Assembly: GCA_965221955.1 (NCBI GenBank) | Contig: CBDCTA010000026.1 | Coordinates: forward strand, 1 to 64,000 | From: Gammaproteobacteria bacterium | GTDB lineage: Bacteria > Pseudomonadota > Gammaproteobacteria > UBA4575 | Direction of reading: 5' to 3' | Length of the DNA stretch: 64,000 nucleotides | Shown here: piece after piece, positions 1-64,000 of the stretch | Layout of the letters: every line of letters begins with the position of its first letter | Numbering within the stretch: the stretch's first letter is position 1 | Notes under the pieces: model-generated | Seen by the model: the letters and a program-made list of their open reading frames with translations, nothing else | Database searches by the model: none | What the model was told of the DNA's origin: nothing | Program-made: the position numbers and the translations under genes

Positions 1-855
1 TTACTTGCGCGTTCAGGAAATACAGCAGGGGCATGGTTAGCTGGAATGCTTCCGCATCGTCTGCAAGCTGGAAAAGAGATATCTAATTCTGGGTTGAATG
101 CGCTTGAGATGGTTACATCTCCTAGAAAAGCCTATGTGTTATTTAACTTAGAACCAGAATTTGATTTCACAAATGCCTCAGCAGTCATAGAAGCGATGCA
201 AGCTGCAGATTTTGTTGTGGTTTGTTCTCCTTATATTAATGAACAAATTTTAGAATATGCAGATGTTGTATTGCCGATTGCAACTTTTGCAGAAACTGAT
301 GGAACTTTTGTGAATAATGAGGGACGTTGGCAAAGTATTCGAAAAGCCGTAACGGCTCCTGGAGAAGCGCGTCCAGGTTGGAAAGTATTACGAGTGTTAG
401 CTAATAAATTAGGTTTTGATGAAATTCAATATCAAACCAGTGAAGAAATAAGAGATGAGTTAAAACAAGAGTTTGATAGCAACATTGAATTCAGTAGCCA
501 CCTGCAAGATTTGCAACATGTAAATACTTCAATTGAAGAAAAAACAATATATCGCGTATCAGATTCGCCTATCTATGCAGTGGACAATGTCGTTCGACGT
601 GCTACTTCATTGCAGCAAGCAGTAGAAGATCAACAAGACTACATTGCCATGTCGGAACAACAAGCGATTGAACTAAATGTTCAAAACGAGAAGGCGGTAA
701 GAATTGTTCAAGGCAAGCATGAAGCAACATTGCCTTTACGTATTATTGAAAATATTTCATTTAATTGTGTTTGGATTCAAAGGAGTGCGAAATTAAGTGA
801 CTCTTTAGGCGAGTCCATTGCACCTATAGAAGTACAGAGAACGGCTAATGCTTGA
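1..855 (+). CDS. nuoG: NADH-quinone oxidoreductase subunit G (C-terminal part, 5' truncated by window)
   Basis: Molybdopterin-oxidoreductase-like C-terminus ([38 protein letters not shown]); overlaps the start of nuoH. Confidence 0.93.
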
Positions 856-1900
856 GTGGATTCAAAATATACTTGCGTCACTGCCGCCTTTGCTCCTGTT
901 AACGGCTTATATGTTTATCTTTGTGTTGGTGTTATTTGGTTGTGTGGCCTATGTAACCCTAGCTGAGCGTCGTGTGATTGGGTTCATGCAGGTGCGTGTG
1001 GGTCCTAATAGAGTGGGGCCTAAAGGCTTTGGTCAACCGATTGCGGATGCCATGAAACTGATGTTCAAAGAAATGATCTTGCCTAATGATGCAGATCGTT
1101 TCTTATTTCGTTTAGCACCACTGTTATCTATGATTCCAGCACTTGCGGCGTGGGCGGTAATCCCCTTTGCAGATGGTTGGAATTTTGCAGATATTAATGC
1201 AGGATTACTTTATCTCTTAGCCATGACTTCGCTTGGAGTTTATGGTGTGATCGTTGCAGGTTGGGCTTCAAACTCTAAGTATGCTTTGTTGGGTGCATTA
1301 CGGTCCGCTGCACAAATTGTTGCCTATGAAATTGCTATGGGCTTTGCATTGGTGGGTGTGCTTATGGCAAGTGGAAGTTTGAATTTAGGTGACATCGTTA
1401 ACGCACAAAAAGGCAGTATTTTTCATTGGTATTGGTTGCCGCTATTGCCTTTATTTTTAACCTACTTGATTTCTGGTGTAGCTGAAACCAATCGTGCCCC
1501 TTTTGATGTGGTTGAAGGTGAATCTGAAATCGTTGCGGGCTTCCATGTTGAATATTCAGGTATGGGTTTTGCACTGTTCTTTTTAGCTGAATATGCAAAT
1601 ATTATTTTAATTTCAGCATTAACCGCTTTGTTATTCCTTGGTGGTTGGTTAAGTCCGTTTCCTGAAAGTTGGGCCAGTATTCCTTATATAGGGTTGCTGT
1701 TAGGCGATGGTCCGCACATGTTTATTGCCAAGACTTGCTTCTTTATTTTTTGTTTTCTTTGGTTTCGTGCCACGTTCCCACGTTATCGTTATGACCAGAT
1801 CATGCGTCTAGGTTGGAAAATTTTATTACCGGTAACTTTAATTTGGATATTTGTTGAGGGTGTGTTGTTGTATTTTGAAGTATCACCTTGGTTTGATTAA
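848..1900 (+). CDS. nuoH: NADH-quinone oxidoreductase subunit H
   Basis: [49 protein letters not shown] motifs. Confidence 0.98.
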
Positions 1901-1902
1901 TA

Positions 1903-2391
1903 ATGAAAGCACTTATCAATATTGTTAAAAGTTTTACCTTGTTTGAGCTACTCAAAGGGATGAGTTTGACAGGTAAACGTTTTGCGTCCAAAAAATTTAC
2001 CATTCAATACCCAGAAGAAAAGACACCTCAGTCACCACGCTTTAGAGGTTTACATGCATTGCGAAGATATCCAAGCGGAGAAGAACGCTGTATTGGTTGT
2101 AAACTTTGTGAAGCAGTTTGTCCTGCATTAGCGATAACGATTGATACAGAAGAGCGTGAAGATGGTAGTCGGCGTACGACGCGTTATGACATTGATTTAT
2201 TTAAATGTGTGTATTGCGGTTTTTGTGAAGAAGCATGTCCTGTAGATGCCATTGTAGAAACAAGAGTGTTTGAGTATGCCTTCTTTGAGCGTGGTACACA
2301 GGTGATGAAAAAAGATATGTTGCTTGAAGTAGGTAGAAAACACGAAGAACAAATTGCAAGTGACCGTCAAGTAGATGCTCAGTATAGGTAA
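1903..2391 (+). CDS. nuoI: NADH-quinone oxidoreductase subunit I
   Basis: Two CxxCxxCxxxCP 4Fe-4S motifs; YPEEK..SPRFRG. Confidence 0.98.
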
Positions 2392-2401
2392 TTATTAATA
2401 A

Positions 2402-2986
2402 ATGCTAATTCAAACTACCGTTTTTTATTTTTTTGCAGCCATCTTGGTGATGTCTGCTTTGGCAATGATTACCGTACGTAATCCTGTGCATGCAGCTTTA
2501 TTTCTTGTGCTTGCGTTTTTTACTAGTGGGGCATTATGGATTTTGCTAGAAGCAGAATTTCTCGGCATTACATTGGTTTTAGTTTATGTAGGTGCCGTAA
2601 TGGTGCTGTTCTTATTTGTGGTCATGATGCTGGATATCAATATAGCAAAAATGCGCGCTGGCTACGCAAAATACTTGCCTGTAGGGCTGATTGTGGGTGC
2701 AGCGATGGCTGCCGAGATGATCATAATCTTAAGCAAATCTAACTTTGAGCATGCGCAAGTGAGTGCAAAGCCGGCTGACTACAGTAATACACAAGAACTA
2801 GGCGAATTACTTTTTACTGAATATGTATATCCGTTTGAGATTGCAGGTGTAATTTTACTCGTCGCAATTATTGCAGCTATTACATTAACGATGCGTAAAC
2901 GCACAGTATCAAAGCATCAAAAGCCACATCAGCAAATTAGTGCGAATAAAAAAGAACGTGTGAAACTAGTTGACATAGAAAAATAA
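2402..2986 (+). CDS. nuoJ: NADH-quinone oxidoreductase subunit J
   Basis: NPVHAAL, VYVGAVMVLFLFVVMML, YPFE motifs; operon position. Confidence 0.97.
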   Translation: MLIQTTVFYFFAAILVMSALAMITVRNPVHAALFLVLAFFTSGALWILLEAEFLGITLVLVYVGAVMVLFLFVVMMLDINIAKMRAGYAKYLPVGLIVGAAMAAEMIIILSKSNFEHAQVSAKPADYSNTQELGELLFTEYVYPFEIAGVILLVAIIAAITLTMRKRTVSKHQKPHQQISANKKERVKLVDIEK

Positions 2987-3000
2987 TAACTTAAAAAATA

Positions 3001-3306
3001 ATGATTACATTGACACATTTCCTTGTGCTGGGGGCTATTCTATTCTCGATCAGTATTGCGGGCATCTTTCTAAATAGAAAGAACGTCATTCTATTGTTGA
3101 TGGCAATTGAATTAATGTTGTTAGCAGTGAATATGAATTTTGTTGCCTTCTCTCATTACTTGGATGATTTATCTGGCCAAGTATTTGTGTTTTTCATTCT
3201 CACGGTCGCTGCAGCTGAAGCGGCAATTGGTTTAGCTATTTTAGTTGTACTGTATCGAAATCGATCCACGATCAATGTACAAGACCTTGAAAATTTAAAG
3301 GGCTAA
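3001..3306 (+). CDS. nuoK: NADH-quinone oxidoreductase subunit K
   Basis: [20 protein letters not shown] motifs. Confidence 0.98.
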
Positions 3307-3309
3307 ACC

Positions 3310-5289
3310 ATGGGTAGCATGAAAACGCTTTGTTTAATTATCGTATTAGCGCCTTTAATTGCTGCGATGATTGCGGGTTTATTTGGTCGTGTAATTGGTC
3401 GTAGTGGGGCACATTGGATAACGATAATAGGCGTAGCGATTTCGTTCATTCTGAGTTGCATTGTATTTAAGCAAATTATTTTTGATCAGGTCGCTCCTGC
3501 ATCATTCGATATCTATCAATGGTTAAGTTTGGGTGAGTTAACTTTTAAAGTAGGCTTTTTAATTGATGCGTTAACCGTCACAATGATGGTAGTAGTGACC
3601 TTTGTATCCTTAATGGTTCATATCTACACCATTGGATACATGCATGACGACCCAGGTTACCAACGCTTCTTCTCGTATATTTCATTATTTACCTTTTCTA
3701 TGCTCATGCTAGTAATGGCAAATAACTTTATGCAGTTATTTTTTGGTTGGGAAGCAGTAGGACTAGTTTCGTATTTATTAATCGGGTTTTGGTATACAAG
3801 AGATAGTGCAATATTTGCCAATCTGAAAGCATTCTTAGTCAATCGGGTGGGTGACTTTGGTTTTATTCTCGGTATTGCTGCTGTACTTGCAGTATTTAGC
3901 AGTTTGGATTATGAAGCCGTATTTTCTCAAGCACCTTTAATTAACACTCAAACATTTTCAATTACAGAAAATATTCAATGGCCGGTGATGACGGTTATTT
4001 GTTTATTGTTATTTGTAGGCGCGATGGGTAAATCTGCTCAAGTACCATTACATGTGTGGTTACCAGATTCAATGGAAGGCCCAACGCCTATCTCCGCGTT
4101 AATTCATGCTGCAACAATGGTCACTGCCGGTATTTTTATGGTGGCACGCATGTCGCCATTATTTGAACTAAGCGAAACTGCGTTGTCTGTGGTTTTAATT
4201 ATCGGTGCAATCACGGCATTCTTTATGGGTTTAATTGGTATCGTGCAAAATGATATCAAGCGCGTGATCGCATATTCTACGCTTTCACAACTCGGTTATA
4301 TGACAGTTGCATTAGGCGCTTCGGCTTATTCGATTGCAATTTTCCATTTATTTACGCATGCCTTTTTTAAAGCACTTCTGTTCTTAGGTGCGGGTTCCGT
4401 CATCGTCGCATTGCATCATGAACAAGACATGCTAAAAATGGGTGGGTTAAAAAAATATATGCCCATTACATATTGGACTATGTTTATAGGTACCTTGGCA
4501 CTTATTGGTACTCCTTTCTTCGCAGGCTTTTATTCAAAAGATGCCATTATTGAGGCGGTGAAATATTCCAATGTTTTTGGTCATCAATTTGCCTACTGGA
4601 TGGTGTTGGGTGGAGTTTTTGTAACAGCATTTTATTCCTTCCGTTTATTGTTCTTAACTTTCCATGGTGAAAGTCGTATGGATAAACATACTGAAGAGCA
4701 TGTAAAAGAATCGTCAAAAGTGATTACTATTCCGCTCATATTGTTGGCCATTCCGTCCATAGTAGCGGGATATTTTATTGGCAGCATCGCGCTAGGTGAT
4801 TATTTTGCAGACAGTATTTTTGTAGCGCAAACGCATCCTGCAATCCAAGAGCTACAATCGCACTTTCACGGAGTGATTAAGTTTACAACACACGCTTTTG
4901 TAGCACCGACGATTTACTTAGCCGCTCTAGGAGTTTTCCTAGCGTGGTTTATATATATCTACAGACCTCAACTAGCAGAATCGCTCAAACAAAAATTTAG
5001 TACTTTGCATACATTCTTATATAACAAGTATGGCATTGATGAGTTATATCAAGCTTTATTTGCAACAGGATTTAAAAAGATAGGTGCTTTTTGTGATTCC
5101 TTCGGTGATCGTTTGCTAATAGACGGTTTGGTGGTGAATGGTTCAGCAAAAATTGTCAATTGGTTCTCATCTAAAGTGCGTGGTATTCAAACCGGTTATC
5201 TATACCACTATGCTTTTGCCATGATTATTGGCTTATTAATATTCATGACGATGTTGATTGTAAATAGTGGAATCTTTTCACAGCGCTAG
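3310..5289 (+). CDS. nuoL: NADH-quinone oxidoreductase subunit L
   Basis: GWEAVGLVSYLLIGFW, GKSAQVPLHVWLPDSMEGPTPISALIHAATMV, THAFFKALLFL. Confidence 0.98.
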   Translation: MGSMKTLCLIIVLAPLIAAMIAGLFGRVIGRSGAHWITIIGVAISFILSCIVFKQIIFDQVAPASFDIYQWLSLGELTFKVGFLIDALTVTMMVVVTFVSLMVHIYTIGYMHDDPGYQRFFSYISLFTFSMLMLVMANNFMQLFFGWEAVGLVSYLLIGFWYTRDSAIFANLKAFLVNRVGDFGFILGIAAVLAVFSSLDYEAVFSQAPLINTQTFSITENIQWPVMTVICLLLFVGAMGKSAQVPLHVWLPDSMEGPTPISALIHAATMVTAGIFMVARMSPLFELSETALSVVLIIGAITAFFMGLIGIVQNDIKRVIAYSTLSQLGYMTVALGASAYSIAIFHLFTHAFFKALLFLGAGSVIVALHHEQDMLKMGGLKKYMPITYWTMFIGTLALIGTPFFAGFYSKDAIIEAVKYSNVFGHQFAYWMVLGGVFVTAFYSFRLLFLTFHGESRMDKHTEEHVKESSKVITIPLILLAIPSIVAGYFIGSIALGDYFADSIFVAQTHPAIQELQSHFHGVIKFTTHAFVAPTIYLAALGVFLAWFIYIYRPQLAESLKQKFSTLHTFLYNKYGIDELYQALFATGFKKIGAFCDSFGDRLLIDGLVVNGSAKIVNWFSSKVRGIQTGYLYHYAFAMIIGLLIFMTMLIVNSGIFSQR

Positions 5290-5291
5290 CA

Positions 5292-6803
5292 ATGTTTAAT
5301 TCTTTACCTATATTAAGCACACTCATTTGGCTGCCAATATTTGGTGGCTTGCTCGTGCTTGCTGCAAAAAAAGTATCTATCCCAGCCACTCGTTGGCTGT
5401 CATTGCTAATCTCTATAGCGACTTTCTTAGTAAGTTTGGTGCTGATTAAAGGCTTTGATAGCAGTCAACATGCTATGCAGTTTTATGAGCAAATGCCATG
5501 GATAGAAACCTTTAATATTTTTTATGCGTTAGGTGTTGATGGCATCGCCGTACCATTAATTCTTTTAACTACTGTGGTCACGGTGCTCGTTATTATTGCC
5601 GGGTGGGAAGTCTCTAAAGAACGTATAGCAGAATATTTTGCGGCATTTCTAATCCTTGAAGGCTTAATGATTGGTGTTTTTTGTGCATTAGACGCCATTC
5701 TTTTTTATATCTTCTTCGAGGGCATGCTCATTCCAATGTTTTTAATTATTGGAATGTGGGGTGGTCCAAGAAGAGTCTATGCAACAATTAAATTCTTTTT
5801 GTATACATTTTTTGGTTCGGTGTTCTTATTAATTGCACTGATTTATTTATATTTAACTGCAGGTACGTTTGAGATCGCTGCGTTACAACTCACCAAGTTT
5901 GATCAAACACAACAGTTGTTTTTGTTTTTAGCCTTCTTCATTGCCTTCGCAGTTAAAATTCCAATGTGGCCTGTACATACCTGGTTGCCGGATGCTCACG
6001 TTGAGGCTCCTACCGGTGGCTCGGTAATCTTGGCGGCCATCATGTTGAAAGTGGGTGGTTATGGGTTTTTGCGCTTTAGTATTCCCATTACACCTTATGC
6101 AAGTAGTCAACTTGCGTATTTAATTATCGCGATATCGCTTGTTGCAGTGGTGTATATCGGCTTTGTAGCTTTGGCGCAACGAGACATGAAAAAACTCATT
6201 GCCTATTCATCGATTGCGCATATGGGTTTCGTCACTCTTGGTTTCTTTGTCATCTTTAAATTAACCTTAGACAACAGTTCTTATTCTGAACTTGCACTAC
6301 AAGGTGGCATGGTGCAAATGATTTCACATGGTTTTATTTCTGGCGCAATGTTTTTATGTGTGGGTGTTTTATATGACCGCATGCATAGTCGACAAATTGC
6401 AGATTATGGGGGTGTAGTTAATACCATGCCTAAATTTGCGACCTTCTTTGTATTGTTCGCCATGGCAAATGCGGGTTTACCTGGTACATCAGGGTTTGTG
6501 GGTGAATTCATGGTGATTCTGGCTAGCTTCAAAGCCAATGTTTGGTTTGCGTTCTTAGCGGCTACAACTTTAATTCTGGGTGCGGCGTACACACTTTGGA
6601 TGATTAAACGTGTGGTATTTGGCGCCATTGCAAATGATGAAGTCGCAAAGTTAAGTGATATTAATATGCGTGAGTTTTTCTGCTTGTTCGTGCTTGCCCT
6701 TTTAGTGCTTTGGCTCGGGCTTTGGCCAGCCCCTCTCATTGAAATGATGGATGCTTCAGTAACGCATTTATTGTATCAAGCTCAACTAACAAACCTTCCA
6801 TAA
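5292..6803 (+). CDS. nuoM: NADH-quinone oxidoreductase subunit M
   Basis: KIPMWPVHTWLPDAHVEAPTGGSV, KKLIAYSSIAHMG, GLPGTSGFVGEF. Confidence 0.98.
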   Translation: MFNSLPILSTLIWLPIFGGLLVLAAKKVSIPATRWLSLLISIATFLVSLVLIKGFDSSQHAMQFYEQMPWIETFNIFYALGVDGIAVPLILLTTVVTVLVIIAGWEVSKERIAEYFAAFLILEGLMIGVFCALDAILFYIFFEGMLIPMFLIIGMWGGPRRVYATIKFFLYTFFGSVFLLIALIYLYLTAGTFEIAALQLTKFDQTQQLFLFLAFFIAFAVKIPMWPVHTWLPDAHVEAPTGGSVILAAIMLKVGGYGFLRFSIPITPYASSQLAYLIIAISLVAVVYIGFVALAQRDMKKLIAYSSIAHMGFVTLGFFVIFKLTLDNSSYSELALQGGMVQMISHGFISGAMFLCVGVLYDRMHSRQIADYGGVVNTMPKFATFFVLFAMANAGLPGTSGFVGEFMVILASFKANVWFAFLAATTLILGAAYTLWMIKRVVFGAIANDEVAKLSDINMREFFCLFVLALLVLWLGLWPAPLIEMMDASVTHLLYQAQLTNLP

Positions 6804-6812
6804 GAAAAGCAA

Positions 6813-8297
6813 ATGGAAAACCTAGAATTACAATCTATCCAATCTGTTTCATATGTATTCGTTTTTTTGATTCGATCTTTGATGATTATGCCCGAGATAG
6901 CGTTACTGCTTGCTGCGTCCGCAATATTAATAGTGAGTTTGTTTTTAGGTCGTAAGAGCGAATTTATTACATATATCTTAAGTTTGGCTACACTGCTAGG
7001 TGTGGGTTTGTTAGTTTTTCGTACCAGAAGATACGATGACGTTATGCTGTTTGGTGATCTATACGTAGCAGATGACCTTGCAAAATTTATTAAGCTGCTC
7101 GTTTGTGTGGCTGTTGCGGTTATTTTTGTTTATGCGCGTCCTTATCTAGTAAATCGAAATTACGCAAAACCTGAATTTTACATTTTGGGTTTGTTTGCCA
7201 CGCTTGGCATGATGGTTATGGCCTCTGCGCAAAACTTCATCACGATTTACTTAGGTTTAGAGCTGCTTTCCTTGTGTATGTATGCACTTGTTGCCTATGT
7301 GCGGGATTCCAACGACGCTTCTGAAGCTGCTATCAAATATTTTGTATTGGGCGCCATTGCTTCGGGTATGTTGTTATATGGCATGTCGATCATGTACGGA
7401 ATTTCGGGCTCCTTAAGTTTGAACGAAATTGGCGCTTATCTAGTAAATGTAGAAGAAATCAGTATTGGTTTAATATTTGCATTAACGTTTATTGTGGTAG
7501 GCGTTGCCTTTAAATTTGGTGCCGTACCGTTCCATATGTGGGTGCCTGATGTGTATCAAGGTGCGCCAACAGCGGTAACGCTTTTCATCGCTACCGCACC
7601 AAAATTTGCTGCATTTGTAATGGCTTTTCGTTTGCTAAGCGATGGCTTGCAACCACTGCATATTGATTGGCAACAGATGCTCATTATTCTTGCAGTTTTA
7701 TCATTAATTTTTGGCAACGTGATTGCAATTACGCAAACTCACATTAAACGTATGTTGGCGTATTCTACCATCTCGCATATTGGGTTTGTGTTGCTTGGGT
7801 TGTTATCAGGAGAAAATTTTGGTTACGCCGCTTCACTATTTTATACAGCGATATATGTGTTGATGGCGGCAGGCGCATTTGGTGTTTTGTTGTCTCTTAA
7901 CAATAAAAATATTAATGTAGATGTAGATGAATTAACGGATTTGAAAGGCTTAAGTCAGACCCATCCATGGATGGCATTCATCATGTTGCTGTTAATGTTT
8001 TCCATGGCGGGTATGCCATTAACTGTAGGCTTTTATGCAAAACTCTATGTGTTGCAAAGCTTGGTATATAACGACTTTATCTGGTTAGCGATCTTAGCCG
8101 TAGTGATGTCAATCGTGGGTGCTTATTATTATTTGCGTGTAATTAAGTTTATGTATTTTGATCAGGTAGAAGACGCGCTGACTTCACAAAATACACTTAT
8201 TGCTTCAACAGTGTTATCAGTGAATGGCTTGCTGATTGTTGGGTTGTTTATTTTTCCTAATTACTTATTGAACTATTGTGTGAGAGTTTTTGGCTGA
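6813..8297 (+). CDS. nuoN: NADH-quinone oxidoreductase subunit N
   Basis: EAAIKYFVLG, FKFGAVPFHMWVPDVYQGAPT, KRMLAYSTISH. Confidence 0.97.
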   Translation: MENLELQSIQSVSYVFVFLIRSLMIMPEIALLLAASAILIVSLFLGRKSEFITYILSLATLLGVGLLVFRTRRYDDVMLFGDLYVADDLAKFIKLLVCVAVAVIFVYARPYLVNRNYAKPEFYILGLFATLGMMVMASAQNFITIYLGLELLSLCMYALVAYVRDSNDASEAAIKYFVLGAIASGMLLYGMSIMYGISGSLSLNEIGAYLVNVEEISIGLIFALTFIVVGVAFKFGAVPFHMWVPDVYQGAPTAVTLFIATAPKFAAFVMAFRLLSDGLQPLHIDWQQMLIILAVLSLIFGNVIAITQTHIKRMLAYSTISHIGFVLLGLLSGENFGYAASLFYTAIYVLMAAGAFGVLLSLNNKNINVDVDELTDLKGLSQTHPWMAFIMLLLMFSMAGMPLTVGFYAKLYVLQSLVYNDFIWLAILAVVMSIVGAYYYLRVIKFMYFDQVEDALTSQNTLIASTVLSVNGLLIVGLFIFPNYLLNYCVRVFG

Positions 8298-8304
8298 TTA
8301 TCAA

Positions 8305-8382
8305 ATTGTCTGCTACGACCACCATGTATGGTGGAGGTGCAGAAATTGCAGGAGCAAATTTCTGTCAACCCAAAGCGGACTT
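8305..8382 (+). repeat. Palindromic cassette site (type B core) split by a ~47-bp two-hairpin insert
   Basis: Left half ATTGTCTGCTACGACC (8305-8320) and right half ACCCAAAGCGGACTT (8368-8382) match the intact copy at 11630-11659. Confidence 0.65.
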
Positions 8383-8587
8383 ACATCCATTATTATGGGA
8401 ATATTCTCGGGCTCAGACTCAGCATGGATATGCAAAATATTACACATTGAATTATCTGCCATCATTCATAATATTAATTAGTCAGGAAAATTTTTTATTA
8501 ATGCTTCGTTCATAATAAATTGCCAATACCTCTGGTTTTGGGCTATAAAACTAGCTCATAGAAAATATCAAATAGCGTAAAGTATAT

Positions 8588-10330
8588 ATGGAAGACCTAA
8601 GGCTGCATGATGCTGTTGTTTTTCTTGCTGCAGCAGGTCTTGTGATTCCTTTTGCAAAGCGGTTGAGAATAAGTCCTGTACTAGGGTTTATGCTTATCGG
8701 ATTGGCAGTAGGACCGTATGGTCTTGCAAGATTTGCAGAGCAATATAGTTGGTTAAATTATTTTTTAATTACGGATGTTGAAGGTGTTCGAGCTTTAGCG
8801 GAACTAGGTATTGTTTTCTTGTTATTTATGATTGGACTAGAGTTGTCTTTTGAGCGACTCTGGAGACTTCGTTACTTAGTATTTGGTTTAGGTTCGTCAC
8901 AAATAATAGTTACTGGAATTATTATTGGTGGCATTGCTTGGGCTTTTGGTAATTCTGTACAAGCTTCCGTCATATTAGGAAGCTGTCTTGCGCTCTCTTC
9001 TACAGCCATTGTTGTTCAGTTATTAGTAGAACACGGTCGTTTTGGTAGTACGGTTGGTCATGGCAGTTTTGCTGTTCTTCTTGCCCAAGATCTTGCGGTT
9101 GTTCCTATCTTGTTTGTAGTCAGCACATTTGGTGCATACACAAGTGATTCTCTAATTTGGTCATTAATATTGGCATTTGGTGAAGCGATCATTGCCGTTT
9201 TGATAATCTTAAGTGTTGGTCGTTTATTGGTTCGACCTTTGTTTCGATTTGTTGGGTCAACAGATAGCCCAGAACTCTTTATGGCTGTGACATTGTTAAC
9301 AATCATCGCAACCGCCTTTGCCACTCACACTGCTGGTCTATCTGCGGCTCTGGGAGCATTCCTTGCCGGGCTTCTACTTGCTGAAACCGAATTTAGTCAC
9401 GAAATCGAGATTAATGTTGAGCCATTCAAGGGATTACTACTTGGCTTATTTTTCATGTCTGTTGCAATGGGCATTGATTTGACTGAAATATTGGCTGAAC
9501 CCGTTTGGATTCTTTTATCTGTATTAGGATTATTTTTAATTAAGTCTCTAGTCACAGCCGGGCTTGCTCGTGTTTTCGGTTTTAGTTGGGCGCAAGCATC
9601 TGAGATGGGACTGCTCCTAGGCCAAGGAGGTGAATTTGCATTTGTAGTGGTTGGTATGGCATTGAGTCTCACTTTACTACCTGAATCCACGGGGCAATTT
9701 ATGCTTATTGTAGTGAGCGTTACGATGTTTCTCACTCCTTTTGTAGCACGAATCGCAAAGAGCCTGGGCGCATTAATAGAAGAGCATACACGACCCACTA
9801 ATGAGCAAGTAGAAATAATTCCACACTTAACTAATCACGTCATAATTGTAGGTTTTGGGCGCACAGGTCAATTATTGGCATCTCTATGTGATCATCAGCA
9901 AATTGAACACATTGCTCTTGATCTAGATGCAACACGTGTTGCAAATTCAAGAGAGCAAGGTGTTCCAGTTTATCTTGGTGATGCAAGTCGTGTTGCAATG
10001 TTACAGAAAATTGGACTAAAACAAGCAGCAGTACTAGCAATTTGTACAGATGACCCTCTTGCGACCGAGCAAGTATTGCGTGCTGCACGCCAAGTTTCAC
10101 CTAGTGTTTCAATCATTGTAAGAGTTCATAATAGTGCACATGCATCAAATCTGTTGGGACAAGGTGCAACTGAAGCTGTTCCTGAAGTTTTAGAATCAGG
10201 TCTTCAGCTAGGACAATTGATGCTGGAAGAGATTGGCCTAGCAACTAATGCAGCTCGTGACATCGTTGATGCGCAACGAGCAGAGATTATGCATGAATTA
10301 CATAAATCGATTTCTAATTTGAATCAATAA
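8588..10330 (+). CDS. KefB/KefC-family CPA2 K+/H+ antiporter with C-terminal TrkA-N (KTN) domain
   Basis: AELGIVFLLFMIGLELS, LSSTAIV, QDLAVVP, EPFKGLLLGLFF, QGGEFAFV, IIVGFGRTG. Confidence 0.92.
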   Translation: MEDLRLHDAVVFLAAAGLVIPFAKRLRISPVLGFMLIGLAVGPYGLARFAEQYSWLNYFLITDVEGVRALAELGIVFLLFMIGLELSFERLWRLRYLVFGLGSSQIIVTGIIIGGIAWAFGNSVQASVILGSCLALSSTAIVVQLLVEHGRFGSTVGHGSFAVLLAQDLAVVPILFVVSTFGAYTSDSLIWSLILAFGEAIIAVLIILSVGRLLVRPLFRFVGSTDSPELFMAVTLLTIIATAFATHTAGLSAALGAFLAGLLLAETEFSHEIEINVEPFKGLLLGLFFMSVAMGIDLTEILAEPVWILLSVLGLFLIKSLVTAGLARVFGFSWAQASEMGLLLGQGGEFAFVVVGMALSLTLLPESTGQFMLIVVSVTMFLTPFVARIAKSLGALIEEHTRPTNEQVEIIPHLTNHVIIVGFGRTGQLLASLCDHQQIEHIALDLDATRVANSREQGVPVYLGDASRVAMLQKIGLKQAAVLAICTDDPLATEQVLRAARQVSPSVSIIVRVHNSAHASNLLGQGATEAVPEVLESGLQLGQLMLEEIGLATNAARDIVDAQRAEIMHELHKSISNLNQ

Positions 10331-10392
10331 GGCAATCTGCATTTCATTGAAAACGATTCATCATCATACAATTACATTACAGTTACGATTGT

Positions 10393-10581
10393 ATGTCCGT
10401 TATTAGCCGAAAGGAGACAAAAATTAAAATTGATTGGTTTTCAACGTTACTAGTTACTTTACTTTTAGCAACATTGTTAGCATTTTTCACTGGAATTTTC
10501 CCGTATCCTTATGGTTGGATTATTCTTACAATTGTGCTCATAGCTAGACTAACTGCTAACTATAGAAAAAATGATCGCTAA
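10393..10581 (+). CDS. Small two-TM hypothetical membrane protein (cassette)
   Basis: 62 aa, two hydrophobic segments; TAA stop lies inside the downstream palindromic site. Confidence 0.65.
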   Translation: MSVISRKETKIKIDWFSTLLVTLLLATLLAFFTGIFPYPYGWIILTIVLIARLTANYRKNDR

Positions 10582-10599
10582 CGATCCAAAGCGGACATT
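10570..10599 (+). repeat. 30-bp palindromic cassette site, type B core
   Basis: AATGATCGCT-AACGATCCAA-AGCGGACATT. Confidence 0.85.
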
Positions 10600-10636
10600 T
10601 AATATTTAAATAATTCTTTATATAAAGGATGGCTTT

Positions 10637-11077
10637 ATGTCTTCTAAAGCAACAGCATTATTAATAGGTGGATTTTTACCTGCATTTATTTATGGTGGGT
10701 CAGCTATTTTTCAAAAGTTCAGCACAAATGTTGGTATAAGTATATCAACGTATCTTGTTGCAGTTGGTTTAGGGGTTGCTATTGCAGGGTTAGGATTTTA
10801 TTTTTTTGACAATACAGCCCCTTTTTCAATTAAAGCAAGCTCATTTGCAAGCTTATTCGGTTTGACATGGGGAATAGCAAGCGGATTAGTAGCCTATTCA
10901 TTGCTTCATTTTAATATACCAATATCTCAATTAGTTCCCTTATATAATATGAATACACTAATTGCTGTATTGCTGGCTTTGGTGATCTTTAGCGAATGGA
11001 AAGATATACATACAGTAAAATTATTAGTCGGTAGTGTCTTAATCGTATTTGGTGCTATTTTTGTAGCAAATGCCTAA
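10637..11077 (+). CDS. EamA/DMT-like small membrane transporter (cassette)
   Basis: 146 aa, ~5 TM segments, ISQLVPLYNMNTLIAVLLALVIFSE typical of DMT half-transporters; AAGGA RBS. Confidence 0.75.
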   Translation: MSSKATALLIGGFLPAFIYGGSAIFQKFSTNVGISISTYLVAVGLGVAIAGLGFYFFDNTAPFSIKASSFASLFGLTWGIASGLVAYSLLHFNIPISQLVPLYNMNTLIAVLLALVIFSEWKDIHTVKLLVGSVLIVFGAIFVANA

Positions 11078-11083
11078 CGTTTA

Positions 11084-11113
11084 TGAATCCGCTAATGGCC
11101 GAAAGCGGACATT
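11084..11113 (+). repeat. 30-bp palindromic cassette site, type A core
   Basis: TGAATCCGCT-AATGGCCGAA-AGCGGACATT. Confidence 0.85.
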
Positions 11114-11142
11114 ATGACTTGCTAAGTACAAATATAATTAAA

Positions 11143-11550
11143 ATGCACCAAGTTTTTGTATACGGAACATTAAAATCAGGTTTTGCCAATCACAATGAGA
11201 TGCTGAAAGGGGAAAAATATCTCGGAACCTTTGTGACAATTGAGAAATATCCTTTAGTCCTCACCGGGCCGTGGAATTCTCCTGTTATGTTTCCCGAGAT
11301 AGGTGTTGGGAAATATGTAAATGGTGAAGTGTATGAAGTTAACGATTTAAAGCTCAAACACATAGATGAGTTTGAATATGTTCATTTACCTCAAGGCTTT
11401 AGAAGATTTAAGTTGAGGGTTAAGTCAATCACAGGTGAAATTTTATTTGCTGAAGCATATATGCGATTAAGAAAATTCATTAAGGAGATTCGCTCGGAAT
11501 ATTTATCGGACTATCAAGACAAGAGTTATGTGCACGAAAGCCAGAGATGA
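11143..11550 (+). CDS. Gamma-glutamylcyclotransferase (AIG2/YtfP-like) (cassette)
   Basis: VFVYGTLKSGFANH, VNGEVYEV, IDEFE; true start probably ATG 11143, since the ORF-track start lies in the repeat. Confidence 0.88.
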   Translation: MHQVFVYGTLKSGFANHNEMLKGEKYLGTFVTIEKYPLVLTGPWNSPVMFPEIGVGKYVNGEVYEVNDLKLKHIDEFEYVHLPQGFRRFKLRVKSITGEILFAEAYMRLRKFIKEIRSEYLSDYQDKSYVHESQR

Positions 11551-11556
11551 CTTTTA

Positions 11557-11586
11557 AATGTCCGCTATTGGCCGAAAGCAGACAAA
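11557..11586 (+). repeat. 30-bp palindromic cassette site, type A core
   Basis: AATGTCCGCT-ATTGGCCGAA-AGCAGACAAA. Confidence 0.9.
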
Positions 11587-11629
11587 AAATGGGATGCAAT
11601 GTGTTGGAATCAATAAATTATAAGTTCAG

Positions 11630-11659
11630 AATGTCTGCTAACGACCCAAAGCGGACATT
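11630..11659 (+). repeat. 30-bp palindromic cassette site, type B core
   Basis: AATGTCTGCT-AACGACCCAA-AGCGGACATT. Confidence 0.9.
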
Positions 11660-11702
11660 TTGGTCTTTCTCAATATTACTAGTTTAATTTAAGGGGATAT
11701 GC

Positions 11703-12326
11703 ATGCAAAAACTAACTTATAAAGCATTTGCTTTAATAACAATTACATTCTTATTGGTTGCTGGATGTGCAACACCAATAAGTGATACAGAAAAGTCCGC
11801 AATCAAAAAGATTGGAATTATTAATTCATTTGAAAAACATCCGAATTATCTAAAAATTGGCACTACAATGTTCACCAATAAAGAATCTCTTATAGAGGAA
11901 TTAGAATACAAAGAGTTTGTTAGGGACGAAGTAGCTAATTATTTACAGAATAAAGGTTATATTATTGTCGATGTAGGTGATTCTGATGCTATATCGCAAG
12001 GAGCTGTTGATATGACAATTGAAATTGTTCCTAGGGATGCAAAGCAAAGACCTTATACTTATGGATATGGCTTTGTGCAAAGATTTTTACTTGGTAAAGG
12101 AGAGCCACCTAAATCATATATCGCTCTAAACCTTGTTCCAAAAAGCAATAAAGCGAGAAATCCATTTAGTGCTTATTATCACGAAAACTATGAACTATTA
12201 AACATTAAAACATTACCAGATACATGGAATGAACTTACAGAAACCCAGAAAAATGAATTTTCTAATAATTTGAAATTAAATATAAGTAAAACGATTGGTG
12301 AGCTTATACCTAAACTAGGTTTGTAG
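11703..12326 (+). CDS. Hypothetical lipoprotein (cassette)
   Basis: Signal peptide with lipobox LVAG-C; AAGGGGA RBS; very AT-rich. Confidence 0.8.
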   Translation: MQKLTYKAFALITITFLLVAGCATPISDTEKSAIKKIGIINSFEKHPNYLKIGTTMFTNKESLIEELEYKEFVRDEVANYLQNKGYIIVDVGDSDAISQGAVDMTIEIVPRDAKQRPYTYGYGFVQRFLLGKGEPPKSYIALNLVPKSNKARNPFSAYYHENYELLNIKTLPDTWNELTETQKNEFSNNLKLNISKTIGELIPKLGL

Positions 12327-12355
12327 AATTTAAATGTTCAATAATCAAAATCCTA

Positions 12356-12385
12356 GATGTCCGCTATTGGCCGAAAGGCGACATA
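12356..12385 (+). repeat. 30-bp palindromic cassette site, type A core
   Basis: GATGTCCGCT-ATTGGCCGAA-AGGCGACATA. Confidence 0.85.
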
Positions 12386-12407
12386 ATTAACTATCACTAC
12401 AGAAGCT

Positions 12408-12728
12408 ATGAATACGGGTGAGCGCATAAACCGAAAGATTGGAAGCACTACACTAGCATTGCGACTTATTTGCAGTGCATTGGTAGTTTTTCCTTTGCTC
12501 GACTATGTAAAAACTGTATTTTTTAGTGGTGGTAATGGAAACGCATATTTATTTTTCATTTTGCTCGTGCTTGGCTTTATTGCAGGAATCATACTAATCG
12601 TTAATTCATTATTTTGTTTATACCAGTATCGCAATATTGAGACTCCCTGGTTTAGTTTTGTATTCATATTGGTTGGTGTTGTTGGAATCTTTATGGCATG
12701 GCATTTTCTTCCTCAGTTCAGAATGTAA
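12408..12728 (+). CDS. Hypothetical 3-TM membrane protein (cassette)
   Basis: 106 aa with three hydrophobic segments; stop codon directly abuts the next site. Confidence 0.75.
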   Translation: MNTGERINRKIGSTTLALRLICSALVVFPLLDYVKTVFFSGGNGNAYLFFILLVLGFIAGIILIVNSLFCLYQYRNIETPWFSFVFILVGVVGIFMAWHFLPQFRM

Positions 12729-12758
12729 AATGTCCGCTATTGGCCGAAAGCGGACATT
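12729..12758 (+). repeat. 30-bp palindromic cassette site, type A core (perfect arms)
   Basis: AATGTCCGCT-ATTGGCCGAA-AGCGGACATT: perfect 10-bp inverted arms. Confidence 0.92.
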
Positions 12759-12770
12759 CATAAATTACTT

Positions 12771-12894
12771 TAGTAGAGGGCAGGGTTTGCTCGGACTATC
12801 CGTGTCCTCACCCTACGGTTCATCATATTAAGTAATGACCAAAATCATTCCGGACGATTTTGTGAACCTTGCGACCTACGGTCGCAGGCTTCAT
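12771..12894 (-). other. Degenerate tRNA-fMet 3'-half copy interrupted by a structured insert (att-like scar)
   Basis: TAGTAGAGGGCAGGGTTTG ... TGAACCTTGCGACC resembles TGGTAGCGGGGGCAGGATTTG-AACCTGCGACC of the tRNA at 13036. Confidence 0.55.
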
Positions 12895-13035
12895 AAATTT
12901 TAGTTACGTGAAATAGTGAATATGGTGAACAATGAATCGCTTCGCGATGATTAGTTTGCGTGTAACACGCATATTTGGATTAACATGTGTCGCTAAAGCG
13001 ACCATTGATTTGCGCATAATAGCCATGCGCATGTC

Positions 13036-13112
13036 TGGTAGCGGGGGCAGGATTTGAACCTGCGACCTTCGGGTTATGAGCCCGACGAGCTGCCAGACTG
13101 CTCCACCCCGCA
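13036..13112 (-). tRNA. Initiator tRNA-fMet (CAT)
   Basis: TGCGGGGTGGAGCAGTCTGGCAGCTCGTCGGGCTCATAACCCGAAGGTCGCAGGTTCAAATCCTGCCCCCGCTACCA; three G-C pairs in the anticodon stem, 1:72 mismatch, encoded CCA. Confidence 0.98.
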
Positions 13113-13129
13113 TCGATCTGAGCGGCAGA

Positions 13130-13158
13130 AGTCTACGCAGATGAGCCGGATAATTCAA
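13130..13158 (-). promoter_or_regulatory. Sigma70 promoter of tRNA-fMet
   Basis: TTGAAT-17bp-TAGACT on the minus strand followed by a GC-rich discriminator. Confidence 0.6.
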
Positions 13159-13322
13159 TAATAAAAAGAATAATATGTGTGACTTCGTCACGATTAATTT
13201 GTGAGCAGTACCCACTCTCAAGTATCCCGCGCATCGATCCAAGTACATATGGGTATGTTAATTAAGTAATAATGCTAAACAATGTTATGAATGATTTTTG
13301 AGAATTTAGGTGGCAGATTGCA

Positions 13323-13634
13323 ATGTTGATTACTTTTGAAACCAAGGCATATGCAAATATCACTATGTTTGGGGATATTGCTAAAAAGTTGATCAAGTTT
13401 ATGGGTCACAGTGGAACGGTACCGGGTGCCATTTTGGCAGAAGACTTACCCGAAGCACTTGAAAGCTTACGTTCAAAATTGCAGATGGAAATGGCGAGTG
13501 AACAAAAATGTGAAGCGGGTGACAGTCAAGATGAGGATGAAAATTATGTGAGTATTGAGAATCGGGCTAAGCCGCTTATTGAATTACTTGAAGCAGCAAT
13601 TGAACAAAATGTTGATGTCATGTGGGATAAATAA
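13323..13634 (+). CDS. DUF1840-family protein
   Basis: MLITFETKAYANITMFGDIA...MGHSGTVPGAI...RAKPLIELL...VMW signature. Confidence 0.85.
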   Translation: MLITFETKAYANITMFGDIAKKLIKFMGHSGTVPGAILAEDLPEALESLRSKLQMEMASEQKCEAGDSQDEDENYVSIENRAKPLIELLEAAIEQNVDVMWDK

Positions 13635-13842
13635 GAATTTGATCCTTTAAGTGAGCTAAAATACTAAGAGCACTCTGTAAACTAAACGAAGCATTAACAG
13701 CTAGTTAGCGCGTTTTTCTAAGGCCTGGTTGAGGCCTTATTAGGCTAGCCAGCTTGGGGAATATCACGTTATACTAGTCCATCAAATCTATATAAATGCT
13801 GTCGAATTAGAAAACCTATAAAGACATTAAAGGAGTTTGCAA

Positions 13843-14205
13843 ATGAGTGAAGCCAGCTTATATGACCGTCTTGGTGGCGGAGACAAAATCAGAGATATCG
13901 TTGCCGATATATGGGTAAATCACACTAGTAACCCGAAGGTTAAGAATCGCTATGTAAATAGTGATGGTGAGAAAGTAAAGCAGGTGGTATGGGAATTTTT
14001 CTGTTCTGGTATCGGTGGACCTCAAGAATATACAGGCCAAGATATGCTTACTGCTCATACAGGTATGAATATTAACGATACTGAGTTTAATGCGGTATGT
14101 GATGATGTTCTTGCAGCGTTAGACAAAAATAATGTGGGTCAGAAGGAAAAAGACGAAGTGCTTTGTATTCTATACTCCATGAAGGGCGACATTGTAGACG
14201 TTTAG
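13843..14205 (+). CDS. Group I truncated hemoglobin (GlbN-like)
   Basis: SLYDRLGG, GGPQEYTGQDMLTAHTGMNI...EFNAV; ATG after AAGGAG. Confidence 0.9.
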   Translation: MSEASLYDRLGGGDKIRDIVADIWVNHTSNPKVKNRYVNSDGEKVKQVVWEFFCSGIGGPQEYTGQDMLTAHTGMNINDTEFNAVCDDVLAALDKNNVGQKEKDEVLCILYSMKGDIVDV

Positions 14206-14225
14206 GTTCTAGCCTTACTTTATCC

Positions 14226-14255
14226 AAAAAAGCCCGAATGCATTCGGGCTTTTTT
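14226..14255 (+). terminator. Intrinsic terminator (perfect palindrome, bidirectional)
   Basis: AAAAAAGCCCGAATGCATTCGGGCTTTTTT. Confidence 0.88.
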
Positions 14256-14338
14256 GTTTTCGGAGTAGATGTCCTGATTAGCTTATCTAGGAAATTTAGC
14301 CATCGGTATTAGCCATCCTTAGTGAATAGGATCATTGC

Positions 14339-14367
14339 TTGATGCATTGAATTTTTTTACCTATACT
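14339..14367 (+). promoter_or_regulatory. Sigma70 promoter for the rimP-nusA-infB operon
   Basis: TTGATG-17bp-TATACT. Confidence 0.6.
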
Positions 14368-14414
14368 AATAGTGTTTTAGTTTGCTAAGTCATTGTTTTT
14401 CAATGATTCGAGAG

Positions 14415-14435
14415 GGCCCTATAAGGGCCTTTTTT
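14415..14435 (+). promoter_or_regulatory. rimP leader hairpin/attenuator
   Basis: GGCCCT-ATA-AGGGCC followed by T6, upstream of rimP. Confidence 0.55.
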
Positions 14436-14490
14436 ATTGGCTACGAAATATTTGCCAATAATTTGGCCAGCAATTTTGAAAGAGGTGAGC

Positions 14491-14967
14491 TTGTTTAATG
14501 ATCCGTTTGGTATCGTGCCGATTGTCGAACCAGTAGTAGTAGGGATGGGTTACGATTTTTGGGGTATGGAATGCCAAGTGAGTGCCAACACGGCGCAGGT
14601 GAGAATTTTCATCGACCAAGAAGAGGGTATTTCTCTAGATGATTGTTCACGGGTTAGCCAGCAATTGAGTGCAGTGCTAGATGTGGAAGACCCGGTGGAG
14701 GTGCCCTATACGTTGGAGATCTCATCTCCCGGGATTAACCGCAAGTTGTTTACTGTTGAGCAAATGAAACGCTCGATAGGCAACAAAGTAAAAGTTAAGA
14801 CGACTTGGCCAATTGATGACCGAAGAAATATTCGTGGCATTCTGCAAAACGCAGACGAAGAAAACATAACAGTGGTAACAAAAGACGGTAAAAATTTTGT
14901 TATCCCTAATGAAGCGATTAAAAACGCGAGATTAGATTTAGATTTGAATGTAAATATGAGTAATTAA
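14491..14967 (+). CDS. rimP: Ribosome maturation factor RimP
   Basis: RIFIDQEEGISLDDCSRVSQQLSAVLDVEDP, YTLEISSPG; probable TTG start at 14491 after GAGGT (ORF track starts 14437). Confidence 0.95.
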   Translation: MFNDPFGIVPIVEPVVVGMGYDFWGMECQVSANTAQVRIFIDQEEGISLDDCSRVSQQLSAVLDVEDPVEVPYTLEISSPGINRKLFTVEQMKRSIGNKVKVKTTWPIDDRRNIRGILQNADEENITVVTKDGKNFVIPNEAIKNARLDLDLNVNMSN

Positions 14968-14988
14968 ATATATTAAGTTAACGTAATT

Positions 14989-16494
14989 ATGAACAAAGAA
15001 ATTTTACTGGTAGCCGATGCAGTCTCTAATGAGAAAGGTGTTGATAAGGATATTATTTTCCAAGCTATTGAAGCGGCACTTGCTACTGCGGCGCGTAAAA
15101 AACATGGTATGGAAATGGATATTCGCGTCGCGATTGATCGCGAGTCGGGAGACTATGAGTCATTTCGTCGTTGGGAAGTATTGGATGATGAAGATCCAGA
15201 GTTTGAGTCTACTGAAAGACAAATTCTTTATAGTTATGCGATTCAAGATCATCCTGATATTCAAGTGGGTGAATATATAGAAGAACCTATTGAGTCGGTG
15301 GCTTTCGGTCGAATTTCCGCACATACCGCGAAGCAAGTGATTGTACAAAAAATTCGTGAAGCAGAGCGTTCACAAATTGTTGATATTTTCCAAGATCGTG
15401 TGGGCGAACTCGTGATGGGTGTAGTGAAACGCAGTGATCACTCTGGAACGTATATTGACTTAGGAAATAACGCTGAAGGTTTTATTCCTCGTGACCACAT
15501 GATTGCTCGAGAAGCAATGCGTCCTGGTGATCGAGTACGTGCATTTTTACATGAAGTGCGTGAAGAAGTGCGAGGCCCGCAGTTATTCTTAACGCGTACT
15601 GCACCAGAATTTTTAATCGAGTTATTTAAATTAGAAGTGCCAGAAGTAGGACAAGGTTTAATTGAAGTGCTTTCGGCTGCACGTGATCCAGGTTTGCGCG
15701 CGAAGATTGCTGTTAAATCAAACGATCCAAGGCTTGATCCAGTGGGTGCTTGTGTGGGTATGCGTGGTTCGCGGGTGCAATCCGTATCAAATGAACTAGC
15801 CGGTGAACGTATCGATATTATTCTTTGGGATGAAAATCCTGCGCAATATGTCATTAATGCCATGTCACCTGCCGCCGTAACTTCTATTGTTGTAGATGAA
15901 GATAAGAACAGCATGGATATCGCGGTGGAAGATGAAAAACTTTCGCAAGCAATCGGACGCGGTGGCCAAAATGTGAAACTCGCAAGTCAGCTTACCGGCT
16001 GGGAACTCAATGTAATGACTGAAGGTCAAGCTGAAGAGAAGAGTGAAACTGAAACACGTCAAATTGTAGAAATGTTTATGTCTCAGTTAGATGTGGATGA
16101 AGAAGTTGCGGTAATTCTTGCGCAAGAAGGCTTTTCTAGTGTTGAAGAAGTGGCTTATGTACCACCTAAAGAGTTGGTTGAGGTTGAAGAATTTGATGAG
16201 GAAATCGTAGAAGAATTACGTGCACGTGCACGAGATGTATTGCTAACCACGGCCTTAGTAACAGAAGAAAAATATGCAGATGCGGAACCATCAGCAGATC
16301 TACTTAATATGGAAGGCATGGATAAAGATCTAGCCTTTGAATTAGCGTGTCGCGGTATTTCTACAATGGAAGATTTAGCCGAACAATCGATTGATGAACT
16401 GTTAGAAATTGAAGGACTCGATTCCGATCGTGCAGGTGCATTAATTATGGCAGCTAGGGCGCCATGGTTTGAAAATGAAGGTGCTACTACATAA
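14989..16494 (+). CDS. nusA: Transcription factor NusA
   Basis: MNKEILLVADAVSNEKGV, DPVGACVGMRGSRVQ, AIGRGGQNV, AR domains. Confidence 0.99.
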   Translation: MNKEILLVADAVSNEKGVDKDIIFQAIEAALATAARKKHGMEMDIRVAIDRESGDYESFRRWEVLDDEDPEFESTERQILYSYAIQDHPDIQVGEYIEEPIESVAFGRISAHTAKQVIVQKIREAERSQIVDIFQDRVGELVMGVVKRSDHSGTYIDLGNNAEGFIPRDHMIAREAMRPGDRVRAFLHEVREEVRGPQLFLTRTAPEFLIELFKLEVPEVGQGLIEVLSAARDPGLRAKIAVKSNDPRLDPVGACVGMRGSRVQSVSNELAGERIDIILWDENPAQYVINAMSPAAVTSIVVDEDKNSMDIAVEDEKLSQAIGRGGQNVKLASQLTGWELNVMTEGQAEEKSETETRQIVEMFMSQLDVDEEVAVILAQEGFSSVEEVAYVPPKELVEVEEFDEEIVEELRARARDVLLTTALVTEEKYADAEPSADLLNMEGMDKDLAFELACRGISTMEDLAEQSIDELLEIEGLDSDRAGALIMAARAPWFENEGATT

Positions 16495-16538
16495 ATTGGC
16501 AAATTGTTGGATTTAAATTAAAGAGTAAGTAAATAAAC

Positions 16539-19070
16539 ATGAGTGAAGTAACGGTCAAACAGCTTGCAGATGTAGTCAATACACCTGTTGAAAAATTGCT
16601 GGAACAGCTTTCTGAAGCAGGTCTAGATTTTAATGCTGGTGACCAGATTGTTTCTGATGAACAAAAAATGCAATTGCTTGATCACTTACGTAATAGCCGT
16701 AGTAAATCATCTCCTGATTCGGCAGGTGAAGGCAAAAAAATCACGCTGCGCAGAAAAAGCACTACGCAGTTAAAAGTAGGTGGATCATCGGGGCGTAATG
16801 CGAGTGGGGGCGGTACGGTTAATGTTGAAGTGCGACGCAAGCGTACTTATGTAAAACGTAGTGTGGTATTAGAAGAAGCAGCTAAAGAAGAACAAAAGCG
16901 AGCCGAGGAACAAGCAGCGCGCGAAAAAGAAATTGCAGATCAATTAGAACAAGCTGCAAAAGAAAAAGCGAAACAAGAAGAAGCTAAACAACAAGAAGCA
17001 AAATTAGAAGCTGAAAAACAAGCTGAACAAGAACAGCAAGCCGAAGCAGCTAAACAAAAAACTCCAGAGCAAGAGGCCGTTGAACAAGCTGCTGCAGAAG
17101 AACAAGCACAACAGCAAACACCTGTAGTTGAAGATATACCTGCTGCTGAAGTTAAAACTGATGTAAAAGAAACTAAGAAACCCAGTAAGCCTCGTAGACA
17201 AGAATTACATGTTGCGAGTGATAAGCGAGGCAAACGTAAAGCGAAACCGAAGCAACGTCGCCCTGGTAAAGTAGCACCGAGTGAAAAGCATCAATTTGAA
17301 AAACCTGTTGAACCTATTAAGCGAGAAATTTTAGTTCCAGAAAGTATTTCTGTTTCTGATCTTGCGCAAAAAATGGCAATCAAAGCTGCTGAGGTGATTG
17401 CAGTGATGATGAAAATGGGTGTGATGGCCACGATCAATCAAATTATTGATCAAGATACAGCGATCTTAGTTGTTGAAGAAATTGGCCATGAAGCTAAGCC
17501 AATGGAAGCAACCAGTATCGAAGATGATGTGTTGCAAGTTGAATATGATGAGTCTGAAGCGAAAACCAGAAATCCAGTGGTAACCGTCATGGGTCATGTT
17601 GACCACGGTAAAACTTCATTACTTGATTACATTCGTAGTACTAAAGTAGCTTCGGGAGAAGCCGGCGGCATTACACAACATATCGGTGCGTATAGTGTTA
17701 CGACCGATAAAGGCACGATTACATTTTTAGACACACCAGGTCATGCTGCATTTACCGCAATGCGTGCGCGTGGTGCAGAAGCGACGGATATTGTTGTGCT
17801 GGTTGCGGCTGCGGATGATGGTGTTATGCCGCAAACTAAAGAAGCCGTAGAACATTCACGTGCAGCAGGTGTGCCGATGATTGTTGCGGTGAATAAAACT
17901 GATAAAGAAGATGCTGATCCTGAGCGAGTGCGAAATGAGTTGGCAGCTTTAGAAGTGCTTCCAGAAGAATGGGGTGGTGATACAATCTTTATCAATGTTT
18001 CTGCACTTACTGGTAAAGGTATTGATGAGTTATTAGAAGCCATCATATTGCAAGCAGAAATATTGGAGCTTAAGGCGGTTGATCGTGGTCCGGCTTCAGG
18101 TATTGTAATTGAGTCTTCTCTTGATAAAGGTCGTGGACCGGTTGCAACCGTTTTAGTGCAACAAGGCATGTTGTCAAAAGGCGATATGTTATTAACTGGT
18201 GAAGAGTTTGGTCGTGTGCGTGCAATGTTTGATGAAGATGGCAAAGAAATTGAACATGCAGGTCCTTCAACACCAGTGATGGTGCTCGGTTTATCCGGCG
18301 CTGCGAATGCAGGTGAAGAAGCTATTGTAGTTGCGGATGAACGAAAAGTGCGTGAAATTGTAGATTTACGTAAGAGTAAATCTCGTGACTCGAAATTTGC
18401 AGCGCAACAGGCATCTAAACTTGAAGATGTATTCAGCCAAATGGGTGAAGGCGTTGCAGCTGCTGTAAATGTTTTAATTAAAGCCGATGTGCAGGGTAGT
18501 GCTGAAGCGCTTAAAGATTCACTGGAAAAATTATCTACTGAAGAAGTAAAAGTAAAAATCGTCATGGCGAGTGTTGGTGGAATTAACGAATCTGACGTTA
18601 ACCTTGCAGAGGCATCTAAAGCGATCATTATTGGTTTCAATGTCCGTGCGGATAGTGCTGCAAAAAGAGCGGCTGCAGATGTAGGTGTTGAAATTCGTTA
18701 TTACAGTATCATTTATGAAGCAATTGATGATGTGAAACTCGCTATGAGTGGTTTACTGTCACCAGAACTACGCGAAGAAATTATTGGCCTTGCAGAAGTA
18801 AAAGATGTCTTCAGATCATCGAAAATGGGTGCTGTAGCAGGTACGCAAGTGGTAGAAGGGGTTATTAAGCGCGGTAACCCAATTCGTGTATTACGAGACA
18901 ATGTTGTGGTGTATGAAGGTGAGTTAGAATCTTTACGTCGTCACAAAGACGATGTGAATGAAGTTAAATCAGGTACAGAATGCGGTATCGCAGTTAAAAA
19001 CTATAATGACGTACAAGTAGGCGACCAAATAGAGGTTTATGAACGTACCGAAGTTGCTCGCACCATCTAA
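16539..19070 (+). CDS. infB: Translation initiation factor IF-2
   Basis: [34 protein letters not shown]. Confidence 0.99.
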
Positions 19071-19086
19071 TGGAACTTTGATTTAA

Positions 19087-19173
19087 TTCTATGCTTCGTT
19101 AAAAATTTTCTCAAAATGCTCATTTATTTATAAGTAAACTCCGCTTTTTCGAAAATTTTTGCTTCGCCTAGAA
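19087..19173. repeat. Short structured intergenic repeat (copy 1)
   Basis: Long imperfect hairpin with CTTCGTT...GCTCATTTA-N-GTAAACTCCGCT...GCTTCG; related copy at 57880. Confidence 0.6.
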
Positions 19174-19230
19174 ATATATCAAAGCCCCTTCAAGTTCGGA
19201 TACGGTTTACTTAGAAATGGTTTTTTTTAA

Positions 19231-19587
19231 TTGATGCAAGATCAATCCAGCAGACCTTTACGCGTAGGCGAACAACTGCGTCGTGAAATCACTAATTTAC
19301 TACGCAATGAAGTAAAAGATCCGCGCATCTCTGAAATAATTATTTATGATGTTGTGGTAAGCAAAGATTTAGGAATCGCAAAAGTATTTTTTAGTCCTAT
19401 GGATATCAAGCAAGATGCAACTGAAGTGACTCAGGGTTTACAAAGTGCAAGTGGATTTTTGCGCACTCAGTTAAGCAAAGCATTGCATATGCGGAAAATG
19501 CCTGAACTACGTTTCATCGTCGATCAAACTGAAGCAAATAGTGATCGCATTGAACAGCTTATTCAGCAAAGCTTAAATAAACAATAA
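19231..19587 (+). CDS. rbfA: Ribosome-binding factor A
   Basis: RVGEQLRREI, VKDPR, VSKDLGIAKVF, PELRF. Confidence 0.97.
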   Translation: MMQDQSSRPLRVGEQLRREITNLLRNEVKDPRISEIIIYDVVVSKDLGIAKVFFSPMDIKQDATEVTQGLQSASGFLRTQLSKALHMRKMPELRFIVDQTEANSDRIEQLIQQSLNKQ

Positions 19588-20496
19588 ATGCCTAAACATC
19601 GAAGTAAAGGTCGTGCACTTAACGGCTTATTACTATTTGATAAACCCTCAGGCATTTCTTCAAATCGAGCCTTACAAAAAGTAAAAGGTATTTTTAATGC
19701 GGCTAAAGCTGGACATACGGGAACGTTAGACCCTTTAGCTACAGGTTTGTTAGTGATTTGTTTTGGGCGCGCTACGAAAATTTCAGATTATTTGTTAACT
19801 GCAGATAAACAATATCAAGTGATCCTTAAACTTGGCATGACTACCACATCGGGTGATGCTGATGGTGAAGTTCTGGATCAACAAGATGCGACTTCGATCA
19901 ATACGGCACAAATTCAACATGCAGCGTCACAGCTGACCGGTAGTATTAAGCAAGTTCCACCGATGTATTCTGCTTTAAAGCATCAAGGTAAACGACTGTA
20001 TGATTTGGCGCGTCAAGGAGTGGAAGTTGAACGCGAGCCAAGAGAGGTAATCATCCACAGCTTTGACTTCATTCATCAGCAAGATAGCTTAGTAACTATG
20101 CAGGTACACTGTTCTAAAGGTACCTATGTGAGAACGCTGGTGGAAGATTTGGGCAAATCATTAGGTTGTGGTGCACATATCACTACGCTTCGGCGCATTG
20201 CTTTAGGACCTTTCTCAAACCCAGAGATGCACACATTGAACGATATAGAACCGTTAGCTGAAAAAGGCGAACTCGCCTTGGATACACTTTTGTTGCCGAC
20301 AGATGCGGCTCTTGAAGCATACCCAGCGATTTCTGTCGATACTAAGACAATGCTGGATATTCAGCATGGCAGATCAGTACAGCTAGCAGATTTACCAATA
20401 GGTGAGAGAGCTAGAATTTATAATGAAGAAAAGCAATTCTATGGTATTGCAAGCGTCAATAATGAGGGGAAATTGACTGTAAAATGTCTGAGTTGA
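19588..20496 (+). CDS. truB: tRNA pseudouridine(55) synthase
   Basis: KAGHTGTLDPLATG, QVPPMYSALK, CSKGTYVRTL. Confidence 0.98.
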   Translation: MPKHRSKGRALNGLLLFDKPSGISSNRALQKVKGIFNAAKAGHTGTLDPLATGLLVICFGRATKISDYLLTADKQYQVILKLGMTTTSGDADGEVLDQQDATSINTAQIQHAASQLTGSIKQVPPMYSALKHQGKRLYDLARQGVEVEREPREVIIHSFDFIHQQDSLVTMQVHCSKGTYVRTLVEDLGKSLGCGAHITTLRRIALGPFSNPEMHTLNDIEPLAEKGELALDTLLLPTDAALEAYPAISVDTKTMLDIQHGRSVQLADLPIGERARIYNEEKQFYGIASVNNEGKLTVKCLS

Positions 20497-20672
20497 AGAC
20501 TTAAAGGTTGCCGAATACCTCTTTAAGAATAGGCACTTAAGTAGACTACACACCAAGATATTTCCCTTGTTCAAGCGAGTCTACGTGGTAGAATCGCCCC
20601 TCAAATTGTAGGCAGCATTTAAAGAAGCAGGAGAAGGCCATAGGTGGCCAGTTATAAAGGCAAGTAAAGAAA

Positions 20673-20942
20673 ATGACTATCAGCGCACAAGACAGAGCAG
20701 AAATTGTAAAGAAGTATCAACGTGACAGTAACGACACGGGTTCCCCTGAGGTTCAAGTGGCACTTTTATCTGCACGCATCACACATTTAAGTGATCACTT
20801 TGACAAGCATAAGAAGGATCATCATTCGCGACATGGATTATTAAAGATGGTAAATCACCGTCGCAAACTTCTTGATTACTTGCGTTCTAAAGATCAGAAG
20901 CGTTATCAAGATTTAATCAGTTCTTTAGGGTTAAGACGCTAG
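20673..20942 (+). CDS. rpsO: 30S ribosomal protein S15
   Basis: [28 protein letters not shown]. Confidence 0.99.
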
Positions 20943-21089
20943 ATTATTTTGCTCTCTTTTATATAGAGAGTTATCAGTGTCTTCATCCTTAATGTATTCA
21001 AGCAACAACATACATTTGATTTCATAGGCAATATGAGGTTGCCATATGAATGTGTATCAATTGAAATTTAAGAAAATTGGAAAGTAACA

Positions 21090-23186
21090 GTGAGTAAAAT
21101 TACAAAGACATTTACGTATGGGGAACATCAAGTCACCTTAGAGACTGGCGAGATTGCAAGACAAGCGGATGGTGCCGTAATGGTGGACATGGGTGGTACT
21201 ACAGTGATGGTGACTGCAGTAGGCAAAAAAGAAGCTGAACCTGGTCGTGATTTTTTCCCGCTCACCGTTAACTACCAAGAGAAAACTTATGCGGCAGGAA
21301 AAATTCCTGGTGGATTCTTTAAACGCGAAGGTCGCCCTACTGAAAAAGAAACGCTTACTTGTCGTTTAATCGATCGTCCAATCCGTCCAATGTTTCCAAA
21401 AGATTTTGTAAATGAAGTGCAAATCATTGCAAACGTTATGTCGATGAATACAGATATTGATCCTGACATTCCTGCCATGATTGGTGCATCTGCTGCACTC
21501 TCAATTTCGGGTATTCCTTTTAATGGTCCAATGGGAGCAGCACGTGTAGGTTATATTGATGGTAACTATGTATTAAATCCAAGTTACTCACAGTTGAAAA
21601 AATCGCGTTTGGACCTAGTGGTTGCAGGAACCCAAAGTGCAGTTCTCATGGTGGAATCAGAAGCCGATATTCTTCCAGAAGACGTAATGTTGGGTGCAGT
21701 AATGTTTGGTCATGAAAGTTTACAAACCGCAATCAATGCGATTAATGAATTTGCGGCAGATGTGAATACACCTGCATGGGATTGGCAAGCGCCGGAAGCA
21801 GATCAATCACTTGCAGATAAAGTTAATCAAGCTTGTGCAGCACAATTAGGTGAGGCCTATCAAATTGCCGAAAAACTTACTCGTCAAGAAAAAGTAAGTG
21901 AAATTCGAAACGCAGCAGTTGAATCTATTGCCGTTAAAGGTGAACAAGGCGAAGAAGAAGGTCCAACTGAGGCAGATGTATTAGCGGCATTTAAAAAAGA
22001 AGAAAAGAAAATTGTTCGTGGCCGCATTTTAGCAGGCGAAAAACGCATTGATGGACGTGACAAAAATACAGTACGACCGATTACAGTTCGTACGGGTGTT
22101 TTACCACGCACACACGGTAGTGCATTGTTTACACGTGGTGAAACTCAAGCGGTTGTAGTGACAACCTTAGGTACAGGGCGTGATGCACAAATCATCGATG
22201 CCATTGAAGGTGAATATAAAGACAATTTCATGTTGCACTATAATTTCCCGCCGTTTTGTGTGGGTGAAACAGGGTTTGTCGGTTCGCCAAAACGACGTGA
22301 AATTGGTCACGGTAAACTTGCAAAGCGTGGGATTCAGGCTGTAGTGCCAAGTGAAGAAGAGTTCCCATATGTGTTGCGCGTTGTTTCAGAAATTACTGAA
22401 TCAAATGGTTCCAGCTCTATGGCTAGCGTGTGTGGTACAAGTTTGTCATTAATGGATGCGGGTGTACCTCTAAAAGCACCTGTAGCGGGGATTGCGATGG
22501 GTTTGATTAAAGATGCCGATGATTTTGCGGTACTCAGTGACATCTTGGGTGATGAAGATCATTTAGGTGACATGGACTTCAAAGTAGCAGGTACTACTGA
22601 AGGTGTAACTGCATTACAAATGGATATCAAGATTGAAGGCATCACCAAAGAAATCATGGATCAAGCGCTTACGCAAGCCAAAGAAGGGCGCTTACATATA
22701 TTAGGCGAGATGGCGAAAGAGATTTCTGCGCCACGTGAAGAGATGTCTGATTATGCACCACGATTTACTGTACTAAAAATTAATCCAGATAAAATTCGCG
22801 ATGTAATTGGTAAAGGCGGTGCAACAATACGTCAACTTACCGAAGAAACCGGTACTACTATCGATATTGACGATGACGGTAATGTAAAAATTGCATCCAT
22901 TGATAAAGCAGCAGGGGATGATGCTAAACGACGTATTGAAGACATCACTGCTGATGTAGAAGTCGGTAAAACGTATGAAGGTAAAGTAGTAAAGATTATG
23001 GATTTCGGTGCTTTTGTGAGTGTTTTACCAGGTAAAGATGGTCTCGTTCATATCTCACAAATTTCACATGAACGTGTTGAAAATGTGACTGATGAATTAA
23101 CAGAAGGTGACATTATTAAAGTCAAAGTACTTGAGATTGATAAACAAGGACGTATTCGACTAAGTATGAAGGCGGTAGAGGGATAA
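21090..23186 (+). CDS. pnp: Polyribonucleotide nucleotidyltransferase
   Basis: [41 protein letters not shown] and S1 domains; GTG start. Confidence 0.99.
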
Positions 23187-23204
23187 TTGCTTAAATTAAA
23201 GTAT

Positions 23205-23233
23205 AAAAAAGGGCGCTTAGTGCGCCCTTTTTT
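23205..23233 (+). terminator. Intrinsic terminator after pnp
   Basis: AAAAAAGGGCGC-TTAGT-GCGCCCTTTTTT. Confidence 0.9.
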
Positions 23234-23262
23234 ATATCTGCTTTAAATTGTTAGCGGATATT
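23233..23262 (-). repeat. Degenerate palindromic cassette site (type B, reverse orientation)
   Basis: TATATCTGCT-TTAAATTGTT-AGCGGATATT; core differs from the reverse complement of type B (TTGGGTCGTT) only by transitions. Confidence 0.6.
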
Positions 23263-23280
23263 TGTTAATAAAATTAAAGG

Positions 23281-23547
23281 CTAACTATCTGTCCAAGGAG
23301 ATTGTTGAATAAATTCGTTAAATTCAAATTGATTTATAGAACCATTTCCATTTTTATCATAACGAGAAAAAATTTTATCATCGGCTAAGTTGAAAGCGTT
23401 TCTAGCTTCATCTCGATCTATACGTTCGTTTCGGTCTAGATCGACACTGAAAAATAATCCATCTGCAAAACTTCTGCCGCCAAATGCTGAAGCTATAGTT
23501 GGCACTGATATAACAAAAATGATAAGTAGTATAAAATAGGATTTCAT
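23281..23547 (-). CDS. Small secreted EF-hand protein (single cassette)
   Basis: Signal peptide; DLDRNERIDRDE and DKNGNGSINQFE EF-hand loops; AAGGAG RBS. Confidence 0.85.
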   Translation of the reverse strand: MKSYFILLIIFVISVPTIASAFGGRSFADGLFFSVDLDRNERIDRDEARNAFNLADDKIFSRYDKNGNGSINQFEFNEFIQQSPWTDS

Positions 23548-23621
23548 AATTACTCCTTAATAAATATATTGGTAGTTAGGTAATAGACCCGCAATATAGG
23601 GAATATCTTACACTATAAAAT

Positions 23622-23651
23622 TATGTTCGCTATTGGCCGATAGCGGACATT
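23622..23651 (+). repeat. 30-bp palindromic cassette site, type A core
   Basis: TATGTTCGCT-ATTGGCCGAT-AGCGGACATT. Confidence 0.88.
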
Positions 23652-23774
23652 TTAATATCACCTAACTTTAATCTGTTGCATTATCCCTGATGGACATCAT
23701 ATCCCTCTATCCATCTGCTCGCACACCTGCACACACTATTGGTGTTAGCTGGCATTTAGTTCAAAATAGCACTT

Positions 23775-24185
23775 ATGTCTGACAAGCCAAAAATTCAAAA
23801 ATCTGATGAAGAATGGCGTAAGCAATTAACGCCAGAACAGTTTTATATTTGTAGGCAGAAGGGCACCGAACCTGCGTTCACTGGCGAATTTAATGCGCAT
23901 AAAGAAAACGGGATGTATGTGTGCGTGGCGTGCAAAACGCCATTGTTCGATTCAGATCATAAGTTTGATTCAGGCTCTGGTTGGCCGAGTTTTTTTCAAC
24001 CGGTGAATTCTGAATGTATTCAGGAAGAGTTTGATGAATCTCATGGCATGCGAAGAACTGAAGTGATGTGCAAGGCATGTGGTGCTCATTTGGGACATGT
24101 GTTTGAAGATGGGCCACAACCAACAGGGCTTAGATACTGTATCAACTCTATTTCCTTAGGCTTTGATTCTAAAGATAATTCTTAG
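23775..24185 (+). CDS. msrB: Peptide-methionine (R)-S-oxide reductase
   Basis: [35 protein letters not shown]; two CxxC. Confidence 0.98.
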
Positions 24186-24499
24186 CTTTTATTCTGACTT
24201 GGCTAAGGTTGTTCGGGACTCTATTGTAAAGAAAGTGCTGGTTTCCTGGCGAATTTATTGTGTGTCAATACGTTATCTAATGGCCAATTAATTATGTACA
24301 AATGCAGAATTTTGATTTGAAGCATTTATACAAATTAAATTTTGTGGAAGCGGTGCTACTAAATTGGATGAAACGGGTGCTATAATTCTTATATATATCA
24401 GTGTGGTGTACTAAAAACATAAGTAAATCAGTACAACCCTAAGACAGATTCCTAAATCTATTCTTTTGTAATCTTACTTTCTTCTTGATGGAGGCAAAC

Positions 24500-25642
24500 A
24501 TGAAGAAATTTTTAATCAACGCGCGGTACTTTTTAGCACCGTTACTTATCTTAGCGTCCTTATTTGGCGTACTTGCGGGGGGTCCCTGGGTGTGGACCGG
24601 CGTACTTCTACTGGGTGCTGGGATCATCATCGACACCCTAACGACAGCCCAAACCCCAGGAGCTGGCTTTGACGAAAATGGCGACACCAACGGCATCGTA
24701 CCCCTATTAAATGGCACCATGTACGGCATGCTCGCCGTGTTTGCCCTGATTCAAATCGCCCTAGCCTGGCGCATTTGGCAATACGTCAATGGCGTACCCA
24801 TTGGCACCACCGAAATTCTAGGCCTCACCGTCCAAGACGGCATTACCGGCACCCAACTATGGGGCGCTGTCATGTCCTCCGGCATCTTCGCCGGTATTGG
24901 CATTATTTATGGTCACGAACTGGCCCACACCAAAGGCTTCAGCTTCGTCATTGCACGCTGGATGATGGCCCTAAGTGGCAAAGCCCACTTCTGCTATGCC
25001 CACGTCTACAACCACCACCTAGAACTCGGTCACCAAGACGACCCTGCTACCGCCCCACGTGGACGCAGCATGTACACCCACTACCCTCTTTCTGGACTGG
25101 GTCAAAGCAAATTCCTCTTCATGATGGAAAAACAACGTCTTGAACGCCTAGGCGTACCCTTTTTATCCTGGCAAAACCGCTGGATTCGAGGCTACTTCAT
25201 GGCCCTGCCTACCGTCCTACTATTCTGGTTCGTAGGCGGCTGGCTTGGCATGCTCTGCTTAGCAGGCGTATGGCTCATCTCCAACTTCGAGCTCGAAGTC
25301 CTCAACTACCTTGAGCACTACGGCCTCATTCGAGAAAAAGGTCAGCCGATAGACTACCGACATAGCTGGGACAACAGCACCGCATTTACCAGCTGGTTCT
25401 TTATTGAAATTGGTCGCCAAGCCGACCACCACGACCGAGGTGAGACCCACTTCTGGGAACTCGACGAAGTCGGCGCCCCCAACTGCGGACGCGGGTACTT
25501 CACCCTGTTTGCACTGGGCCTACTGCCTCCGGTATTCCATGCCTACATGAAGGAACAATTGGCGAAATGGGATGACGAGATGGCCTCTGAGGGCGAATTA
25601 AAGATCGCCAATCAGATGAATAAACAAGCTGGATACGTGTAA
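24500..25642 (+). CDS. Membrane non-heme di-iron monooxygenase (AlkB/XylM family)
   Basis: His boxes HELAH, HVYNHH, NYLEHYG, RQADHH; DPATA motif; ATG 24500 after GGAGG. Confidence 0.92.
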   Translation: MKKFLINARYFLAPLLILASLFGVLAGGPWVWTGVLLLGAGIIIDTLTTAQTPGAGFDENGDTNGIVPLLNGTMYGMLAVFALIQIALAWRIWQYVNGVPIGTTEILGLTVQDGITGTQLWGAVMSSGIFAGIGIIYGHELAHTKGFSFVIARWMMALSGKAHFCYAHVYNHHLELGHQDDPATAPRGRSMYTHYPLSGLGQSKFLFMMEKQRLERLGVPFLSWQNRWIRGYFMALPTVLLFWFVGGWLGMLCLAGVWLISNFELEVLNYLEHYGLIREKGQPIDYRHSWDNSTAFTSWFFIEIGRQADHHDRGETHFWELDEVGAPNCGRGYFTLFALGLLPPVFHAYMKEQLAKWDDEMASEGELKIANQMNKQAGYV

Positions 25643-25669
25643 ACGTAGACTGACTTTGATAAGGATATG

Positions 25670-25696
25670 CCACCTGCTTAATATTTAAGCAGGTGG
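25670..25696 (+). terminator. Stem-loop after the monooxygenase gene (terminator or mRNA stabiliser)
   Basis: CCACCTGCTTAA-TAT-TTAAGCAGGTGG 12-bp inverted repeat. Confidence 0.6.
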
Positions 25697-25783
25697 TAAT
25701 AGTTTTAATAGTTAAAAGCTATTAAAATATGAAAAAAAACGGCAAACTATAGTCTTATAATAAGTAGAAAGAGGAGTTCAGAG

Positions 25784-25963
25784 ATGAAAGTAACCTATGA
25801 TGCGGATACCTGTAGTCATGCAGGTGAGTGTGTTAAAGGCTCGCCAACTGTATTTAAAGTAGAAGATGGTCAATTTGTAATTGATACGGATGCTGCTCCA
25901 GAAGCAGAAATTCGTGAAACTGTTTCTAAGTGTCCTTCTGGTGCTTTAAAAATAGAAGATTAA
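25784..25963 (+). CDS. Small divergent Fe-S monocluster ferredoxin (YjdI/Fer4_19-like), 59 aa, not in ORF track
   Basis: MKVTYDADTCSHAGECVKGSPTVF...VSKCPSGALKIED; CxHxGxC...CPSGAL; GAGGAG RBS. Confidence 0.85.
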   Translation: MKVTYDADTCSHAGECVKGSPTVFKVEDGQFVIDTDAAPEAEIRETVSKCPSGALKIED

Positions 25964-26098
25964 TAAATTAGTTTTATTTACTTTAGTGCTAAGAATCACT
26001 AAAGATTGTTTGTAAAAATACGGTTAATTAGTGCTTTAGCGAGCACTATTAGCAAAATTTAAAATTATCCTAATGAAGTTTGTCAATTAGGGGGAGAT

Positions 26099-26752
26099 AT
26101 GATTGGAGATCAATTAAGAACAAAAATGATTTTGAGTGGACACCCAAGTTGTCCAAACACAGGAAAGTGTTTGCAGACGGCTGGTGAAAAGGGTGTTGAT
26201 GTGGAAACCATAGTAATCAGTGGTATGGACGATAGTGATTTTCTAGCAAAATCTCCTTATGGTATTGCTCCTGTATTACAAGACATCGACTTTATTGTTT
26301 ATGGTACAGGTGCTGTCATGTCTTACCTTGATGACAAAGGGTTTGGTCCTTCTTTAGTGCCACGTAATGGTGTGCATCGTGCAGTGATGTATCAATGGGC
26401 TGGAATTGCAACTGAGAAAGTTCAGTCCTTAATGGGTGATGACATCGATAAAGCAGGGCTTGCGACATTATTTGATGGCTTAGAGGCTCAAGTGAAGAAT
26501 CCACCTAAGAAAGGTGACTTCATTTGTGGTGATTTTTCTCTTGCTGATATTCATTGGGCAGCTTGTTGCAACTTACTAGAGCACGGTGGTGCAGGTGATT
26601 TGATCAGCTCGCGCTCTGGAGTGAGTGCATGGTATGACAAAGTGAAGTCACATCCATCAACGAGTAAGGAAAAGCTTGAGCCGTTTACCTGCTTGCCAAC
26701 CGCAAGCGATGTAAGCTCAGGAAGCTTGCGAGATATTTCAATTAACGTTTAA
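26099..26752 (+). CDS. Glutathione S-transferase family protein
   Basis: SPYGIAPVLQD, YLDDKG, FICGDFSLADIHW GST-fold motifs; GGGGAG RBS. Confidence 0.85.
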   Translation: MIGDQLRTKMILSGHPSCPNTGKCLQTAGEKGVDVETIVISGMDDSDFLAKSPYGIAPVLQDIDFIVYGTGAVMSYLDDKGFGPSLVPRNGVHRAVMYQWAGIATEKVQSLMGDDIDKAGLATLFDGLEAQVKNPPKKGDFICGDFSLADIHWAACCNLLEHGGAGDLISSRSGVSAWYDKVKSHPSTSKEKLEPFTCLPTASDVSSGSLRDISINV

Positions 26753-26821
26753 AAAAGTCTTTTTTTAAACACACAAAAGCGTTCTCTACACTGGAAAGGA
26801 CGCCAGTGAGTATACGAAAAC

Positions 26822-27902
26822 ATGTTTGGATTATTTGGCGGTAATAAAGACTGGCAGGCAACAATTAATGCCGGTGAACATACCATTACAGTTAAAGCTG
26901 GGGACAATCTACTCAACGCTGCATTAGAAGCAGGTGTTCCATGGCCACATGATTGCCGTGTGGGTAGCTGTAGTACGTGTCAATGCACGTTGAAAAGCGG
27001 CAAGATAAAAGCCTTAACTGATTTTTCTTATGTTCTAGATCCTGACCAACTTAAAAGTGGAAAAATTTTAGCGTGTCAAACACGCTTGAAAACGGATGTA
27101 GAAATTGAAGTTGAGCTTAGTGATGCACCTGCAATAGAGCTCAAGTCTAATGATGGCAAAATTATTAGTGCTAAGAATCTAACTCACGATATCAAAGAGT
27201 TGGTGATTAAATGCGACGGTGATGTCGATCATTCAGGAATGGCGGGACAATATTCCGATATTAAAATTGCATCCATTGATGATCCACGTTCATACTCATA
27301 TGCAAAAGCACCTAAGCAAGAGAATCCAGGGGAATTCACGTTTTATGTACGCCTTGTGCCAAATGGGAAATTTACAGAGTGGTTATTTGCTGAAGATAGA
27401 ACGGGTGAAGAAGTTAGACTAACTGGTCCTTATGGGCAGTTTTATCGTCGTGACGAAGATACAACCATGGTATGTATCGCGGGTGGTAGTGGTATGAGTG
27501 CCATCAAAGCCATTCTTGAAGATTCTGCTGCGCAGCAAATCAAACGTAGACTGTTTATACTTGTTTGGTGCGCGTACTCAGGAAGACCTTTACTGTGTTG
27601 AGGATATGGCCAGTATTGGCTCAAAATGGAACAAAGATTATTCCTTTGAGTTTGTTCCCGTATTAAATATGGAGCCAGAAGATAGTAATTGGAACGGTGC
27701 TCGAGGATTAGTGACCGATTATTTGAAGTCAGCATATGTAGATACTGGTAAAATAGACATGAGTAAATCACAAGGTTATTTATGTGGTCCTCCACCGATG
27801 ATTGATGCGGCAATTGAAGTTATGGTGGACCAAGGAATGAATGAAGAGAATATATTCTTTGATAAATTCTTGGATGCAAGTTCAATGCCCGGTGGGCGTT
27901 AA
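26822..27902 (+). CDS. 2Fe-2S ferredoxin/FAD/NADH reductase (XylA-like), one +1 frameshift near 27548
   Basis: CRVGSCSTC...LACQ, RSYS, GPYG, IAGGSGMS, then FGART, YLCGPPPMI, FDKF in the second frame; removing A27548 joins the frames. Confidence 0.88.
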
Positions 27903-27927
27903 GTATTTTTGAAGATAGGAGACGATT

Positions 27928-28156
27928 ATGCGTACACTACAAGCATTAGGAGTAATGGCACTTTGGACCATTGCGTTTTTAGGTATTTTGAATTGGCTTA
28001 ATGCTGCTGACGCATCATAGAATTTGGTATTGGGCACTTGGTTCAGCGTTATTATTTATCATTATGATTATCGGTAATTTCTGGATCTTTTTTGCCATTG
28101 GTAAAGAAGAACCATGGGATTGGGTGAAAAATAAAGAAAGTGGTGGAGACGAATAA
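27928..28156 (+). CDS. Small two-TM membrane protein, one frameshift near 28010, not in ORF track
   Basis: AGGAG RBS; MRTLQALGVMALWTIAFLGILNWLNAAD / HHRIWYWALGSALLFIIMIIGNFWIFFAIGKEEPWDWVKNKESGGDE*. Confidence 0.6.
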
Positions 28157-28187
28157 TCGTTCACTAACATTCTAAGCAAAGTAATAT

Positions 28188-28224
28188 AAAAAGGCTGCTC
28201 TAGTTGTCTAGAGCAGCCTTTTTT
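28188..28224. terminator. Bidirectional intrinsic terminator
   Basis: AAAAAGGCTGCTCTAG-TTGT-CTAGAGCAGCCTTTTTT between convergent operons. Confidence 0.9.
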
Positions 28225-28228
28225 GTTT

Positions 28229-29133
28229 TTACGGTTTAAAAATTATTTTTTTACTATGAGGGATTTTCCTCATATCCCAATGTTCAATCGCCCAACTCCA
28301 AATTTGTTTCAACGGTTTTTTTTCAAATCCTGCTGGAACAGTTTGACCTAGATCATTTAAAGCCTGCACTAATACAGGTGAACAATTTTGTTTAGGTATG
28401 GCTTGTGCTCCTGTTTGTTTGCTTAGTTTTTGGCCATGCTGATTTACGATGATAGGGATGTGTAGAAAACTGGGTGCGGGAGTTGCAATAGCTGACATAA
28501 ATAAATCTGCAAAGGAGTAAAAGCAAGTAAATCAATACCGCGTACTACTTCTGTAATCTTCTGCATTGCATCGTCTACTGTAACGGCTAATGAATAGCTT
28601 GGTAAATTGCTTTTGCGATAGATTACGACGTCACCAATTTCGTTACCTAAATAATGTGTTTGTTTTCCAAAGTGTGTGTCTTGGAATGAGATTTCATTAT
28701 TTGTAACGCGCAAGCGTAAATTAAAGTTTGTATCCGCAATATTAAGTTGTTTATTGGCGCAAGTGCCTGGATATCGTTTACCCAGATCACTTTTTTGGAT
28801 ATTTTCAGCTAACTCTTTGCGCGAGCAACTACAAGCATAAATTTGTTGTTGTTCAACCAACGTTTCTAAAACAGAACGGTAGTTTTCAAATCGTGTCGAT
28901 TGGTAAAGAGGTTCTTGATCCCATTCAAATTGATAACATTCTAGAGAGTTTAATATATCTGCAGCTGCACCTTTCATTTCGCGTGGAGGATCAATGTCTT
29001 CAATTCGAACAAGCCACTGTCCTTGATGATGTTTTGCTTGTAAGTAACTTGCGGTAGCGGCAACTAATGAGCCGTAATGAAGTGGGCCAGTTGGAGAAGG
29101 TGCAAAGCGGCCCACGTATATTTCTTGTTTCAC
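28229..29133 (-). CDS. gluQ: Glutamyl-Q tRNA(Asp) synthetase, frameshift in a G3 run near 28479
   Basis: [38 protein letters not shown]; KLSKQ in the second frame; downstream of dksA. Confidence 0.92.
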
Positions 29134-29179
29134 GCTGTTTTCAAAATGAAATTACAGTGTGATAGTTTGCTTAGAAAGG

Positions 29180-30055
29180 CTAGGTAAATATCTGTTTTTC
29201 CTTGATTTCTTGTAAGGGTTTTACAGTCAATGCATAACGTTGCAGTAGGGCGAGCTTCAAGACGTTTAATGCCAATTTCAATTCCGCAAGATTCACAATA
29301 GCCATAGTCTTCAGAGTCGATGGTTGCGAGTGTTTTATTAATTTTTCGAACTAGCTTACTTTCACGGTCACGCGTACGTAGTTCTAAGCTAAACTCTTCT
29401 TCTTGAGTTGCACGATCTGCAGGGTCAGCAAATTGACTTGCATCGTTTTTCATTTGATCAACGGTGCGGCTTAACTTCATCTAACAATTCTTGTTTCCAA
29501 GTTAAAAGTATATTTCGGAAAGTGTTCAAGCTGTTTATCGCTCATATAACTTTCACCACGATGCATGGTATAAGGTGTGATACCTTCAACTGGCAATTCT
29601 ACAGGCGAACGCTTATTAAGTAGTTCAATTCGTTTTTTCTTTTTTTCCTCACGTTCTGCTTGGGCTTTTTGTTCTTTTAGCTCAGCTTGAGTGGGTTTTT
29701 TTTCTACAGGAGCTTTTTTCTTGGTTGATTTCTTTTGGGGCACAGCTTTCTTTTTCACTGCAGCTTTTTTTTAGGTGCAGCCTTCTTTTTCACTGCCCGC
29801 TTTTTCTTAGGATGCAGCCTTTTTTTTCACTGCAGCTTTTTTCTTAGGAGCAGCCTTCTTTTTGCCGTTTTCTTCTTAGGCGAGGCTTGTGCTGCCTTTT
29901 TCTTGGGCGCAGCTTTTTTCTTAACTGCAGCTTTCTTTTTTGACCGCAGCCTTCTTTTTTACCGCAGCTTTTTTCTTAGGGGCAGCTTTTTTCTTTACTG
30001 CCGCTTTCTTTTTTGGGGCAGCTTTTTTCTTGGTTTTGGCTTTTTTGACTGGCAT
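29180..30055 (-). CDS. dksA: RNA polymerase-binding DksA with long Lys/Ala-rich N-terminal extension; several single-base indels
   Basis: [46 protein letters not shown]; corrected frame gives [17 protein letters not shown] and [13 protein letters not shown]; start MPVKKAK at 30055. Confidence 0.9.
29740..30035 (-). repeat. 18-bp coding tandem repeat (KKKAA[P/V]) in the dksA N-terminus
   Basis: Repeated AAGAAAAAAGCTGC-N4 units on the minus strand. Confidence 0.85.
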
Positions 30056-30175
30056 GAAAGACTCTCATAAAAATGAAGCCCGCTTTTATGCCAGATAAGA
30101 TGGCATCTGGCAAGCAGCGTTTTGGGGTAAGTATTATGCGAGGAGGGGATGATTCAGTCTAAAATGGCTTAATAC

Positions 30176-31555
30176 TTAAGCTTTTGTCTTTTTTGCGGAC
30201 TTCTTTTCAACTCTGGCAGAAAGATGCCCTTTAGCCAACTGAATATTAATCCTGTCGTTTAGAGCTACTTGCTTATAATCGTGCAAAATCTGCCCATCTG
30301 TTTCTCGGCTGGCAATTGCATATCCACGATTTAGGGTGGCTAAAGGGCTAATGGCATCTAATGTTCGCGCCAAGGTGTGAAAGGCTTGTTGTTTTTGCTC
30401 GAATTTAAGTTCAATACTGGAATGTATTTGCTTGTGAAGTTGATTTAACTTGAACTTGGCTTCTTGTACTCGAGTTTTGGGAGACTGGTTTTCAAATTTA
30501 AACAATAGCTTACTTAAAAAATTACGCTGCTCGGATAAATTGAATTTAACCGCACTCAATGCGCGTCTTTGTAGCTCGATAAGATGTTCTTGTTTACGCT
30601 GAATAACTTGTTGAGGGTGTAATGACTGCAATCGCTGGCTAAGCCAATCAATAGCTTGGTGCAGATTGCTGAATAAATCTCGCACTAAGTACAGCAAGGT
30701 GCTTTCATATTGGGTAACAGTATCTAGCAATTCATCTTGATGTGGAGTGATCAATTCAGCAGCAGCCGACGGCGTGGGTGCACGCAAGTCGGCAACAAAA
30801 TCCGCTATGGTAAAATCGACTTCATGACCTATGCCTGAAACGATAGGGATTTTTGAAGCATAGATCGCACGGGCTACATCTTCCTCATTGAAGGACCATA
30901 GATCTTCAATTGAACCACCACCACGCGCTAATAGAATAATGTCGCATCGTTTTTGTTTATTAATGGCGTGTAAAGCATCAACAATAGCTTCTGCCGACCC
31001 ATCACCTTGTACAGGTACAGCGTATATACGTATGTTTAACAGAGGATAACGTCGTTCTAAGACGCTTAATATGTCACGTATTGCGGCTCCTGTAGCAGAA
31101 GTGATGATCGCAATTGATTTTGGATAAGTGGGTAGTGTTTGTTTATTTTCATTGTCAAATAAACCTTCTTGTTTGAGTTTTTGTTTTAATTCTTCATATT
31201 TTCGCTGTAGTAGACCTACTCCAGCTTCTTCCATATGCTCAATAGTGAGTTGGTATTCACCTCGTGGTTCATACACCCCTACGCGTGCACGTACTAATAC
31301 TTGCATACCATCTTCCGGCTGGAAGGGTAATAATCGGTTCGCATTGCGAAACATCGCACAACGTACTTGTGCCTGAGCATCTTTTAATGAAAAGTAGATA
31401 TGTCCTGAGGCAGGTTGAGCCACATTGGAAAGTTCACCTTCTACCCAAAGCAGAGGGAAACTTTGTTGAAGCAGTTGTTTAACCTCTCGGTTGAGTTGCT
31501 GAACAGAGTAAATTTCTCGTTCTTCAAAGTTCATGTCTACTTGTTTACTATCCAT
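30176..31555 (-). CDS. xseA: Exodeoxyribonuclease VII large subunit
   Basis: WVEGELSN, SGHIYFSLKD, RGGGSIEDLWSFN, GHEVDFTIADFVADLRAPTPSAAAE. Confidence 0.98.
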   Translation of the reverse strand: MDSKQVDMNFEEREIYSVQQLNREVKQLLQQSFPLLWVEGELSNVAQPASGHIYFSLKDAQAQVRCAMFRNANRLLPFQPEDGMQVLVRARVGVYEPRGEYQLTIEHMEEAGVGLLQRKYEELKQKLKQEGLFDNENKQTLPTYPKSIAIITSATGAAIRDILSVLERRYPLLNIRIYAVPVQGDGSAEAIVDALHAINKQKRCDIILLARGGGSIEDLWSFNEEDVARAIYASKIPIVSGIGHEVDFTIADFVADLRAPTPSAAAELITPHQDELLDTVTQYESTLLYLVRDLFSNLHQAIDWLSQRLQSLHPQQVIQRKQEHLIELQRRALSAVKFNLSEQRNFLSKLLFKFENQSPKTRVQEAKFKLNQLHKQIHSSIELKFEQKQQAFHTLARTLDAISPLATLNRGYAIASRETDGQILHDYKQVALNDRINIQLAKGHLSARVEKKSAKKTKA

Positions 31556-31671
31556 GCTGGTTATAGTACGCGATCTTTATGGGAGTAGGGGGCATAAATA
31601 ATCGCTGATTAACATTTACCAGGTCATGCTCAGTCACTATAATGAGCCGCCACTTAGGCACAGGAACGCTC

Positions 31672-33129
31672 ATGCGAATTCGACAAGACGCGCTTACATT
31701 TGACGATGTCTCTCTCGTCCCAGCTCACTCCAGCGTCCTACCGCGCGATGTAGACCTCAAGACTCGGTTGACCCGAGAAATCTCTTTAAACATGCCCTTG
31801 GTTTCCTCTGCGATGGATACTGTCACCGAGGCGCGTCTTGCGATCTCAATGGCGCAAGAGGGTGGTTTTGGGGTAATACATAAAAATCTTTCCGTGGCGC
31901 AACAAGCTAATGAAGTCAGCTTAGTGAAAAAATTTGAAAGCGGCGTAATCAAAGAACCAATATGTGTTGAGCCAGGCACGAGTATAGGTGAGGTGTTGGA
32001 GCTTACTCGTGAAAAAAATATTTCCGGTGTTCCGGTTGTATCAGGTGAGTCTTTAGTGGGCATTGTAACTAGTCGTGATTTACGTTTTGAAAAGCGTAGA
32101 GACGAGCCAGTTTCAAAAATCATGACACCACAGGAACGTTTAGTCACAGTAAAAGAAGGCGCTGGAAAAGATGAAATCAAAAAACTTTTGCATGAGCATC
32201 GAATTGAAAAAGTTTTAGTAGTGAATAATGATTTTGAGTTGCGTGGACTCATTACTGTAAAAGATATTCAAAAATCAAAAGATTTCCCTTTGGCTTGTAA
32301 AGATCATGAGGGTAGTTTGATTGTCGGTGCAGCGGTAGGGGTGGGTGCTGAAGCGGATGAACGTGTAAAAGAACTAGTAAAGGTTGGCGTGGATGTAATT
32401 GTGGTCGATACCGCGCATGGGCATTCGCAAGCTGTGCTGGATCGAGTGAGTTGGGTAAAGAAAAATTTCCCAGAAGTTCAAGTCATTGGCGGCAACATTG
32501 CTACAGGTGAGGCTGCAAAAGATTTAATTAAGGCGGGTGCTGACGCGGTTAAAGTGGGTATTGGTCCTGGCTCAATCTGTACTACAAGAATTGTTGCAGG
32601 TGTGGGCGTGCCACAAATAAGTGCCGTAGATCATGTATGCGAAGCCATTAAAAATGAAGTGCCGGTGATTGCTGATGGCGGCATCCGATATTCTGGGGAT
32701 ATTTCAAAAGCGATTGCAGCAGGTGCGAATACGGTAATGATTGGTGGTTTATTCGCAGGCACAAAAGAAGCGCCAGGAGAAGTTGAACTTTATCAGGGCC
32801 GTTCTTATAAGAGCTATCGTGGCATGGGTTCTTTGTCTGCTATGCAACAAGGTTCAAGTGATCGTTATTTCCAGGATGATGAAACAAGTTCAGAAAAATT
32901 TGTACCTGAAGGTATTGAAGGTCGTGTGCCATACAAAGGTACTGTGGTAAATATTTTACAACAACTACTTGGTGGCTTGCGTTCGAGTATGGGTTATGTT
33001 GGTTGCAGTAATATTGATGATATGCGTACAAAACCAGAGTTTGTAAAAATATCTGCTGCGGGTAATCGAGAAAGTCATGTGCATGATGTAACGATTACGA
33101 AAGAAGCACCAAATTATCACGTCGAATAA
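31672..33129 (+). CDS. guaB: IMP dehydrogenase
   Basis: LTFDDV, CBS pair, [19 protein letters not shown]; likely start ATG 31672. Confidence 0.99.
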
Positions 33130-33165
33130 TTGTTTTCGAGCGTACATCTTTAGCTGTATTTTTTC

Positions 33166-34731
33166 ATGAAAAATATTCATGCCGATAAAGTATTAATTCT
33201 TGATTTTGGATCTCAATACACACAGCTTATTGCACGACGGGTTCGTGAACTTGGAACCTACAGTGAAATTTATCCTTGGGATATCGCATTAGAAAAAATC
33301 ACTGAATTCAATGCCAAAGGCATTATTCTTTCGGGTGGCCCTGAGTCGGTCATACTTGAAAACACACCTGAAATTTCTACTGAACTCTTAAATCTAGGTA
33401 TTCCTGTGCTTGGAATTTGCTATGGCATGCAAGCATTGGCTGAAAAATTGGGAGGAGAGGTTGAAGAATCCAATCATAGAGAGTTCGGTTATGCGCAAGT
33501 TAATGTTGAAAATGATAGCGAATTACTTGATGGGCTTACTGACGAGCCTACAAAAAATGCACTAGATGTTTGGATGTCGCATGGTGATCGTGTTACTAAA
33601 CTGCCAAATGGTTTTACAGTGATTGCAAGTACAGACAGTGCACCTATTGCTGCAATCGAAAATCAACAGAAAAAAATCTATGGCTTGCAATTTCATCCAG
33701 AGGTCACGCATACCAAACAAGGCAAGCTGATTTTGCAACGTTTTGTACATGATATATGTGGTTGTGGTTCGGATTGGACGGCTGCCAACATCGTTCAAGA
33801 GTCCATAGAGAACGTAAAACAACAAGTTGGTACTGAGCATGTCATTTTAGGTTTGTCGGGCGGGGTGGATTCGTCTGTTGTTGCAGCCCTCTTGCATAAA
33901 GCGATAGGTGATCAACTTACTTGTATATTTGTAGATACTGGATTGTTGCGTTTAAACGAAGGTGATCAAGTGATGGAGACTTTTGCGCAGCACATGGGTG
34001 TAAAAGTCATTCGTGTGGATGCAGAGCAACGCTATTTAGATGAGTTAGAAGGAGTTGCGGATCCAGAAGACAAACGAAAAATTATTGGCAATTTGTTTAT
34101 TAAAATTTTTGAAGAAGAGTCTGCGAAGTTGACCAATGCAAAATGGTTAGCGCAAGGAACCATTTATCCAGATGTAATCGAATCTGCAGGTGCAGCTACT
34201 GGTAAAGCACACCTAATTAAGTCACACCACAATGTAGGTGGTTTGCCTGAAGACATGAAGTTGAATTTGGTTGAGCCCTTGCGGGAGCTTTTTAAAGATG
34301 AAGTACGTACGATTGGTGATGAGTTAGGATTGCCACACGAAATGATTCATCGTCACCCTTTCCCGGGCCCAGGTTTAGGTGTTCGTATATTGGGTGAGGT
34401 TAAAAAACAATATGCAGATTTACTGCGGCTTGCAGATGATATTTTTATTTCAGAACTTCGTGTACAGAACTTATATGATGAAGTGTCACAAGCCTTTGCA
34501 GTGTTTTTACCTGTGAAGTCTGTGGGTGTTATGGGTGACGGCAGAAAGTACGATTTTGTTATTGCATTGCGTGCAGTAGAAACTATCGATTTTATGACTG
34601 CACGTTGGGCGCATTTGCCGTATGAATTTTTAGATCATGTGTCGCGAAGAATCATAAATGAAATCGAAGGTATCTCGCGCGTGACTTATGATATTTCCGG
34701 CAAACCACCCGCCACTATTGAATGGGAATAA
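33166..34731 (+). CDS. guaA: GMP synthase (glutamine-hydrolysing)
   Basis: [44 protein letters not shown]. Confidence 0.99.
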
Positions 34732-34746
34732 GTTCTCATTAGCATT

Positions 34747-35196
34747 TTGAATGACGATCAAAAATGGATGCGTGAAGCATTAGTTCTAGCCGAACATGCG
34801 ATGTCACGAGAAGAAGTGCCTGTGGGGGCAGTGGTTGTTCTTGAAAATAAAATTATTGGTAAAGGCTGGAACCAACCTATTGCGAGTAATGATCCTAGCG
34901 CGCATGCTGAAATTGTTGCCTTACGTGATGCAGGGGAAACTATTAAAAATTATCGATTACTAGACGCTGCGCTTTATGTAACCCTAGAACCTTGTTTAAT
35001 GTGTGTGGGTGCGATGTTGCATGCACGTATTAAAAAATTAGTGTTTGGTGCGTTCGACCCCAAAACAGGTGCCGCGGGGTCAGTCTTTAATTTGTTCGAA
35101 GATTCTCGACATAACCATAGTGTTGATGTGCAAGGTGGTGTATTAGAGAAAGAAAGCGCAGAGTTGCTGCAAACGTTCTTTCAGCAACGAAGATAG
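34747..35196 (+). CDS. tadA: tRNA adenosine(34) deaminase
   Basis: EVPVGAV, HAEI, TLEPCLMC, DPKTGAAGS; TTG start. Confidence 0.97.
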   Translation: MNDDQKWMREALVLAEHAMSREEVPVGAVVVLENKIIGKGWNQPIASNDPSAHAEIVALRDAGETIKNYRLLDAALYVTLEPCLMCVGAMLHARIKKLVFGAFDPKTGAAGSVFNLFEDSRHNHSVDVQGGVLEKESAELLQTFFQQRR

Positions 35197-35200
35197 TGCA

Positions 35201-36598
35201 TTAGTTTTGAGCCAGCTTCTCATACAGTTCACCCTTGTTTTCTAGCCATACCAGCAAATCGAAGTAGTTGCGGATGTTCTGTACGTAGGTTACAGGTTCA
35301 CGGCCGCGGGCGTAGCCAAAGCGAGTTTTTTCATACCATTTTTTGTTGCTGAGAAGTGGTAAGTACTTTCTTACATCCATCCATAGATCTGGGCTATCCC
35401 CAGCATTTTGAGTAAGAATCCGCGCATCTTCTAAATGACCAAAGCCAACATTGTAGGCTGCGAGCGCCATCCAAGTACGATCGGGCTCCCTGATACGAGA
35501 AGGAATTTTTGCATGCATGGACAAAAAATATTCTGTGCCACCGAGTACGCTCTTATGGGGATCCACTCGATTTTCAATTTTAAGTAATTTTGCAGTATCG
35601 CGCGTTAACATCATCAAACCTTTTACACCTGTAGGAGAAACAGCATTTGAGTTCCATAAGGATTCTTGATAACTCACAGCAGCAAGGAAGCGCCAGTCTT
35701 GATCAAACTCGATTGCTGCTTCTTTGAAAAGATTTTGATATTTAGGTAAACGTTCACGCACATGTTTTAGAAAAGTGTGACTATCAACAGGAGTGATGTC
35801 AGCAACGTGACCAAAATACTTTTCTCTTAAATGTGTAAGTGTTCCATCTTCTTCTATTTGGCTAAAAAATTTATCAACTGCTTTTTGCAAAGAGTCGTCT
35901 TCAGATTTTTTTAATGCCCACGCCAATGGTTGTTCAGGCCCGAGGCTAAACCCAATTCTTAGGCTAGGAAAATATCGACGCGTAACTGCAAGCTCGTTTG
36001 AGTCAGCAATGGTGTAGTCGATGAGGTTGTCAGAAGTTAATAACATCAACTCTTCGGAAGTTAAATCGGGATACTCTTTCCATGCTAAATTAGGGAAAAA
36101 TTCTTTATGGTTTAAAAGCATTTGTGCATGCGTGCTGCCTTGTACAACAGCTATTTTTTTGCCTTGCAAATCGTCAATAGATTTGGGCTTTTGTTGGCCT
36201 GATCTATAGGCAATCTGTGAGACAACTTTTGTATATTCTGGTCCAAAATCCACATAGGCTTCGCGTTGCTTTGTGTGGGTGATGCCCGCGGCACCGATAT
36301 GTGCAGTACCATTTACAACACTAGGTAATATTTGGTGAAATTCATTTTGGACTTCGATGTTTAATTCAACCCCTAAATAATCTGCAAACAATTTTGAAAG
36401 TTCATACTCAAAACCTGTAGGGCCGTTTGGTCCAATATAATAAGTGGTCGGGCTATTGCGTGTGATTACATTTAATTTATTTGAACGTTTAATTTCATGC
36501 AATAAAGAAGAAGAATATTGTTGGTTTACAACAAATAGAATTACAAAAGCTGAAACAGCTAACAAAACTATTCCTAATTTTTGCATAGTAGATTTCAT
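35201..36598 (-). CDS. mltF: Membrane-bound lytic murein transglycosylase F
   Basis: Solute-binding domain plus SLT domain (YQES, GLMML, AAYNVG, GYARGREP). Confidence 0.95.
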   Translation of the reverse strand: MKSTMQKLGIVLLAVSAFVILFVVNQQYSSSLLHEIKRSNKLNVITRNSPTTYYIGPNGPTGFEYELSKLFADYLGVELNIEVQNEFHQILPSVVNGTAHIGAAGITHTKQREAYVDFGPEYTKVVSQIAYRSGQQKPKSIDDLQGKKIAVVQGSTHAQMLLNHKEFFPNLAWKEYPDLTSEELMLLTSDNLIDYTIADSNELAVTRRYFPSLRIGFSLGPEQPLAWALKKSEDDSLQKAVDKFFSQIEEDGTLTHLREKYFGHVADITPVDSHTFLKHVRERLPKYQNLFKEAAIEFDQDWRFLAAVSYQESLWNSNAVSPTGVKGLMMLTRDTAKLLKIENRVDPHKSVLGGTEYFLSMHAKIPSRIREPDRTWMALAAYNVGFGHLEDARILTQNAGDSPDLWMDVRKYLPLLSNKKWYEKTRFGYARGREPVTYVQNIRNYFDLLVWLENKGELYEKLAQN

Positions 36599-37354
36599 AA
36601 GTTCTAATTGCGGCGAGAAGTTATGTATTTAGACGTTAGTATCCAACCTGAGTTCAGGAAATATTCTATAAACGAATAAGGCAATGAACTGTGACATGCC
36701 TTGCAAGTGTGCCTTAATTAATAGAAAAACTGTAATGAAATTTTCTATTTCTCAATAAAAAAATAAACAAACTTACGCGTCTTTATTGATGATCAAAAAA
36801 AGCTTATTTATAGTAGTTAATTAAACAATTACGCTAAGTAATTATTCTTTGGTAAATAATTTTAAATTACGAAATGCTCTTGAGAAAACTAAGGAATAGT
36901 CAGCGGCTTCAATAGATATTTCTTAAATTATACAAATATCTATTTTTTGACAGATGTAGCACTTCAAATGAGGAGTAAAGAATTTTAGTGAGCCAGTTAA
37001 TTGTTATTACATTATTTAACGCAAACTATTTCTATTGTAAAAAATGTAAATATTTGTTATTCGCAATGAGTCTTGGTCTATTTAAAGCCTACATCTTTGT
37101 CTGAATTGCCATAGCGTGAAAATTTATCTCTAAAATTATATTTATTAATCATTAAGTTACAAATTTACATAAAAAATAACTGCTAAGCCTATGTTAAACA
37201 CAAGTAAATTGTTGTAATTTCTTCCTATAACATTTAAAAATAAATGTATATTCATGCAGAATATTGCTAATAGTAATTATCTCGATAACCTTTCAAATAT
37301 ATAACTAGATAATCTCAAAAAAACTAAAATAAGCCTTACTAACTAGAGAGAGAA

Positions 37355-39262
37355 ATGGCTGCACATGGCGACGATAACAATACGGCATCTTTGATAGATA
37401 GAGTCTCTGAGCGGGACGATGATTTTGAACGAGTATTGGGTGAAGTTATTGATTTGCCCGCATCACTCGATGCACAAAAAAATTTATCAGAAGAACCATA
37501 CGAAATAGGTGACTTACTTGTTTCTTATTTAGAGCAGCTTGGCGTTGAGTTTGTGTTTGGTATTCCTGGTGGTGCAATTGAGCCTCTATACAATGCACTT
37601 GCTAGAAGTGAAAGAAGAGGTGGAGCGAAGTCTGTAGTAGCTCGGCATGAAACTGGTGCTGCATTTATGGCAGATGGTTATTCAAGAAATAGTGGTAACC
37701 TTGGGGTGTGTTGTGCAACAGCAGGACCAGGTGCTACAAACTTGATAACTGGTGTTGCTTCTGCGTTCGATAATCATTCACCAATGTTGGTGATCACTGC
37801 ACAAACCGCAATAGAAAACTTTGGTCGCAACGCGGCACAAGAATCCGCGGATACAGGAATTAATACAGTAGCAATGTTTGAGCATTGTACTCATTACAGC
37901 ACATTGGTTTCACATATTAATCAGTTTGAACAAAAACTCGCATCTGCAATTATGACGGCCTACCGCTCTCCTATGGGGCCCGCACATTTAAGCATTCCGC
38001 TTGATGTGTTAAGGCATCCAAGCTCTGCGCAATATCCTTCATATGACCTTTCAAGCTTGTTGTGGCAGCCAAGTCCGATTGATATGGATAGCTTGAACAT
38101 TTTTTGTGGAGAACTCTCGGCATCAAACAGTTTAGTTTTTATCGTTGGTGAAGGGTGTTCTCAAGGAATTGGTTCAATTTTAAATACTGCGTTGAAATTT
38201 AATGCCAAAATCGTAACCACACCACATGCGAAAGGCTTGGTGAGTCCGTATCATCCTTTATTCCGCGGCGTATTAGGTTTTGCAGGTCATGCTAGTGCAA
38301 TTGAGACGATAGATAGTGAAGTAGATACCATTGTTGCAATTGGTACCACATTAAGTGAAACAGCAAGTAATACTTGGGATCAAAAAGTATTAAATCAAAA
38401 GCTGATTCACATTGATTCTTCTGAAGATAACTTAATGCATTCCCCCATGGCACGGTTACATGTTAGGGGTGATATCGCAAAAATATTTGAACACGTCGAA
38501 ACGAAATTTGATATTCAAAAACCTTCTAGCTCAAACGATCGTGTAAGTTACGTTTCTAAAGAATTTAAAAGAAAATCTAAAAAGAAAGAAAAAACTTTGA
38601 AACATCATTTCGAGATGAATGATGTAGAGAAATGCAGTGATAATTCATCACCAATAAAGCCACAAAGGCTCATGCAGCTTTTGCCAAAAATATTTCCACC
38701 TGAAACTAAATACCTATGTGATTCAGGCAATAGTATGGCGTGGTCCATACATTATTTACATCCGTATGATCGAAGGTTAGCTGGATCTAGAGGTGAAAAT
38801 GGTGGATTGTTTTGGACATGTTTAGAATTTGGCTCCATGGGGTGGGCTATTGGCTCATCAATCGGTACGGCGCTTACAAACAGAAAACGGCCTGTTGCTT
38901 GTTTAACAGGTGATGGTGCTATGTTGATGTATGGTGGTGATGTAACCGTAGCGATACAAGAGAAATTACCTGTAGTGTTTATTGTTTTAAATGATTCCGA
39001 ATACGGGATGGTTAAGCACGGGCAAAGATTGGGTCATGCCGAAAGAGTGGGTTATAAACTTCCTGAAATTAACTTTGTTGAATTTGCGCATTCCATGGGA
39101 ATGAACGCACGTCGAATTAATACGGTTGTAGATTTGGAGAATCTTGACGTGAAAGAATTAATTTCCCACGGTCCTGCAATTTTGGAAGTCATGATTGATA
39201 AAGAAGAGGTACCACCAATAGACAGTCGACTAAAGGCTTTAGGTACAATTAACGGTAACTAA
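37355..39262 (+). CDS. Thiamine-diphosphate-dependent enzyme (acetolactate-synthase-like superfamily)
   Basis: FGIPGG, RHE..AAFMADGY, GPGATN, GSMGW, GDGAMLM...NDSEYGMV; no ilvH-like small subunit nearby. Confidence 0.9.
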   Translation: MAAHGDDNNTASLIDRVSERDDDFERVLGEVIDLPASLDAQKNLSEEPYEIGDLLVSYLEQLGVEFVFGIPGGAIEPLYNALARSERRGGAKSVVARHETGAAFMADGYSRNSGNLGVCCATAGPGATNLITGVASAFDNHSPMLVITAQTAIENFGRNAAQESADTGINTVAMFEHCTHYSTLVSHINQFEQKLASAIMTAYRSPMGPAHLSIPLDVLRHPSSAQYPSYDLSSLLWQPSPIDMDSLNIFCGELSASNSLVFIVGEGCSQGIGSILNTALKFNAKIVTTPHAKGLVSPYHPLFRGVLGFAGHASAIETIDSEVDTIVAIGTTLSETASNTWDQKVLNQKLIHIDSSEDNLMHSPMARLHVRGDIAKIFEHVETKFDIQKPSSSNDRVSYVSKEFKRKSKKKEKTLKHHFEMNDVEKCSDNSSPIKPQRLMQLLPKIFPPETKYLCDSGNSMAWSIHYLHPYDRRLAGSRGENGGLFWTCLEFGSMGWAIGSSIGTALTNRKRPVACLTGDGAMLMYGGDVTVAIQEKLPVVFIVLNDSEYGMVKHGQRLGHAERVGYKLPEINFVEFAHSMGMNARRINTVVDLENLDVKELISHGPAILEVMIDKEEVPPIDSRLKALGTINGN

Positions 39263-39373
39263 TTTAGTTTTAGTTATTTCAATTAGCCAATATTTCAATT
39301 GGCAAATAATAAAAACAAAAAATGTTTTGCAACTATGTTTTACAATATAGTGCTATGAAATCGAATAATAACC

Positions 39374-40186
39374 ATGTCAGCCGACAAAGATAAACAAGAA
39401 GTAATCCATACTAAAATCTGGAACGAAGAACCGGAGCCAGATAATCCTTTTGCAGCCAAAAAATGTTACTGCGCAGGGTACGATGTATATGGTGATCTTC
39501 TTGGTAAAGCTTCTTGGGCAGAATATTTATACTTATTATTTAAATTAAAAAAGCCTACACCTGAACAAGCAAAGTTACTCGAAACAATTGCTGTAGCAAT
39601 TGCTAACCCTGGAATTCGTGACCATAGCGTTCGCGCAGCAATGAATGCGGGAGTAGGCGGGTCAACTGCTGCGTCTGCGTTGATGGCTGCGTTGGCTGTT
39701 GGTGCCGGACAGTACGGAGGCGCGCGAGAAGTTTATATATTGTTGAAGCTCTGGAAAGAATGTAGTTATGACTTAGCAAAATGGAAACACGCAATTTTTA
39801 ATCCACCAAAATCAAATTCTCCAAGTGGCTGGCCTGATATTAATCACCCAATTGGATTTGATCCAAACTCAGATTGCTTCCCATTACCTTTTAAGCAAAC
39901 TCTAAATGAATTGATAAGTATTTCAAAGAGTAAATCCTTGGTTTGGTTGCTCAAGAATAAAAATGAATTGCAAGAAATTGCTGGTTGTCCATTGTCGTTA
40001 ACAAGTGTAATTGCTGCGGCACTTTTCGATTTAGGATTTGATTGTGAACAAGGTGAGATGCTCTATTTGTTGCTTAGATTACCTGGTGCTGCTGTACACA
40101 GCATTGAACAAAAACATATTGGTTGGCGAAATTTTCCATTTTATTTAAATGGTTTAGAGATATTAGATGACCCAGTTATTAAATAA
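39374..40186 (+). CDS. Citrate synthase/citryl-CoA lyase-fold protein 1
   Basis: GYDVYGDLLG, SVRAA, GAGQYGGA, RLPGAAVH pattern of the citryl-CoA lyase-like family. Confidence 0.7.
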   Translation: MSADKDKQEVIHTKIWNEEPEPDNPFAAKKCYCAGYDVYGDLLGKASWAEYLYLLFKLKKPTPEQAKLLETIAVAIANPGIRDHSVRAAMNAGVGGSTAASALMAALAVGAGQYGGAREVYILLKLWKECSYDLAKWKHAIFNPPKSNSPSGWPDINHPIGFDPNSDCFPLPFKQTLNELISISKSKSLVWLLKNKNELQEIAGCPLSLTSVIAAALFDLGFDCEQGEMLYLLLRLPGAAVHSIEQKHIGWRNFPFYLNGLEILDDPVIK

Positions 40187-40195
40187 GGAATAATA

Positions 40196-41011
40196 ATGGA
40201 AAGAAGTGATAAGTTTGGCCATAAAAGGTTGCTTGAGTTTGAAGATTTTTGTAAATCTAAGTTAGGAGGCTCTATTCCTGGTGAGCGTGCAGTGTTTCGA
40301 GGAAGGGATGTTTTTAATGAATTCAAACATTGGTCATGGTTAAAAATGCTTTATTTTTGCGTAATCGGGACTGAGCCAGCTGAAGAGACAGAAAAATTTT
40401 TAAATGGACTATATTGCACTTGTTTTAATTTTTCTGACCCTCGTATTTGGAATAACCGAGTGGCTGCTTTAGCAGCAACTGCTTCAAGCACTGCACAACT
40501 AGGAGTTTGCGCCGCATCTGCTATATCTGAAGCTGAAATATATGGGGGTCCACCCGTATCGGAAGCATTAAGCTTTTTACTTGAAGCAAAGAAAAAATTT
40601 GATAGAGGGGAAACAATTAAGGACATTGTTGATATTGAGTTAAACTCAAATGGAGTTTTATATGGGTTTGGTAGACCGATTAATAAAAATGACGAGAGAA
40701 TTATTCCAACTCTTAATCTGCTTAAAGAGCTTAACTTATACGATCGACCATATATTCAATTCGCATTAAAAATACAAAATGAATTGTTAAGCAGAAAAAA
40801 TAAAACAGGGTTTAATATTGGTGGAGTTATGGCGGCTTTCTGCGCTGATGATGGGATGACTCCAAAACAATTGTATCAATTGATGGTTGTTTGTTTTTAT
40901 GTGGGACAACTTGCTTGTTATATAGAATCAGATAGCAAAATTGTTGGGTCGTTTTATCCTTTACGGTGCAATAAAATTTCATACTCAGGGCACAAAGGAA
41001 AAGTTTGGTAG
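40196..41011 (+). CDS. Citrate synthase/citryl-CoA lyase-fold protein 2
   Basis: FRGRDV, DPRIWNNRVAALA, YGG, YGFGRP...DER, NIGG, terminal YSG. Confidence 0.7.
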   Translation: MERSDKFGHKRLLEFEDFCKSKLGGSIPGERAVFRGRDVFNEFKHWSWLKMLYFCVIGTEPAEETEKFLNGLYCTCFNFSDPRIWNNRVAALAATASSTAQLGVCAASAISEAEIYGGPPVSEALSFLLEAKKKFDRGETIKDIVDIELNSNGVLYGFGRPINKNDERIIPTLNLLKELNLYDRPYIQFALKIQNELLSRKNKTGFNIGGVMAAFCADDGMTPKQLYQLMVVCFYVGQLACYIESDSKIVGSFYPLRCNKISYSGHKGKVW

Positions 41012-41043
41012 TTCTATTAAGCAAGTTTGGGTAATAAGTAAGT

Positions 41044-42069
41044 ATGAAGATTGAAAATGACAATTCCAAATTAAATCATATTGATGATAAAAAATTGTGG
41101 GATATTATTGCTGGTTTATCTGGTTATCATGCCGTTATTATTGCGTATAGATTAGATATTTTCTCAATTCTAAATGATAAACCAATGAATATTGCTGATT
41201 TATCAAAAATGTTAGATATAAAATTACGGCCCGCTGAAGCATTAGTAAATACAAATTTAAATTTGGGTTTGATTGAACTAAGTGACAATAAATTAAAGTT
41301 GTCTGATATCGGTAAAAAATATCTTGTTAAGTCCAGCGATACCTATTTTGGACCTATGTTTGAGCTTGTTTCTAAAAATGAGCTAAGTTTTGAAAAAGTA
41401 CATGATGCTGTTTTGTCAAATAAACCTCAGGAATATGGTTCGGGCGATATATTTGAGTCACATGAAAAAAAATTTGAGCTGGCTAAAAAGTTTACTGAAG
41501 CGATGCATAGCTTGAGCGTAGCGCCGGCTTCGTCATGGGTAGAAAAAATAGACTTGGGTGAGAGTTCAATACTTTTAGATATTGGTGGTGGGTCTGGAGC
41601 CCATACAATTTCTGCGCTGAAAAGATGGCCAAATCTTGAAGGCATAGTGTTTGATATTGAACCAGTCTGTGAGGTTTGTGAATTAATGTTTAGTAAAAAT
41701 AATTTAAATTCGCGTGCTTCTACATCTAGTGGTGATTTTTGGAATGATGGCTATCCTTTTTCTGATTTACATTTCTATTCGCAAATTTTTCATGATTGGC
41801 CAGAAGATAAATGCAAGTTTCTCGCAAAAAAGAGTTTTGATTCACTACCCAGTAAGGGAAAAATTATTATTCATGAAATGCTTTATGATGATGATAAGCA
41901 TGGACCATTTGTGGCTGCCGCGTGTAGTGTTGCATTGTTATCATGGACCGAAGGAAAGCAATATTCTGGTCTAGAAATTAAGGAGTTTCTTGAAGAAGCA
42001 GGTTTTGCTGATATTGATATAATTCCAACATTCGGTTATTGGAGTGTCATTGTCGGCACTAAACTTTAG
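41044..42069 (+). CDS. SAM-dependent O-methyltransferase (Methyltransf_2, with dimerisation domain)
   Basis: LLDIGGGSG, GDFW, FHDW motifs. Confidence 0.9.
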   Translation: MKIENDNSKLNHIDDKKLWDIIAGLSGYHAVIIAYRLDIFSILNDKPMNIADLSKMLDIKLRPAEALVNTNLNLGLIELSDNKLKLSDIGKKYLVKSSDTYFGPMFELVSKNELSFEKVHDAVLSNKPQEYGSGDIFESHEKKFELAKKFTEAMHSLSVAPASSWVEKIDLGESSILLDIGGGSGAHTISALKRWPNLEGIVFDIEPVCEVCELMFSKNNLNSRASTSSGDFWNDGYPFSDLHFYSQIFHDWPEDKCKFLAKKSFDSLPSKGKIIIHEMLYDDDKHGPFVAAACSVALLSWTEGKQYSGLEIKEFLEEAGFADIDIIPTFGYWSVIVGTKL

Positions 42070-42342
42070 CTAAAGTGCGCTTTAGTTTCTATAAATAAAT
42101 ATTAAATTTAGGTTGTTTCCATACATACTAATTTTTTATCCGTTTGTCATTGAAATCTTGTGATCCACGGTATCAATATTCCGATACGTGTTGTCTTTAA
42201 TTCTCGCCTAACTCCTTAAAATAAGGTGCATTAATTTGTATTTTCGCTTGCCGAGCGAGACGAAGTCTCGCCCCTAGATTAAATAAAATTCTATTTGGGA
42301 AAGTGAAGGGAATAAAAATGTACGACATCAAGGAGTGTCAGC

Positions 42343-44466
42343 ATGAAACATCTTACTTTTATAAATTACAATTTTTTATTAATTGTCACTTTATTATTTA
42401 GTGTAACGAATATTGCTTACGCTGATTATGATGACGATGAAGAAGAAGCACTTATTGAGCTATATGGAGATGAAGAAACTATTAGTATAGCTACAGGTAC
42501 AGCTCAACCGATATCACGTGCTCCAGCTGTGGCAACTGTTATAACAGCAAAAGATATTAAGGAAATGGGTGCTACAGATATTGATGAGGCGCTAGAGACA
42601 GTTCCAGGTCTGCACGTATCAAGAAACTTCTTTGCAAATGGTCCAATTTATACTTTCCGTGGTATTTATGCTGTGAGTAATCCACAAGTCTTGATGTTAG
42701 TAAATGGAATATCTGTAAATAATATTTGGCAAGGAGATAGAAGTCTTCTATGGGGAGGAATGCCTGTTGAAGCTATTTCGAGAATTGAAGTTATTCGAGG
42801 GCCTGGTTCTGCAGTCTATGGTGCAGATGCATTTTCGGGTGTAATTAATATCATTACTAAAGAGGCTGCAGAAATTGATGGTTTTGAATTTGGTTCTAGA
42901 GTTGGAAGTTTTGATACAAAAGATATTTGGGCATTGTATGGAGATAAAGTCAGGGGATTTGATGTTGCATTTTCTCTCGAAGGTAGACAGACAGATGGGC
43001 ATGATGAAGATATAGAATCTGATTTTCAGTCTTTCTTAGATGGTGTAACCGCAACAAATGCATCACTAGCTCCTGGATCTACGAATAATGAAAGGGATTG
43101 GATTGATGCTCGTTTAGATATTTCAAAGGGAAATTGGAAGTTTCGTGCTGGATTACAAAGTAGAGAGAATGTTGGTGCTGGTGTAGGTGCGGGGGAATCA
43201 CTAGATACAAATTCAGAATACAGCAGCAAAAGATGGAACGCAGATTTAACTTACAATAATAATAACTGGATCGAAAATTTAGATTTAACGTCACAACTTA
43301 GCTTTTTTAATTCAAGTCAGGAAGTTGATAAAGACCAAGTTTTATTTCCACCTGGTGCAATTGTGCCTGGATTAGGTGGTCCATTCCCAGAAGGATTAAT
43401 TGGTAATCCTGAGTTATGGGAAAGGCATATTCGATATTCTACCACAGCATTATTTAATGGTGTTCAAAATCATCAGATTAGAACAGGTATTGGTTATACA
43501 CATAGTGAAATATATAAGGTAAAAGAAGAGAAAAATTTTGGATTAGACGGAAACGGTGTACCGATTCCAATCGGGAGTTCTCCAGTTGATGTTTCAGATA
43601 CACCTGCAGTATTTTTGCCTGAAAAACACAGAAATAACAGTTTTATGTTTGTGCAAGATGTTTGGCAAATCAGTAATGATTGGGAGCTCACTGCTGGTTT
43701 ACGCTATGACGACTACAATGATTTTGGAGATACTTGGAATCCTCGTGCAGCACTTGTTTGGGCAGCAAGACATGATCTAACAGCAAAGCTGCTTTATGGT
43801 GAAGCGTTTCGTGCTCCTTCATTAGGTGAGTTTAGATTACAAAATAATCCAGTAACCCTTGGAAATGATGAATTAGACCCAGAAGAAATTAAAACGCTTG
43901 AGTTAGCATTTGATTATCGGCCAAAGGATAACTTAACACTTGGATTGAATTTATTTAAATACGAATGGGATGACATTATTCAATATGCACCTAACCCTAG
44001 TTTGCCTGTTGGCTCATTACAAGCACAAAATATTGGCGAACAAGAAGGTTATGGGTTTGAATTTGAATTTGATTGGAAAGTATCTAGAACCTTGAATATT
44101 TTAGGCAACTTTGCCCATCAAGATTCTGAAGATCAGACGACAGATGAAGACTCTGGTAATGCCCCAGAAAATCAATTCTATGTACGAACAAACTGGGAGT
44201 TTGCTCCTGGTTGGAGTCTATCACCACAATGGAATTTTGTAATGGAACGAAAGAGAGTTGATGGTGATATGCGAAGTAATATTGAAGACTATGATATGTT
44301 GGACCTTACTTTACGTCATAAGTCTTTTAATGGTCGTTGGGAAGTTGCTCTTTCTGGGCGAAATGTTTTAAACAAGCGTGCATTTGAACCTGCTAGCACT
44401 AGTATTCCTGGTGACTTACCTTTGGCACGAAGAAGCGTATGGGGGGAGTTGCGATTTAATTATTAA
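42343..44466 (+). CDS. TonB-dependent receptor
   Basis: Signal peptide, plug (APAVATVIT, VPGL, RIEVIRGPGSAVYGADA..GVINIIT), barrel, C-terminal aromatic; AAGGAG RBS. Confidence 0.93.
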   Translation: MKHLTFINYNFLLIVTLLFSVTNIAYADYDDDEEEALIELYGDEETISIATGTAQPISRAPAVATVITAKDIKEMGATDIDEALETVPGLHVSRNFFANGPIYTFRGIYAVSNPQVLMLVNGISVNNIWQGDRSLLWGGMPVEAISRIEVIRGPGSAVYGADAFSGVINIITKEAAEIDGFEFGSRVGSFDTKDIWALYGDKVRGFDVAFSLEGRQTDGHDEDIESDFQSFLDGVTATNASLAPGSTNNERDWIDARLDISKGNWKFRAGLQSRENVGAGVGAGESLDTNSEYSSKRWNADLTYNNNNWIENLDLTSQLSFFNSSQEVDKDQVLFPPGAIVPGLGGPFPEGLIGNPELWERHIRYSTTALFNGVQNHQIRTGIGYTHSEIYKVKEEKNFGLDGNGVPIPIGSSPVDVSDTPAVFLPEKHRNNSFMFVQDVWQISNDWELTAGLRYDDYNDFGDTWNPRAALVWAARHDLTAKLLYGEAFRAPSLGEFRLQNNPVTLGNDELDPEEIKTLELAFDYRPKDNLTLGLNLFKYEWDDIIQYAPNPSLPVGSLQAQNIGEQEGYGFEFEFDWKVSRTLNILGNFAHQDSEDQTTDEDSGNAPENQFYVRTNWEFAPGWSLSPQWNFVMERKRVDGDMRSNIEDYDMLDLTLRHKSFNGRWEVALSGRNVLNKRAFEPASTSIPGDLPLARRSVWGELRFNY

Positions 44467-44508
44467 TCAAACTAAAAATTAAATTTGTTTTGATTAGTAG
44501 TTACAACA

Positions 44509-45477
44509 TTGCGTAACACTCACTTTAATCGATACTTAGTGTCTCTATATGGCGTGAAAAATGCCGTATGGAGTTTTTTGCTATTTACGATATTAATTTC
44601 CTTTCCTAGTTTTGCGGCAACTCCTTCCGTTGCGGTGATCTACCCAGAATTACGTGCACCTTACAACAAAATTTACGACGACATTGCAGAAGGTGTAGAA
44701 AAACATGCCAATGGTCAAACGAAAAGATATAAGTTAACAAAAAACTATTCTCCACAAAAACTTAACGAATGGGTTGAAAGAAACAATATAAAAGTTGCTG
44801 TTGCACTTGGAAAAGGTGGCGAAAAAGCAATTGGGCAATTAACGCAAAACATTCCCGTTGTGTTAAGTGGCGTATTAAAACCTAAGTCACCTAATTATTA
44901 TGGTATCTCTTTAGCAGCATCACCCGATAAATTATTTAAAGAACTAAAAAAACAAAATTCGGAAATTAAACGAGTCATCGTTGTTTACAACCCTAAGAAA
45001 ACCGAATGGCTTATTCGTCAGGCGAAAACTGATGCAATTAATAATAATTTAGAGCTCATTACCTTTACGACAATGAGTCTTTCAGAGTCTGCAAAAATTT
45101 ATCGTGAAGTGTTTACGAGATCTGACATCAATATATCAGCAATTTGGTTGCCCCCGGACAGGTATTCAGTAGATAACAAGGCAATCCTATCTTACATTCT
45201 TGAGCAGTCTTGGGCGAAAAATGTGGCAGTGTTTTCAAGCAGTCCAGCCCATGTAAACAAAGGTGTTTTATTTGCAATGTATCCTGACAACAAAAAACTG
45301 GGAGAAAGTTTGGGTGCGTATGCATTGGATGAGCTTAATGGTGATTCAAAATTGGACAAGATGATTCCTGTTGAAGATCTAAAAATTGCATTTAATAGAC
45401 GAACAGCAGAACACCTAGGCATTAAATTTAGAACTGATGATTTGCGTCGATATGATGCAGTTTTTCCAGCAGAGTAA
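44509..45477 (+). CDS. Periplasmic ABC-type substrate-binding-like protein associated with the sensor
   Basis: Signal peptide, AVALG, AIWLPPD, GVLFAMYPD, N..TAEHLGI; start uncertain. Confidence 0.75.
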   Translation: MRNTHFNRYLVSLYGVKNAVWSFLLFTILISFPSFAATPSVAVIYPELRAPYNKIYDDIAEGVEKHANGQTKRYKLTKNYSPQKLNEWVERNNIKVAVALGKGGEKAIGQLTQNIPVVLSGVLKPKSPNYYGISLAASPDKLFKELKKQNSEIKRVIVVYNPKKTEWLIRQAKTDAINNNLELITFTTMSLSESAKIYREVFTRSDINISAIWLPPDRYSVDNKAILSYILEQSWAKNVAVFSSSPAHVNKGVLFAMYPDNKKLGESLGAYALDELNGDSKLDKMIPVEDLKIAFNRRTAEHLGIKFRTDDLRRYDAVFPAE

Positions 45478-45480
45478 GTA

Positions 45481-48400
45481 ATGATTCATCCAATTAAAAT
45501 ATTTAAGCAATTTTATACGAGTGGTTTTAAAGAGCAACTTGTTACTACTTTTTTGATTGGCATTTTCATTACTGCTGCGTTATCAACCTATTTAATTTCT
45601 TCATTTACTTCGAGCAAGGTTGAAGAAAAAGTTGAAAACGAAGGGTTTCAAATCACACGCGATTTTGCAGATAGAAACACTTTGGCATTACTATATTTTA
45701 GTGAAGAAAGTGCAAGAGAAAATGTAGAAGCAATTAAAAATTTCCCAGATGTTAAAGGTGTTGCGGTATACGATGCTCAGAAGAAACCATTAATTGAAGA
45801 TGGTGAAAATACATTTTCAAAGGAGGGTGAAAACTGGCCAACGGAAATGAAATTAATTTCTGAAACGAAAGATGATTGGTATTTTGCATCACCTGTATAT
45901 GCGCGAGGCACCGATCCTGTTATTGCGGAATCACCTTTCATTGATACTGATGAAGTAGAAGAGCGTGAGTTATTGGGTTATGTGCGTGTGCATATGAGCA
46001 AAGAAAGTCTGCATGCTCTCGAAAATACTATCCTAAAAATAACTATCATGATCACGTTAGTGTTGTCTGTGATTTTAGCTGTAGTGCTGTGGACAACAAC
46101 GGACCGCGTTGTTAAACCACTTAAACAATTGGCCGGATTTATGCGTGAAGCAGAAGAAGGGAATATGGGTATCCGCTCTGAGCTATGGGGCCCTAGAGAT
46201 ATTACTAAAATGCAGAATGCATTTAATACGATGATCAAAGCATTGGGAGATCGTGAGCATAATTTAGAAAGTGCACGCCAATCTGCGCTTCAATATGCGC
46301 ATGCTAAAGGAGAGTTTGCAGCAAACGTAAGCCATGAGTTGCGTACTCCTTTAAATGGTATTATTGGCATGCTCGATATTCTTAAAGATACAGAATTAAG
46401 TGCTAAGCAAAAAGAATATGTAAATGTTGCACAAGATTCAGGAGATGCGCTTCTTAGCTTGATTGATGATGTGCTCAATTTTTCTAGAATGGATTCTGGA
46501 AAGATTGAGATTGAACACGAGCAGTTTAATTTGCGTGAAATGTTGGATGACATTATTGGTATTTTAACGGGTCATGCGTCATCAAAAGATCTTGATCTCG
46601 CATACATCATTGATAAAAACGTACCGAGCCATCTCAAAGGTGATGTGAGCCGTATTCGTCAGTTGTTAATCAACTTAGGTGGGAATGCTGTTAAGTTCAC
46701 TGAAAAAGGTGAGATAGGATTCCAAGTGAGTAAAGCTGCGGTGCAAAGTCGTCATTTAGTTTTGAGATTCGAAGTACGTGATACTGGAGTTGGGATTACT
46801 GAAGATGCACAAAATAAGATTTTTGAAGCATTTCAACAAGCTGATGCGTCTACAACCAAGAAATTTGGTGGCACAGGGTTAGGGCTGGCAATTTGTAAAC
46901 AATTAGTTGAATCCATGCGCGGGGAAATTGGAGTTGAAAGTGAAGCTGGTAAAGGTAGTACTTTCTGGTTTGAAATTCCATTTAAAGAAATGCCATCAAC
47001 TGTAAACACATTAGACGTGAGGCACTCCACAGCTTCGGGATTGCGTATTTTTATAGTTGATGACAGTGAAATGGTGCGTGAGAATTTACAACAAACTTTT
47101 GAAGGATGGGGTGCTTTTGTTGGTAGTGCAAAGAGTGGTAATGAAGCAGTAGAGCTTTTGCGTTCCGCAAGTGAGCGTAAAAGGCCATTTGATGTCGCTT
47201 TTATAGACGAATTAATGGGTGATTCGAATGGTATTGAGTTGATTCGTTCTATTACGAAAGATGCAAGTATTGCACCGATGAAATTAGTGTTAATGACAAA
47301 TCAAATTAATCCAGAGGCATTTATAGACCGTTTTAGAGAGATTGATGCTTATGTTAAAAAACCATTGCGTCAGTCAAACGTATTCAATTGCATCGCTGAT
47401 TTAATCAATATGCCTGTGGTGCAACATACAGATAAAAATGACATTGCTCCAGGTGCAACAGATATACCTAATTTCAATGCTACTTTATTAATTGTTGAAG
47501 ATAATCGTGCTAACCAACAAGTCGCACAAGCTATGTTCGAAAGGCTTGGTTGTAAATGTTCGATCGCAAGTAATGGAATTGAAGCATTAAAGTTATTAGA
47601 ACAAGCGGAATACGATGCGGTATTTATGGATTGCAATATGCCTGAGATGGATGGCTATGAAACTACAAACAAAATAAGGCAACTACCGAGTGAAATTTCG
47701 CAGATTCCAATTATTGCAATGACGGCAAACGTGCTTAAAGGTGATCGTGAAAAATGTATCCAGTCAGGTATGAACGATTACACAAAGAAACCATTGAAGC
47801 TTGAAAAACTGATTGAAAAACTCAGCCGTTGGGTTGGTGAAGGGTCTATTGAGAAATATACAGAAGAAGAGAGCTCGTTGATTACTTTGATAGAAGATTC
47901 TGCATTAGTAGACACTGCAGAGCATCATGCCATTGATAGAGATACGGTAGATATATTGAAAGAAAACGTTGGTGATGGTTTCAATGACATGGTCCAAGTT
48001 TATATTGATGACATGGAGATTCTGCTTCGTTCGCTTGAAAAGAGTGTGCAAGAAAAAGACCCAAGTTCATTGCGGCATTATGCGCATAGTATAAAAGGCA
48101 GTAGTTCAAACTTCGGTGCGAGTAGATTAGTGCATCTTGCGAAGCAGCTTGAGGCAATTGGTAAAAATGATTCTGTAGAGGGTGCACATGATTTAGTTCA
48201 AGCAATATTCCCTCAGGCTGCATTTGTTATTAGTGAATTAAGGAAAGAAATTAATTTAACAAAAGAAGACACCCTGTTAATGCAAAAGAGCACAGAGAAG
48301 ATTCTTATTGCAGATGACGACCGAAGTATGCGCGTGGCTTTACAAAATGTTTTGGCGACAGATGGTTACGAAATTGAATCAGTTGCGGATGGTATAGAGG

Positions 48401-50001
48401 CTGTTAAACGCTGTGAGCAAGATATGCCAGGATTAATTTTATTGGATGCCATGATGCCTAATTTAAATGGTTTCGATGCATGTAAAAAAATACGCATGTT
48501 AAGGGGTGGTAAACATGTACCTATTCTAATTGTTACTGCATTAGAAGATGATAGTTCTATCGAAGAAGCATTTGATTCGGGCGCAACAGACTTTATCTCA
48601 AAGCCTGTTCATTTTGCTGTAATGCGACAACGCGTTTCACGCTTATTGAAGGCGAGTCGTGCTGAAGTGCATGTGCGTGAGTTGGCCTATAACGACTCCC
48701 TTACTGGGTTGCCAAATCGAACCATGTTTATTGACCAGATGAATAAACTGATTAAGAAAGTACGCCCGCAAGCCCATATGTTGGCTGTGTTGTTTTTAGA
48801 TTTGGATCGCTTTAAATATGTAAACGACTCATTGGGTCACAGCGTTGGGGATATGTTATTAAAACAAGTTGCTGAAAGAATACTAAGTTGTGTGCGTTCG
48901 GCAGATACTGTGGCAAGGTTGGGTGGAGATGAGTTCACCTTGGCATTAGATGGCATAGAAGATAAAAGTGTAGTCGCAAATATAGCGGATAAGATTTGTC
49001 GTCGAGTAGGGGAACCTTATTCATTTGCAGGCAAAGAAATATATGTCTCAGCGAGTATTGGTATTTCATTGCACCCTGATGATGGGACCAATATTGGTGA
49101 ATTGATGAAGCGCGCTGATACCGCAATGTTCAAAGCTAAAGAGCGCGGCGGGAGTTTCTTATTCTATGAGCCCGAAATGGAAGCGGTAGTAACCAACAAA
49201 GTAGAAATTGAACAAGACTTGCGTCACTCATTAGACCGAGAAGAGCTGGATGTTTTCTATCAACCTAAGTTAAATTTACAAACCTCTAAGGTCGAGGGTC
49301 TAGAAGCTCTAGTTAGATGGAATCATCCTGAAAAAGGGCAAGTTGGACCAAATGATTTTATTCCATTAGCAGAAGAGACGGGGCTGATATCTGAAGTGGG
49401 ATTATGGGTGTTAATTAGTTCGTGTGTGCAAATGCAATCTTGGATTGATAAAGGTTATGACCCTATGCCTGTGTCGGTAAACCTATCTGGCAGACAACTT
49501 GAAAATGGCGATATTGCTGCGCAAGTTGCACACGTATTAGCAGAGTCAGGCTTAAAGCCCGAATATTTAGAGTTAGAAATAACTGAAAGCATCATTATGA
49601 AACGCCCTGAAGAAGTGATTTCAATTCTGCATCAATTAAAAGCGATGGGCGTAAAACTTTCGATTGATGATTTTGGTACAGGGTATTCGTCACTAAATTA
49701 TTTGCGCAAATTCCCGATTGATTTGCTTAAGATTGATAAAGCCTTTATACGCGATGTTGCTACGAACAAAGAAGATCGTTTAATCGTTAAGGGAATTATT
49801 GCTTTAGCCAAGAGTTTAAATCTCGAGGTTTTAGCAGAGGGAGTTGAAACAATTGAGCAACAAACCTTCCTCAGAGACGAAGGCTGTGACTATATTCAGG
49901 GCTACTATATTGGTAAACCGATGAAGAGCAGCGATTTTGAACAAGAGTTTATTCTTTCTAACCGCAGCAACATTGAATTGATCTCAAATTATCGCAAGTA
50001 A
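45481..50001 (+). CDS. Hybrid sensor kinase / c-di-GMP enzyme: TM-HAMP-HisKA-HATPase-REC-REC-HPt-REC-GGDEF-EAL
   Basis: [22 protein letters not shown], three receiver domains, [30 protein letters not shown]. Confidence 0.95.
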
Positions 50002-50510
50002 AAATTGGATAAAATTTAGCCATCCTGTTTTACGGTTTGCGGTAATTCCCTAAATTTTTCAAGTAAAAATTAAAGAGTAAGTTATTAACCATATCTATTT
50101 TATGGTTATATTGCTTATTTTGTGATATCTCCAGCACAGTGAGTGTCCAAATATCCGCTTACACTCGGATTATTACAAATACCTTTTGGAAAATGTCATC
50201 TTCACTGGAAATCATAATTTGCTTACACAAATGCTTGCAAAGTATTGGTTTGCTAGTGTAGTTTAGCGTTCTTGTCATCTACCACTATATAGGCATTCAG
50301 CTGGTCTAGTGGTATTACAATAAATAGAAGAAAGCTGGCATACATTAAACACAAGACTTTTTTAAACTAGGTACTGGTAGTGGGGTTTTGAACCATGTTC
50401 AAAACTGGTTAGTTGTCACATAAATTGTGATACTAATAGCACTGATAGATAATAACTATAATTTAGTTACCAGTAATCAGATGGAGCGAATAGGGGTTTG
50501 AATTTTTAGC

Positions 50511-52388
50511 ATGGATACATTTCCTAGTCTTTTCTTACAACAAACCAGAACAAGATCTAACGATCTAGCGATTCGATATAAACATCATGGATTATGGAAA
50601 TCGTGGACATGGAGTGATGTAAACACCAATGTTACTGAGCTTGCATGTGGTCTTGCATCTAAAGGATTAAAGCCAAACGAAAATGTTGCCATCATAGGTA
50701 ACAACATCCCACAACTTTATTTCGCAATGATCGCGGTGCAGTGTTTAGGTGCAGTACCTGTTCCTATTCATCCAGATTCAAATACACAAGAACTTGTTAC
50801 TTTTTTAAATAACTGTGAAGCGAAGTTTGCAATCGTTCAAGATCAGCAGCAAGTAGATGCGCTTTACGATGTGATAGATAGGTGTGAAAACTTAGAAGAG
50901 ATTATATACAACGATGGTCGTGGCATGACGGAATATGACCATTCACACTTAAGTAGTTTTGAAGAAATGCAGGAAATGGGTAAAAAGTTTGCTCAAGAAC
51001 ATGTCAGTTTTTTTGAAGATGTCACATCAAAAGTTACACAAGATTCCGACGCTTTCATACTTTACACAGCAGGCACATCGGGAACTGCACGCGGAGCTGT
51101 GCATACGCATGGTAGTTTAGTTAATACGGGTATGGCGTTTGCTAGCCAAGAGAAGATTAAACAAGATGAACAAGTGTTAGCATTTTTGCCTCTCTCTTAT
51201 GCGGCAAATACATTATTTACCTATACGCTTTGGTTGTTGAAAGGGTTCACTATCAATTGCCCTGAAAGTAACGAAACTATTATGAATGATCTTCGTGAAA
51301 TAGGTCCGACATTAATTTACGCACCACCACATTTTTACAAACAGCTTCATGCAGAAATCACATGGAGAGGGCAAAGGTCTTCGACATATTGGTTTGATAA
51401 ATGGTTCAGGATTGCTACTAAAAATAGACAAAAGTTTTTAAACGGAGAAAACTTGTCCCTAGTTGATAAGATTAAATGGGGCATGGGACAGCTTTTAATG
51501 TATCAGCCATTAAAAAATGTTTTTGGTTTAAGCAAACTTCGAAAAGCATATGTTGGCGGAGATATGCTGAATAGTGAAGTATTTAATTTTTTACGTTCTA
51601 TAGGCGTTCATATTAAAAAAACATATGGGACAACAGAAAGTGCAGGCTTCATTAGTATTCAAGGGTGGGAGCAGTTAAATACTCCTGCGGGCGAGTATAT
51701 TTTGGGTAAACCTTTGTCTGGAATTGATGTTAAGAAACTAGATAATGGTGAAATAGTTTTTAGAGGAATTAATGCATTTAAAGAATATTGCAATGATCCT
51801 GAGGCTACAGCAGCAGTAAAGGATTCTGATGGTTGGGTTAGAACAGGTGATGCTGGAGATATTGATAGTATAGGTGCAATTAGAATAACAGATCGAGTAG
51901 ATGCAATTGGCAAGTTTAGCAATGGTGAAAGTTTTGCCCCACATCTTGTAGAAAATGCATTGAAGTCTTCTCCTTATATTCAAGAAGCTGTTGCGGTTGG
52001 AGAAGGGCATGATGCTATTGTGGCATTTATAGTAATTGATGGGGTTACAGTTGGTAGTTGGGCAGAAGTAAATAATGTTCGCTTTGCTGGATATAAAGAT
52101 TTAGCAACACAGAAAGAAGTTTATGACTTAGTAAAGAAAACAGTCGAAGATGTAAATGCTCATATGGGTCAAATTGAAGGTGAGCATTGTCCACGAATTT
52201 CTCGATTTGTATTAATGCATAGAGAATTCTTGGTAGATCAAGGTGAGATTACAAGATCACGTAAAATTAAACGCGATGTGGTAATGGGAACGCATCAAGC
52301 ATTAGTAAATGCCATGTATTCAGCGCAACAGAAAGTTGAAATTTCAGAGGCAGGTCAAACTGCAGAGTTAAGAATTGAATCTACCTAA
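50511..52388 (+). CDS. Long-chain acyl-CoA synthetase (AMP-binding)
   Basis: YTAGTSG, YGTTE, GWVRTGD, ITDR, ENALKSSPYI, GEITRSRK. Confidence 0.88.
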   Translation: MDTFPSLFLQQTRTRSNDLAIRYKHHGLWKSWTWSDVNTNVTELACGLASKGLKPNENVAIIGNNIPQLYFAMIAVQCLGAVPVPIHPDSNTQELVTFLNNCEAKFAIVQDQQQVDALYDVIDRCENLEEIIYNDGRGMTEYDHSHLSSFEEMQEMGKKFAQEHVSFFEDVTSKVTQDSDAFILYTAGTSGTARGAVHTHGSLVNTGMAFASQEKIKQDEQVLAFLPLSYAANTLFTYTLWLLKGFTINCPESNETIMNDLREIGPTLIYAPPHFYKQLHAEITWRGQRSSTYWFDKWFRIATKNRQKFLNGENLSLVDKIKWGMGQLLMYQPLKNVFGLSKLRKAYVGGDMLNSEVFNFLRSIGVHIKKTYGTTESAGFISIQGWEQLNTPAGEYILGKPLSGIDVKKLDNGEIVFRGINAFKEYCNDPEATAAVKDSDGWVRTGDAGDIDSIGAIRITDRVDAIGKFSNGESFAPHLVENALKSSPYIQEAVAVGEGHDAIVAFIVIDGVTVGSWAEVNNVRFAGYKDLATQKEVYDLVKKTVEDVNAHMGQIEGEHCPRISRFVLMHREFLVDQGEITRSRKIKRDVVMGTHQALVNAMYSAQQKVEISEAGQTAELRIEST

Positions 52389-52433
52389 GTTAAATAAGAT
52401 TAAAAAGTAAAAACATATAGCTGGAAGTTATAA

Positions 52434-53225
52434 GTGAGTAGTATAGCAAACGGAAAAGAACCACATATGGTGATCGAGAATATCGATCTAGCATTTGGTG
52501 GTACAAAAGCAATTACTGATATCAGTTTCACTGTTTATAAAGGTGAAATTTGTGCCGTAATAGGACCTAATGGTGCAGGTAAAAGCTCTATGTTGAATGT
52601 AATTAATGGTGTTTATATTCCGCAACAAGGTTCCATTACCTATGAAGGTAAAAAATTCAACAAGATGAAACCACACTCTGCTGCGGTAATGGGTATCGGC
52701 CGTACTTTCCAAAATATTGCGTTGTTCTCAGGAATGTCTGTTGTTGAAAATATCATGACAGGTCGAAATCTGATGATGAAATCAACTTGGATTGAAAATG
52801 CACTAGGTATTGGTCGTAGTAAAAGAGAAGAGCTAGAGCATAGAGAGGCTTGTGAAGAAATTATTGAGTTCTTGGGTTTGCAATCCATTCGCAAAACTCA
52901 AGTTTCTGCATTGTCATATGGATTGCAAAAACGTGTAGAACTTGGTCGTGCCTTAGCTGCTGAGCCAAATATGTTGTTGCTTGATGAGCCGATTGCTGGG
53001 ATGAACATTGATGAAAAGCTAGATATGGCATGTTTTATCCAGGAAATAAATCGAAATAAAGGCACTACTATCGTGCTTATTGAACATGATATGGGTGTAG
53101 TAATGGATATCTCAGATCATGTTGTTGTAATGGACTATGGTGAAAAAATTGGTGATGGCACACCTGAAGAAGTTAAAAATAATCAAAAAGTAATTGATGC
53201 ATACTTAGGTGTCAGTCATGACTAA
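52434..53225 (+). CDS. Liv-type ABC transporter ATP-binding subunit (LivG-like)
   Basis: GPNGAGKS, RTFQ, LSYGLQKRVELGRAL, LLDEP, IEHDM. Confidence 0.93.
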   Translation: MSSIANGKEPHMVIENIDLAFGGTKAITDISFTVYKGEICAVIGPNGAGKSSMLNVINGVYIPQQGSITYEGKKFNKMKPHSAAVMGIGRTFQNIALFSGMSVVENIMTGRNLMMKSTWIENALGIGRSKREELEHREACEEIIEFLGLQSIRKTQVSALSYGLQKRVELGRALAAEPNMLLLDEPIAGMNIDEKLDMACFIQEINRNKGTTIVLIEHDMGVVMDISDHVVVMDYGEKIGDGTPEEVKNNQKVIDAYLGVSHD

Positions 53226-53263
53226 TCGACAACTTAAGTGTATAGCTTAGTAGGAGCGCAAGA

Positions 53264-54241
53264 GTGGAATTTCTTACCGATCTAATTTCAATTTTTACAA
53301 CCGATGGTATGTTTTCACCATTTGGTATGGAGACACTGATTGCAGGAATGCTGTCGGGAGTCATGTATTCACTGGTTGGAATTGGATTCGTACTAATTTA
53401 CAAATCATCAGGTGTGTTCAACTTTGCGCAGGGTACTATGTTGTTGTTTGCGGCATTGACCTATGTGAGTTTGACAGAACGTCAAGTGAATCCAGTAGTA
53501 GCTTTTGCGATCACAACCGTTGTCATGATTATTATGGGAATTGTCATTGAGCGTACTGTAATGAGGCCATTAGCCAACCGAGATTTATTATCATTGTTTA
53601 TGGCAACAGTGGGATTGAACTATTTCTTGGAAGGTTTGGCTCAAGGTACTTGGGACTCTGCAGTACATGGTTTAGATCTTGGTATTCCAAGTGATCCAAT
53701 ATTTGTTGCAGATGTTGCTAAAGAAACCTTTGGTTGGGAAAGCCCTTGGTTTGATATTTTGGTAAGTAAGTTTGATGGCTTTGCGGCCATAACTGCATTA
53801 CTCATGGTTGGTGGTTTGTACGCCTTTTTCCAATATACGCGTACAGGTTTATCACTGCGTGCGGTATCGGATGATCATATGGCTGCGCAGGCGGTTGGCA
53901 TTCCACTATCCAAAATTTGGGCGATTGTATGGGCGGTAACTGGTGTGATCACATTTATCGTTGGCATGATTTGGGCAGACCGCCTTAGTGTGTCATTCAC
54001 CTTAACTTGGGCAGTATTGAAAGGTTTGCCGGTAATTCTTATTGGTGGTTTGACCTCAATTCCGGGTTGCATTGTTGGTGGCTTAATTATTGGCGCAAGT
54101 GAAAAACTTGGCGAAATATATTTTGCAGAATTATTTGGTGGTCAAGGAATTGAACACTGGTGGGCGTATTTAACGGCACTTGTATTTATTTTAATTCGTC
54201 CAACTGGAATATTTGGTGAACGCGAAATTGAACGTGTTTAA
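53264..54241 (+). CDS. Liv-type ABC transporter permease (LivH-like)
   Basis: YKSSGVFNFAQG, GLSLRAVSDD, RPTGIFG. Confidence 0.92.
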   Translation: MEFLTDLISIFTTDGMFSPFGMETLIAGMLSGVMYSLVGIGFVLIYKSSGVFNFAQGTMLLFAALTYVSLTERQVNPVVAFAITTVVMIIMGIVIERTVMRPLANRDLLSLFMATVGLNYFLEGLAQGTWDSAVHGLDLGIPSDPIFVADVAKETFGWESPWFDILVSKFDGFAAITALLMVGGLYAFFQYTRTGLSLRAVSDDHMAAQAVGIPLSKIWAIVWAVTGVITFIVGMIWADRLSVSFTLTWAVLKGLPVILIGGLTSIPGCIVGGLIIGASEKLGEIYFAELFGGQGIEHWWAYLTALVFILIRPTGIFGEREIERV

Positions 54242-54289
54242 CAAATAAATAAAGAATAATTAAATAAAGAATTTTAGTAGAGAAAATTA

Positions 54290-55402
54290 ATGTATTACCG
54301 AGAGACAGGCCAAAACGTAAGTACCTATGCTGAAGATCGTCGCATGGTACCAGTGCGTGAAGATCGCTGGGTCATGTGGGTATTTTTAGCCTTCATGTTT
54401 TTTGTTGTGCCATTTTGGGCCAATGATTACTGGTTTAGTGCAATTCTCATTCCTATGATGGTGTTGGGTATTGCAACGTTAGGCCTAAATATTGCTACCG
54501 GTTACACGGGACAACTTTCTCTGGGTAGTGCAGGCTTTATGTGCTTTGGTGCGTTTACCGCATTTAATTTATTGTTCCGTGTCGAATGGATGAACATCTG
54601 GCTAGCCTTCTTATGTGCCGGAATAGTTGCCGGTTTAGTGGGCATTATATTTGGTTTACCGAGCCTTCGAATTAAAGGGTTTTACTTACTTGTATCTACA
54701 CTCTGTGCTCAATTTTTTGCCGAATGGTTTTTTAATGCTTATCCATGGTTTTTGAACTACACTAGTTCTGGTGTTGTGCATTTACCAACATTTCACTATC
54801 GTTTCCTTCCGTTCCAGGACCAGATTTTTGATTTCTTTGGTTTAGAAAAAGATTACAGCGCCTATGTTTGGCGCTATTTAATAGCACTTATTGTAACGGT
54901 GTTATTAACCGTTGCATGTAAGAATATGGTGCGAAGCTCTACCGGCCGTAATTGGATGGCTGTGCGTGATTTTGATATCGCTGCAAATGTAATTGGAATT
55001 TCTGTAGGAAAAACAAAACTGAATGCATTTTTCGTTAGCTGTTTCTATTGCGGAATAGCAGGGGCGATGTATTCATATTGCTACATCGGCAATCTGGATT
55101 TTATGATTTTCGATTTAAGAAGATCTTTCCTGGTTATGTTTATGTTGATTTTAGGAGGTATGGGCTCAATTATTGGTTCATTCTTAGGTGCTATATTTGT
55201 ATATGGTTGGCCAATATTATTGACAAGAAGTGCTGATGCGCTATTAGGAGGCGGAGCATTAGACACGGCATTTATTGAGAATAACTCTAAAATTATTGTA
55301 GGAACAATAATCGTGTTGTTATTAATCTATCAACCAATGGGATTTGCTGGGTTGTGGAACACGGTTAAGCATCGTTTACGCATTTGGCCGTTTAAAACGT
55401 AA
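54290..55402 (+). CDS. Liv-type ABC transporter permease (LivM-like)
   Basis: GLNIATGYTGQLSLG, PSLRIKGFY, GRNWMAVRD, LGGMGS. Confidence 0.92.
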   Translation: MYYRETGQNVSTYAEDRRMVPVREDRWVMWVFLAFMFFVVPFWANDYWFSAILIPMMVLGIATLGLNIATGYTGQLSLGSAGFMCFGAFTAFNLLFRVEWMNIWLAFLCAGIVAGLVGIIFGLPSLRIKGFYLLVSTLCAQFFAEWFFNAYPWFLNYTSSGVVHLPTFHYRFLPFQDQIFDFFGLEKDYSAYVWRYLIALIVTVLLTVACKNMVRSSTGRNWMAVRDFDIAANVIGISVGKTKLNAFFVSCFYCGIAGAMYSYCYIGNLDFMIFDLRRSFLVMFMLILGGMGSIIGSFLGAIFVYGWPILLTRSADALLGGGALDTAFIENNSKIIVGTIIVLLLIYQPMGFAGLWNTVKHRLRIWPFKT

Positions 55403-55481
55403 TAAACGGGTAAGGATAAGAATAAAAAGTTTTTTTGTATTTGTTTTCTAATTCGTTTTTAAATAAATATGAAAATGTAAG

Positions 55482-55497
55482 TAGCTTGCGCAAGCTA
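55482..55497. promoter_or_regulatory. Perfect 16-bp palindrome upstream of the binding-protein gene
   Basis: TAGCTTGCGCAAGCTA. Confidence 0.35.
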
Positions 55498-55533
55498 TTT
55501 TTTAACTAAGAAACTCTCTTTGGAGGAGTACAC

Positions 55534-56883
55534 ATGAAGAAAAAACTACTAACGTTAGTGGTAGCATTAGGATCGATGCTAGCTGTGAGTACCGCGGTAC
55601 AAGCAGAAGACACCATGTACGTACCGATTCCGAGCTACCGTGTAGGACCATATGCGGCGGGTGGAACGGGCTACTTTGGTGGCATCCTAGACTACTACAA
55701 CCTATTGAACGAAAGAGATGGCGGCGTCAATGGCGTGAAGCTCATCTGGTCAGAGTGCGAAACTGAGTACTCAGTAGAGCGCGGAGTAGAGTGCTACAAG
55801 CGACTAAAAGATCGTGAAGGTGGTGCAGTATTTTTTGACCCATTATCAGTAGGGATCTCCACAGCATTGATTGAGACTGGTCGTAAAGACAAGATGCCCA
55901 TCATTGCGGTCAACCACGGTAAGACAGCGGGCCAACGCGGCGACATCTTCCCTTACTACTTTATGCCAGGTATCAACACCTATGACGAACACTCCATTAT
56001 GGTGCACTTCATTGGTGACGTACTCGAAGGCGGACGTGACAACCTAAAAGGCAAGAAAATTGCCATGTTATACCACGGCTCTCCATACGGTCGTGAAGCG
56101 ATCGACTTCATGGACAGCATGTGTGAAAAGCACGGTTGCACCCACCACCCTCTAGAAGTCCCTCATCCAGGTAACGAACAACAATCACAATGGTTGAACA
56201 TTCGTAAATTAAAGCCTGACTATGTACTACTAAGAGGCTGGGGCGTAATGAACCCCGTAGCGATGCAGACCGCAGTACGTACCGGATACCCAGTAAGTCG
56301 TCTCATCGGCAACATCTGGTCCAACTCAGACGAAGACGTCATCCCAGCGGGTAAAGCGGCAGATGGCTACCAAGCCATTACCACCCACCCTGCAGGCACC
56401 GACTTCGCAGTGGTACAAGAAATCATCAAGACCGTATACGGTGCAGGCAACGGCGACTTACAAGACAAGTCACGTTTAGGCTCTGTGTACTGGAACCTAG
56501 GTGTATTAGCCGGCGTGGTGCATACAGAAGCACTCCGTATTGCTCAAGCTCGTTTTGGCAACCGTCCATTGACCTCTGCTGAAGCACGTTGGGGCTTTGA
56601 GAACCTACGTCTTGATGCAGCGCGCATTGAAGAGCTAGGAGCAACCGGGCTTGTGCCTGAGTTGAACCTTACTTGCCTTGACCACGTAGGCGGTCACCTT
56701 GCGAAATTCCAACAATGGGATGCAGGCAAGCGTCAGTGGAACATCGTATCGGATTGGATTGAGGGCGATGTACCTCTATCACAAGCGATCATCGATGCAG
56801 GTGCAGAGCAGTATGCAACGGATAACAAAATCGCAGCACGTCCTTGCACCGCTGACAATAATGATGATGACTTTGACTTGTAA
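55534..56883 (+). CDS. Liv-type ABC transporter periplasmic substrate-binding protein
   Basis: Signal peptide, YRVGPYA, GGVNGVKL...CETEY, YHGSPYGRE, WGVMN, DHVG; GGAGGAG RBS. Confidence 0.92.
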   Translation: MKKKLLTLVVALGSMLAVSTAVQAEDTMYVPIPSYRVGPYAAGGTGYFGGILDYYNLLNERDGGVNGVKLIWSECETEYSVERGVECYKRLKDREGGAVFFDPLSVGISTALIETGRKDKMPIIAVNHGKTAGQRGDIFPYYFMPGINTYDEHSIMVHFIGDVLEGGRDNLKGKKIAMLYHGSPYGREAIDFMDSMCEKHGCTHHPLEVPHPGNEQQSQWLNIRKLKPDYVLLRGWGVMNPVAMQTAVRTGYPVSRLIGNIWSNSDEDVIPAGKAADGYQAITTHPAGTDFAVVQEIIKTVYGAGNGDLQDKSRLGSVYWNLGVLAGVVHTEALRIAQARFGNRPLTSAEARWGFENLRLDAARIEELGATGLVPELNLTCLDHVGGHLAKFQQWDAGKRQWNIVSDWIEGDVPLSQAIIDAGAEQYATDNKIAARPCTADNNDDDFDL

Positions 56884-56910
56884 GATTTAAATATAAGTTT
56901 TAAATCATTT

Positions 56911-56963
56911 ATTTCTTCGCAGCCGGTCAGCCTAAATTAGTTGACCGGCTGTTTGAAGAAAAT
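56911..56963 (+). terminator. Stem-loop after the binding-protein gene (partial terminator or mRNA stabiliser)
   Basis: TTTCTTC-GCAGCCGGTCA...TGACCGGCTGT-TTGAAGAAA. Confidence 0.6.
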
Positions 56964-57057
56964 AGATAGTTAAAAAAGGAGTGAATTCTGATTTGTTAAA
57001 GCGATTTAATAACTAATAAATCAGAGTTTTCTTGAAAAAGATTTAAGGGAAATAGTT

Positions 57058-57864
57058 ATGAGCGATACACCATTACTTTCAATTAATAATATTGAAGCAG
57101 TTTATGGTGGTGCAATTTTGGCACTACGTGGTGTTTCATTGAATGTAAATAAAGGCGAAGTGGTTTCTTTGCTTGGTGCCAATGGTGCAGGTAAGACTAC
57201 GACCTTGAAAGCCTGTTCACGCTTACTTGAAGCAGAGCGTGGCGAAGTGACCAAAGGTGAAATTGAACTCAATGGCGAAGATATTTCCAAGTACAATGCT
57301 TATGAAATGGTTAGAAACGGTGTTGTACAAGTTTTGGAAGGTCGTCATATCTTTGCGCACTTGTCGGTTGAAGAGAACTTAAAAACAGGTTCATTTATTC
57401 AAAACATGAGCAAGGCCGAACAAAATAGAGGTCTAGAACACGTATACGAATTATTCCCACGTATTAAAGAACGACGTAAGAACCCTGGTGGTTTATGTTC
57501 GGGTGGTGAGCAGCAAATGATTGCGGTTGGTCGTGCATTGATGTCAAAACCAAGTCTAATTCTTTTAGACGAACCTTCAATGGGTCTTGCACCTCAGTTT
57601 ATTGAGCAAATTTTTGAAATTGTAAAACGTCTTAACGAAGAAGAAGGTGTGAGCTTTCTAGTATCTGAGCAAAATGCAATGGTTGCATTACGTTATGCAT
57701 CGATCGGTTATGTGATTGAAAATGGCCGCGTAGTGAAGAAAGGCTTAGCCAAAGAATTACTCGAATCATCTGACGTTGCAGAAATGTATTTGGGTGGTGG
57801 TAAGGATGCGGTTTCGTTTGATGGGGTGAAGTACTATCACCGTCGTAGACCTTGCATGGTTTGA
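57058..57864 (+). CDS. Liv-type ABC transporter ATP-binding subunit (LivF-like)
   Basis: GANGAGKTT, EGRHIF, SGGEQQM, LDEPSMGLAP, EQN. Confidence 0.93.
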   Translation: MSDTPLLSINNIEAVYGGAILALRGVSLNVNKGEVVSLLGANGAGKTTTLKACSRLLEAERGEVTKGEIELNGEDISKYNAYEMVRNGVVQVLEGRHIFAHLSVEENLKTGSFIQNMSKAEQNRGLEHVYELFPRIKERRKNPGGLCSGGEQQMIAVGRALMSKPSLILLDEPSMGLAPQFIEQIFEIVKRLNEEEGVSFLVSEQNAMVALRYASIGYVIENGRVVKKGLAKELLESSDVAEMYLGGGKDAVSFDGVKYYHRRRPCMV

Positions 57865-57879
57865 TTAGCACAAATCCAT

Positions 57880-57980
57880 CTACTGCGCTGATACTTCGTT
57901 CCAAATCTTTTTCCGTTGCTCATTTACTAGCGTGTAAACTGCGCTATTCAAAAGCTTTGCGCCTCGGCTCAGCACACTAG
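57880..57980. repeat. Short structured intergenic repeat (copy 2)
   Basis: CTTCGTT...GCTCATTTACTAGCGTGTAAACTGCGCT...GCCTCG, same layout as 19087-19173. Confidence 0.55.
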
Positions 57981-58065
57981 CTGAATTCCTTAGGGTCTAC
58001 TAAAACTCGGCGCTTTCTCGTTCCCACAATAAAATAACTGTTTAATAAGTAACTTATAGTCATAA

Positions 58066-58095
58066 AATGCGTGTTAACAACTCAATGCGGATATT
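58066..58095 (+). repeat. Degenerate palindromic cassette site (type B)
   Basis: AATGCGTGTT-AACAACTCAA-TGCGGATATT, 22/30 identical to the type B consensus. Confidence 0.45.
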
Positions 58096-58151
58096 CAAGC
58101 AATTAATTAAATAATTTGCTCAAATTTTACAATCACTCAATAATCATTAAT

Positions 58152-58466
58152 TCACTTATCAAGCAAACAATCTTTTTTTTGTATTCCGGCACTACCTCCA
58201 TATTCAGTTTTTTCACTTATGCTCAATGTTAATCTAAGCTTTGATTCTTCTACAACATAATGGGCTGCTTCTATTTTTAAACTGTGTGGATACAAGAAAT
58301 CTTCAGTTTTTTTAATATGCTTGAAGCAACTCTTTATGTCTTTTTTTGTGACTAATTCATCAGGTGCTTTAGTTTCTGAATACGCAATATTAAATGTTAC
58401 AAGACTAATTAGTAATCCTACTCCAAATCCAGTAACCATCTTTGTGAAGGTTCTCTTGTCTTTCAT
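58152..58466 (-). CDS. Hypothetical exported or membrane-anchored protein
   Basis: N-terminal hydrophobic segment, two Cys, AT-rich; ATG 58466 after GGAG (ORF track extends to 58508). Confidence 0.65.
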   Translation of the reverse strand: MKDKRTFTKMVTGFGVGLLISLVTFNIAYSETKAPDELVTKKDIKSCFKHIKKTEDFLYPHSLKIEAAHYVVEESKLRLTLSISEKTEYGGSAGIQKKDCLLDK

Positions 58467-58669
58467 ACATGCTCCAAAAATAATTTTTTGTGTAATTAAT
58501 AGACCCAAGTAATGTTGATATTATCACTAAGCTAATAGAACGAATATTTTTAAAGCATTGTTCTTTAAAGAAAGTGCCATAAGGCCACATTATGAAATTT
58601 ACTAGTCATTTTAGGCTGGGTAGAGAATTCTTACTAAGCTGAGTATTTATATAGATATTATTAATCAAT

Positions 58670-58697
58670 AATGACGCTTTGATAGAAAGCAGACAAT
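58670..58697 (+). repeat. Degenerate palindromic cassette site (type A-like)
   Basis: AATGACGCT-TTGATAGAA-AGCAGACAAT directly abutting the stop codon of the MBL gene. Confidence 0.4.
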
Positions 58698-59651
58698 TTA
58701 AGCAGCTTTTTCTAGTCGACTTAGCCAGACGTTTAGCCCTGCAGCGTTAAGGTTGAGGTCGGGTTGCAGGAATTGAGTGAATTGTTTTATTTCTTGGTTC
58801 GTATAGTTTTCTTGCAGTCTTTCTTGTAAGTAATTATCTAAATCACTGCGGATCTTTTTTTCTGAATCTTCAGTGTTCAAATATTGCTTGGTAATTTCTG
58901 CATATTTTGCAAGATCTTGTCGTAATTCGTTAGCGAGTCTTTCTATTTCTGTTACACGTCCAAAGTGGGTGAGGTAAATATACTTTGGATGTAATGCAAG
59001 TAGCTTATCTAGAGAGTTAAACCACGGTTCTGGTTCGAATTGAACTGGGGTGGTAGTGGGTAAAATAAAATCAGAATTATCTTTTTGCATTTCGCGGTAC
59101 GATAAACCAAAGGTATCACCGCTGAAAATGCCACTACTCGTTTCGTCATAGATACAAAAGTGGTGGCGAGCATGACCAGGGGTGTCTAGAAATTTTAGTG
59201 TTCTATTGGCAAGTTTTATTTCATCGTTATCATTGGTAGTGACTACGCGTTGTTCTTCAATTGGAACAATTTCGCCAAATAGTTTTGTAAACTTTTCTTT
59301 TCCATATACTGCGGTGGCGCCCATAATTAATTTTTCAGGATTAATCATGTGAGGGGCTCCACGTGGGTGAATAACCAATTTTGCATTGGGTAGTTTGCTC
59401 ATTAGCAAACCTGCACCACCAGCGTGATCAAGATGCACATGGGTGGGTATTACATAGTCGATATCATTGATGCTTAAATTTTTAAGCTTTAATGTTTCTA
59501 ATAAATAAGGAACAGTATGTCCGGTGCCTGTATCAATAAAAACAGCGCGTCCATTTTGAATCATAAGGTAACAAGCTGCATGACCTGCATGTTGATACAT
59601 AGTGTCAATGCATGTAATACCATGCTCATATTCGTGCAAAAGTGGTTTCAT
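58698..59651 (-). CDS. MBL-fold metallo-hydrolase
   Basis: THVHLDHAGG, TPGHARHH, GD, THFG. Confidence 0.92.
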   Translation of the reverse strand: MKPLLHEYEHGITCIDTMYQHAGHAACYLMIQNGRAVFIDTGTGHTVPYLLETLKLKNLSINDIDYVIPTHVHLDHAGGAGLLMSKLPNAKLVIHPRGAPHMINPEKLIMGATAVYGKEKFTKLFGEIVPIEEQRVVTTNDNDEIKLANRTLKFLDTPGHARHHFCIYDETSSGIFSGDTFGLSYREMQKDNSDFILPTTTPVQFEPEPWFNSLDKLLALHPKYIYLTHFGRVTEIERLANELRQDLAKYAEITKQYLNTEDSEKKIRSDLDNYLQERLQENYTNQEIKQFTQFLQPDLNLNAAGLNVWLSRLEKAA

Positions 59652-59669
59652 TCGATGTTAACGTTTGGT

Positions 59670-60152
59670 TTATTTAAGCAGATTCGTTGCGCTGACGATG
59701 ATGCCATCTTCGTCTGCATATAAAAAATGTCCTGGAACAAAATCTACATCGGCAAAATGAACAGTGAGTTGTTTTTCGCCAATGCCTTTTTTCTCTGTTT
59801 TCATTGGTAATGTGCATAATGCTTTGCAGCCAATATTGATGGTAGCGATGACTCCTGAATCGCGGATACAACCATTCACTACAATCCCAGACCAATGATT
59901 ATCCGCACCTGCTTGTGCGAGCAAGTCACCTACTAGCGCACGACGAGTTGATCCACCACCATCTATGACAAGTACTTTACTGTCACCAGGTGATTTGAGT
60001 GCTTCTCTTACGAGTGAATTATCTTCAAAACATTTGATGGTATAAATTTCTCCAGAGAATGAGAGGCTACCGCCATAGTTTCTAAACAGTGGTTGGGCAA
60101 CAGAGATTTTTCCTTCATGATCGTCACATAAGTCTGCTGTTTTAAATTGCAT
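59670..60152 (-). CDS. rraA: RraA family protein (regulator of RNase E / HMG aldolase-like)
   Basis: TADLCD, KCFEDN, VLVIDGGGS, G.VVNGCIRD, YADEDG. Confidence 0.93.
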   Translation of the reverse strand: MQFKTADLCDDHEGKISVAQPLFRNYGGSLSFSGEIYTIKCFEDNSLVREALKSPGDSKVLVIDGGGSTRRALVGDLLAQAGADNHWSGIVVNGCIRDSGVIATINIGCKALCTLPMKTEKKGIGEKQLTVHFADVDFVPGHFLYADEDGIIVSATNLLK

Positions 60153-60426
60153 AAATTTTTTCCTTCTTATTGTCTTCTAGTAAGAGTGATCTACTGAATT
60201 CTCAGCGTAAGGCTTCTTAATATACCCCATGATAGGTAGCAAAAGCGTCATTTAAACGGACTCAAATAACAAACTTATTTCCCTATTCATGACTTGCATG
60301 ACCGATCACTCATTTTTTATAGTCAGGCTAAATTAGGATCTGGTAATATACACGGCCCACAGACATTTGTGGGATTGGGAGTCGAATTTTTAAATTTCAC
60401 AGAAGGGCTTTTTCAAGGAGAAGATC

Positions 60427-61752
60427 GTGAGCAAGAGCAGAGCAGAGCAGATAAAAGAATTAGAACAAGATTGGGCGAGTAACCCGCGTTGGGCAAATGT
60501 TAAACGTGATTACAGTGCTGAAGATGTTGTGCGTCTACGTGGCAGTGTACAGCCTGAACACACTCTTGCACGTAGAGGCGCTGAAAAACTTTGGGAAAAA
60601 GTAAATGGCACAGCGAAAAAAGGTTATGTAAATGCTTTTGGTGCGATCACTGCTGGACAAGCGATGCAACAAGCTAAGGCAGGTTTAGAAGCCGTTTATT
60701 TATCAGGTTGGCAGGTTGCTGCAGATGGCAACACTTCTGAAACGATGTATCCAGATCAATCTTTATATGCATACGATTCTGTTCCTACCATGGTACGACG
60801 CATCAACAATACGTTTAAGCGTGCAGACGAAATTCAGTGGAAAAACATTGCTGATGGAAAAATGTCTGAAGACGATGCGATTGATTACTTTCTTCCAATC
60901 GTTGCGGATGCTGAAGCAGGTTTCGGTGGTGTGTTAAACGCTTATGAGTTAATGAAAAACATGATCGCAAATGGTGCTGCAGGTGCGCACTTTGAAGATC
61001 AGCTTGCAGCGGTTAAGAAGTGTGGTCACATGGGTGGTAAAGTGTTAGTGCCTACACAGGAAGCAGTACAAAAATTATTGGCTGCTCGTTTAGCTGCAGA
61101 TGTTATGAGTGTGCCTACCATTGTTCTAGCTCGTACAGATGCAGAAGCGGCAAACTTATTAACCAGTGATTTTGACGACAATGACAAGCCTTTCTTAACA
61201 GGCGAGCGTACTCAAGAAGGTTTTTATCGTGTGAAGAATGGTTTAGAGCAAGCTATTAGTCGCGGTGTTGCCTACGCGCCTTACGCAGATTTAGTGTGGT
61301 GTGAAACAGGTAAACCTGATATTGGTTTTGCGCGTGAATTTGCACAAGCAGTGCAAGCTGCTGTTCCTGGGCAAATCATGTCATATAACTGTTCGCCTTC
61401 ATTTAACTGGAGGAAGAACTTAAGCGATTCACAAATTGCAAGTTTCCAAGAAGAGCTTTCTGATTTAGGTTACAAATTCCAGTTCATCACCTTGGCGGGT
61501 ATTCACCTTAATTGGTACCGTACTTTCGACTTAGCGTACAACTACGCACGAGGTGAAGGTATGAAGCACTATGTCGATATGGTTCAAGAGCCTGAATTTG
61601 ATGGTCGTGAGCGAGGCTATACTTTCGTTTCTCACCAGCAAGAAGTAGGTGCAGGATATTTCGACGATGTTACTACTGTAATCCAAGGTGGCTCATCTTC
61701 CGTTACAGCATTAACGGGTTCTACAGAAGAAGAGCAATTTGACGAAAAATAA
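60427..61752 (+). CDS. aceA: Isocitrate lyase
   Basis: [43 protein letters not shown]; GTG start. Confidence 0.99.
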
Positions 61753-61769
61753 TTAAAATAAAATCTAGT

Positions 61770-61805
61770 AAAGCCCGGTATGTTATTCACATATCGGGTT
61801 TTTTT
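61770..61805 (+). terminator. Intrinsic terminator after aceA
   Basis: AAAGCCCGGTATGT...ACATATCGGGTTTTTTT. Confidence 0.75.
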
Positions 61806-61902
61806 GTGTCTATAGTTTGAAAGGGCTTGTTAATAAAGCATGTCTTTATTATATAAACTATAATCAAACTTAATTTATAAAAACAAAATTCAAGGACTAT
61901 TA

Positions 61903-63261
61903 ATGGCGAATCAGCCTTACCAACATGTTCAAGTTCCTGCTGATGGTGAAGTCATTCAGCTTAACTCTGACAATACATTACAAGTGCCAGACAACCCTAT
62001 TATTCCTTTTGTAGAAGGCGACGGAATAGGGATTGATGTGACGCCAGTGATGCGCCGAGTGGTTACTTCAGCAGTTGATCAAGCTTATGAGAAGAAGCGT
62101 CGAATACGCTGGATGGAAATTTATGCAGGAGAGAAAGCATCGCGATTATATGGTGCGGCGAGTTTTTTGCCTGAAGAAACACTTGATGTAATGCGTGAGT
62201 ACATTGTTTCTATTAAAGGTCCGCTTGCAACTCCGGTAGGCGAAGGTATGCGATCGTTAAATGTGTCGATACGTCAAGTGTTAGATCTGTATGCATGTGT
62301 GCGACCGATTCGTTATTTTTCAGGAACCCCTACTCCACTTAGAGATTCAGGTACAACCGACATGGTGATCTTCCGTGAAAATACTGAAGATATTTATGCA
62401 GGTATTGAATGGGAAGCAATGAGTGCAGAGGCTAAAAAAGTTATTAAGTTTTTGTCTGAAGAAATGGGTGTTACAAAAATCCGTTTTCCTGAAACTTCTG
62501 GAATTGGGGTTAAACCCGTATCTAAAGAAGGTTCTGAACGTTTAATACGAAAAGCAATTCAATACGCAGTAGATAATGATAGAGACAATGTTTCTTTAGT
62601 GCATAAAGGTAATATTATGAAATTTACCGAAGGTGCATTTCGAAACTGGGGATTTGAATTAGCTGTTCGTGAATTTGGCGCTGAACTTATTGGTGATGGA
62701 CCATGGTGTAAATTTAATAATCCAAATACAGGTAAAGAAATAATAATTAAAGACGTAATTGCAGATAATTTTTTACAACAAATTCTTTTAAACCCAGAAG
62801 ACTATGATGTCATTGCGACATTAAACTTAAATGGTGATTATATTTCAGATGCACTTGCAGCACAGGTGGGTGGAATCGGTATAGCGCCGGGCGGTAATAT
62901 TTCTGACAGTGTTGCGGTGTTTGAAGCGACACACGGCACTGCACCAGGATTTGCAGGCAAGAATCGTGTTAATCCAGGTTCGATTATTTTATCTGCGGAG
63001 ATGATGTTACGATATATAGGTTGGGATGAAGCTGCAGACTTAATCGTAAAAGGCGTTGAGGGTGCGATTGCTGCAAGAACGGTTACTTATGATTTAGCTC
63101 GTGCACGGGCAGGATTCACTGCTAGAGGCGCAAAAGGCCGTCGTCCTGGAACTTCTAAAGAAGTTCAAGAGGATCTCGAGCGCTTAATGCCAGGTGCTAC
63201 ATTAGTCAGCACCTCTGGATTTGGCGAAGAAATAATCAAAAATATGTCTCTAGAAATTTAG
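61903..63261 (+). CDS. icd: Isocitrate dehydrogenase (homodimeric E. coli type)
   Basis: [51 protein letters not shown]. Confidence 0.97.
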
Positions 63262-63440
63262 GAAAATCAAGGTCTAACCGATAATTATTAATGTTTCTCA
63301 TGTAATATAGGGACTTGCATTACTTGAATGATACGTATTCAAGTGCAATGTGAAAAAGTGATGCAATATTTATATAGTAGCTAATAAGTCTCTTTCTTTA
63401 TAATTAATGGTTTCTATAGTACTTAAACCCAGGATTAAAC

Positions 63441-64000
63441 ATGCGGATTGCGCTGTTAGAAGATGATCGCGATCAAGCTGATATTATCGGAGTTTGGTTA
63501 AATGATGCTGGGCATCATCCTTATGTTTATCATGCGGGCAGCCAAATAGTAGGTGCGCTAAGCACAGAAAGCTTCGACGTCATTATGCTTGATTGGGAAG
63601 TACCTGATATGAGCGGTTTGGAGGTCTTGCGATGGATTCGCGAGAACTTAGATTGGGCATGCCCAGTCATTTTTATTACCCAACGCGATCAAGAAAGTGA
63701 CGTAGTAGCTGCACTTGAGGCAGGTGCGGATGATTATATGGCTAAGCCTGTTAATCGTGCAGAGATGCTTGCGCGAATTGGTGCTATACACAGAAGAAAT
63801 AATCCACCGGAAGAAGATGATTCTGTTCTGGAAATTCCGCCTTATGTTATCGATTTAAAAAAGCGCAATATAGTATGTAAAGGCGTTGAAATTGATTTAA
63901 CACAGAAAGAATATGAGCTGGCTTTATTTATATTGCGTAATGTCGGTAGAGTTTTATCACGCGGTTATTTATTAGAGCGAGTATGGGGCAAGAATCCTGA
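63441..64000 (+). CDS. OmpR-family response regulator (3' truncated), not in ORF track
   Basis: MRIALLEDD...MLDWEVPDMSG...FITQR...GADDYMAKP...LTQKEYELAL...VLSR. Confidence 0.93.
   Translation, partial: MRIALLEDDRDQADIIGVWLNDAGHHPYVYHAGSQIVGALSTESFDVIMLDWEVPDMSGLEVLRWIRENLDWACPVIFITQRDQESDVVAALEAGADDYMAKPVNRAEMLARIGAIHRRNNPPEEDDSVLEIPPYVIDLKKRNIVCKGVEIDLTQKEYELALFILRNVGRVLSRGYLLERVWGKNP

Follow-up and report, generated by a model that had tools for sequence, protein, structure and literature searches.

What is the run of small genes and palindromes that lies between nuoN and a tRNA-Met gene in the genome of a Gammaproteobacteria bacterium (GCA_965221955.1)? We addressed this question in a window of 64,000 nt (the whole stretch of DNA that was analysed, CBDCTA010000026.1:1-64000), which belongs to a low-depth metagenome assembly. 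The initial annotation had described seven copies of a 30-mer palindrome in this interval as the sites of a gene-capture and shuffling platform operated in trans by a recombinase. The observation is confirmed and turns out to have been understated, whereas its interpretation is partly supported. Our own reading, in which we have about even confidence, is that the interval holds mobile single-gene cassettes in a large array, of which the genome has about nine, and that the sites serve as exchange points for site-specific recombination.

All seven reported copies are present in the sequence, and three of them are degenerate or interrupted (8303–8386, 11083–11113, and 12355–12386). The original search pattern, allowing up to three mismatches, matches at 10570, 11557, 11630, and 12729 and also at 23233 and 23622 outside the region, against 0 matches in a background of 100 shuffles, and a relaxed site finder places seven sites within 10393–12757 (table 1). 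The count of seven was nevertheless too low, as an eighth copy lies at 10393–10420. This extra site makes the Kef-type gene a unit of its own and separates it from the 62-aa ORF with which it had been joined in the first unit. Because the 62-aa ORF starts in an A-type site and ends in a B-type site, it may be spurious, and it is doubtful as a gene. The sites had been placed 0–30 bp past stop codons; the measured distances are 0, 6, 6, and 29 nt, and one stop codon (10579–10581) falls inside the site at 10570–10599. No sigma-70-like promoters were detected in the cassette spacers of the window array, and the cassettes, lacking recognisable promoters of their own, are probably transcribed by read-through from nuoN.

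Table 1. Features of the nuoN–tRNA-Met interval, in window positions
Feature	Position	Strand	Evidence or remark
Left boundary, B-type site 6 nt past the nuoN stop codon	8303–8386	+	Centre holds an insert of ~47 nt with two hairpins (Y module)
Kef-type cation/proton antiporter, 580 aa, cassette gene	8588–10330	+	Pfam Na_H_Exchanger 3e-53, TrkA_N 1.7e-20
Degenerate A-type site overlapping the start of the 62-aa ORF	10393–10420	+	Relaxed finder; not among the seven copies first reported
62-aa ORF across the 150-nt A-to-B junction	10393–10581	+	ORF list; Pfam match sub-threshold only
B-type site, 37 nt ahead of the start of the DMT-like gene	10570–10599	+	Pattern match
146-aa multi-pass membrane protein (initially annotated as DMT), cassette gene	10637–11077	+	No Pfam family
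A-type site with degenerate left arm, 6 nt past the DMT stop codon	11083–11113	+	Sequence reading and finder
Gamma-glutamylcyclotransferase-like (GGACT) cassette gene	11143–11550	+	Pfam GGACT 9.6e-19
Canonical A-spacer(43)-B doublet	11557–11659	+	Pattern matches and fold
207-aa lipoprotein-like ORFan, cassette gene	11703–12326	+	No Pfam family
A-type site with GC swap in the right arm	12355–12386	+	Sequence reading and finder
106-aa membrane protein, cassette gene	12408–12728	+	No Pfam family
Right boundary, perfect A-type site (0 mismatches) whose first base directly follows the stop codon	12729–12758	+	
Native nuoN–tRNA spacer outside the array	12771–12900	.	Matches sequence next to nuoN in G007 and G001
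tRNA-Met (CAT)	13036–13112	-	Direct neighbour of nuoN in most congeners

The palindrome itself is real, but it is not a lone 30-mer: it belongs to a family with two centre types whose members often form doublets. Its 28-nt core can be read as 11-6-11: a variable left arm of 11 nt, in which positions 5, 7, and 11 vary, a centre of 6 nt that is either TGGCCG (type A) or CGACCC (type B), and a right 11-nt arm, AAAGCGGACAT, that is near-invariant in both types. A single site forms a paired stem of 9–10 bp with a loop of 10 nt. Sites stand alone or as A-spacer-B doublets of ~100 nt that fold into one long imperfect hairpin, and single 28-nt sites as well as doublets delimit cassettes. Close pairs in this genome are ordered A then B in 30 of 33 cases, with spacers of 31, 43–45, or 54–55 nt, and the supposed empty unit at 11557–11659 is simply a standard doublet of this kind. 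It has a predicted folding energy of -36.8 kcal/mol (z -5.2) on the plus strand and -39.5 (z -5.9) on the minus strand, and dozens of doublets, here and in other genomes, match it at 72–93% identity. The interrupted site at the left boundary also folds stably (-30.5 kcal/mol, z -3.8), and copies of this Y-containing form that are 85–93% identical occur in many congeners.

Genome-wide, we found 173 sites compared with 2 matches for a reversed-motif control; 60% of them lie in nine arrays, and the sites are dispersed over 48 clusters in all. Other genomes of the family carry 145 (G004), 116 (G019), 83 (G010), or no sites (G013), and beyond the site-rich genomes the site occurs across the phylum at 1–6 copies per genome. 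In this genome, site placement relative to gene ends is non-random, as the initial annotation had anticipated: only 17 of the 173 fall within crude ORF calls (which cover 90% of the genome), 50 of 64 A sites lie within 30 nt 3' of a co-oriented stop codon, and 50 of 64 B sites lie within 45 nt 5' of a start codon. Adjacent sites have the same (direct) orientation in 117 of 125 pairs, and the segment between neighbouring sites has a median of 494 bp, in agreement with the earlier claim that sites bound single small genes. The array at C5 676–8626 is built of eleven units of [A-45/55-B, 300–730 bp]. As a DNA uptake sequence, the arm 9-mer gave a null result, with 139 genomic copies of which 127 are in sites and 12 outside, against 15 for the reversed control.

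Site orientation tracks gene orientation: among extragenic sites, the upstream gene is co-oriented at 64 of the 77 of type A and at 68 of the 79 of type B. Together with the position of A sites directly after stop codons and of B sites in short 5' leaders, and with the stable predicted folds, this is what one would see if the palindromes were 5' and 3' RNA hairpins with a role in punctuating, stabilising, or terminating the transcripts of small accessory genes and were exchange points only secondarily. We consider this improbable. The sites have no T-run and were not scored as intrinsic terminators, the stem sequence itself is conserved in genomes ranging from 37% to 67% GC with few compensated arm changes ([T,A] at pair 7–24 once per centre type), and in the B sites the stem accommodates an A:A mismatch at arm position 5 (25 of 49). 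Such a role would also leave unexplained the homology and indel boundaries at sites that are described below.

A comparison of nuoN–tRNA intervals had been suggested as a check, and the intervals differ: in 11 of 13 congener loci the tRNA-Met gene follows nuoN after ~55–350 nt with no site in between. In G011 another array, about 16 kb long and different from ours, occupies this position, and the native spacer at 12771–12900 finds its match there about 16 kb beyond nuoN. The window array is a lineage-specific insertion between nuoN and tRNA-Met. Because the empty spacer of the congeners contains no site, the first insertion would have needed another route. Movement of MITE-like elements would account for insertion into such site-free spacers. 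Further repeat modules, namely 63 copies of a module X in addition to the Y insert, make up a mosaic with the sites. Inverted X pairs surround single cassettes (C29 312292–312958 and C4 10261–10885), a whole array (C23 10738–23397), and an "empty" unit of ~200 bp (C29 575425–575630), and the G011 array opens with X immediately after the nuoN stop codon. The arrays could be passengers of elements that have X as terminal inverted repeats of ~80 nt and are moved by a transposase, the palindromes being internal only. We regard this as quite improbable, since X is missing from both ends of the window array, the homology of shared cassettes stops at the palindromes and not at X, and no multi-copy transposase family was found in the genome.

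Co-assembled haplotypes differ at the sites, which bears out the expectation of strain-variable content: in the indels that distinguish the C14/C23 and C10/C29 pairs, all internal alignment-block ends (12 of 12) are no more than 12 nt away from a site. A cytochrome c cassette (C11 53–730) is 89.7% identical at the nucleotide level to its counterpart in G019, and both ends are inside sites in both genomes. The DMT cassette (window 10564–11113) matches G015, a member of another genus, at 90% nucleotide identity, and the homology runs up to the outer edge of the B site on one side and of the A site on the other; in G019, where the encoded protein is 81.5% identical, the gene has an A site at its 5' end and a B site at its 3' end, and centre types are swapped around the same gene between genomes. 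The GGACT cassette (window 11084–11588) matches G002 from site to site at 78%, and similar pairs that end at sites occur within the genome (C5 756–1534 and C26 69643–70422, 86%; C5 3077–3669 and C17 16509–17104, 78%). Cassettes common to other genera or other arrays are 78–90% identical in nucleotide sequence, compared with 71–73% amino acid identity for NuoN (G019 and G015). Homologues of the Kef gene (~80% at the nucleotide level) are restricted to 3 of 55 family genomes, where they occupy other loci, and are flanked by sites in G002 and G004, two of these three; the gene for the 106-aa membrane protein has a 73% nucleotide match elsewhere in the G019 genome, and the 207-aa ORFan has none in the 55 other family genomes at E ≤ 1e-5. 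Genomes gain, lose, and exchange cassettes, with the exchange points inside the sites, and these units of gene plus palindrome behave much like integron cassettes, with different sites and without the integron enzyme.

The part of the original proposal that concerns cassette exchange at sites therefore stands, but a recombinase acting in trans was not found in this genome. Its recombinases comprise XerC, XerD, one phage-type integrase, and one large serine recombinase, and it encodes no HUH/Y1 enzyme. A single candidate emerged, a rare Xer-like tyrosine recombinase. Its gene in G019 is divergently oriented and has the first site of an array 176 bp upstream, and the stop codon of a paralogue lies 8 nt from the last site of the array. 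Among the 56 family genomes, 9 have matches with at least 44% identity, and each of these 9 also has sites. In this genome the candidate is present as two fragments on C4 with stop codons and no intact copy, and it is missing from G010 (83 sites), G014, and G015. A search of 5.8 billion proteins gave just 15 homologues, and the candidate did not turn up in 80 site-bearing metagenome loci. It is too rare to match the spread of the site. As to co-occurrence with one tyrosine-recombinase or HUH family, the candidate is absent from several site-rich genomes, and Y1_Tnp (PF01797, RAYT) is encoded by 8 of the 56 genomes in the family and by 1 of 15 in the genus, with none in the site-rich genomes G004, G019, and G010. 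In our reading, the sites would be substrates of conservative site-specific recombination: two direct sites would yield an excised circle of gene plus site that could be re-inserted at any site, with the recombinase supplied in trans. No circular intermediate or excision junction was seen. As the candidate is reduced to fragments here, the arrays of this genome would be mostly immobile, like integrase-less attC clusters.

Homologous recombination between doublets of ~100 nt (75–93% identity) would yield the same boundaries, and slippage between identical arms of a doublet could also swap centre types. The palindromes could then be REP/BIME-like elements, with two unit types and spacer motifs and no dedicated recombinase, that act as portable homology by which cassettes are moved through homologous or slippage recombination after DNA uptake; for the repeat arrays of Neisseria, a comparable role in exchange has been suggested. 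This account, which we consider possible but less probable than site-specific recombination, would fit the lack of a credible enzyme in this genome, the occurrence of the site phylum-wide far past the range of the candidate, the small number of arm changes compensated on both sides, and the mosaic with X and Y. REP, BIME, and REPIN elements are likewise short extragenic palindromes with at least 100 copies that lie mostly 3' of genes (PMC2817692; PMC3733652), and their two unit types are paired over defined spacers into larger hairpins within repeat mosaics, the long hairpins of our doublets resembling REP dimers (PMC3733652). These elements are associated with RAYT transposases (PMC2817692; PMC3733652) and have an unpaired GTAG or CGTC (TGTC/CCTC) tag at one end, with a stem of 8–9 bp and a loop of 4–5 nt in the CGTC families, to which the Neisseria dRS3 repeats belong as CGTC-1 (PMC3733652). 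In contrast, our site has TGTC inside the paired stem with no unpaired GTAG or CGTC at its end, a stem of 9–10 bp and a 10-nt loop, and its site-rich genomes lack RAYT. A cognate RAYT would be flanked by the repeats and would track their abundance. The sites are also co-oriented, whereas described REP dimers are mostly opposite, each unit encloses one small gene that is exchanged between genera, and lone 28-nt sites, which are short for RecA-dependent exchange, bound cassettes as well. Site-specific recombination remains the reading we prefer.

Compared with known systems, the 28-nt sites can be read, by position counts, as the 11-6-11 layout of Xer/dif sites with one conserved and one variable arm, and the candidate enzyme is Xer-like. 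In the pdif modules of Acinetobacter plasmids, small gene modules lie between alternately inverted sites and move between replicons. Our sites similarly bound mobile small gene modules, but they are direct, chromosomal, and present at about 100–170 per genome, and their arms are unrelated to the genome's own dif-like site at C4:59807. Neisseria dRS3 repeats, for which a role in exchange has been suggested, are also short palindromes in large clusters that form intergenic mosaics near variable genes; however, sequence and layout differ, each repeat pair here encloses a whole gene, and no evidence for phage integration at the sites was seen. Integron attC sites are imperfect palindromes of 57–141 nt with RYYYAAC and GTTRRRY outer cores. 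The length and single long imperfect hairpin of our doublet fit this description, but its sequence is unrelated and its outer ends, judged by eye, lack such cores. The initial distinction of the site from attC, dif, and CRISPR is supported. The integron integrase model (NCBIfam TIGR02249) has a cut-off of 265 bits, whereas its best matches here, XerD/XerC, reach about 83, and in G002, G004, G010, and G019 too it scores no higher than Xer level; it exceeds that threshold in no more than 5 of 56 family genomes (G041, G052, G015, G056, and G013), with no relation to site counts, and G013 has no sites. A divergent classical integron or integrase-less attC cluster is for these reasons very improbable. 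Unlike integrons and CALINs, the arrays have no IntI linked to the sites, conserve sequence across classes and not only structure, use lone 28-nt sites as cassette boundaries, and form 48 site clusters instead of one platform with attI and Pc. With integrons and CALINs they share arrays that stand without a nearby recombinase, patchy and often ORFan cargo, a ~100-nt doublet made of two inverted simple sites about a variable middle, and the arrangement of small, single, mostly promoterless, co-oriented ORFs, each followed directly at its 3' end by an imperfect palindrome.

The interval between the nuoN stop and the tRNA-Met gene reads as the initial annotation described it, with seven copies of a 28-nt palindromic site following nuoN, and a relaxed finder (up to five mismatches to the reference over two 9-nt arms and up to four in the loop) adds an eighth. 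With up to three mismatches, the annotation's own pattern matches four of these copies and two further positions elsewhere in the window, and it gave no match in 100 shuffles of the sequence; two copies are degenerate, and one is interrupted by an insert of ~47 nt. Genes do end at the sites, as had been claimed: the ORFs stop 0–29 nt ahead of a site, and one stop lies within a site. The gene identities proposed for the cassettes were broadly borne out in Pfam, in which the antiporter matched Na_H_Exchanger and TrkA_N and another gene matched GGACT, and the remaining window cassette genes matched no Pfam family. The unit that had been taken as empty is instead a doublet, in which two sites of different loop type, A and B, flank a spacer. 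Rfam returned no relevant family in window positions 8000–13500 or 23000–25000.

Positions of sites, cassettes and associated features (genome G000 unless another genome or a metagenome locus is named)
Sequence	Position	Feature
C26 (window)	8303–12758	Insertion (4.5 kb) bounded by sites at both ends
C26 (window)	8303–8386	B site interrupted by insert Y
C26 (window)	8321–8367	Insert Y, in the 6-nt centre of the B site
C26 (window)	10393–10420	Eighth copy, relaxed finder
C26 (window)	10564–11113	DMT-like cassette, outer B-site edge to outer A-site edge
C26 (window)	10570, 11557, 11630, 12729, 23233, 23622	Matches to the initial pattern
C26 (window)	11083–11113, 12355–12386	Degenerate copies
C26 (window)	11084–11588	GGACT cassette, matched in G002 site to site
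C26 (window)	11557–11659	A-spacer-B doublet
C26 (window)	12759–13250	tRNA-Met and upstream region
C26 (window)	12771–12900	Match to native spacer adjoining nuoN in G007 and G001
C26 (window)	23622–23651	A site adjoining a copy of repeat module X
C26 (window)	23664–23731 (− strand)	Module X
C26 (window)	24485–25642, 55522–56889	99.6% identical to stretches of C29
C29	132255–132336	Module X
C5	676–8626	Clearest array
C5 / C26	756–1534 / 69643–70422	86% identical, site to site
C5 / C17	3077–3669 / 16509–17104	78% identical, site to site
C11	53–730	Cytochrome c cassette
C22	1–1926 (contig end)	Perfect tandem repeats, 339-bp period, five 112-aa ORFs
C26	86441 (outside window)	Large serine recombinase
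G013 C20	40615–41559	Full integron integrase in site-free congener
G013 C7	near 40725	86% nucleotide match to G000 cassette gene, ~2 kb from xerD
L286	6700–6825	Palindrome in metagenome locus
L235	1588–2743	Stretch of a palindrome-bearing metagenome locus

The genome that carries the window, G000, is a metagenome assembly of low depth (2.69 Mb in 29 contigs, 38.6% GC, 96.6% complete, 4.3% contamination) in which we found 173 sites, compared with two matches for a reversed-motif control. Just 17 of the 173 fall inside ORFs, which were crude picks of our own covering 90% of the genome. Loops are of two types, A (ATTGGCCGAA) and B (AACGACCCAA). By position counts the right arm, AAAGCGGACAT, is near-invariant in both, and positions 5, 7, and 11 of the left arm are variable, which allows an 11-6-11 reading of the site with centers TGGCCG or CGACCC. 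Arm changes are mostly one-sided, with a single doubly compensated pair per type, at pair 7-24, and 25 of 49 B sites have an A:A mismatch at position 5. The orientation of sites tracks that of genes: 50 of 64 A sites lie within 30 nt past a co-oriented stop, 50 of 64 B sites lie within 45 nt ahead of a start, and 30 of 33 close pairs run A then B along transcription with spacers of 31, 43–45, or 54–55 nt. The doublet in the window folds as a single long imperfect hairpin rather than two (z −5.2 on the plus strand and −5.9 on the minus strand), in which the outer arms pair together and the two loops are partly paired.

The sites form 48 clusters, nine of which are arrays that hold 103 of the 173 sites; 117 of 125 pairs of adjacent sites share an orientation, and the segment between sites has a median length of 494 bp. 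In the clearest array, eleven successive units each consist of a doublet and one small ORF. Array cargo is diverse and includes small membrane proteins and lipoproteins and, judged by eye only, acetyltransferase, Sel1-repeat, OsmC-like, Hsp20-like, macro-domain, and Rieske-type proteins. Linkage to tRNA genes is weak, a site being found within 1.5 kb of just three of the 39 tRNA/tmRNA genes. We rejected a reading of the palindromes as DNA uptake sequences, as outside them the arm 9-mer shows no enrichment.

G000 also contains 63 copies of a repeat module of ~80 nt, X, which lies directly 5' of B sites and, as its reverse complement, 3' of A sites, so that inverted X pairs flank single cassettes, whole arrays, and "empty" units of ~200 bp. 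The module has two hairpins, the stems of which vary between copies with pairing kept, and its loops read xGGAUx, which we take to resemble CsrA-binding loops; X matched nothing in Rfam. Among other repeated sequence, the first of the two window stretches shared with C29 encodes one of four membrane hydroxylase/desaturase-like paralogs with histidine boxes (identified by eye), and one contig ends in perfect tandem repeats.

Comparison with the genus suggests how the window array came to lie where it does. In 11 of 13 congener loci tRNA-Met is found ~55–350 nt past the nuoN stop with no intervening site, and sequence just beyond the array matches the native spacer that adjoins nuoN in two congeners; the array is therefore an insertion. 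At the same spot G011 has a different array, which opens with X directly past the nuoN stop and has 14 sites within its first 15 kb, the native spacer lying ~16 kb beyond nuoN, and in G003 repeat-like sequence directly follows nuoN, with the contig ending soon after. The tRNA-Met region is inverted relative to nuoN in G000 and G014, unlike in the ten other congener loci that show the tRNA, and G001 and G007 have tandem copies of the tRNA leader and the first tRNA bases; both features suggest past integration events at the tRNA. The interrupting insert, Y, comprises two hairpins, and the Y-interrupted site recurs at 85–93% identity in many congeners and elsewhere in G000; Y is possibly a minute element with the site center as its target.

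Several regions of G000 are present in paired versions (C14/C23, C10/C29, and C11/C26, all outside the window) that are 97–99.7% identical and differ chiefly by cassette content, which fits two co-assembled strains and the contamination estimate. C14 and C23 are 99–99.5% identical and differ by segments of ~1 kb, 1.5 kb, and 11 kb, and C10 and C29 differ by 1.4 kb versus 4 kb. When alignment-block ends were set against site coordinates, all 12 internal ends in these two pairs lay within 12 nt of a site. The same boundaries appear between species representatives, the level at which relatives were compared. Over 678 bp, a cytochrome c cassette of G000 shares 89.7% identity with G019, from another genus, with both ends in sites in both genomes and unrelated flanks, and the DMT-like cassette is 90% identical in G015 and 87% in G022. 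Given that NuoN proteins are 71% (G019) and 73% (G015) identical, these cassette identities of 90% at the nucleotide level point to transfer between genera. Site-to-site matches also occur for the GGACT cassette and within G000. The Kef antiporter gene occurs in just three family genomes, at other loci, and is flanked by sites in two of them (G002 and G004); 55 other family genomes contained no relative of the lipoprotein gene. Gene content is thus variable and sites are placed nonrandomly, both of which the initial annotation had expected. Sequence-defined palindromic sites delimit single-gene units, arrays of these units behave as insertions, and indels as well as intergenus homologies end at the sites.

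At the upstream site of the cytochrome c cassette the loop is of type A in one genome and B in the other, and identity begins at the right arm. Slippage between the arms of a doublet, which are identical, could produce such loop swaps, and doublets of ~100 nt at 75–93% identity would permit exchange by homology only. The main rival explanation, in which REP/BIME-like repeats merely supply homology for general recombination, is on balance unlikely but deserves to be taken seriously. A trans-acting enzyme that carries out conservative site-specific recombination would account for the exchange with a probability that we judge evenly balanced, and the G000 arrays would by now be mostly inactive. 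All remaining explanations rank below these two. None of 14 read runs found to contain the sequence is recorded as RNA, and four of the runs gave low-depth metagenome contigs only; the 11 joints listed extend no more than 30 nt to a side and appear to be cross-matches among copies of the repeat, and array stretches without cover in three runs are evidence neither way. Neither circles nor enzyme activity was seen.

G000 encodes XerC, XerD (on both haplotypes), a single phage-type integrase of 431 aa, and a single large serine recombinase; no Y1/RAYT transposase, IS110-type enzyme, or reverse transcriptase was found in it, and all-against-all clustering revealed no multicopy transposase family. 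A large array in G000 adjoins xerD. Among the 56 family genomes, RAYT is present in eight and does not track the sites, true integron integrases are present in five including the site-free G013, and some site-bearing genomes have XerC and XerD as their only tyrosine recombinases. The one candidate comes from G019, where an array is bracketed by two paralogs of 378–379 aa (47% identical) that are Xer-like tyrosine recombinases without an arm-binding domain; one gene has the first site 176 bp upstream, in divergent orientation, and the stop of the other gene falls 8 nt from the last site. Nine of 56 family genomes contain matches at 44% identity or more, and all nine carry sites, although these genomes are related and do not form an independent test. 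Intact copies are confined to G019, G045, and G002, G000 has two short fragments carrying stop codons, and the site-rich G010, G014, and G015 have none. Because the candidate family is very rare (15 proteins among 5.8 billion) and was not seen in 80 site-bearing metagenome loci, it cannot explain the site everywhere the site occurs; it was likewise not found in JGI metagenome contigs.

Within the genus, 13 of the other 14 genomes have the site with both loop types, the exception being G013, and across the family 34 of 56 genomes have between 1 and 145 copies. In even samples of 401 genomes each, the site was present in 14 from the class and 35 from the phylum. Outside the family copy numbers are 1–6, except in G038, from a second family, with 18. 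The window's family has therefore seen a large expansion of an element spread thinly across Pseudomonadota. Site-bearing genomes and contigs range from 37% to 67% GC. An exact scan found the site in at least 120 metagenome contigs, and median GC was 56% among the 80 loci returned, which commonly contain several sites each. The palindrome is seen in these unrelated loci (L232–L311, mostly 50–63% GC), some of which have three related units in tandem, and 30 of the 80 share a gene family with a twin-arginine-type signal that by eye resembles solute-binding proteins; in L235, the single locus examined, this gene adjoins the site. The doublet matched nothing in plasmid or phage collections.

We tentatively propose, with somewhat less than even confidence, a second, integron-independent cassette capture system with a sequence-defined 11-6-11 site, used singly or as hairpin-forming doublets and recombined in trans by a small Xer-like tyrosine recombinase or by some other enzyme. 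The system would have placed tens of landing sites on each chromosome in a marine gammaproteobacterial family that is uncultured, and would have carried genes from genus to genus and possibly across classes of Pseudomonadota. If this is true, integron-like anatomy with unrelated sequence would mean that cassette capture evolved more than once. Programs that look for integrons or for REP/RAYT would both overlook such arrays. The mechanism may influence accessory gene content far outside the family, as the site is present at low copy in many Pseudomonadota and in metagenome contigs, and a short well-defined site, recognizable cassettes, and one candidate enzyme make it directly testable. Literature searches by sequence, encoded peptides, or concept found no description of the site in the library covered, although the supplements of two REP surveys (PMC3733652; PMC2817692) could list the repeat; concept-level matches were general integron and REP papers only.

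The sites resemble REP, BIME, and REPIN elements in having two unit types and hairpin-forming dimers, but differ in having neither a RAYT nor the unpaired GTAG/CGTC tag (PMC3733652; PMC2817692). CGTC families are described as having loops of 4–5 nt, whereas the site loop is 10 nt (PMC3733652). With Xer/dif and pdif systems the sites share the 11-6-11 reading and an Xer-like candidate but differ in that their arms are unlike dif and the sites are direct. The contrast that the initial annotation drew with attC and dif is supported, as G000 lacks a true integron integrase, attC cores are absent by inspection, and the arms of the G000 dif-like site are unrelated to the palindrome; the trans-acting recombinase that it added we can likewise only infer. 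In textbooks, integrons are how bacteria gather and reshuffle single genes. Integron arrays and integrase-less attC clusters are the closest in anatomy to the site arrays, which differ from them in the defining features, the integrase and, by inspection, the attC cores.

Follow-up and report, generated by a model that had tools for sequence, protein, structure and literature searches.

The locus described here raises the question of whether one set of genes may both make a small molecule and sense it. We have analysed a window of 64,000 nucleotides from a Gammaproteobacteria bacterium, in which seven co-oriented genes encode, in this order, a ThDP-dependent enzyme, two citryl-CoA-lyase-fold proteins (CCLa and CCLb), an O-methyltransferase, a TonB-dependent receptor (TBDR), a periplasmic binding protein of family PF04392 (SBP) and a sensor kinase (Table 1). 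A preliminary description of this DNA had listed these genes, and all seven open reading frames are present on the + strand; its family assignments were upheld by Pfam for five of the proteins and by NCBIfam and PDB entry 6hxp for the two with the citrate-synthase (CS) fold. On balance, the sequences speak for a self-contained make-and-sense module, which would combine synthesis of a compound, its re-uptake and its sensing with output to c-di-GMP.

Table 1 Features of the locus in the window
Feature	Position	Strand	Basis and remarks
AT-rich spacer	36599..37354	.	GC, alignment; between divergent mltF-like gene and ThDP gene
ThDP-dependent carboligase, acetolactate-synthase superfamily, 635 aa	37355..39262	+	Pfam TPP_enzyme_N/M/C
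CCLa, citryl-CoA-lyase-fold, 270 aa	39374..40186	+	NCBIfam, PDB 6hxp, Foldseek, 14-sequence alignment
CCLb, distant CCLa paralog, 271 aa	40196..41011	+	NCBIfam, 6hxp, hhalign
Small-molecule O-methyltransferase, PF00891, 341 aa; probable accessory tailoring	41044..42069	+	Pfam Methyltransf_2 7.6e-34
TonB-dependent outer-membrane receptor, 707 aa	42343..44466	+	Pfam Plug + TonB_dep_Rec_b-barrel
Periplasmic solute-binding protein, PF04392 (ABC_sub_bind), 322 aa	44509..45477	+	Pfam
Membrane sensor, 1506 aa	45481..50001	+	Pfam: sCache_4, HisKA, HATPase_c, 3x Response_reg, Hpt, GGDEF, EAL
sCache_4 periplasmic sensor domain, residues 47-178	45619..46014	+	Pfam 7.1e-05
GGDEF (residues 1069-1224) + EAL (residues 1245-1480) output	48685..49920	+	Pfam 4.3e-48, 6.8e-77

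The evidence is comparative throughout, drawn from relatives that are not independent of each other and from genomes that are mostly fragmented MAGs. Among the 80 best loci retrieved with a CCLa profile, counted only where the flank was sufficient, the ThDP gene was found in 68/68, CCLb in 69/69, the TBDR in 56/57, the SBP in 46/52 and the kinase in 46/49; no further family turned up in over 10 of these loci, and neither an inner-membrane importer nor an exporter is conserved in the module across these loci. The genes flanking the module in the window's own family (guaA-tadA-mltF and ACS-livG) are conserved too, so loci that share them prove nothing alone, and this would agree with two unrelated halves being adjacent only through inherited gene order. 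We regard that explanation as highly improbable, as the linkage holds with wholly different flanks, in several gene orders and in many families. After removal of the ten loci with the window's mltF flank, the counts were 58/58 for the ThDP gene, 59/59 for CCLb, 47/48 for the TBDR, 37/43 for the SBP and 38/41 for the kinase, and such conservation in unrelated flanks makes the arrangement more than chance. Four loci (L111, L113, L114 and L115) carry the same six families in the order ThDP-TBDR-CCLa'-CCLb'-SBP-kinase, and in two others (L116 and L117) the ThDP gene lies on the opposite strand; the CCL proteins of these rearranged loci are only 25-34% identical to those of the window.

Inherited order is further opposed by co-occurrence across whole genomes and by joint decay. 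In 400 gammaproteobacterial genomes drawn evenly from the class, we found a ThDP ortholog (E<=1e-90) in 49, the SBP in 54 and both in 45, so that about one in ten sampled genomes has the module (45/400 with ThDP and SBP); CCLa occurs in 40, of which 39 also have the ThDP ortholog. G020, a relative of 1.5 Mb in which the flanks are unchanged, has lost the enzymes as well as four fifths of the TBDR, from the N-terminus onwards, and its kinase homolog is interrupted by in-frame TAA and TAG stops; an alternative genetic code was ruled out as the cause of these stops, given the mixture of TAA and TAG. The whole module thus decays jointly in this one relative. Elsewhere, several module genes are broken (L112 and L117) or the module is interrupted by an IS66 element (L125).

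Independent occurrence of the two halves in other genomes had been named beforehand as an outcome that would speak against their coupling, and the survey gave a divided answer: enzymes are almost never found without the receptor, as the TBDR count above documents, whereas sensors do occur without enzymes. SBP-kinase pairs without detectable ThDP or CCLa genes were found in three genomes (G098, G325 and G346), and some ThDP orthologs are remote from any receptor, beside FIST and a kinase (L119 and L121) or beside sucAB (L122). The halves can therefore function apart. Taken across genomes, coupling of the enzyme and sensory halves is nevertheless strongly supported, and the ThDP enzyme, the TBDR and the sensor are the constant core of the module.

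The AT-rich non-coding DNA of about 750 bp reported upstream of the genes was measured at 756 bp, with a GC of 0.28-0.29 versus about 0.36-0.44 in the genes. It holds zero open reading frames of at least 80 aa and only six short ones of 25-62 aa. Alignment with six same-genus loci revealed invariant blocks at about 36689-36745, 36807-36849 and 37132-37265, the remainder being unalignable; the last block contains an AACAC...GTGTT-like palindrome about 100-220 nt 5' of the ThDP start. In an Rfam scan of the window the sole match was a tRNA elsewhere, and no family was found in the spacer, where RT-6 stayed sub-threshold (17.5 bits vs 46.7). A repeat search of the spacer gave weak AT-rich pairs and nothing more, the promoter/terminator scan counted 24 promoter-like sites vs 48.5 expected and 11 terminator-like sites vs 8.7, and Fur-box-like sites of the E. 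coli-type consensus were no better than in shuffled sequences.

The ThDP enzyme scores under the cut-off of all NCBIfam models, the best being acetolactate synthase (ALS; 260 bits vs 538), and it stays far below that of the ScyA-related family (256 vs 1000). Its closest solved structures are BbmA (8x3x, 3e-77) and CsmA (8x3z, 2e-75), with ALS behind (8e-57); together with the ScyA-related enzymes these are its nearest solved or named kin. The RHE...GY motif with the catalytic Glu and the GDG...ND cofactor motif are both present in the translation. The same genome encodes two further ALS-like proteins, only 25-27% identical to the module enzyme, and the module ThDP enzymes form one clade separate from these paralogs (FastTree, support 97). 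A housekeeping ALS (IlvB/AlsS) was ruled out by score, by the paralogs and by the separate clade. Enzymes of the ScyA type join two 2-oxo acids into an acyloin; we know of no BbmA-, CsmA- or ScyA-type enzyme that acts with CS-fold partners or a receptor, and a literature search found no publication on BbmA or CsmA.

The two proteins encoded next deserve special attention. Neither has a Pfam match, PF00285 included, at E<=0.001, and in the protein atlas they carry only the automatic name 'citrate synthase family'. NCBIfam citryl-CoA lyase models recognise CCLa at E 2e-16 and CCLb at 2e-12, with 60 and 47 bits far below the cut-off of 212, and 6hxp, the citryl-CoA lyase of Hydrogenobacter thermophilus, matches their profiles at 5e-10 and 4e-12, respectively. 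Foldseek placed 6hxp (3.7e-7) and the CCL modules of ATP-citrate lyase at the top for a CCLa monomer model, which was used solely for fold confirmation, with a pLDDT of only 66 and its most conserved segment, 81-112, disordered. The fold is thus common to these proteins and CCLa/CCLb, although the sequence likeness is weak. CCLa and CCLb are related to each other (hhalign probability 97%, 21% identity) and, in contrast to the known lyases, form an a/b paralog pair that is also found fused to the ThDP enzyme and has its triad replaced. In HMMER alignments to 6hxp, the His of HGG is Tyr/Leu in CCLa and absent in CCLb, the His of GYGH is a non-His residue in CCLa and Arg or a gap in CCLb, and the Asp of NVD is Thr/Ser and Ala, respectively; CCLa retains a C-terminal Arg...PG...His motif. 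Both proteins thus lack the catalytic His/His/Asp of citrate synthase and citryl-CoA lyase, and they look like non-catalytic ligand-binding subunits. Consequently, the label 'biosynthetic' rests on the ThDP enzyme and the tailoring genes.

Fusions of the ThDP enzyme with CCLa (858-901 aa) make up 7/8 of the 'longer' matches, examples being P0130 and an open reading frame of genome G073 (L132:4276-6936) that is followed by CCLb, and P0283 is a fusion of CCLa with CCLb. The pair is nevertheless replaceable, and in some lineages it is exchanged for KASIII, with or without SDR, or for a methyltransferase: we found the arrangements ThDP-SDR-KASIII-TBDR with SBP-kinase alongside (L106), ThDP-131 aa-KASIII-TBDR-SBP (L118) and ThDP-methyltransferase-TBDR-SBP-kinase (L110), and in a Hahella locus (L093) an SDR lies 3' of CCLb. 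The O-methyltransferase was found in only 8/51 loci, at three different positions within the module. This accessory distribution makes methylation of the product, as originally proposed, a trait of this lineage and not of the system. The proposal that the first four genes make the molecule likewise did not hold, given the missing catalytic residues and replaceability of the CS-fold pair and the accessory methyltransferase; the ThDP enzyme is the constant synthetic core. An invariant core with variable tailoring recalls natural-product clusters.

This variation also bears on the suggestion that the TBDR, SBP and kinase respond to a compound that the cell does not make itself, with the ThDP enzyme and CCL proteins as a co-regulated metabolic output that converts or detoxifies the compound or forms a c-di-GMP-controlled complex. 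The three genomes with sensors but no enzymes are in line with it, as are the lack of a conserved exporter and the non-catalytic, ligand-binding appearance of CCLa and CCLb, which could be regulatory. We consider it unlikely, as no conserved inner-membrane importer would supply the cytoplasmic enzymes, and a single ThDP clade with exchangeable KASIII, SDR and methyltransferases of two kinds points to diversifying synthesis and not to catabolism. Moreover, enzymes without a receptor are practically never found, whereas the reverse occurs.

The TBDR has a Plug at residues 58-167 and a barrel at 280-675, with a signal peptide and a TonB-box-like stretch in the translation, and TonB_C occurs three times in the genome, in keeping with a TonB-dependent receptor. 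Its orthologs, 38-71% identical, are present in all module variants. No STN domain or N-terminal signalling extension was found by Pfam, the Plug beginning at residue 58, and the module has no conserved sigma or anti-sigma gene; the receptor therefore differs from transducers of the FecA/FpvA type. For a comparison of the receptor with the enzyme variants, the variants are few and the SBP and TBDR FastTree trees poorly resolved.

Among solved structures, the receptor comes closest to transporters of catecholates and B12 (CirA, 1e-26, PirA, BtuB and FepA), and the need for such a receptor is puzzling, as an acyloin of two 2-oxo acids is small enough for porins. This need would be easier to understand for a metal chelate or for a far larger product. 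The product could accordingly be a metal chelator, an alpha-hydroxy-carboxylate metallophore made from 2-oxo acids of the TCA cycle, whose metal complex the receptor would import and whose metal the SBP-kinase pair would report to c-di-GMP, in parallel to pyoverdine/FpvA or ferric-citrate/FecA signalling but via a two-component route. Besides the relatives of the receptor, several observations agree with a chelator: metallophore loci classically have a TonB-dependent receptor beside the genes for synthesis, CS-fold proteins bind citrate- or oxaloacetate-like acids, and receptor-only genomes resemble siderophore piracy. The ThDP gene adjoins sucB-lpd in 5-8 Cycloclasticus-like loci and sucA-sucB in L122, which hints at 2-oxoglutarate as a substrate. 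We judge a chelator rather unlikely all the same, as an NRPS/NIS synthetase, a reductase and an inner-membrane importer are absent from every variant examined, and tailoring by PF00891 O-methylation, KASIII and SDR would be unusual for carboxylate chelators. E. coli-type Fur boxes are not enriched 5' of the ThDP gene (mean best mismatch 7.70 vs 7.89 shuffled, n=70) or of the TBDR gene (7.69 vs 7.86, n=62). Among its conserved genes the module thus has neither the NRPS/NIS enzymes nor the importer of a siderophore cluster.

The SBP carries a signal peptide in its translation and is present as a single copy in the genome (tblastn). The nearest folds to its model (pLDDT 93) are 3lkv, 3lft (L-Trp bound) and CD0873 (6hni/6hnj), and the matches also include LsrB and ribose-binding folds. 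No partner permease is conserved in the module. The adjacent sensor is composed of a periplasmic sCache_4 domain, also found in orthologous kinases, HAMP, HisKA-HATPase, REC, REC, Hpt, REC, GGDEF and EAL. The H-box, the Hpt His and the REC Asp are present in its translation, as are a GGDEF with RxxD I-site and the EAL, DDFGTG and EGVE motifs, which at the motif level is consistent with active output domains. BarA, TorS, LuxQ and DibA are its nearest NCBIfam models, all below cut-off. An orphan SBP gene beside a membrane kinase with a periplasmic domain is the layout of LuxPQ and TorTS. The sensor is itself exchangeable: in L126 and L128 a YfiR-like DUF4154 protein, with or without CHASE8-GGDEF-EAL, replaces the SBP-kinase pair while the enzymes and the TBDR remain, and in the Hahella locus a CHASE8 kinase with REC-GGDEF-EAL takes the place of the sensor.

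In the make-and-sense module that we favour, the cytoplasmic ThDP carboligase would, to judge by its family, build an alpha-hydroxy-keto (acyloin-type) scaffold by joining 2-oxo acids, possibly while complexed with a CCLa/CCLb heteromer. Having lost citrate-synthase chemistry, the heteromer might, speculatively, bind, guide or further convert the intermediate, and the O-methyltransferase would tailor the product in this lineage. The compound would then leave the cell and, by analogy, be carried back over the outer membrane by the dedicated TBDR. With no conserved inner-membrane importer, the periplasm is its likely destination, where the orphan SBP may bind it and dock on the kinase at its sCache_4 domain, as in LuxP/LuxQ, TorT/TorS and NspS/MbaA. 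An internal His-Asp-His-Asp relay would set the GGDEF/EAL balance and thereby c-di-GMP. We infer that the product would be diffusible, would be the ligand of the sensor and would act as a quorum signal.

Several known systems share parts of this design. LuxP/LuxQ (AI-2) and TorT/TorS (TMAO), in which a periplasmic binding protein is docked on a hybrid sensor kinase, resemble the module, where an orphan SBP gene immediately precedes that for a membrane-bound hybrid kinase that has its own phosphorelay, and TorS and LuxQ are among the sub-threshold matches of the module kinase. In contrast to these, the module SBP belongs to PF04392 and the sensor domain to sCache_4; the output is a fused GGDEF-EAL and not a DNA-binding regulator, and the module adds a dedicated TonB receptor and an operon for synthesis. 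Control of c-di-GMP turnover by a periplasmic partner protein is shared with YfiR/YfiN, whose relatives stand in for the SBP-kinase pair in some module variants, and with NspS/MbaA of Vibrio cholerae, where a polyamine-binding SBP controls a GGDEF-EAL protein; unlike both, the module has a full kinase phosphorelay between sensor and output and its own receptor and synthesis genes.

The pyoverdine/FpvA-FpvR-PvdS and ferric citrate/FecA-FecR-FecI systems inform the cell of a secreted compound, its own or a scavenged one, that a TonB-dependent receptor has recognised. Clustered synthesis and receptor genes and receptor-only genomes are common to these systems and the module; however, the module is without STN, an anti-sigma/ECF pair, an inner-membrane importer, NRPS/NIS and an E. 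coli-type Fur-box signal, and its signalling would run from SBP to kinase to c-di-GMP. If the product is an acyloin, the module would resemble CqsA/CqsS and LqsA/LqsS in that an alpha-hydroxyketone is sensed by a hybrid kinase. Those systems use a PLP-dependent synthase, their signal is sensed directly by the membrane helices of the kinase, and they have no receptor, SBP or c-di-GMP domains, whereas the module has no CqsA-like domain by Pfam. The circuit had been described as not of the LuxI, LuxS or CqsA type, and indeed no such Pfam domain occurs in any of the seven proteins. A literature search found no publication on the module or on triads of a PF04392 protein, a kinase and a receptor.

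Overall, few TonB receptors, orphan periplasmic binding proteins or c-di-GMP sensor kinases have a known ligand, and in this locus all three lie next to genes for a candidate source of one. We tentatively raise the possibility of a new class of cell-to-cell signalling that would be widespread in marine and sediment Gammaproteobacteria. Its autoinducers would be ThDP-made compounds of the alpha-hydroxyketone type with lineage 'dialects' that arise as partners are exchanged (the pseudo-citryl-CoA-lyase pair, KASIII, SDR and methyltransferases), perceived only after active TonB-dependent uptake by an SBP-kinase pair that sets c-di-GMP, and receptor-only genomes would be eavesdroppers. If the make-and-sense reading is right, c-di-GMP would be tied to a metabolite of the cell's own making by a new route, and the citrate-synthase fold would have a new role in which it assists a ThDP enzyme as a non-catalytic or re-tooled partner. 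The module would also be a tractable system; cultured carriers include Porticoccus litoralis DSM 25064 (locus L048), Hahella spp. and Fluviicoccus keumensis DSM 105135. As hydrocarbon degraders, methanotrophs and sulfur oxidisers are among the carriers, the module may control switches of lifestyle, biofilm included, in bacteria of environmental importance.

All seven co-oriented open reading frames of the preliminary description were recovered, with their boundaries unchanged. In the translations, signal peptides are present on the receptor and the solute-binding protein (SBP), and none were found on the module enzymes. The kinase has an intact H-box, the Hpt histidine, the receiver aspartates, GGDEF with its RxxD site, and the EAL, DDFGTG and EGVE motifs. 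Downstream, 50511-57864 encodes an AMP-binding acyl-CoA synthetase and a set of Liv-type ABC transporter components for branched-chain amino acids; this stretch keeps its synteny with the module in the window's family only and lies outside the conserved unit.

Genes of the module, with Pfam assignments of their products
Gene product	Position	Strand	Pfam
ThDP enzyme	37355-39262	+	three domains
CCLa (citryl-CoA-lyase fold)	39374-40186	+	no match
CCLb (citryl-CoA-lyase fold)	40196-41011	+	no match
O-methyltransferase	41044-42069	+	PF00891
TonB-dependent receptor	42343-44466	+	plug and barrel; N-terminal signalling domain absent
Solute-binding protein	44509-45477	+	PF04392
Sensor kinase (1506 aa)	45481-50001	+	sCache_4, HisKA, HATPase_c, three receiver domains, Hpt, GGDEF, EAL

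Loci of the window's own family prove nothing on linkage, since their gene order is conserved across the entire neighbourhood, including both flanks (one with guaA-tadA-mltF, the opposite one with ACS-livG). A profile search with CCLa in contigs from one genome per species gave 401 confirmed relatives, the best 80 of which were analysed; their records are labelled Porticoccaceae, Cycloclasticus, Methylococcaceae, Chromatiales, Sedimenticola, Hahella, Fluviicoccus, Colwellia and others. Neighbours were counted only at loci with enough flank, the second figure leaving out the 10 loci that share the mltF flank. The ThDP enzyme (68/68 and 58/58) and CCLb (69/69 and 59/59) were always found beside CCLa, the receptor at all loci except a Nannocystis contig, L085 (56/57 and 47/48), the SBP at 46/52 and 37/43 (missing from L074, L078, L079, L085, L093 and L094) and a kinase match at 46/49 and 38/41. 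The O-methyltransferase, previously counted as part of the module, turned out to be a lineage-specific extra (8/51 and 3/42). Clustering of ORFs at the best 80 of the 401 loci revealed no further family conserved in more than ten of them, and no exporter, permease or DNA-binding regulator.

The survey of co-occurrence covered 400 scored genomes, sampled evenly across the class (one more genome was unscored). CCLa (E<=1e-20) was present in 40, the SBP (E<=1e-20) in 54 and the ThDP ortholog (E<=1e-90) in 49, with ThDP and SBP together in 45 and all three in 36; 39 of the 40 CCLa genomes possess the ThDP ortholog. The survey includes two genomes flagged unpublished, G063 (all three positive) and G165 (SBP only), without which the counts become 39 for CCLa, 52 for SBP, 48 for ThDP and 44 for ThDP with SBP (n=398). 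Together, the linkage outside shared flanks and the co-occurrence across genomes strongly support a coupling of the synthesis and sensing genes, which had been proposed with the reservation that it was unproven.

The ThDP enzyme scored below every NCBIfam cut-off, the best models being ALS, ScyA-related and guanidino-oxopentanoate decarboxylase. Its best solved relatives are BbmA (3e-77) and CsmA (2e-75), with acetolactate synthases clearly behind (8e-57). Two further ALS-like genes in the window's genome encode proteins only 25-27% identical to it, and in a FastTree phylogeny all module-linked ThDP enzymes form a single clade, separate from these paralogs. Its gene directly adjoins 2-oxoglutarate dehydrogenase genes in two settings, with sucB-lpd upstream in Cycloclasticus-like loci (L096:5100-7785, L036, L039, L060) and sucA-sucB downstream in one genome, G312 (L122:5873-9932), which may point to 2-oxoglutarate as a substrate or to mere lineage synteny. 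At two loci of one genus (L119:8647-12691 and L121:8399-12440) a lone ThDP ortholog, 40-42% identical, is convergent with genes for a FIST-domain protein and a soluble histidine kinase, which would be a cytoplasmic, not a periplasmic, sensing partner. Three related loci carry an IS200-like Y1 transposase gene (PF01797, ~180 aa) between ThDP and CCLa (L034:9228-9764, L037:9174-9710, L065:9342-9893), neither flanking gene being visibly broken.

CCLa and CCLb match NCBIfam citryl-CoA-lyase models, with scores far under the cut-offs, and also the Hydrogenobacter citryl-CoA lyase 6hxp (5e-10 for a profile of 14 CCLa sequences, 4e-12 for one of 26 CCLb sequences). They are distant paralogs of one another (hhalign probability 97%, 21% identity). 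In the alignment to 6hxp, both proteins carry other residues in place of the HGG His, the GYGH His and the NVD Asp; CCLa retains the C-terminal Arg...PG...His motif. The structure model of CCLa reached a pLDDT of only 66, its most conserved segment being disordered; every Foldseek match to it was a CCL module. The matches confirm the citrate-synthase fold assigned earlier to the pair; with the His/His/Asp residues substituted, they do not establish either protein as a functional lyase or synthase. Of eight matches among the longer CCLa relatives, seven are proteins of 858-901 aa in which CCLa comes after the TPP_enzyme N, M and C domains (e.g., P0130), and the eighth, P0283, is a CCLa::CCLb fusion; in G073 a fused 886-aa ORF precedes CCLb with a 4-nt overlap. 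We take the ThDP::CCLa and CCLa::CCLb fusions, with the tandem CCLb fusions, to speak for a single complex of ThDP, CCLa and CCLb.

The module occurs in several variants. The canonical layout is present in Porticoccus litoralis DSM 25064 (locus L048), a carrier that is in culture and non-pathogenic. A second gene order, ThDP-TBDR-CCLa'-CCLb'-SBP-kinase (TBDR, the receptor), was found at L111, L113, L114 and L115, and another, with ThDP on the opposite strand, at L116 and L117; CCL proteins of these six loci are only 25-34% identical to those of the window, and five of six CCLa' have a His in the AHLGG motif. Some loci lack the CCL pair and still group ThDP with receptor, SBP and kinase: the order in L106 is ThDP-SDR-KASIII-TBDR, with SBP-kinase next to it, that in L118 is ThDP, 131-aa ORF, KASIII, TBDR, SBP, and that in L110 is ThDP, class-I methyltransferase, TBDR, SBP, kinase. 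In Hahella an SDR follows CCLb. The PF00891 methyltransferase gene is found in three places: downstream of CCLb in the window, L020 and L027, separating receptor from SBP in L026 and L064, and separating ThDP from CCLa in L054 and L062. From the make-up suggested in the preliminary description, the ThDP enzyme, receptor and sensor stand as the core, but the citrate-synthase-fold pair is non-canonical and replaceable by KASIII/SDR or methyltransferase. The myxobacterial Nannocystis locus (L085, 3-8910) encodes ThDP, CCLa, CCLb, a second CCLa-like protein and two tandem-fused CCLb-CCLb proteins of 507 and 576 aa, with no TonB receptor or sensor; it resembles a secondary-metabolite cluster based on the module enzymes.

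The sensor half is modular too. L053 typifies loci with a short kinase and a separate REC-REC-PAS-GGDEF-EAL gene, in L047 and L118 the kinase comes with REC-SpoIIE, STAS and MCP-like genes, and Hahella has a CHASE8 kinase with REC-GGDEF-EAL in place of SBP-kinase. A YfiR-like DUF4154 protein takes the place of the SBP and its kinase in L126 and L128, adjoined in L128 by a CHASE8-PAS-GGDEF-EAL protein. The adjacency of TonB receptor, DUF4154 protein and CHASE8 sensor (L126:14887-15450, L128:9680-12637) resembles a general cassette for trans-envelope sensing, able to substitute for SBP and sCache_4 kinase; a literature search found no papers combining at least two of DUF4154, CHASE8 and TonB-dependent. 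In the ThDP tree, which has many unresolved forks, the variants nest among canonical modules, and partners were therefore exchanged several times.

The spacer preceding the module (36599-37354; 756 bp, 28-29% G+C) contains no sizeable ORF in an ORF scan, and scans for consensus promoters and terminators and an Rfam search of window and spacer gave nothing usable. Against six same-genus loci it is alignable only in blocks at ~36689-36745, ~36807-36849 and ~37132-37265, which are candidate promoter or operator sites; the last contains an AACAC...GTGTT-like palindrome, 100-220 nt 5' of the ThDP start. Across the seven same-genus loci hardly any variation is seen in the two blocks close to the mltF-like gene; they have no Rfam match and could represent an mltF promoter or a small RNA.

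As to the product, there are hints of an acyloin derived from an aromatic 2-oxo acid: the affinity of the ThDP enzyme to the ScyA-related model and to BbmA/CsmA, the PF00891 methyltransferase in the module, and the SBP, whose nearest solved folds include Trp-bound 3lft and CD0873, a tyrosine-binding protein. Other hints point to a polycarboxylate metal chelator derived from the TCA cycle, which we regard as improbable: CCLa and CCLb have a citrate-binding fold, a TonB receptor is needed, and the ThDP gene adjoins sucB-lpd or sucAB. A classical siderophore is disfavoured, as NRPS or NIS enzymes and an inner-membrane importer are all absent from the conserved genes of the best 80 of the 401 loci, and Fur-box-like sites are not enriched upstream of ThDP or receptor.

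The two halves differ in how often they occur alone. Ten SBP-positive genomes without CCLa at 1e-20 were re-searched at 1e-3, and eight gave no CCLa. In G098, G325 and G346 SBP and kinase are paired, sometimes along with a receptor, and a ThDP gene is absent both from the surroundings and from the genome; the assemblies of G315 and G109 break at the module, and in G312 the ThDP gene lies at another place in the genome. Enzymes without receptor are rare (1/48 loci not sharing the mltF flank). The 1.5-Mb relative G020, which has the window's flanks, has lost the enzymes by deletion, together with some four fifths of the receptor, and its kinase homolog contains in-frame TAA and TAG stops; several module genes are broken in L112 and L117, and an IS66 element interrupts the module in L125. 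Producers that keep the receptor, receptor-only genomes and loss of the whole unit would be as expected of a secreted signal or public good.

The search results on the module included no publication. One scaffold enzyme that stays constant, accessory enzymes that can be exchanged and a cognate receptor next to them make up the pattern of a diversifying small-molecule pathway. On balance we lean towards a make-and-sense unit feeding c-di-GMP; that its compound acts as an autoinducer is a more doubtful, tentative proposal.
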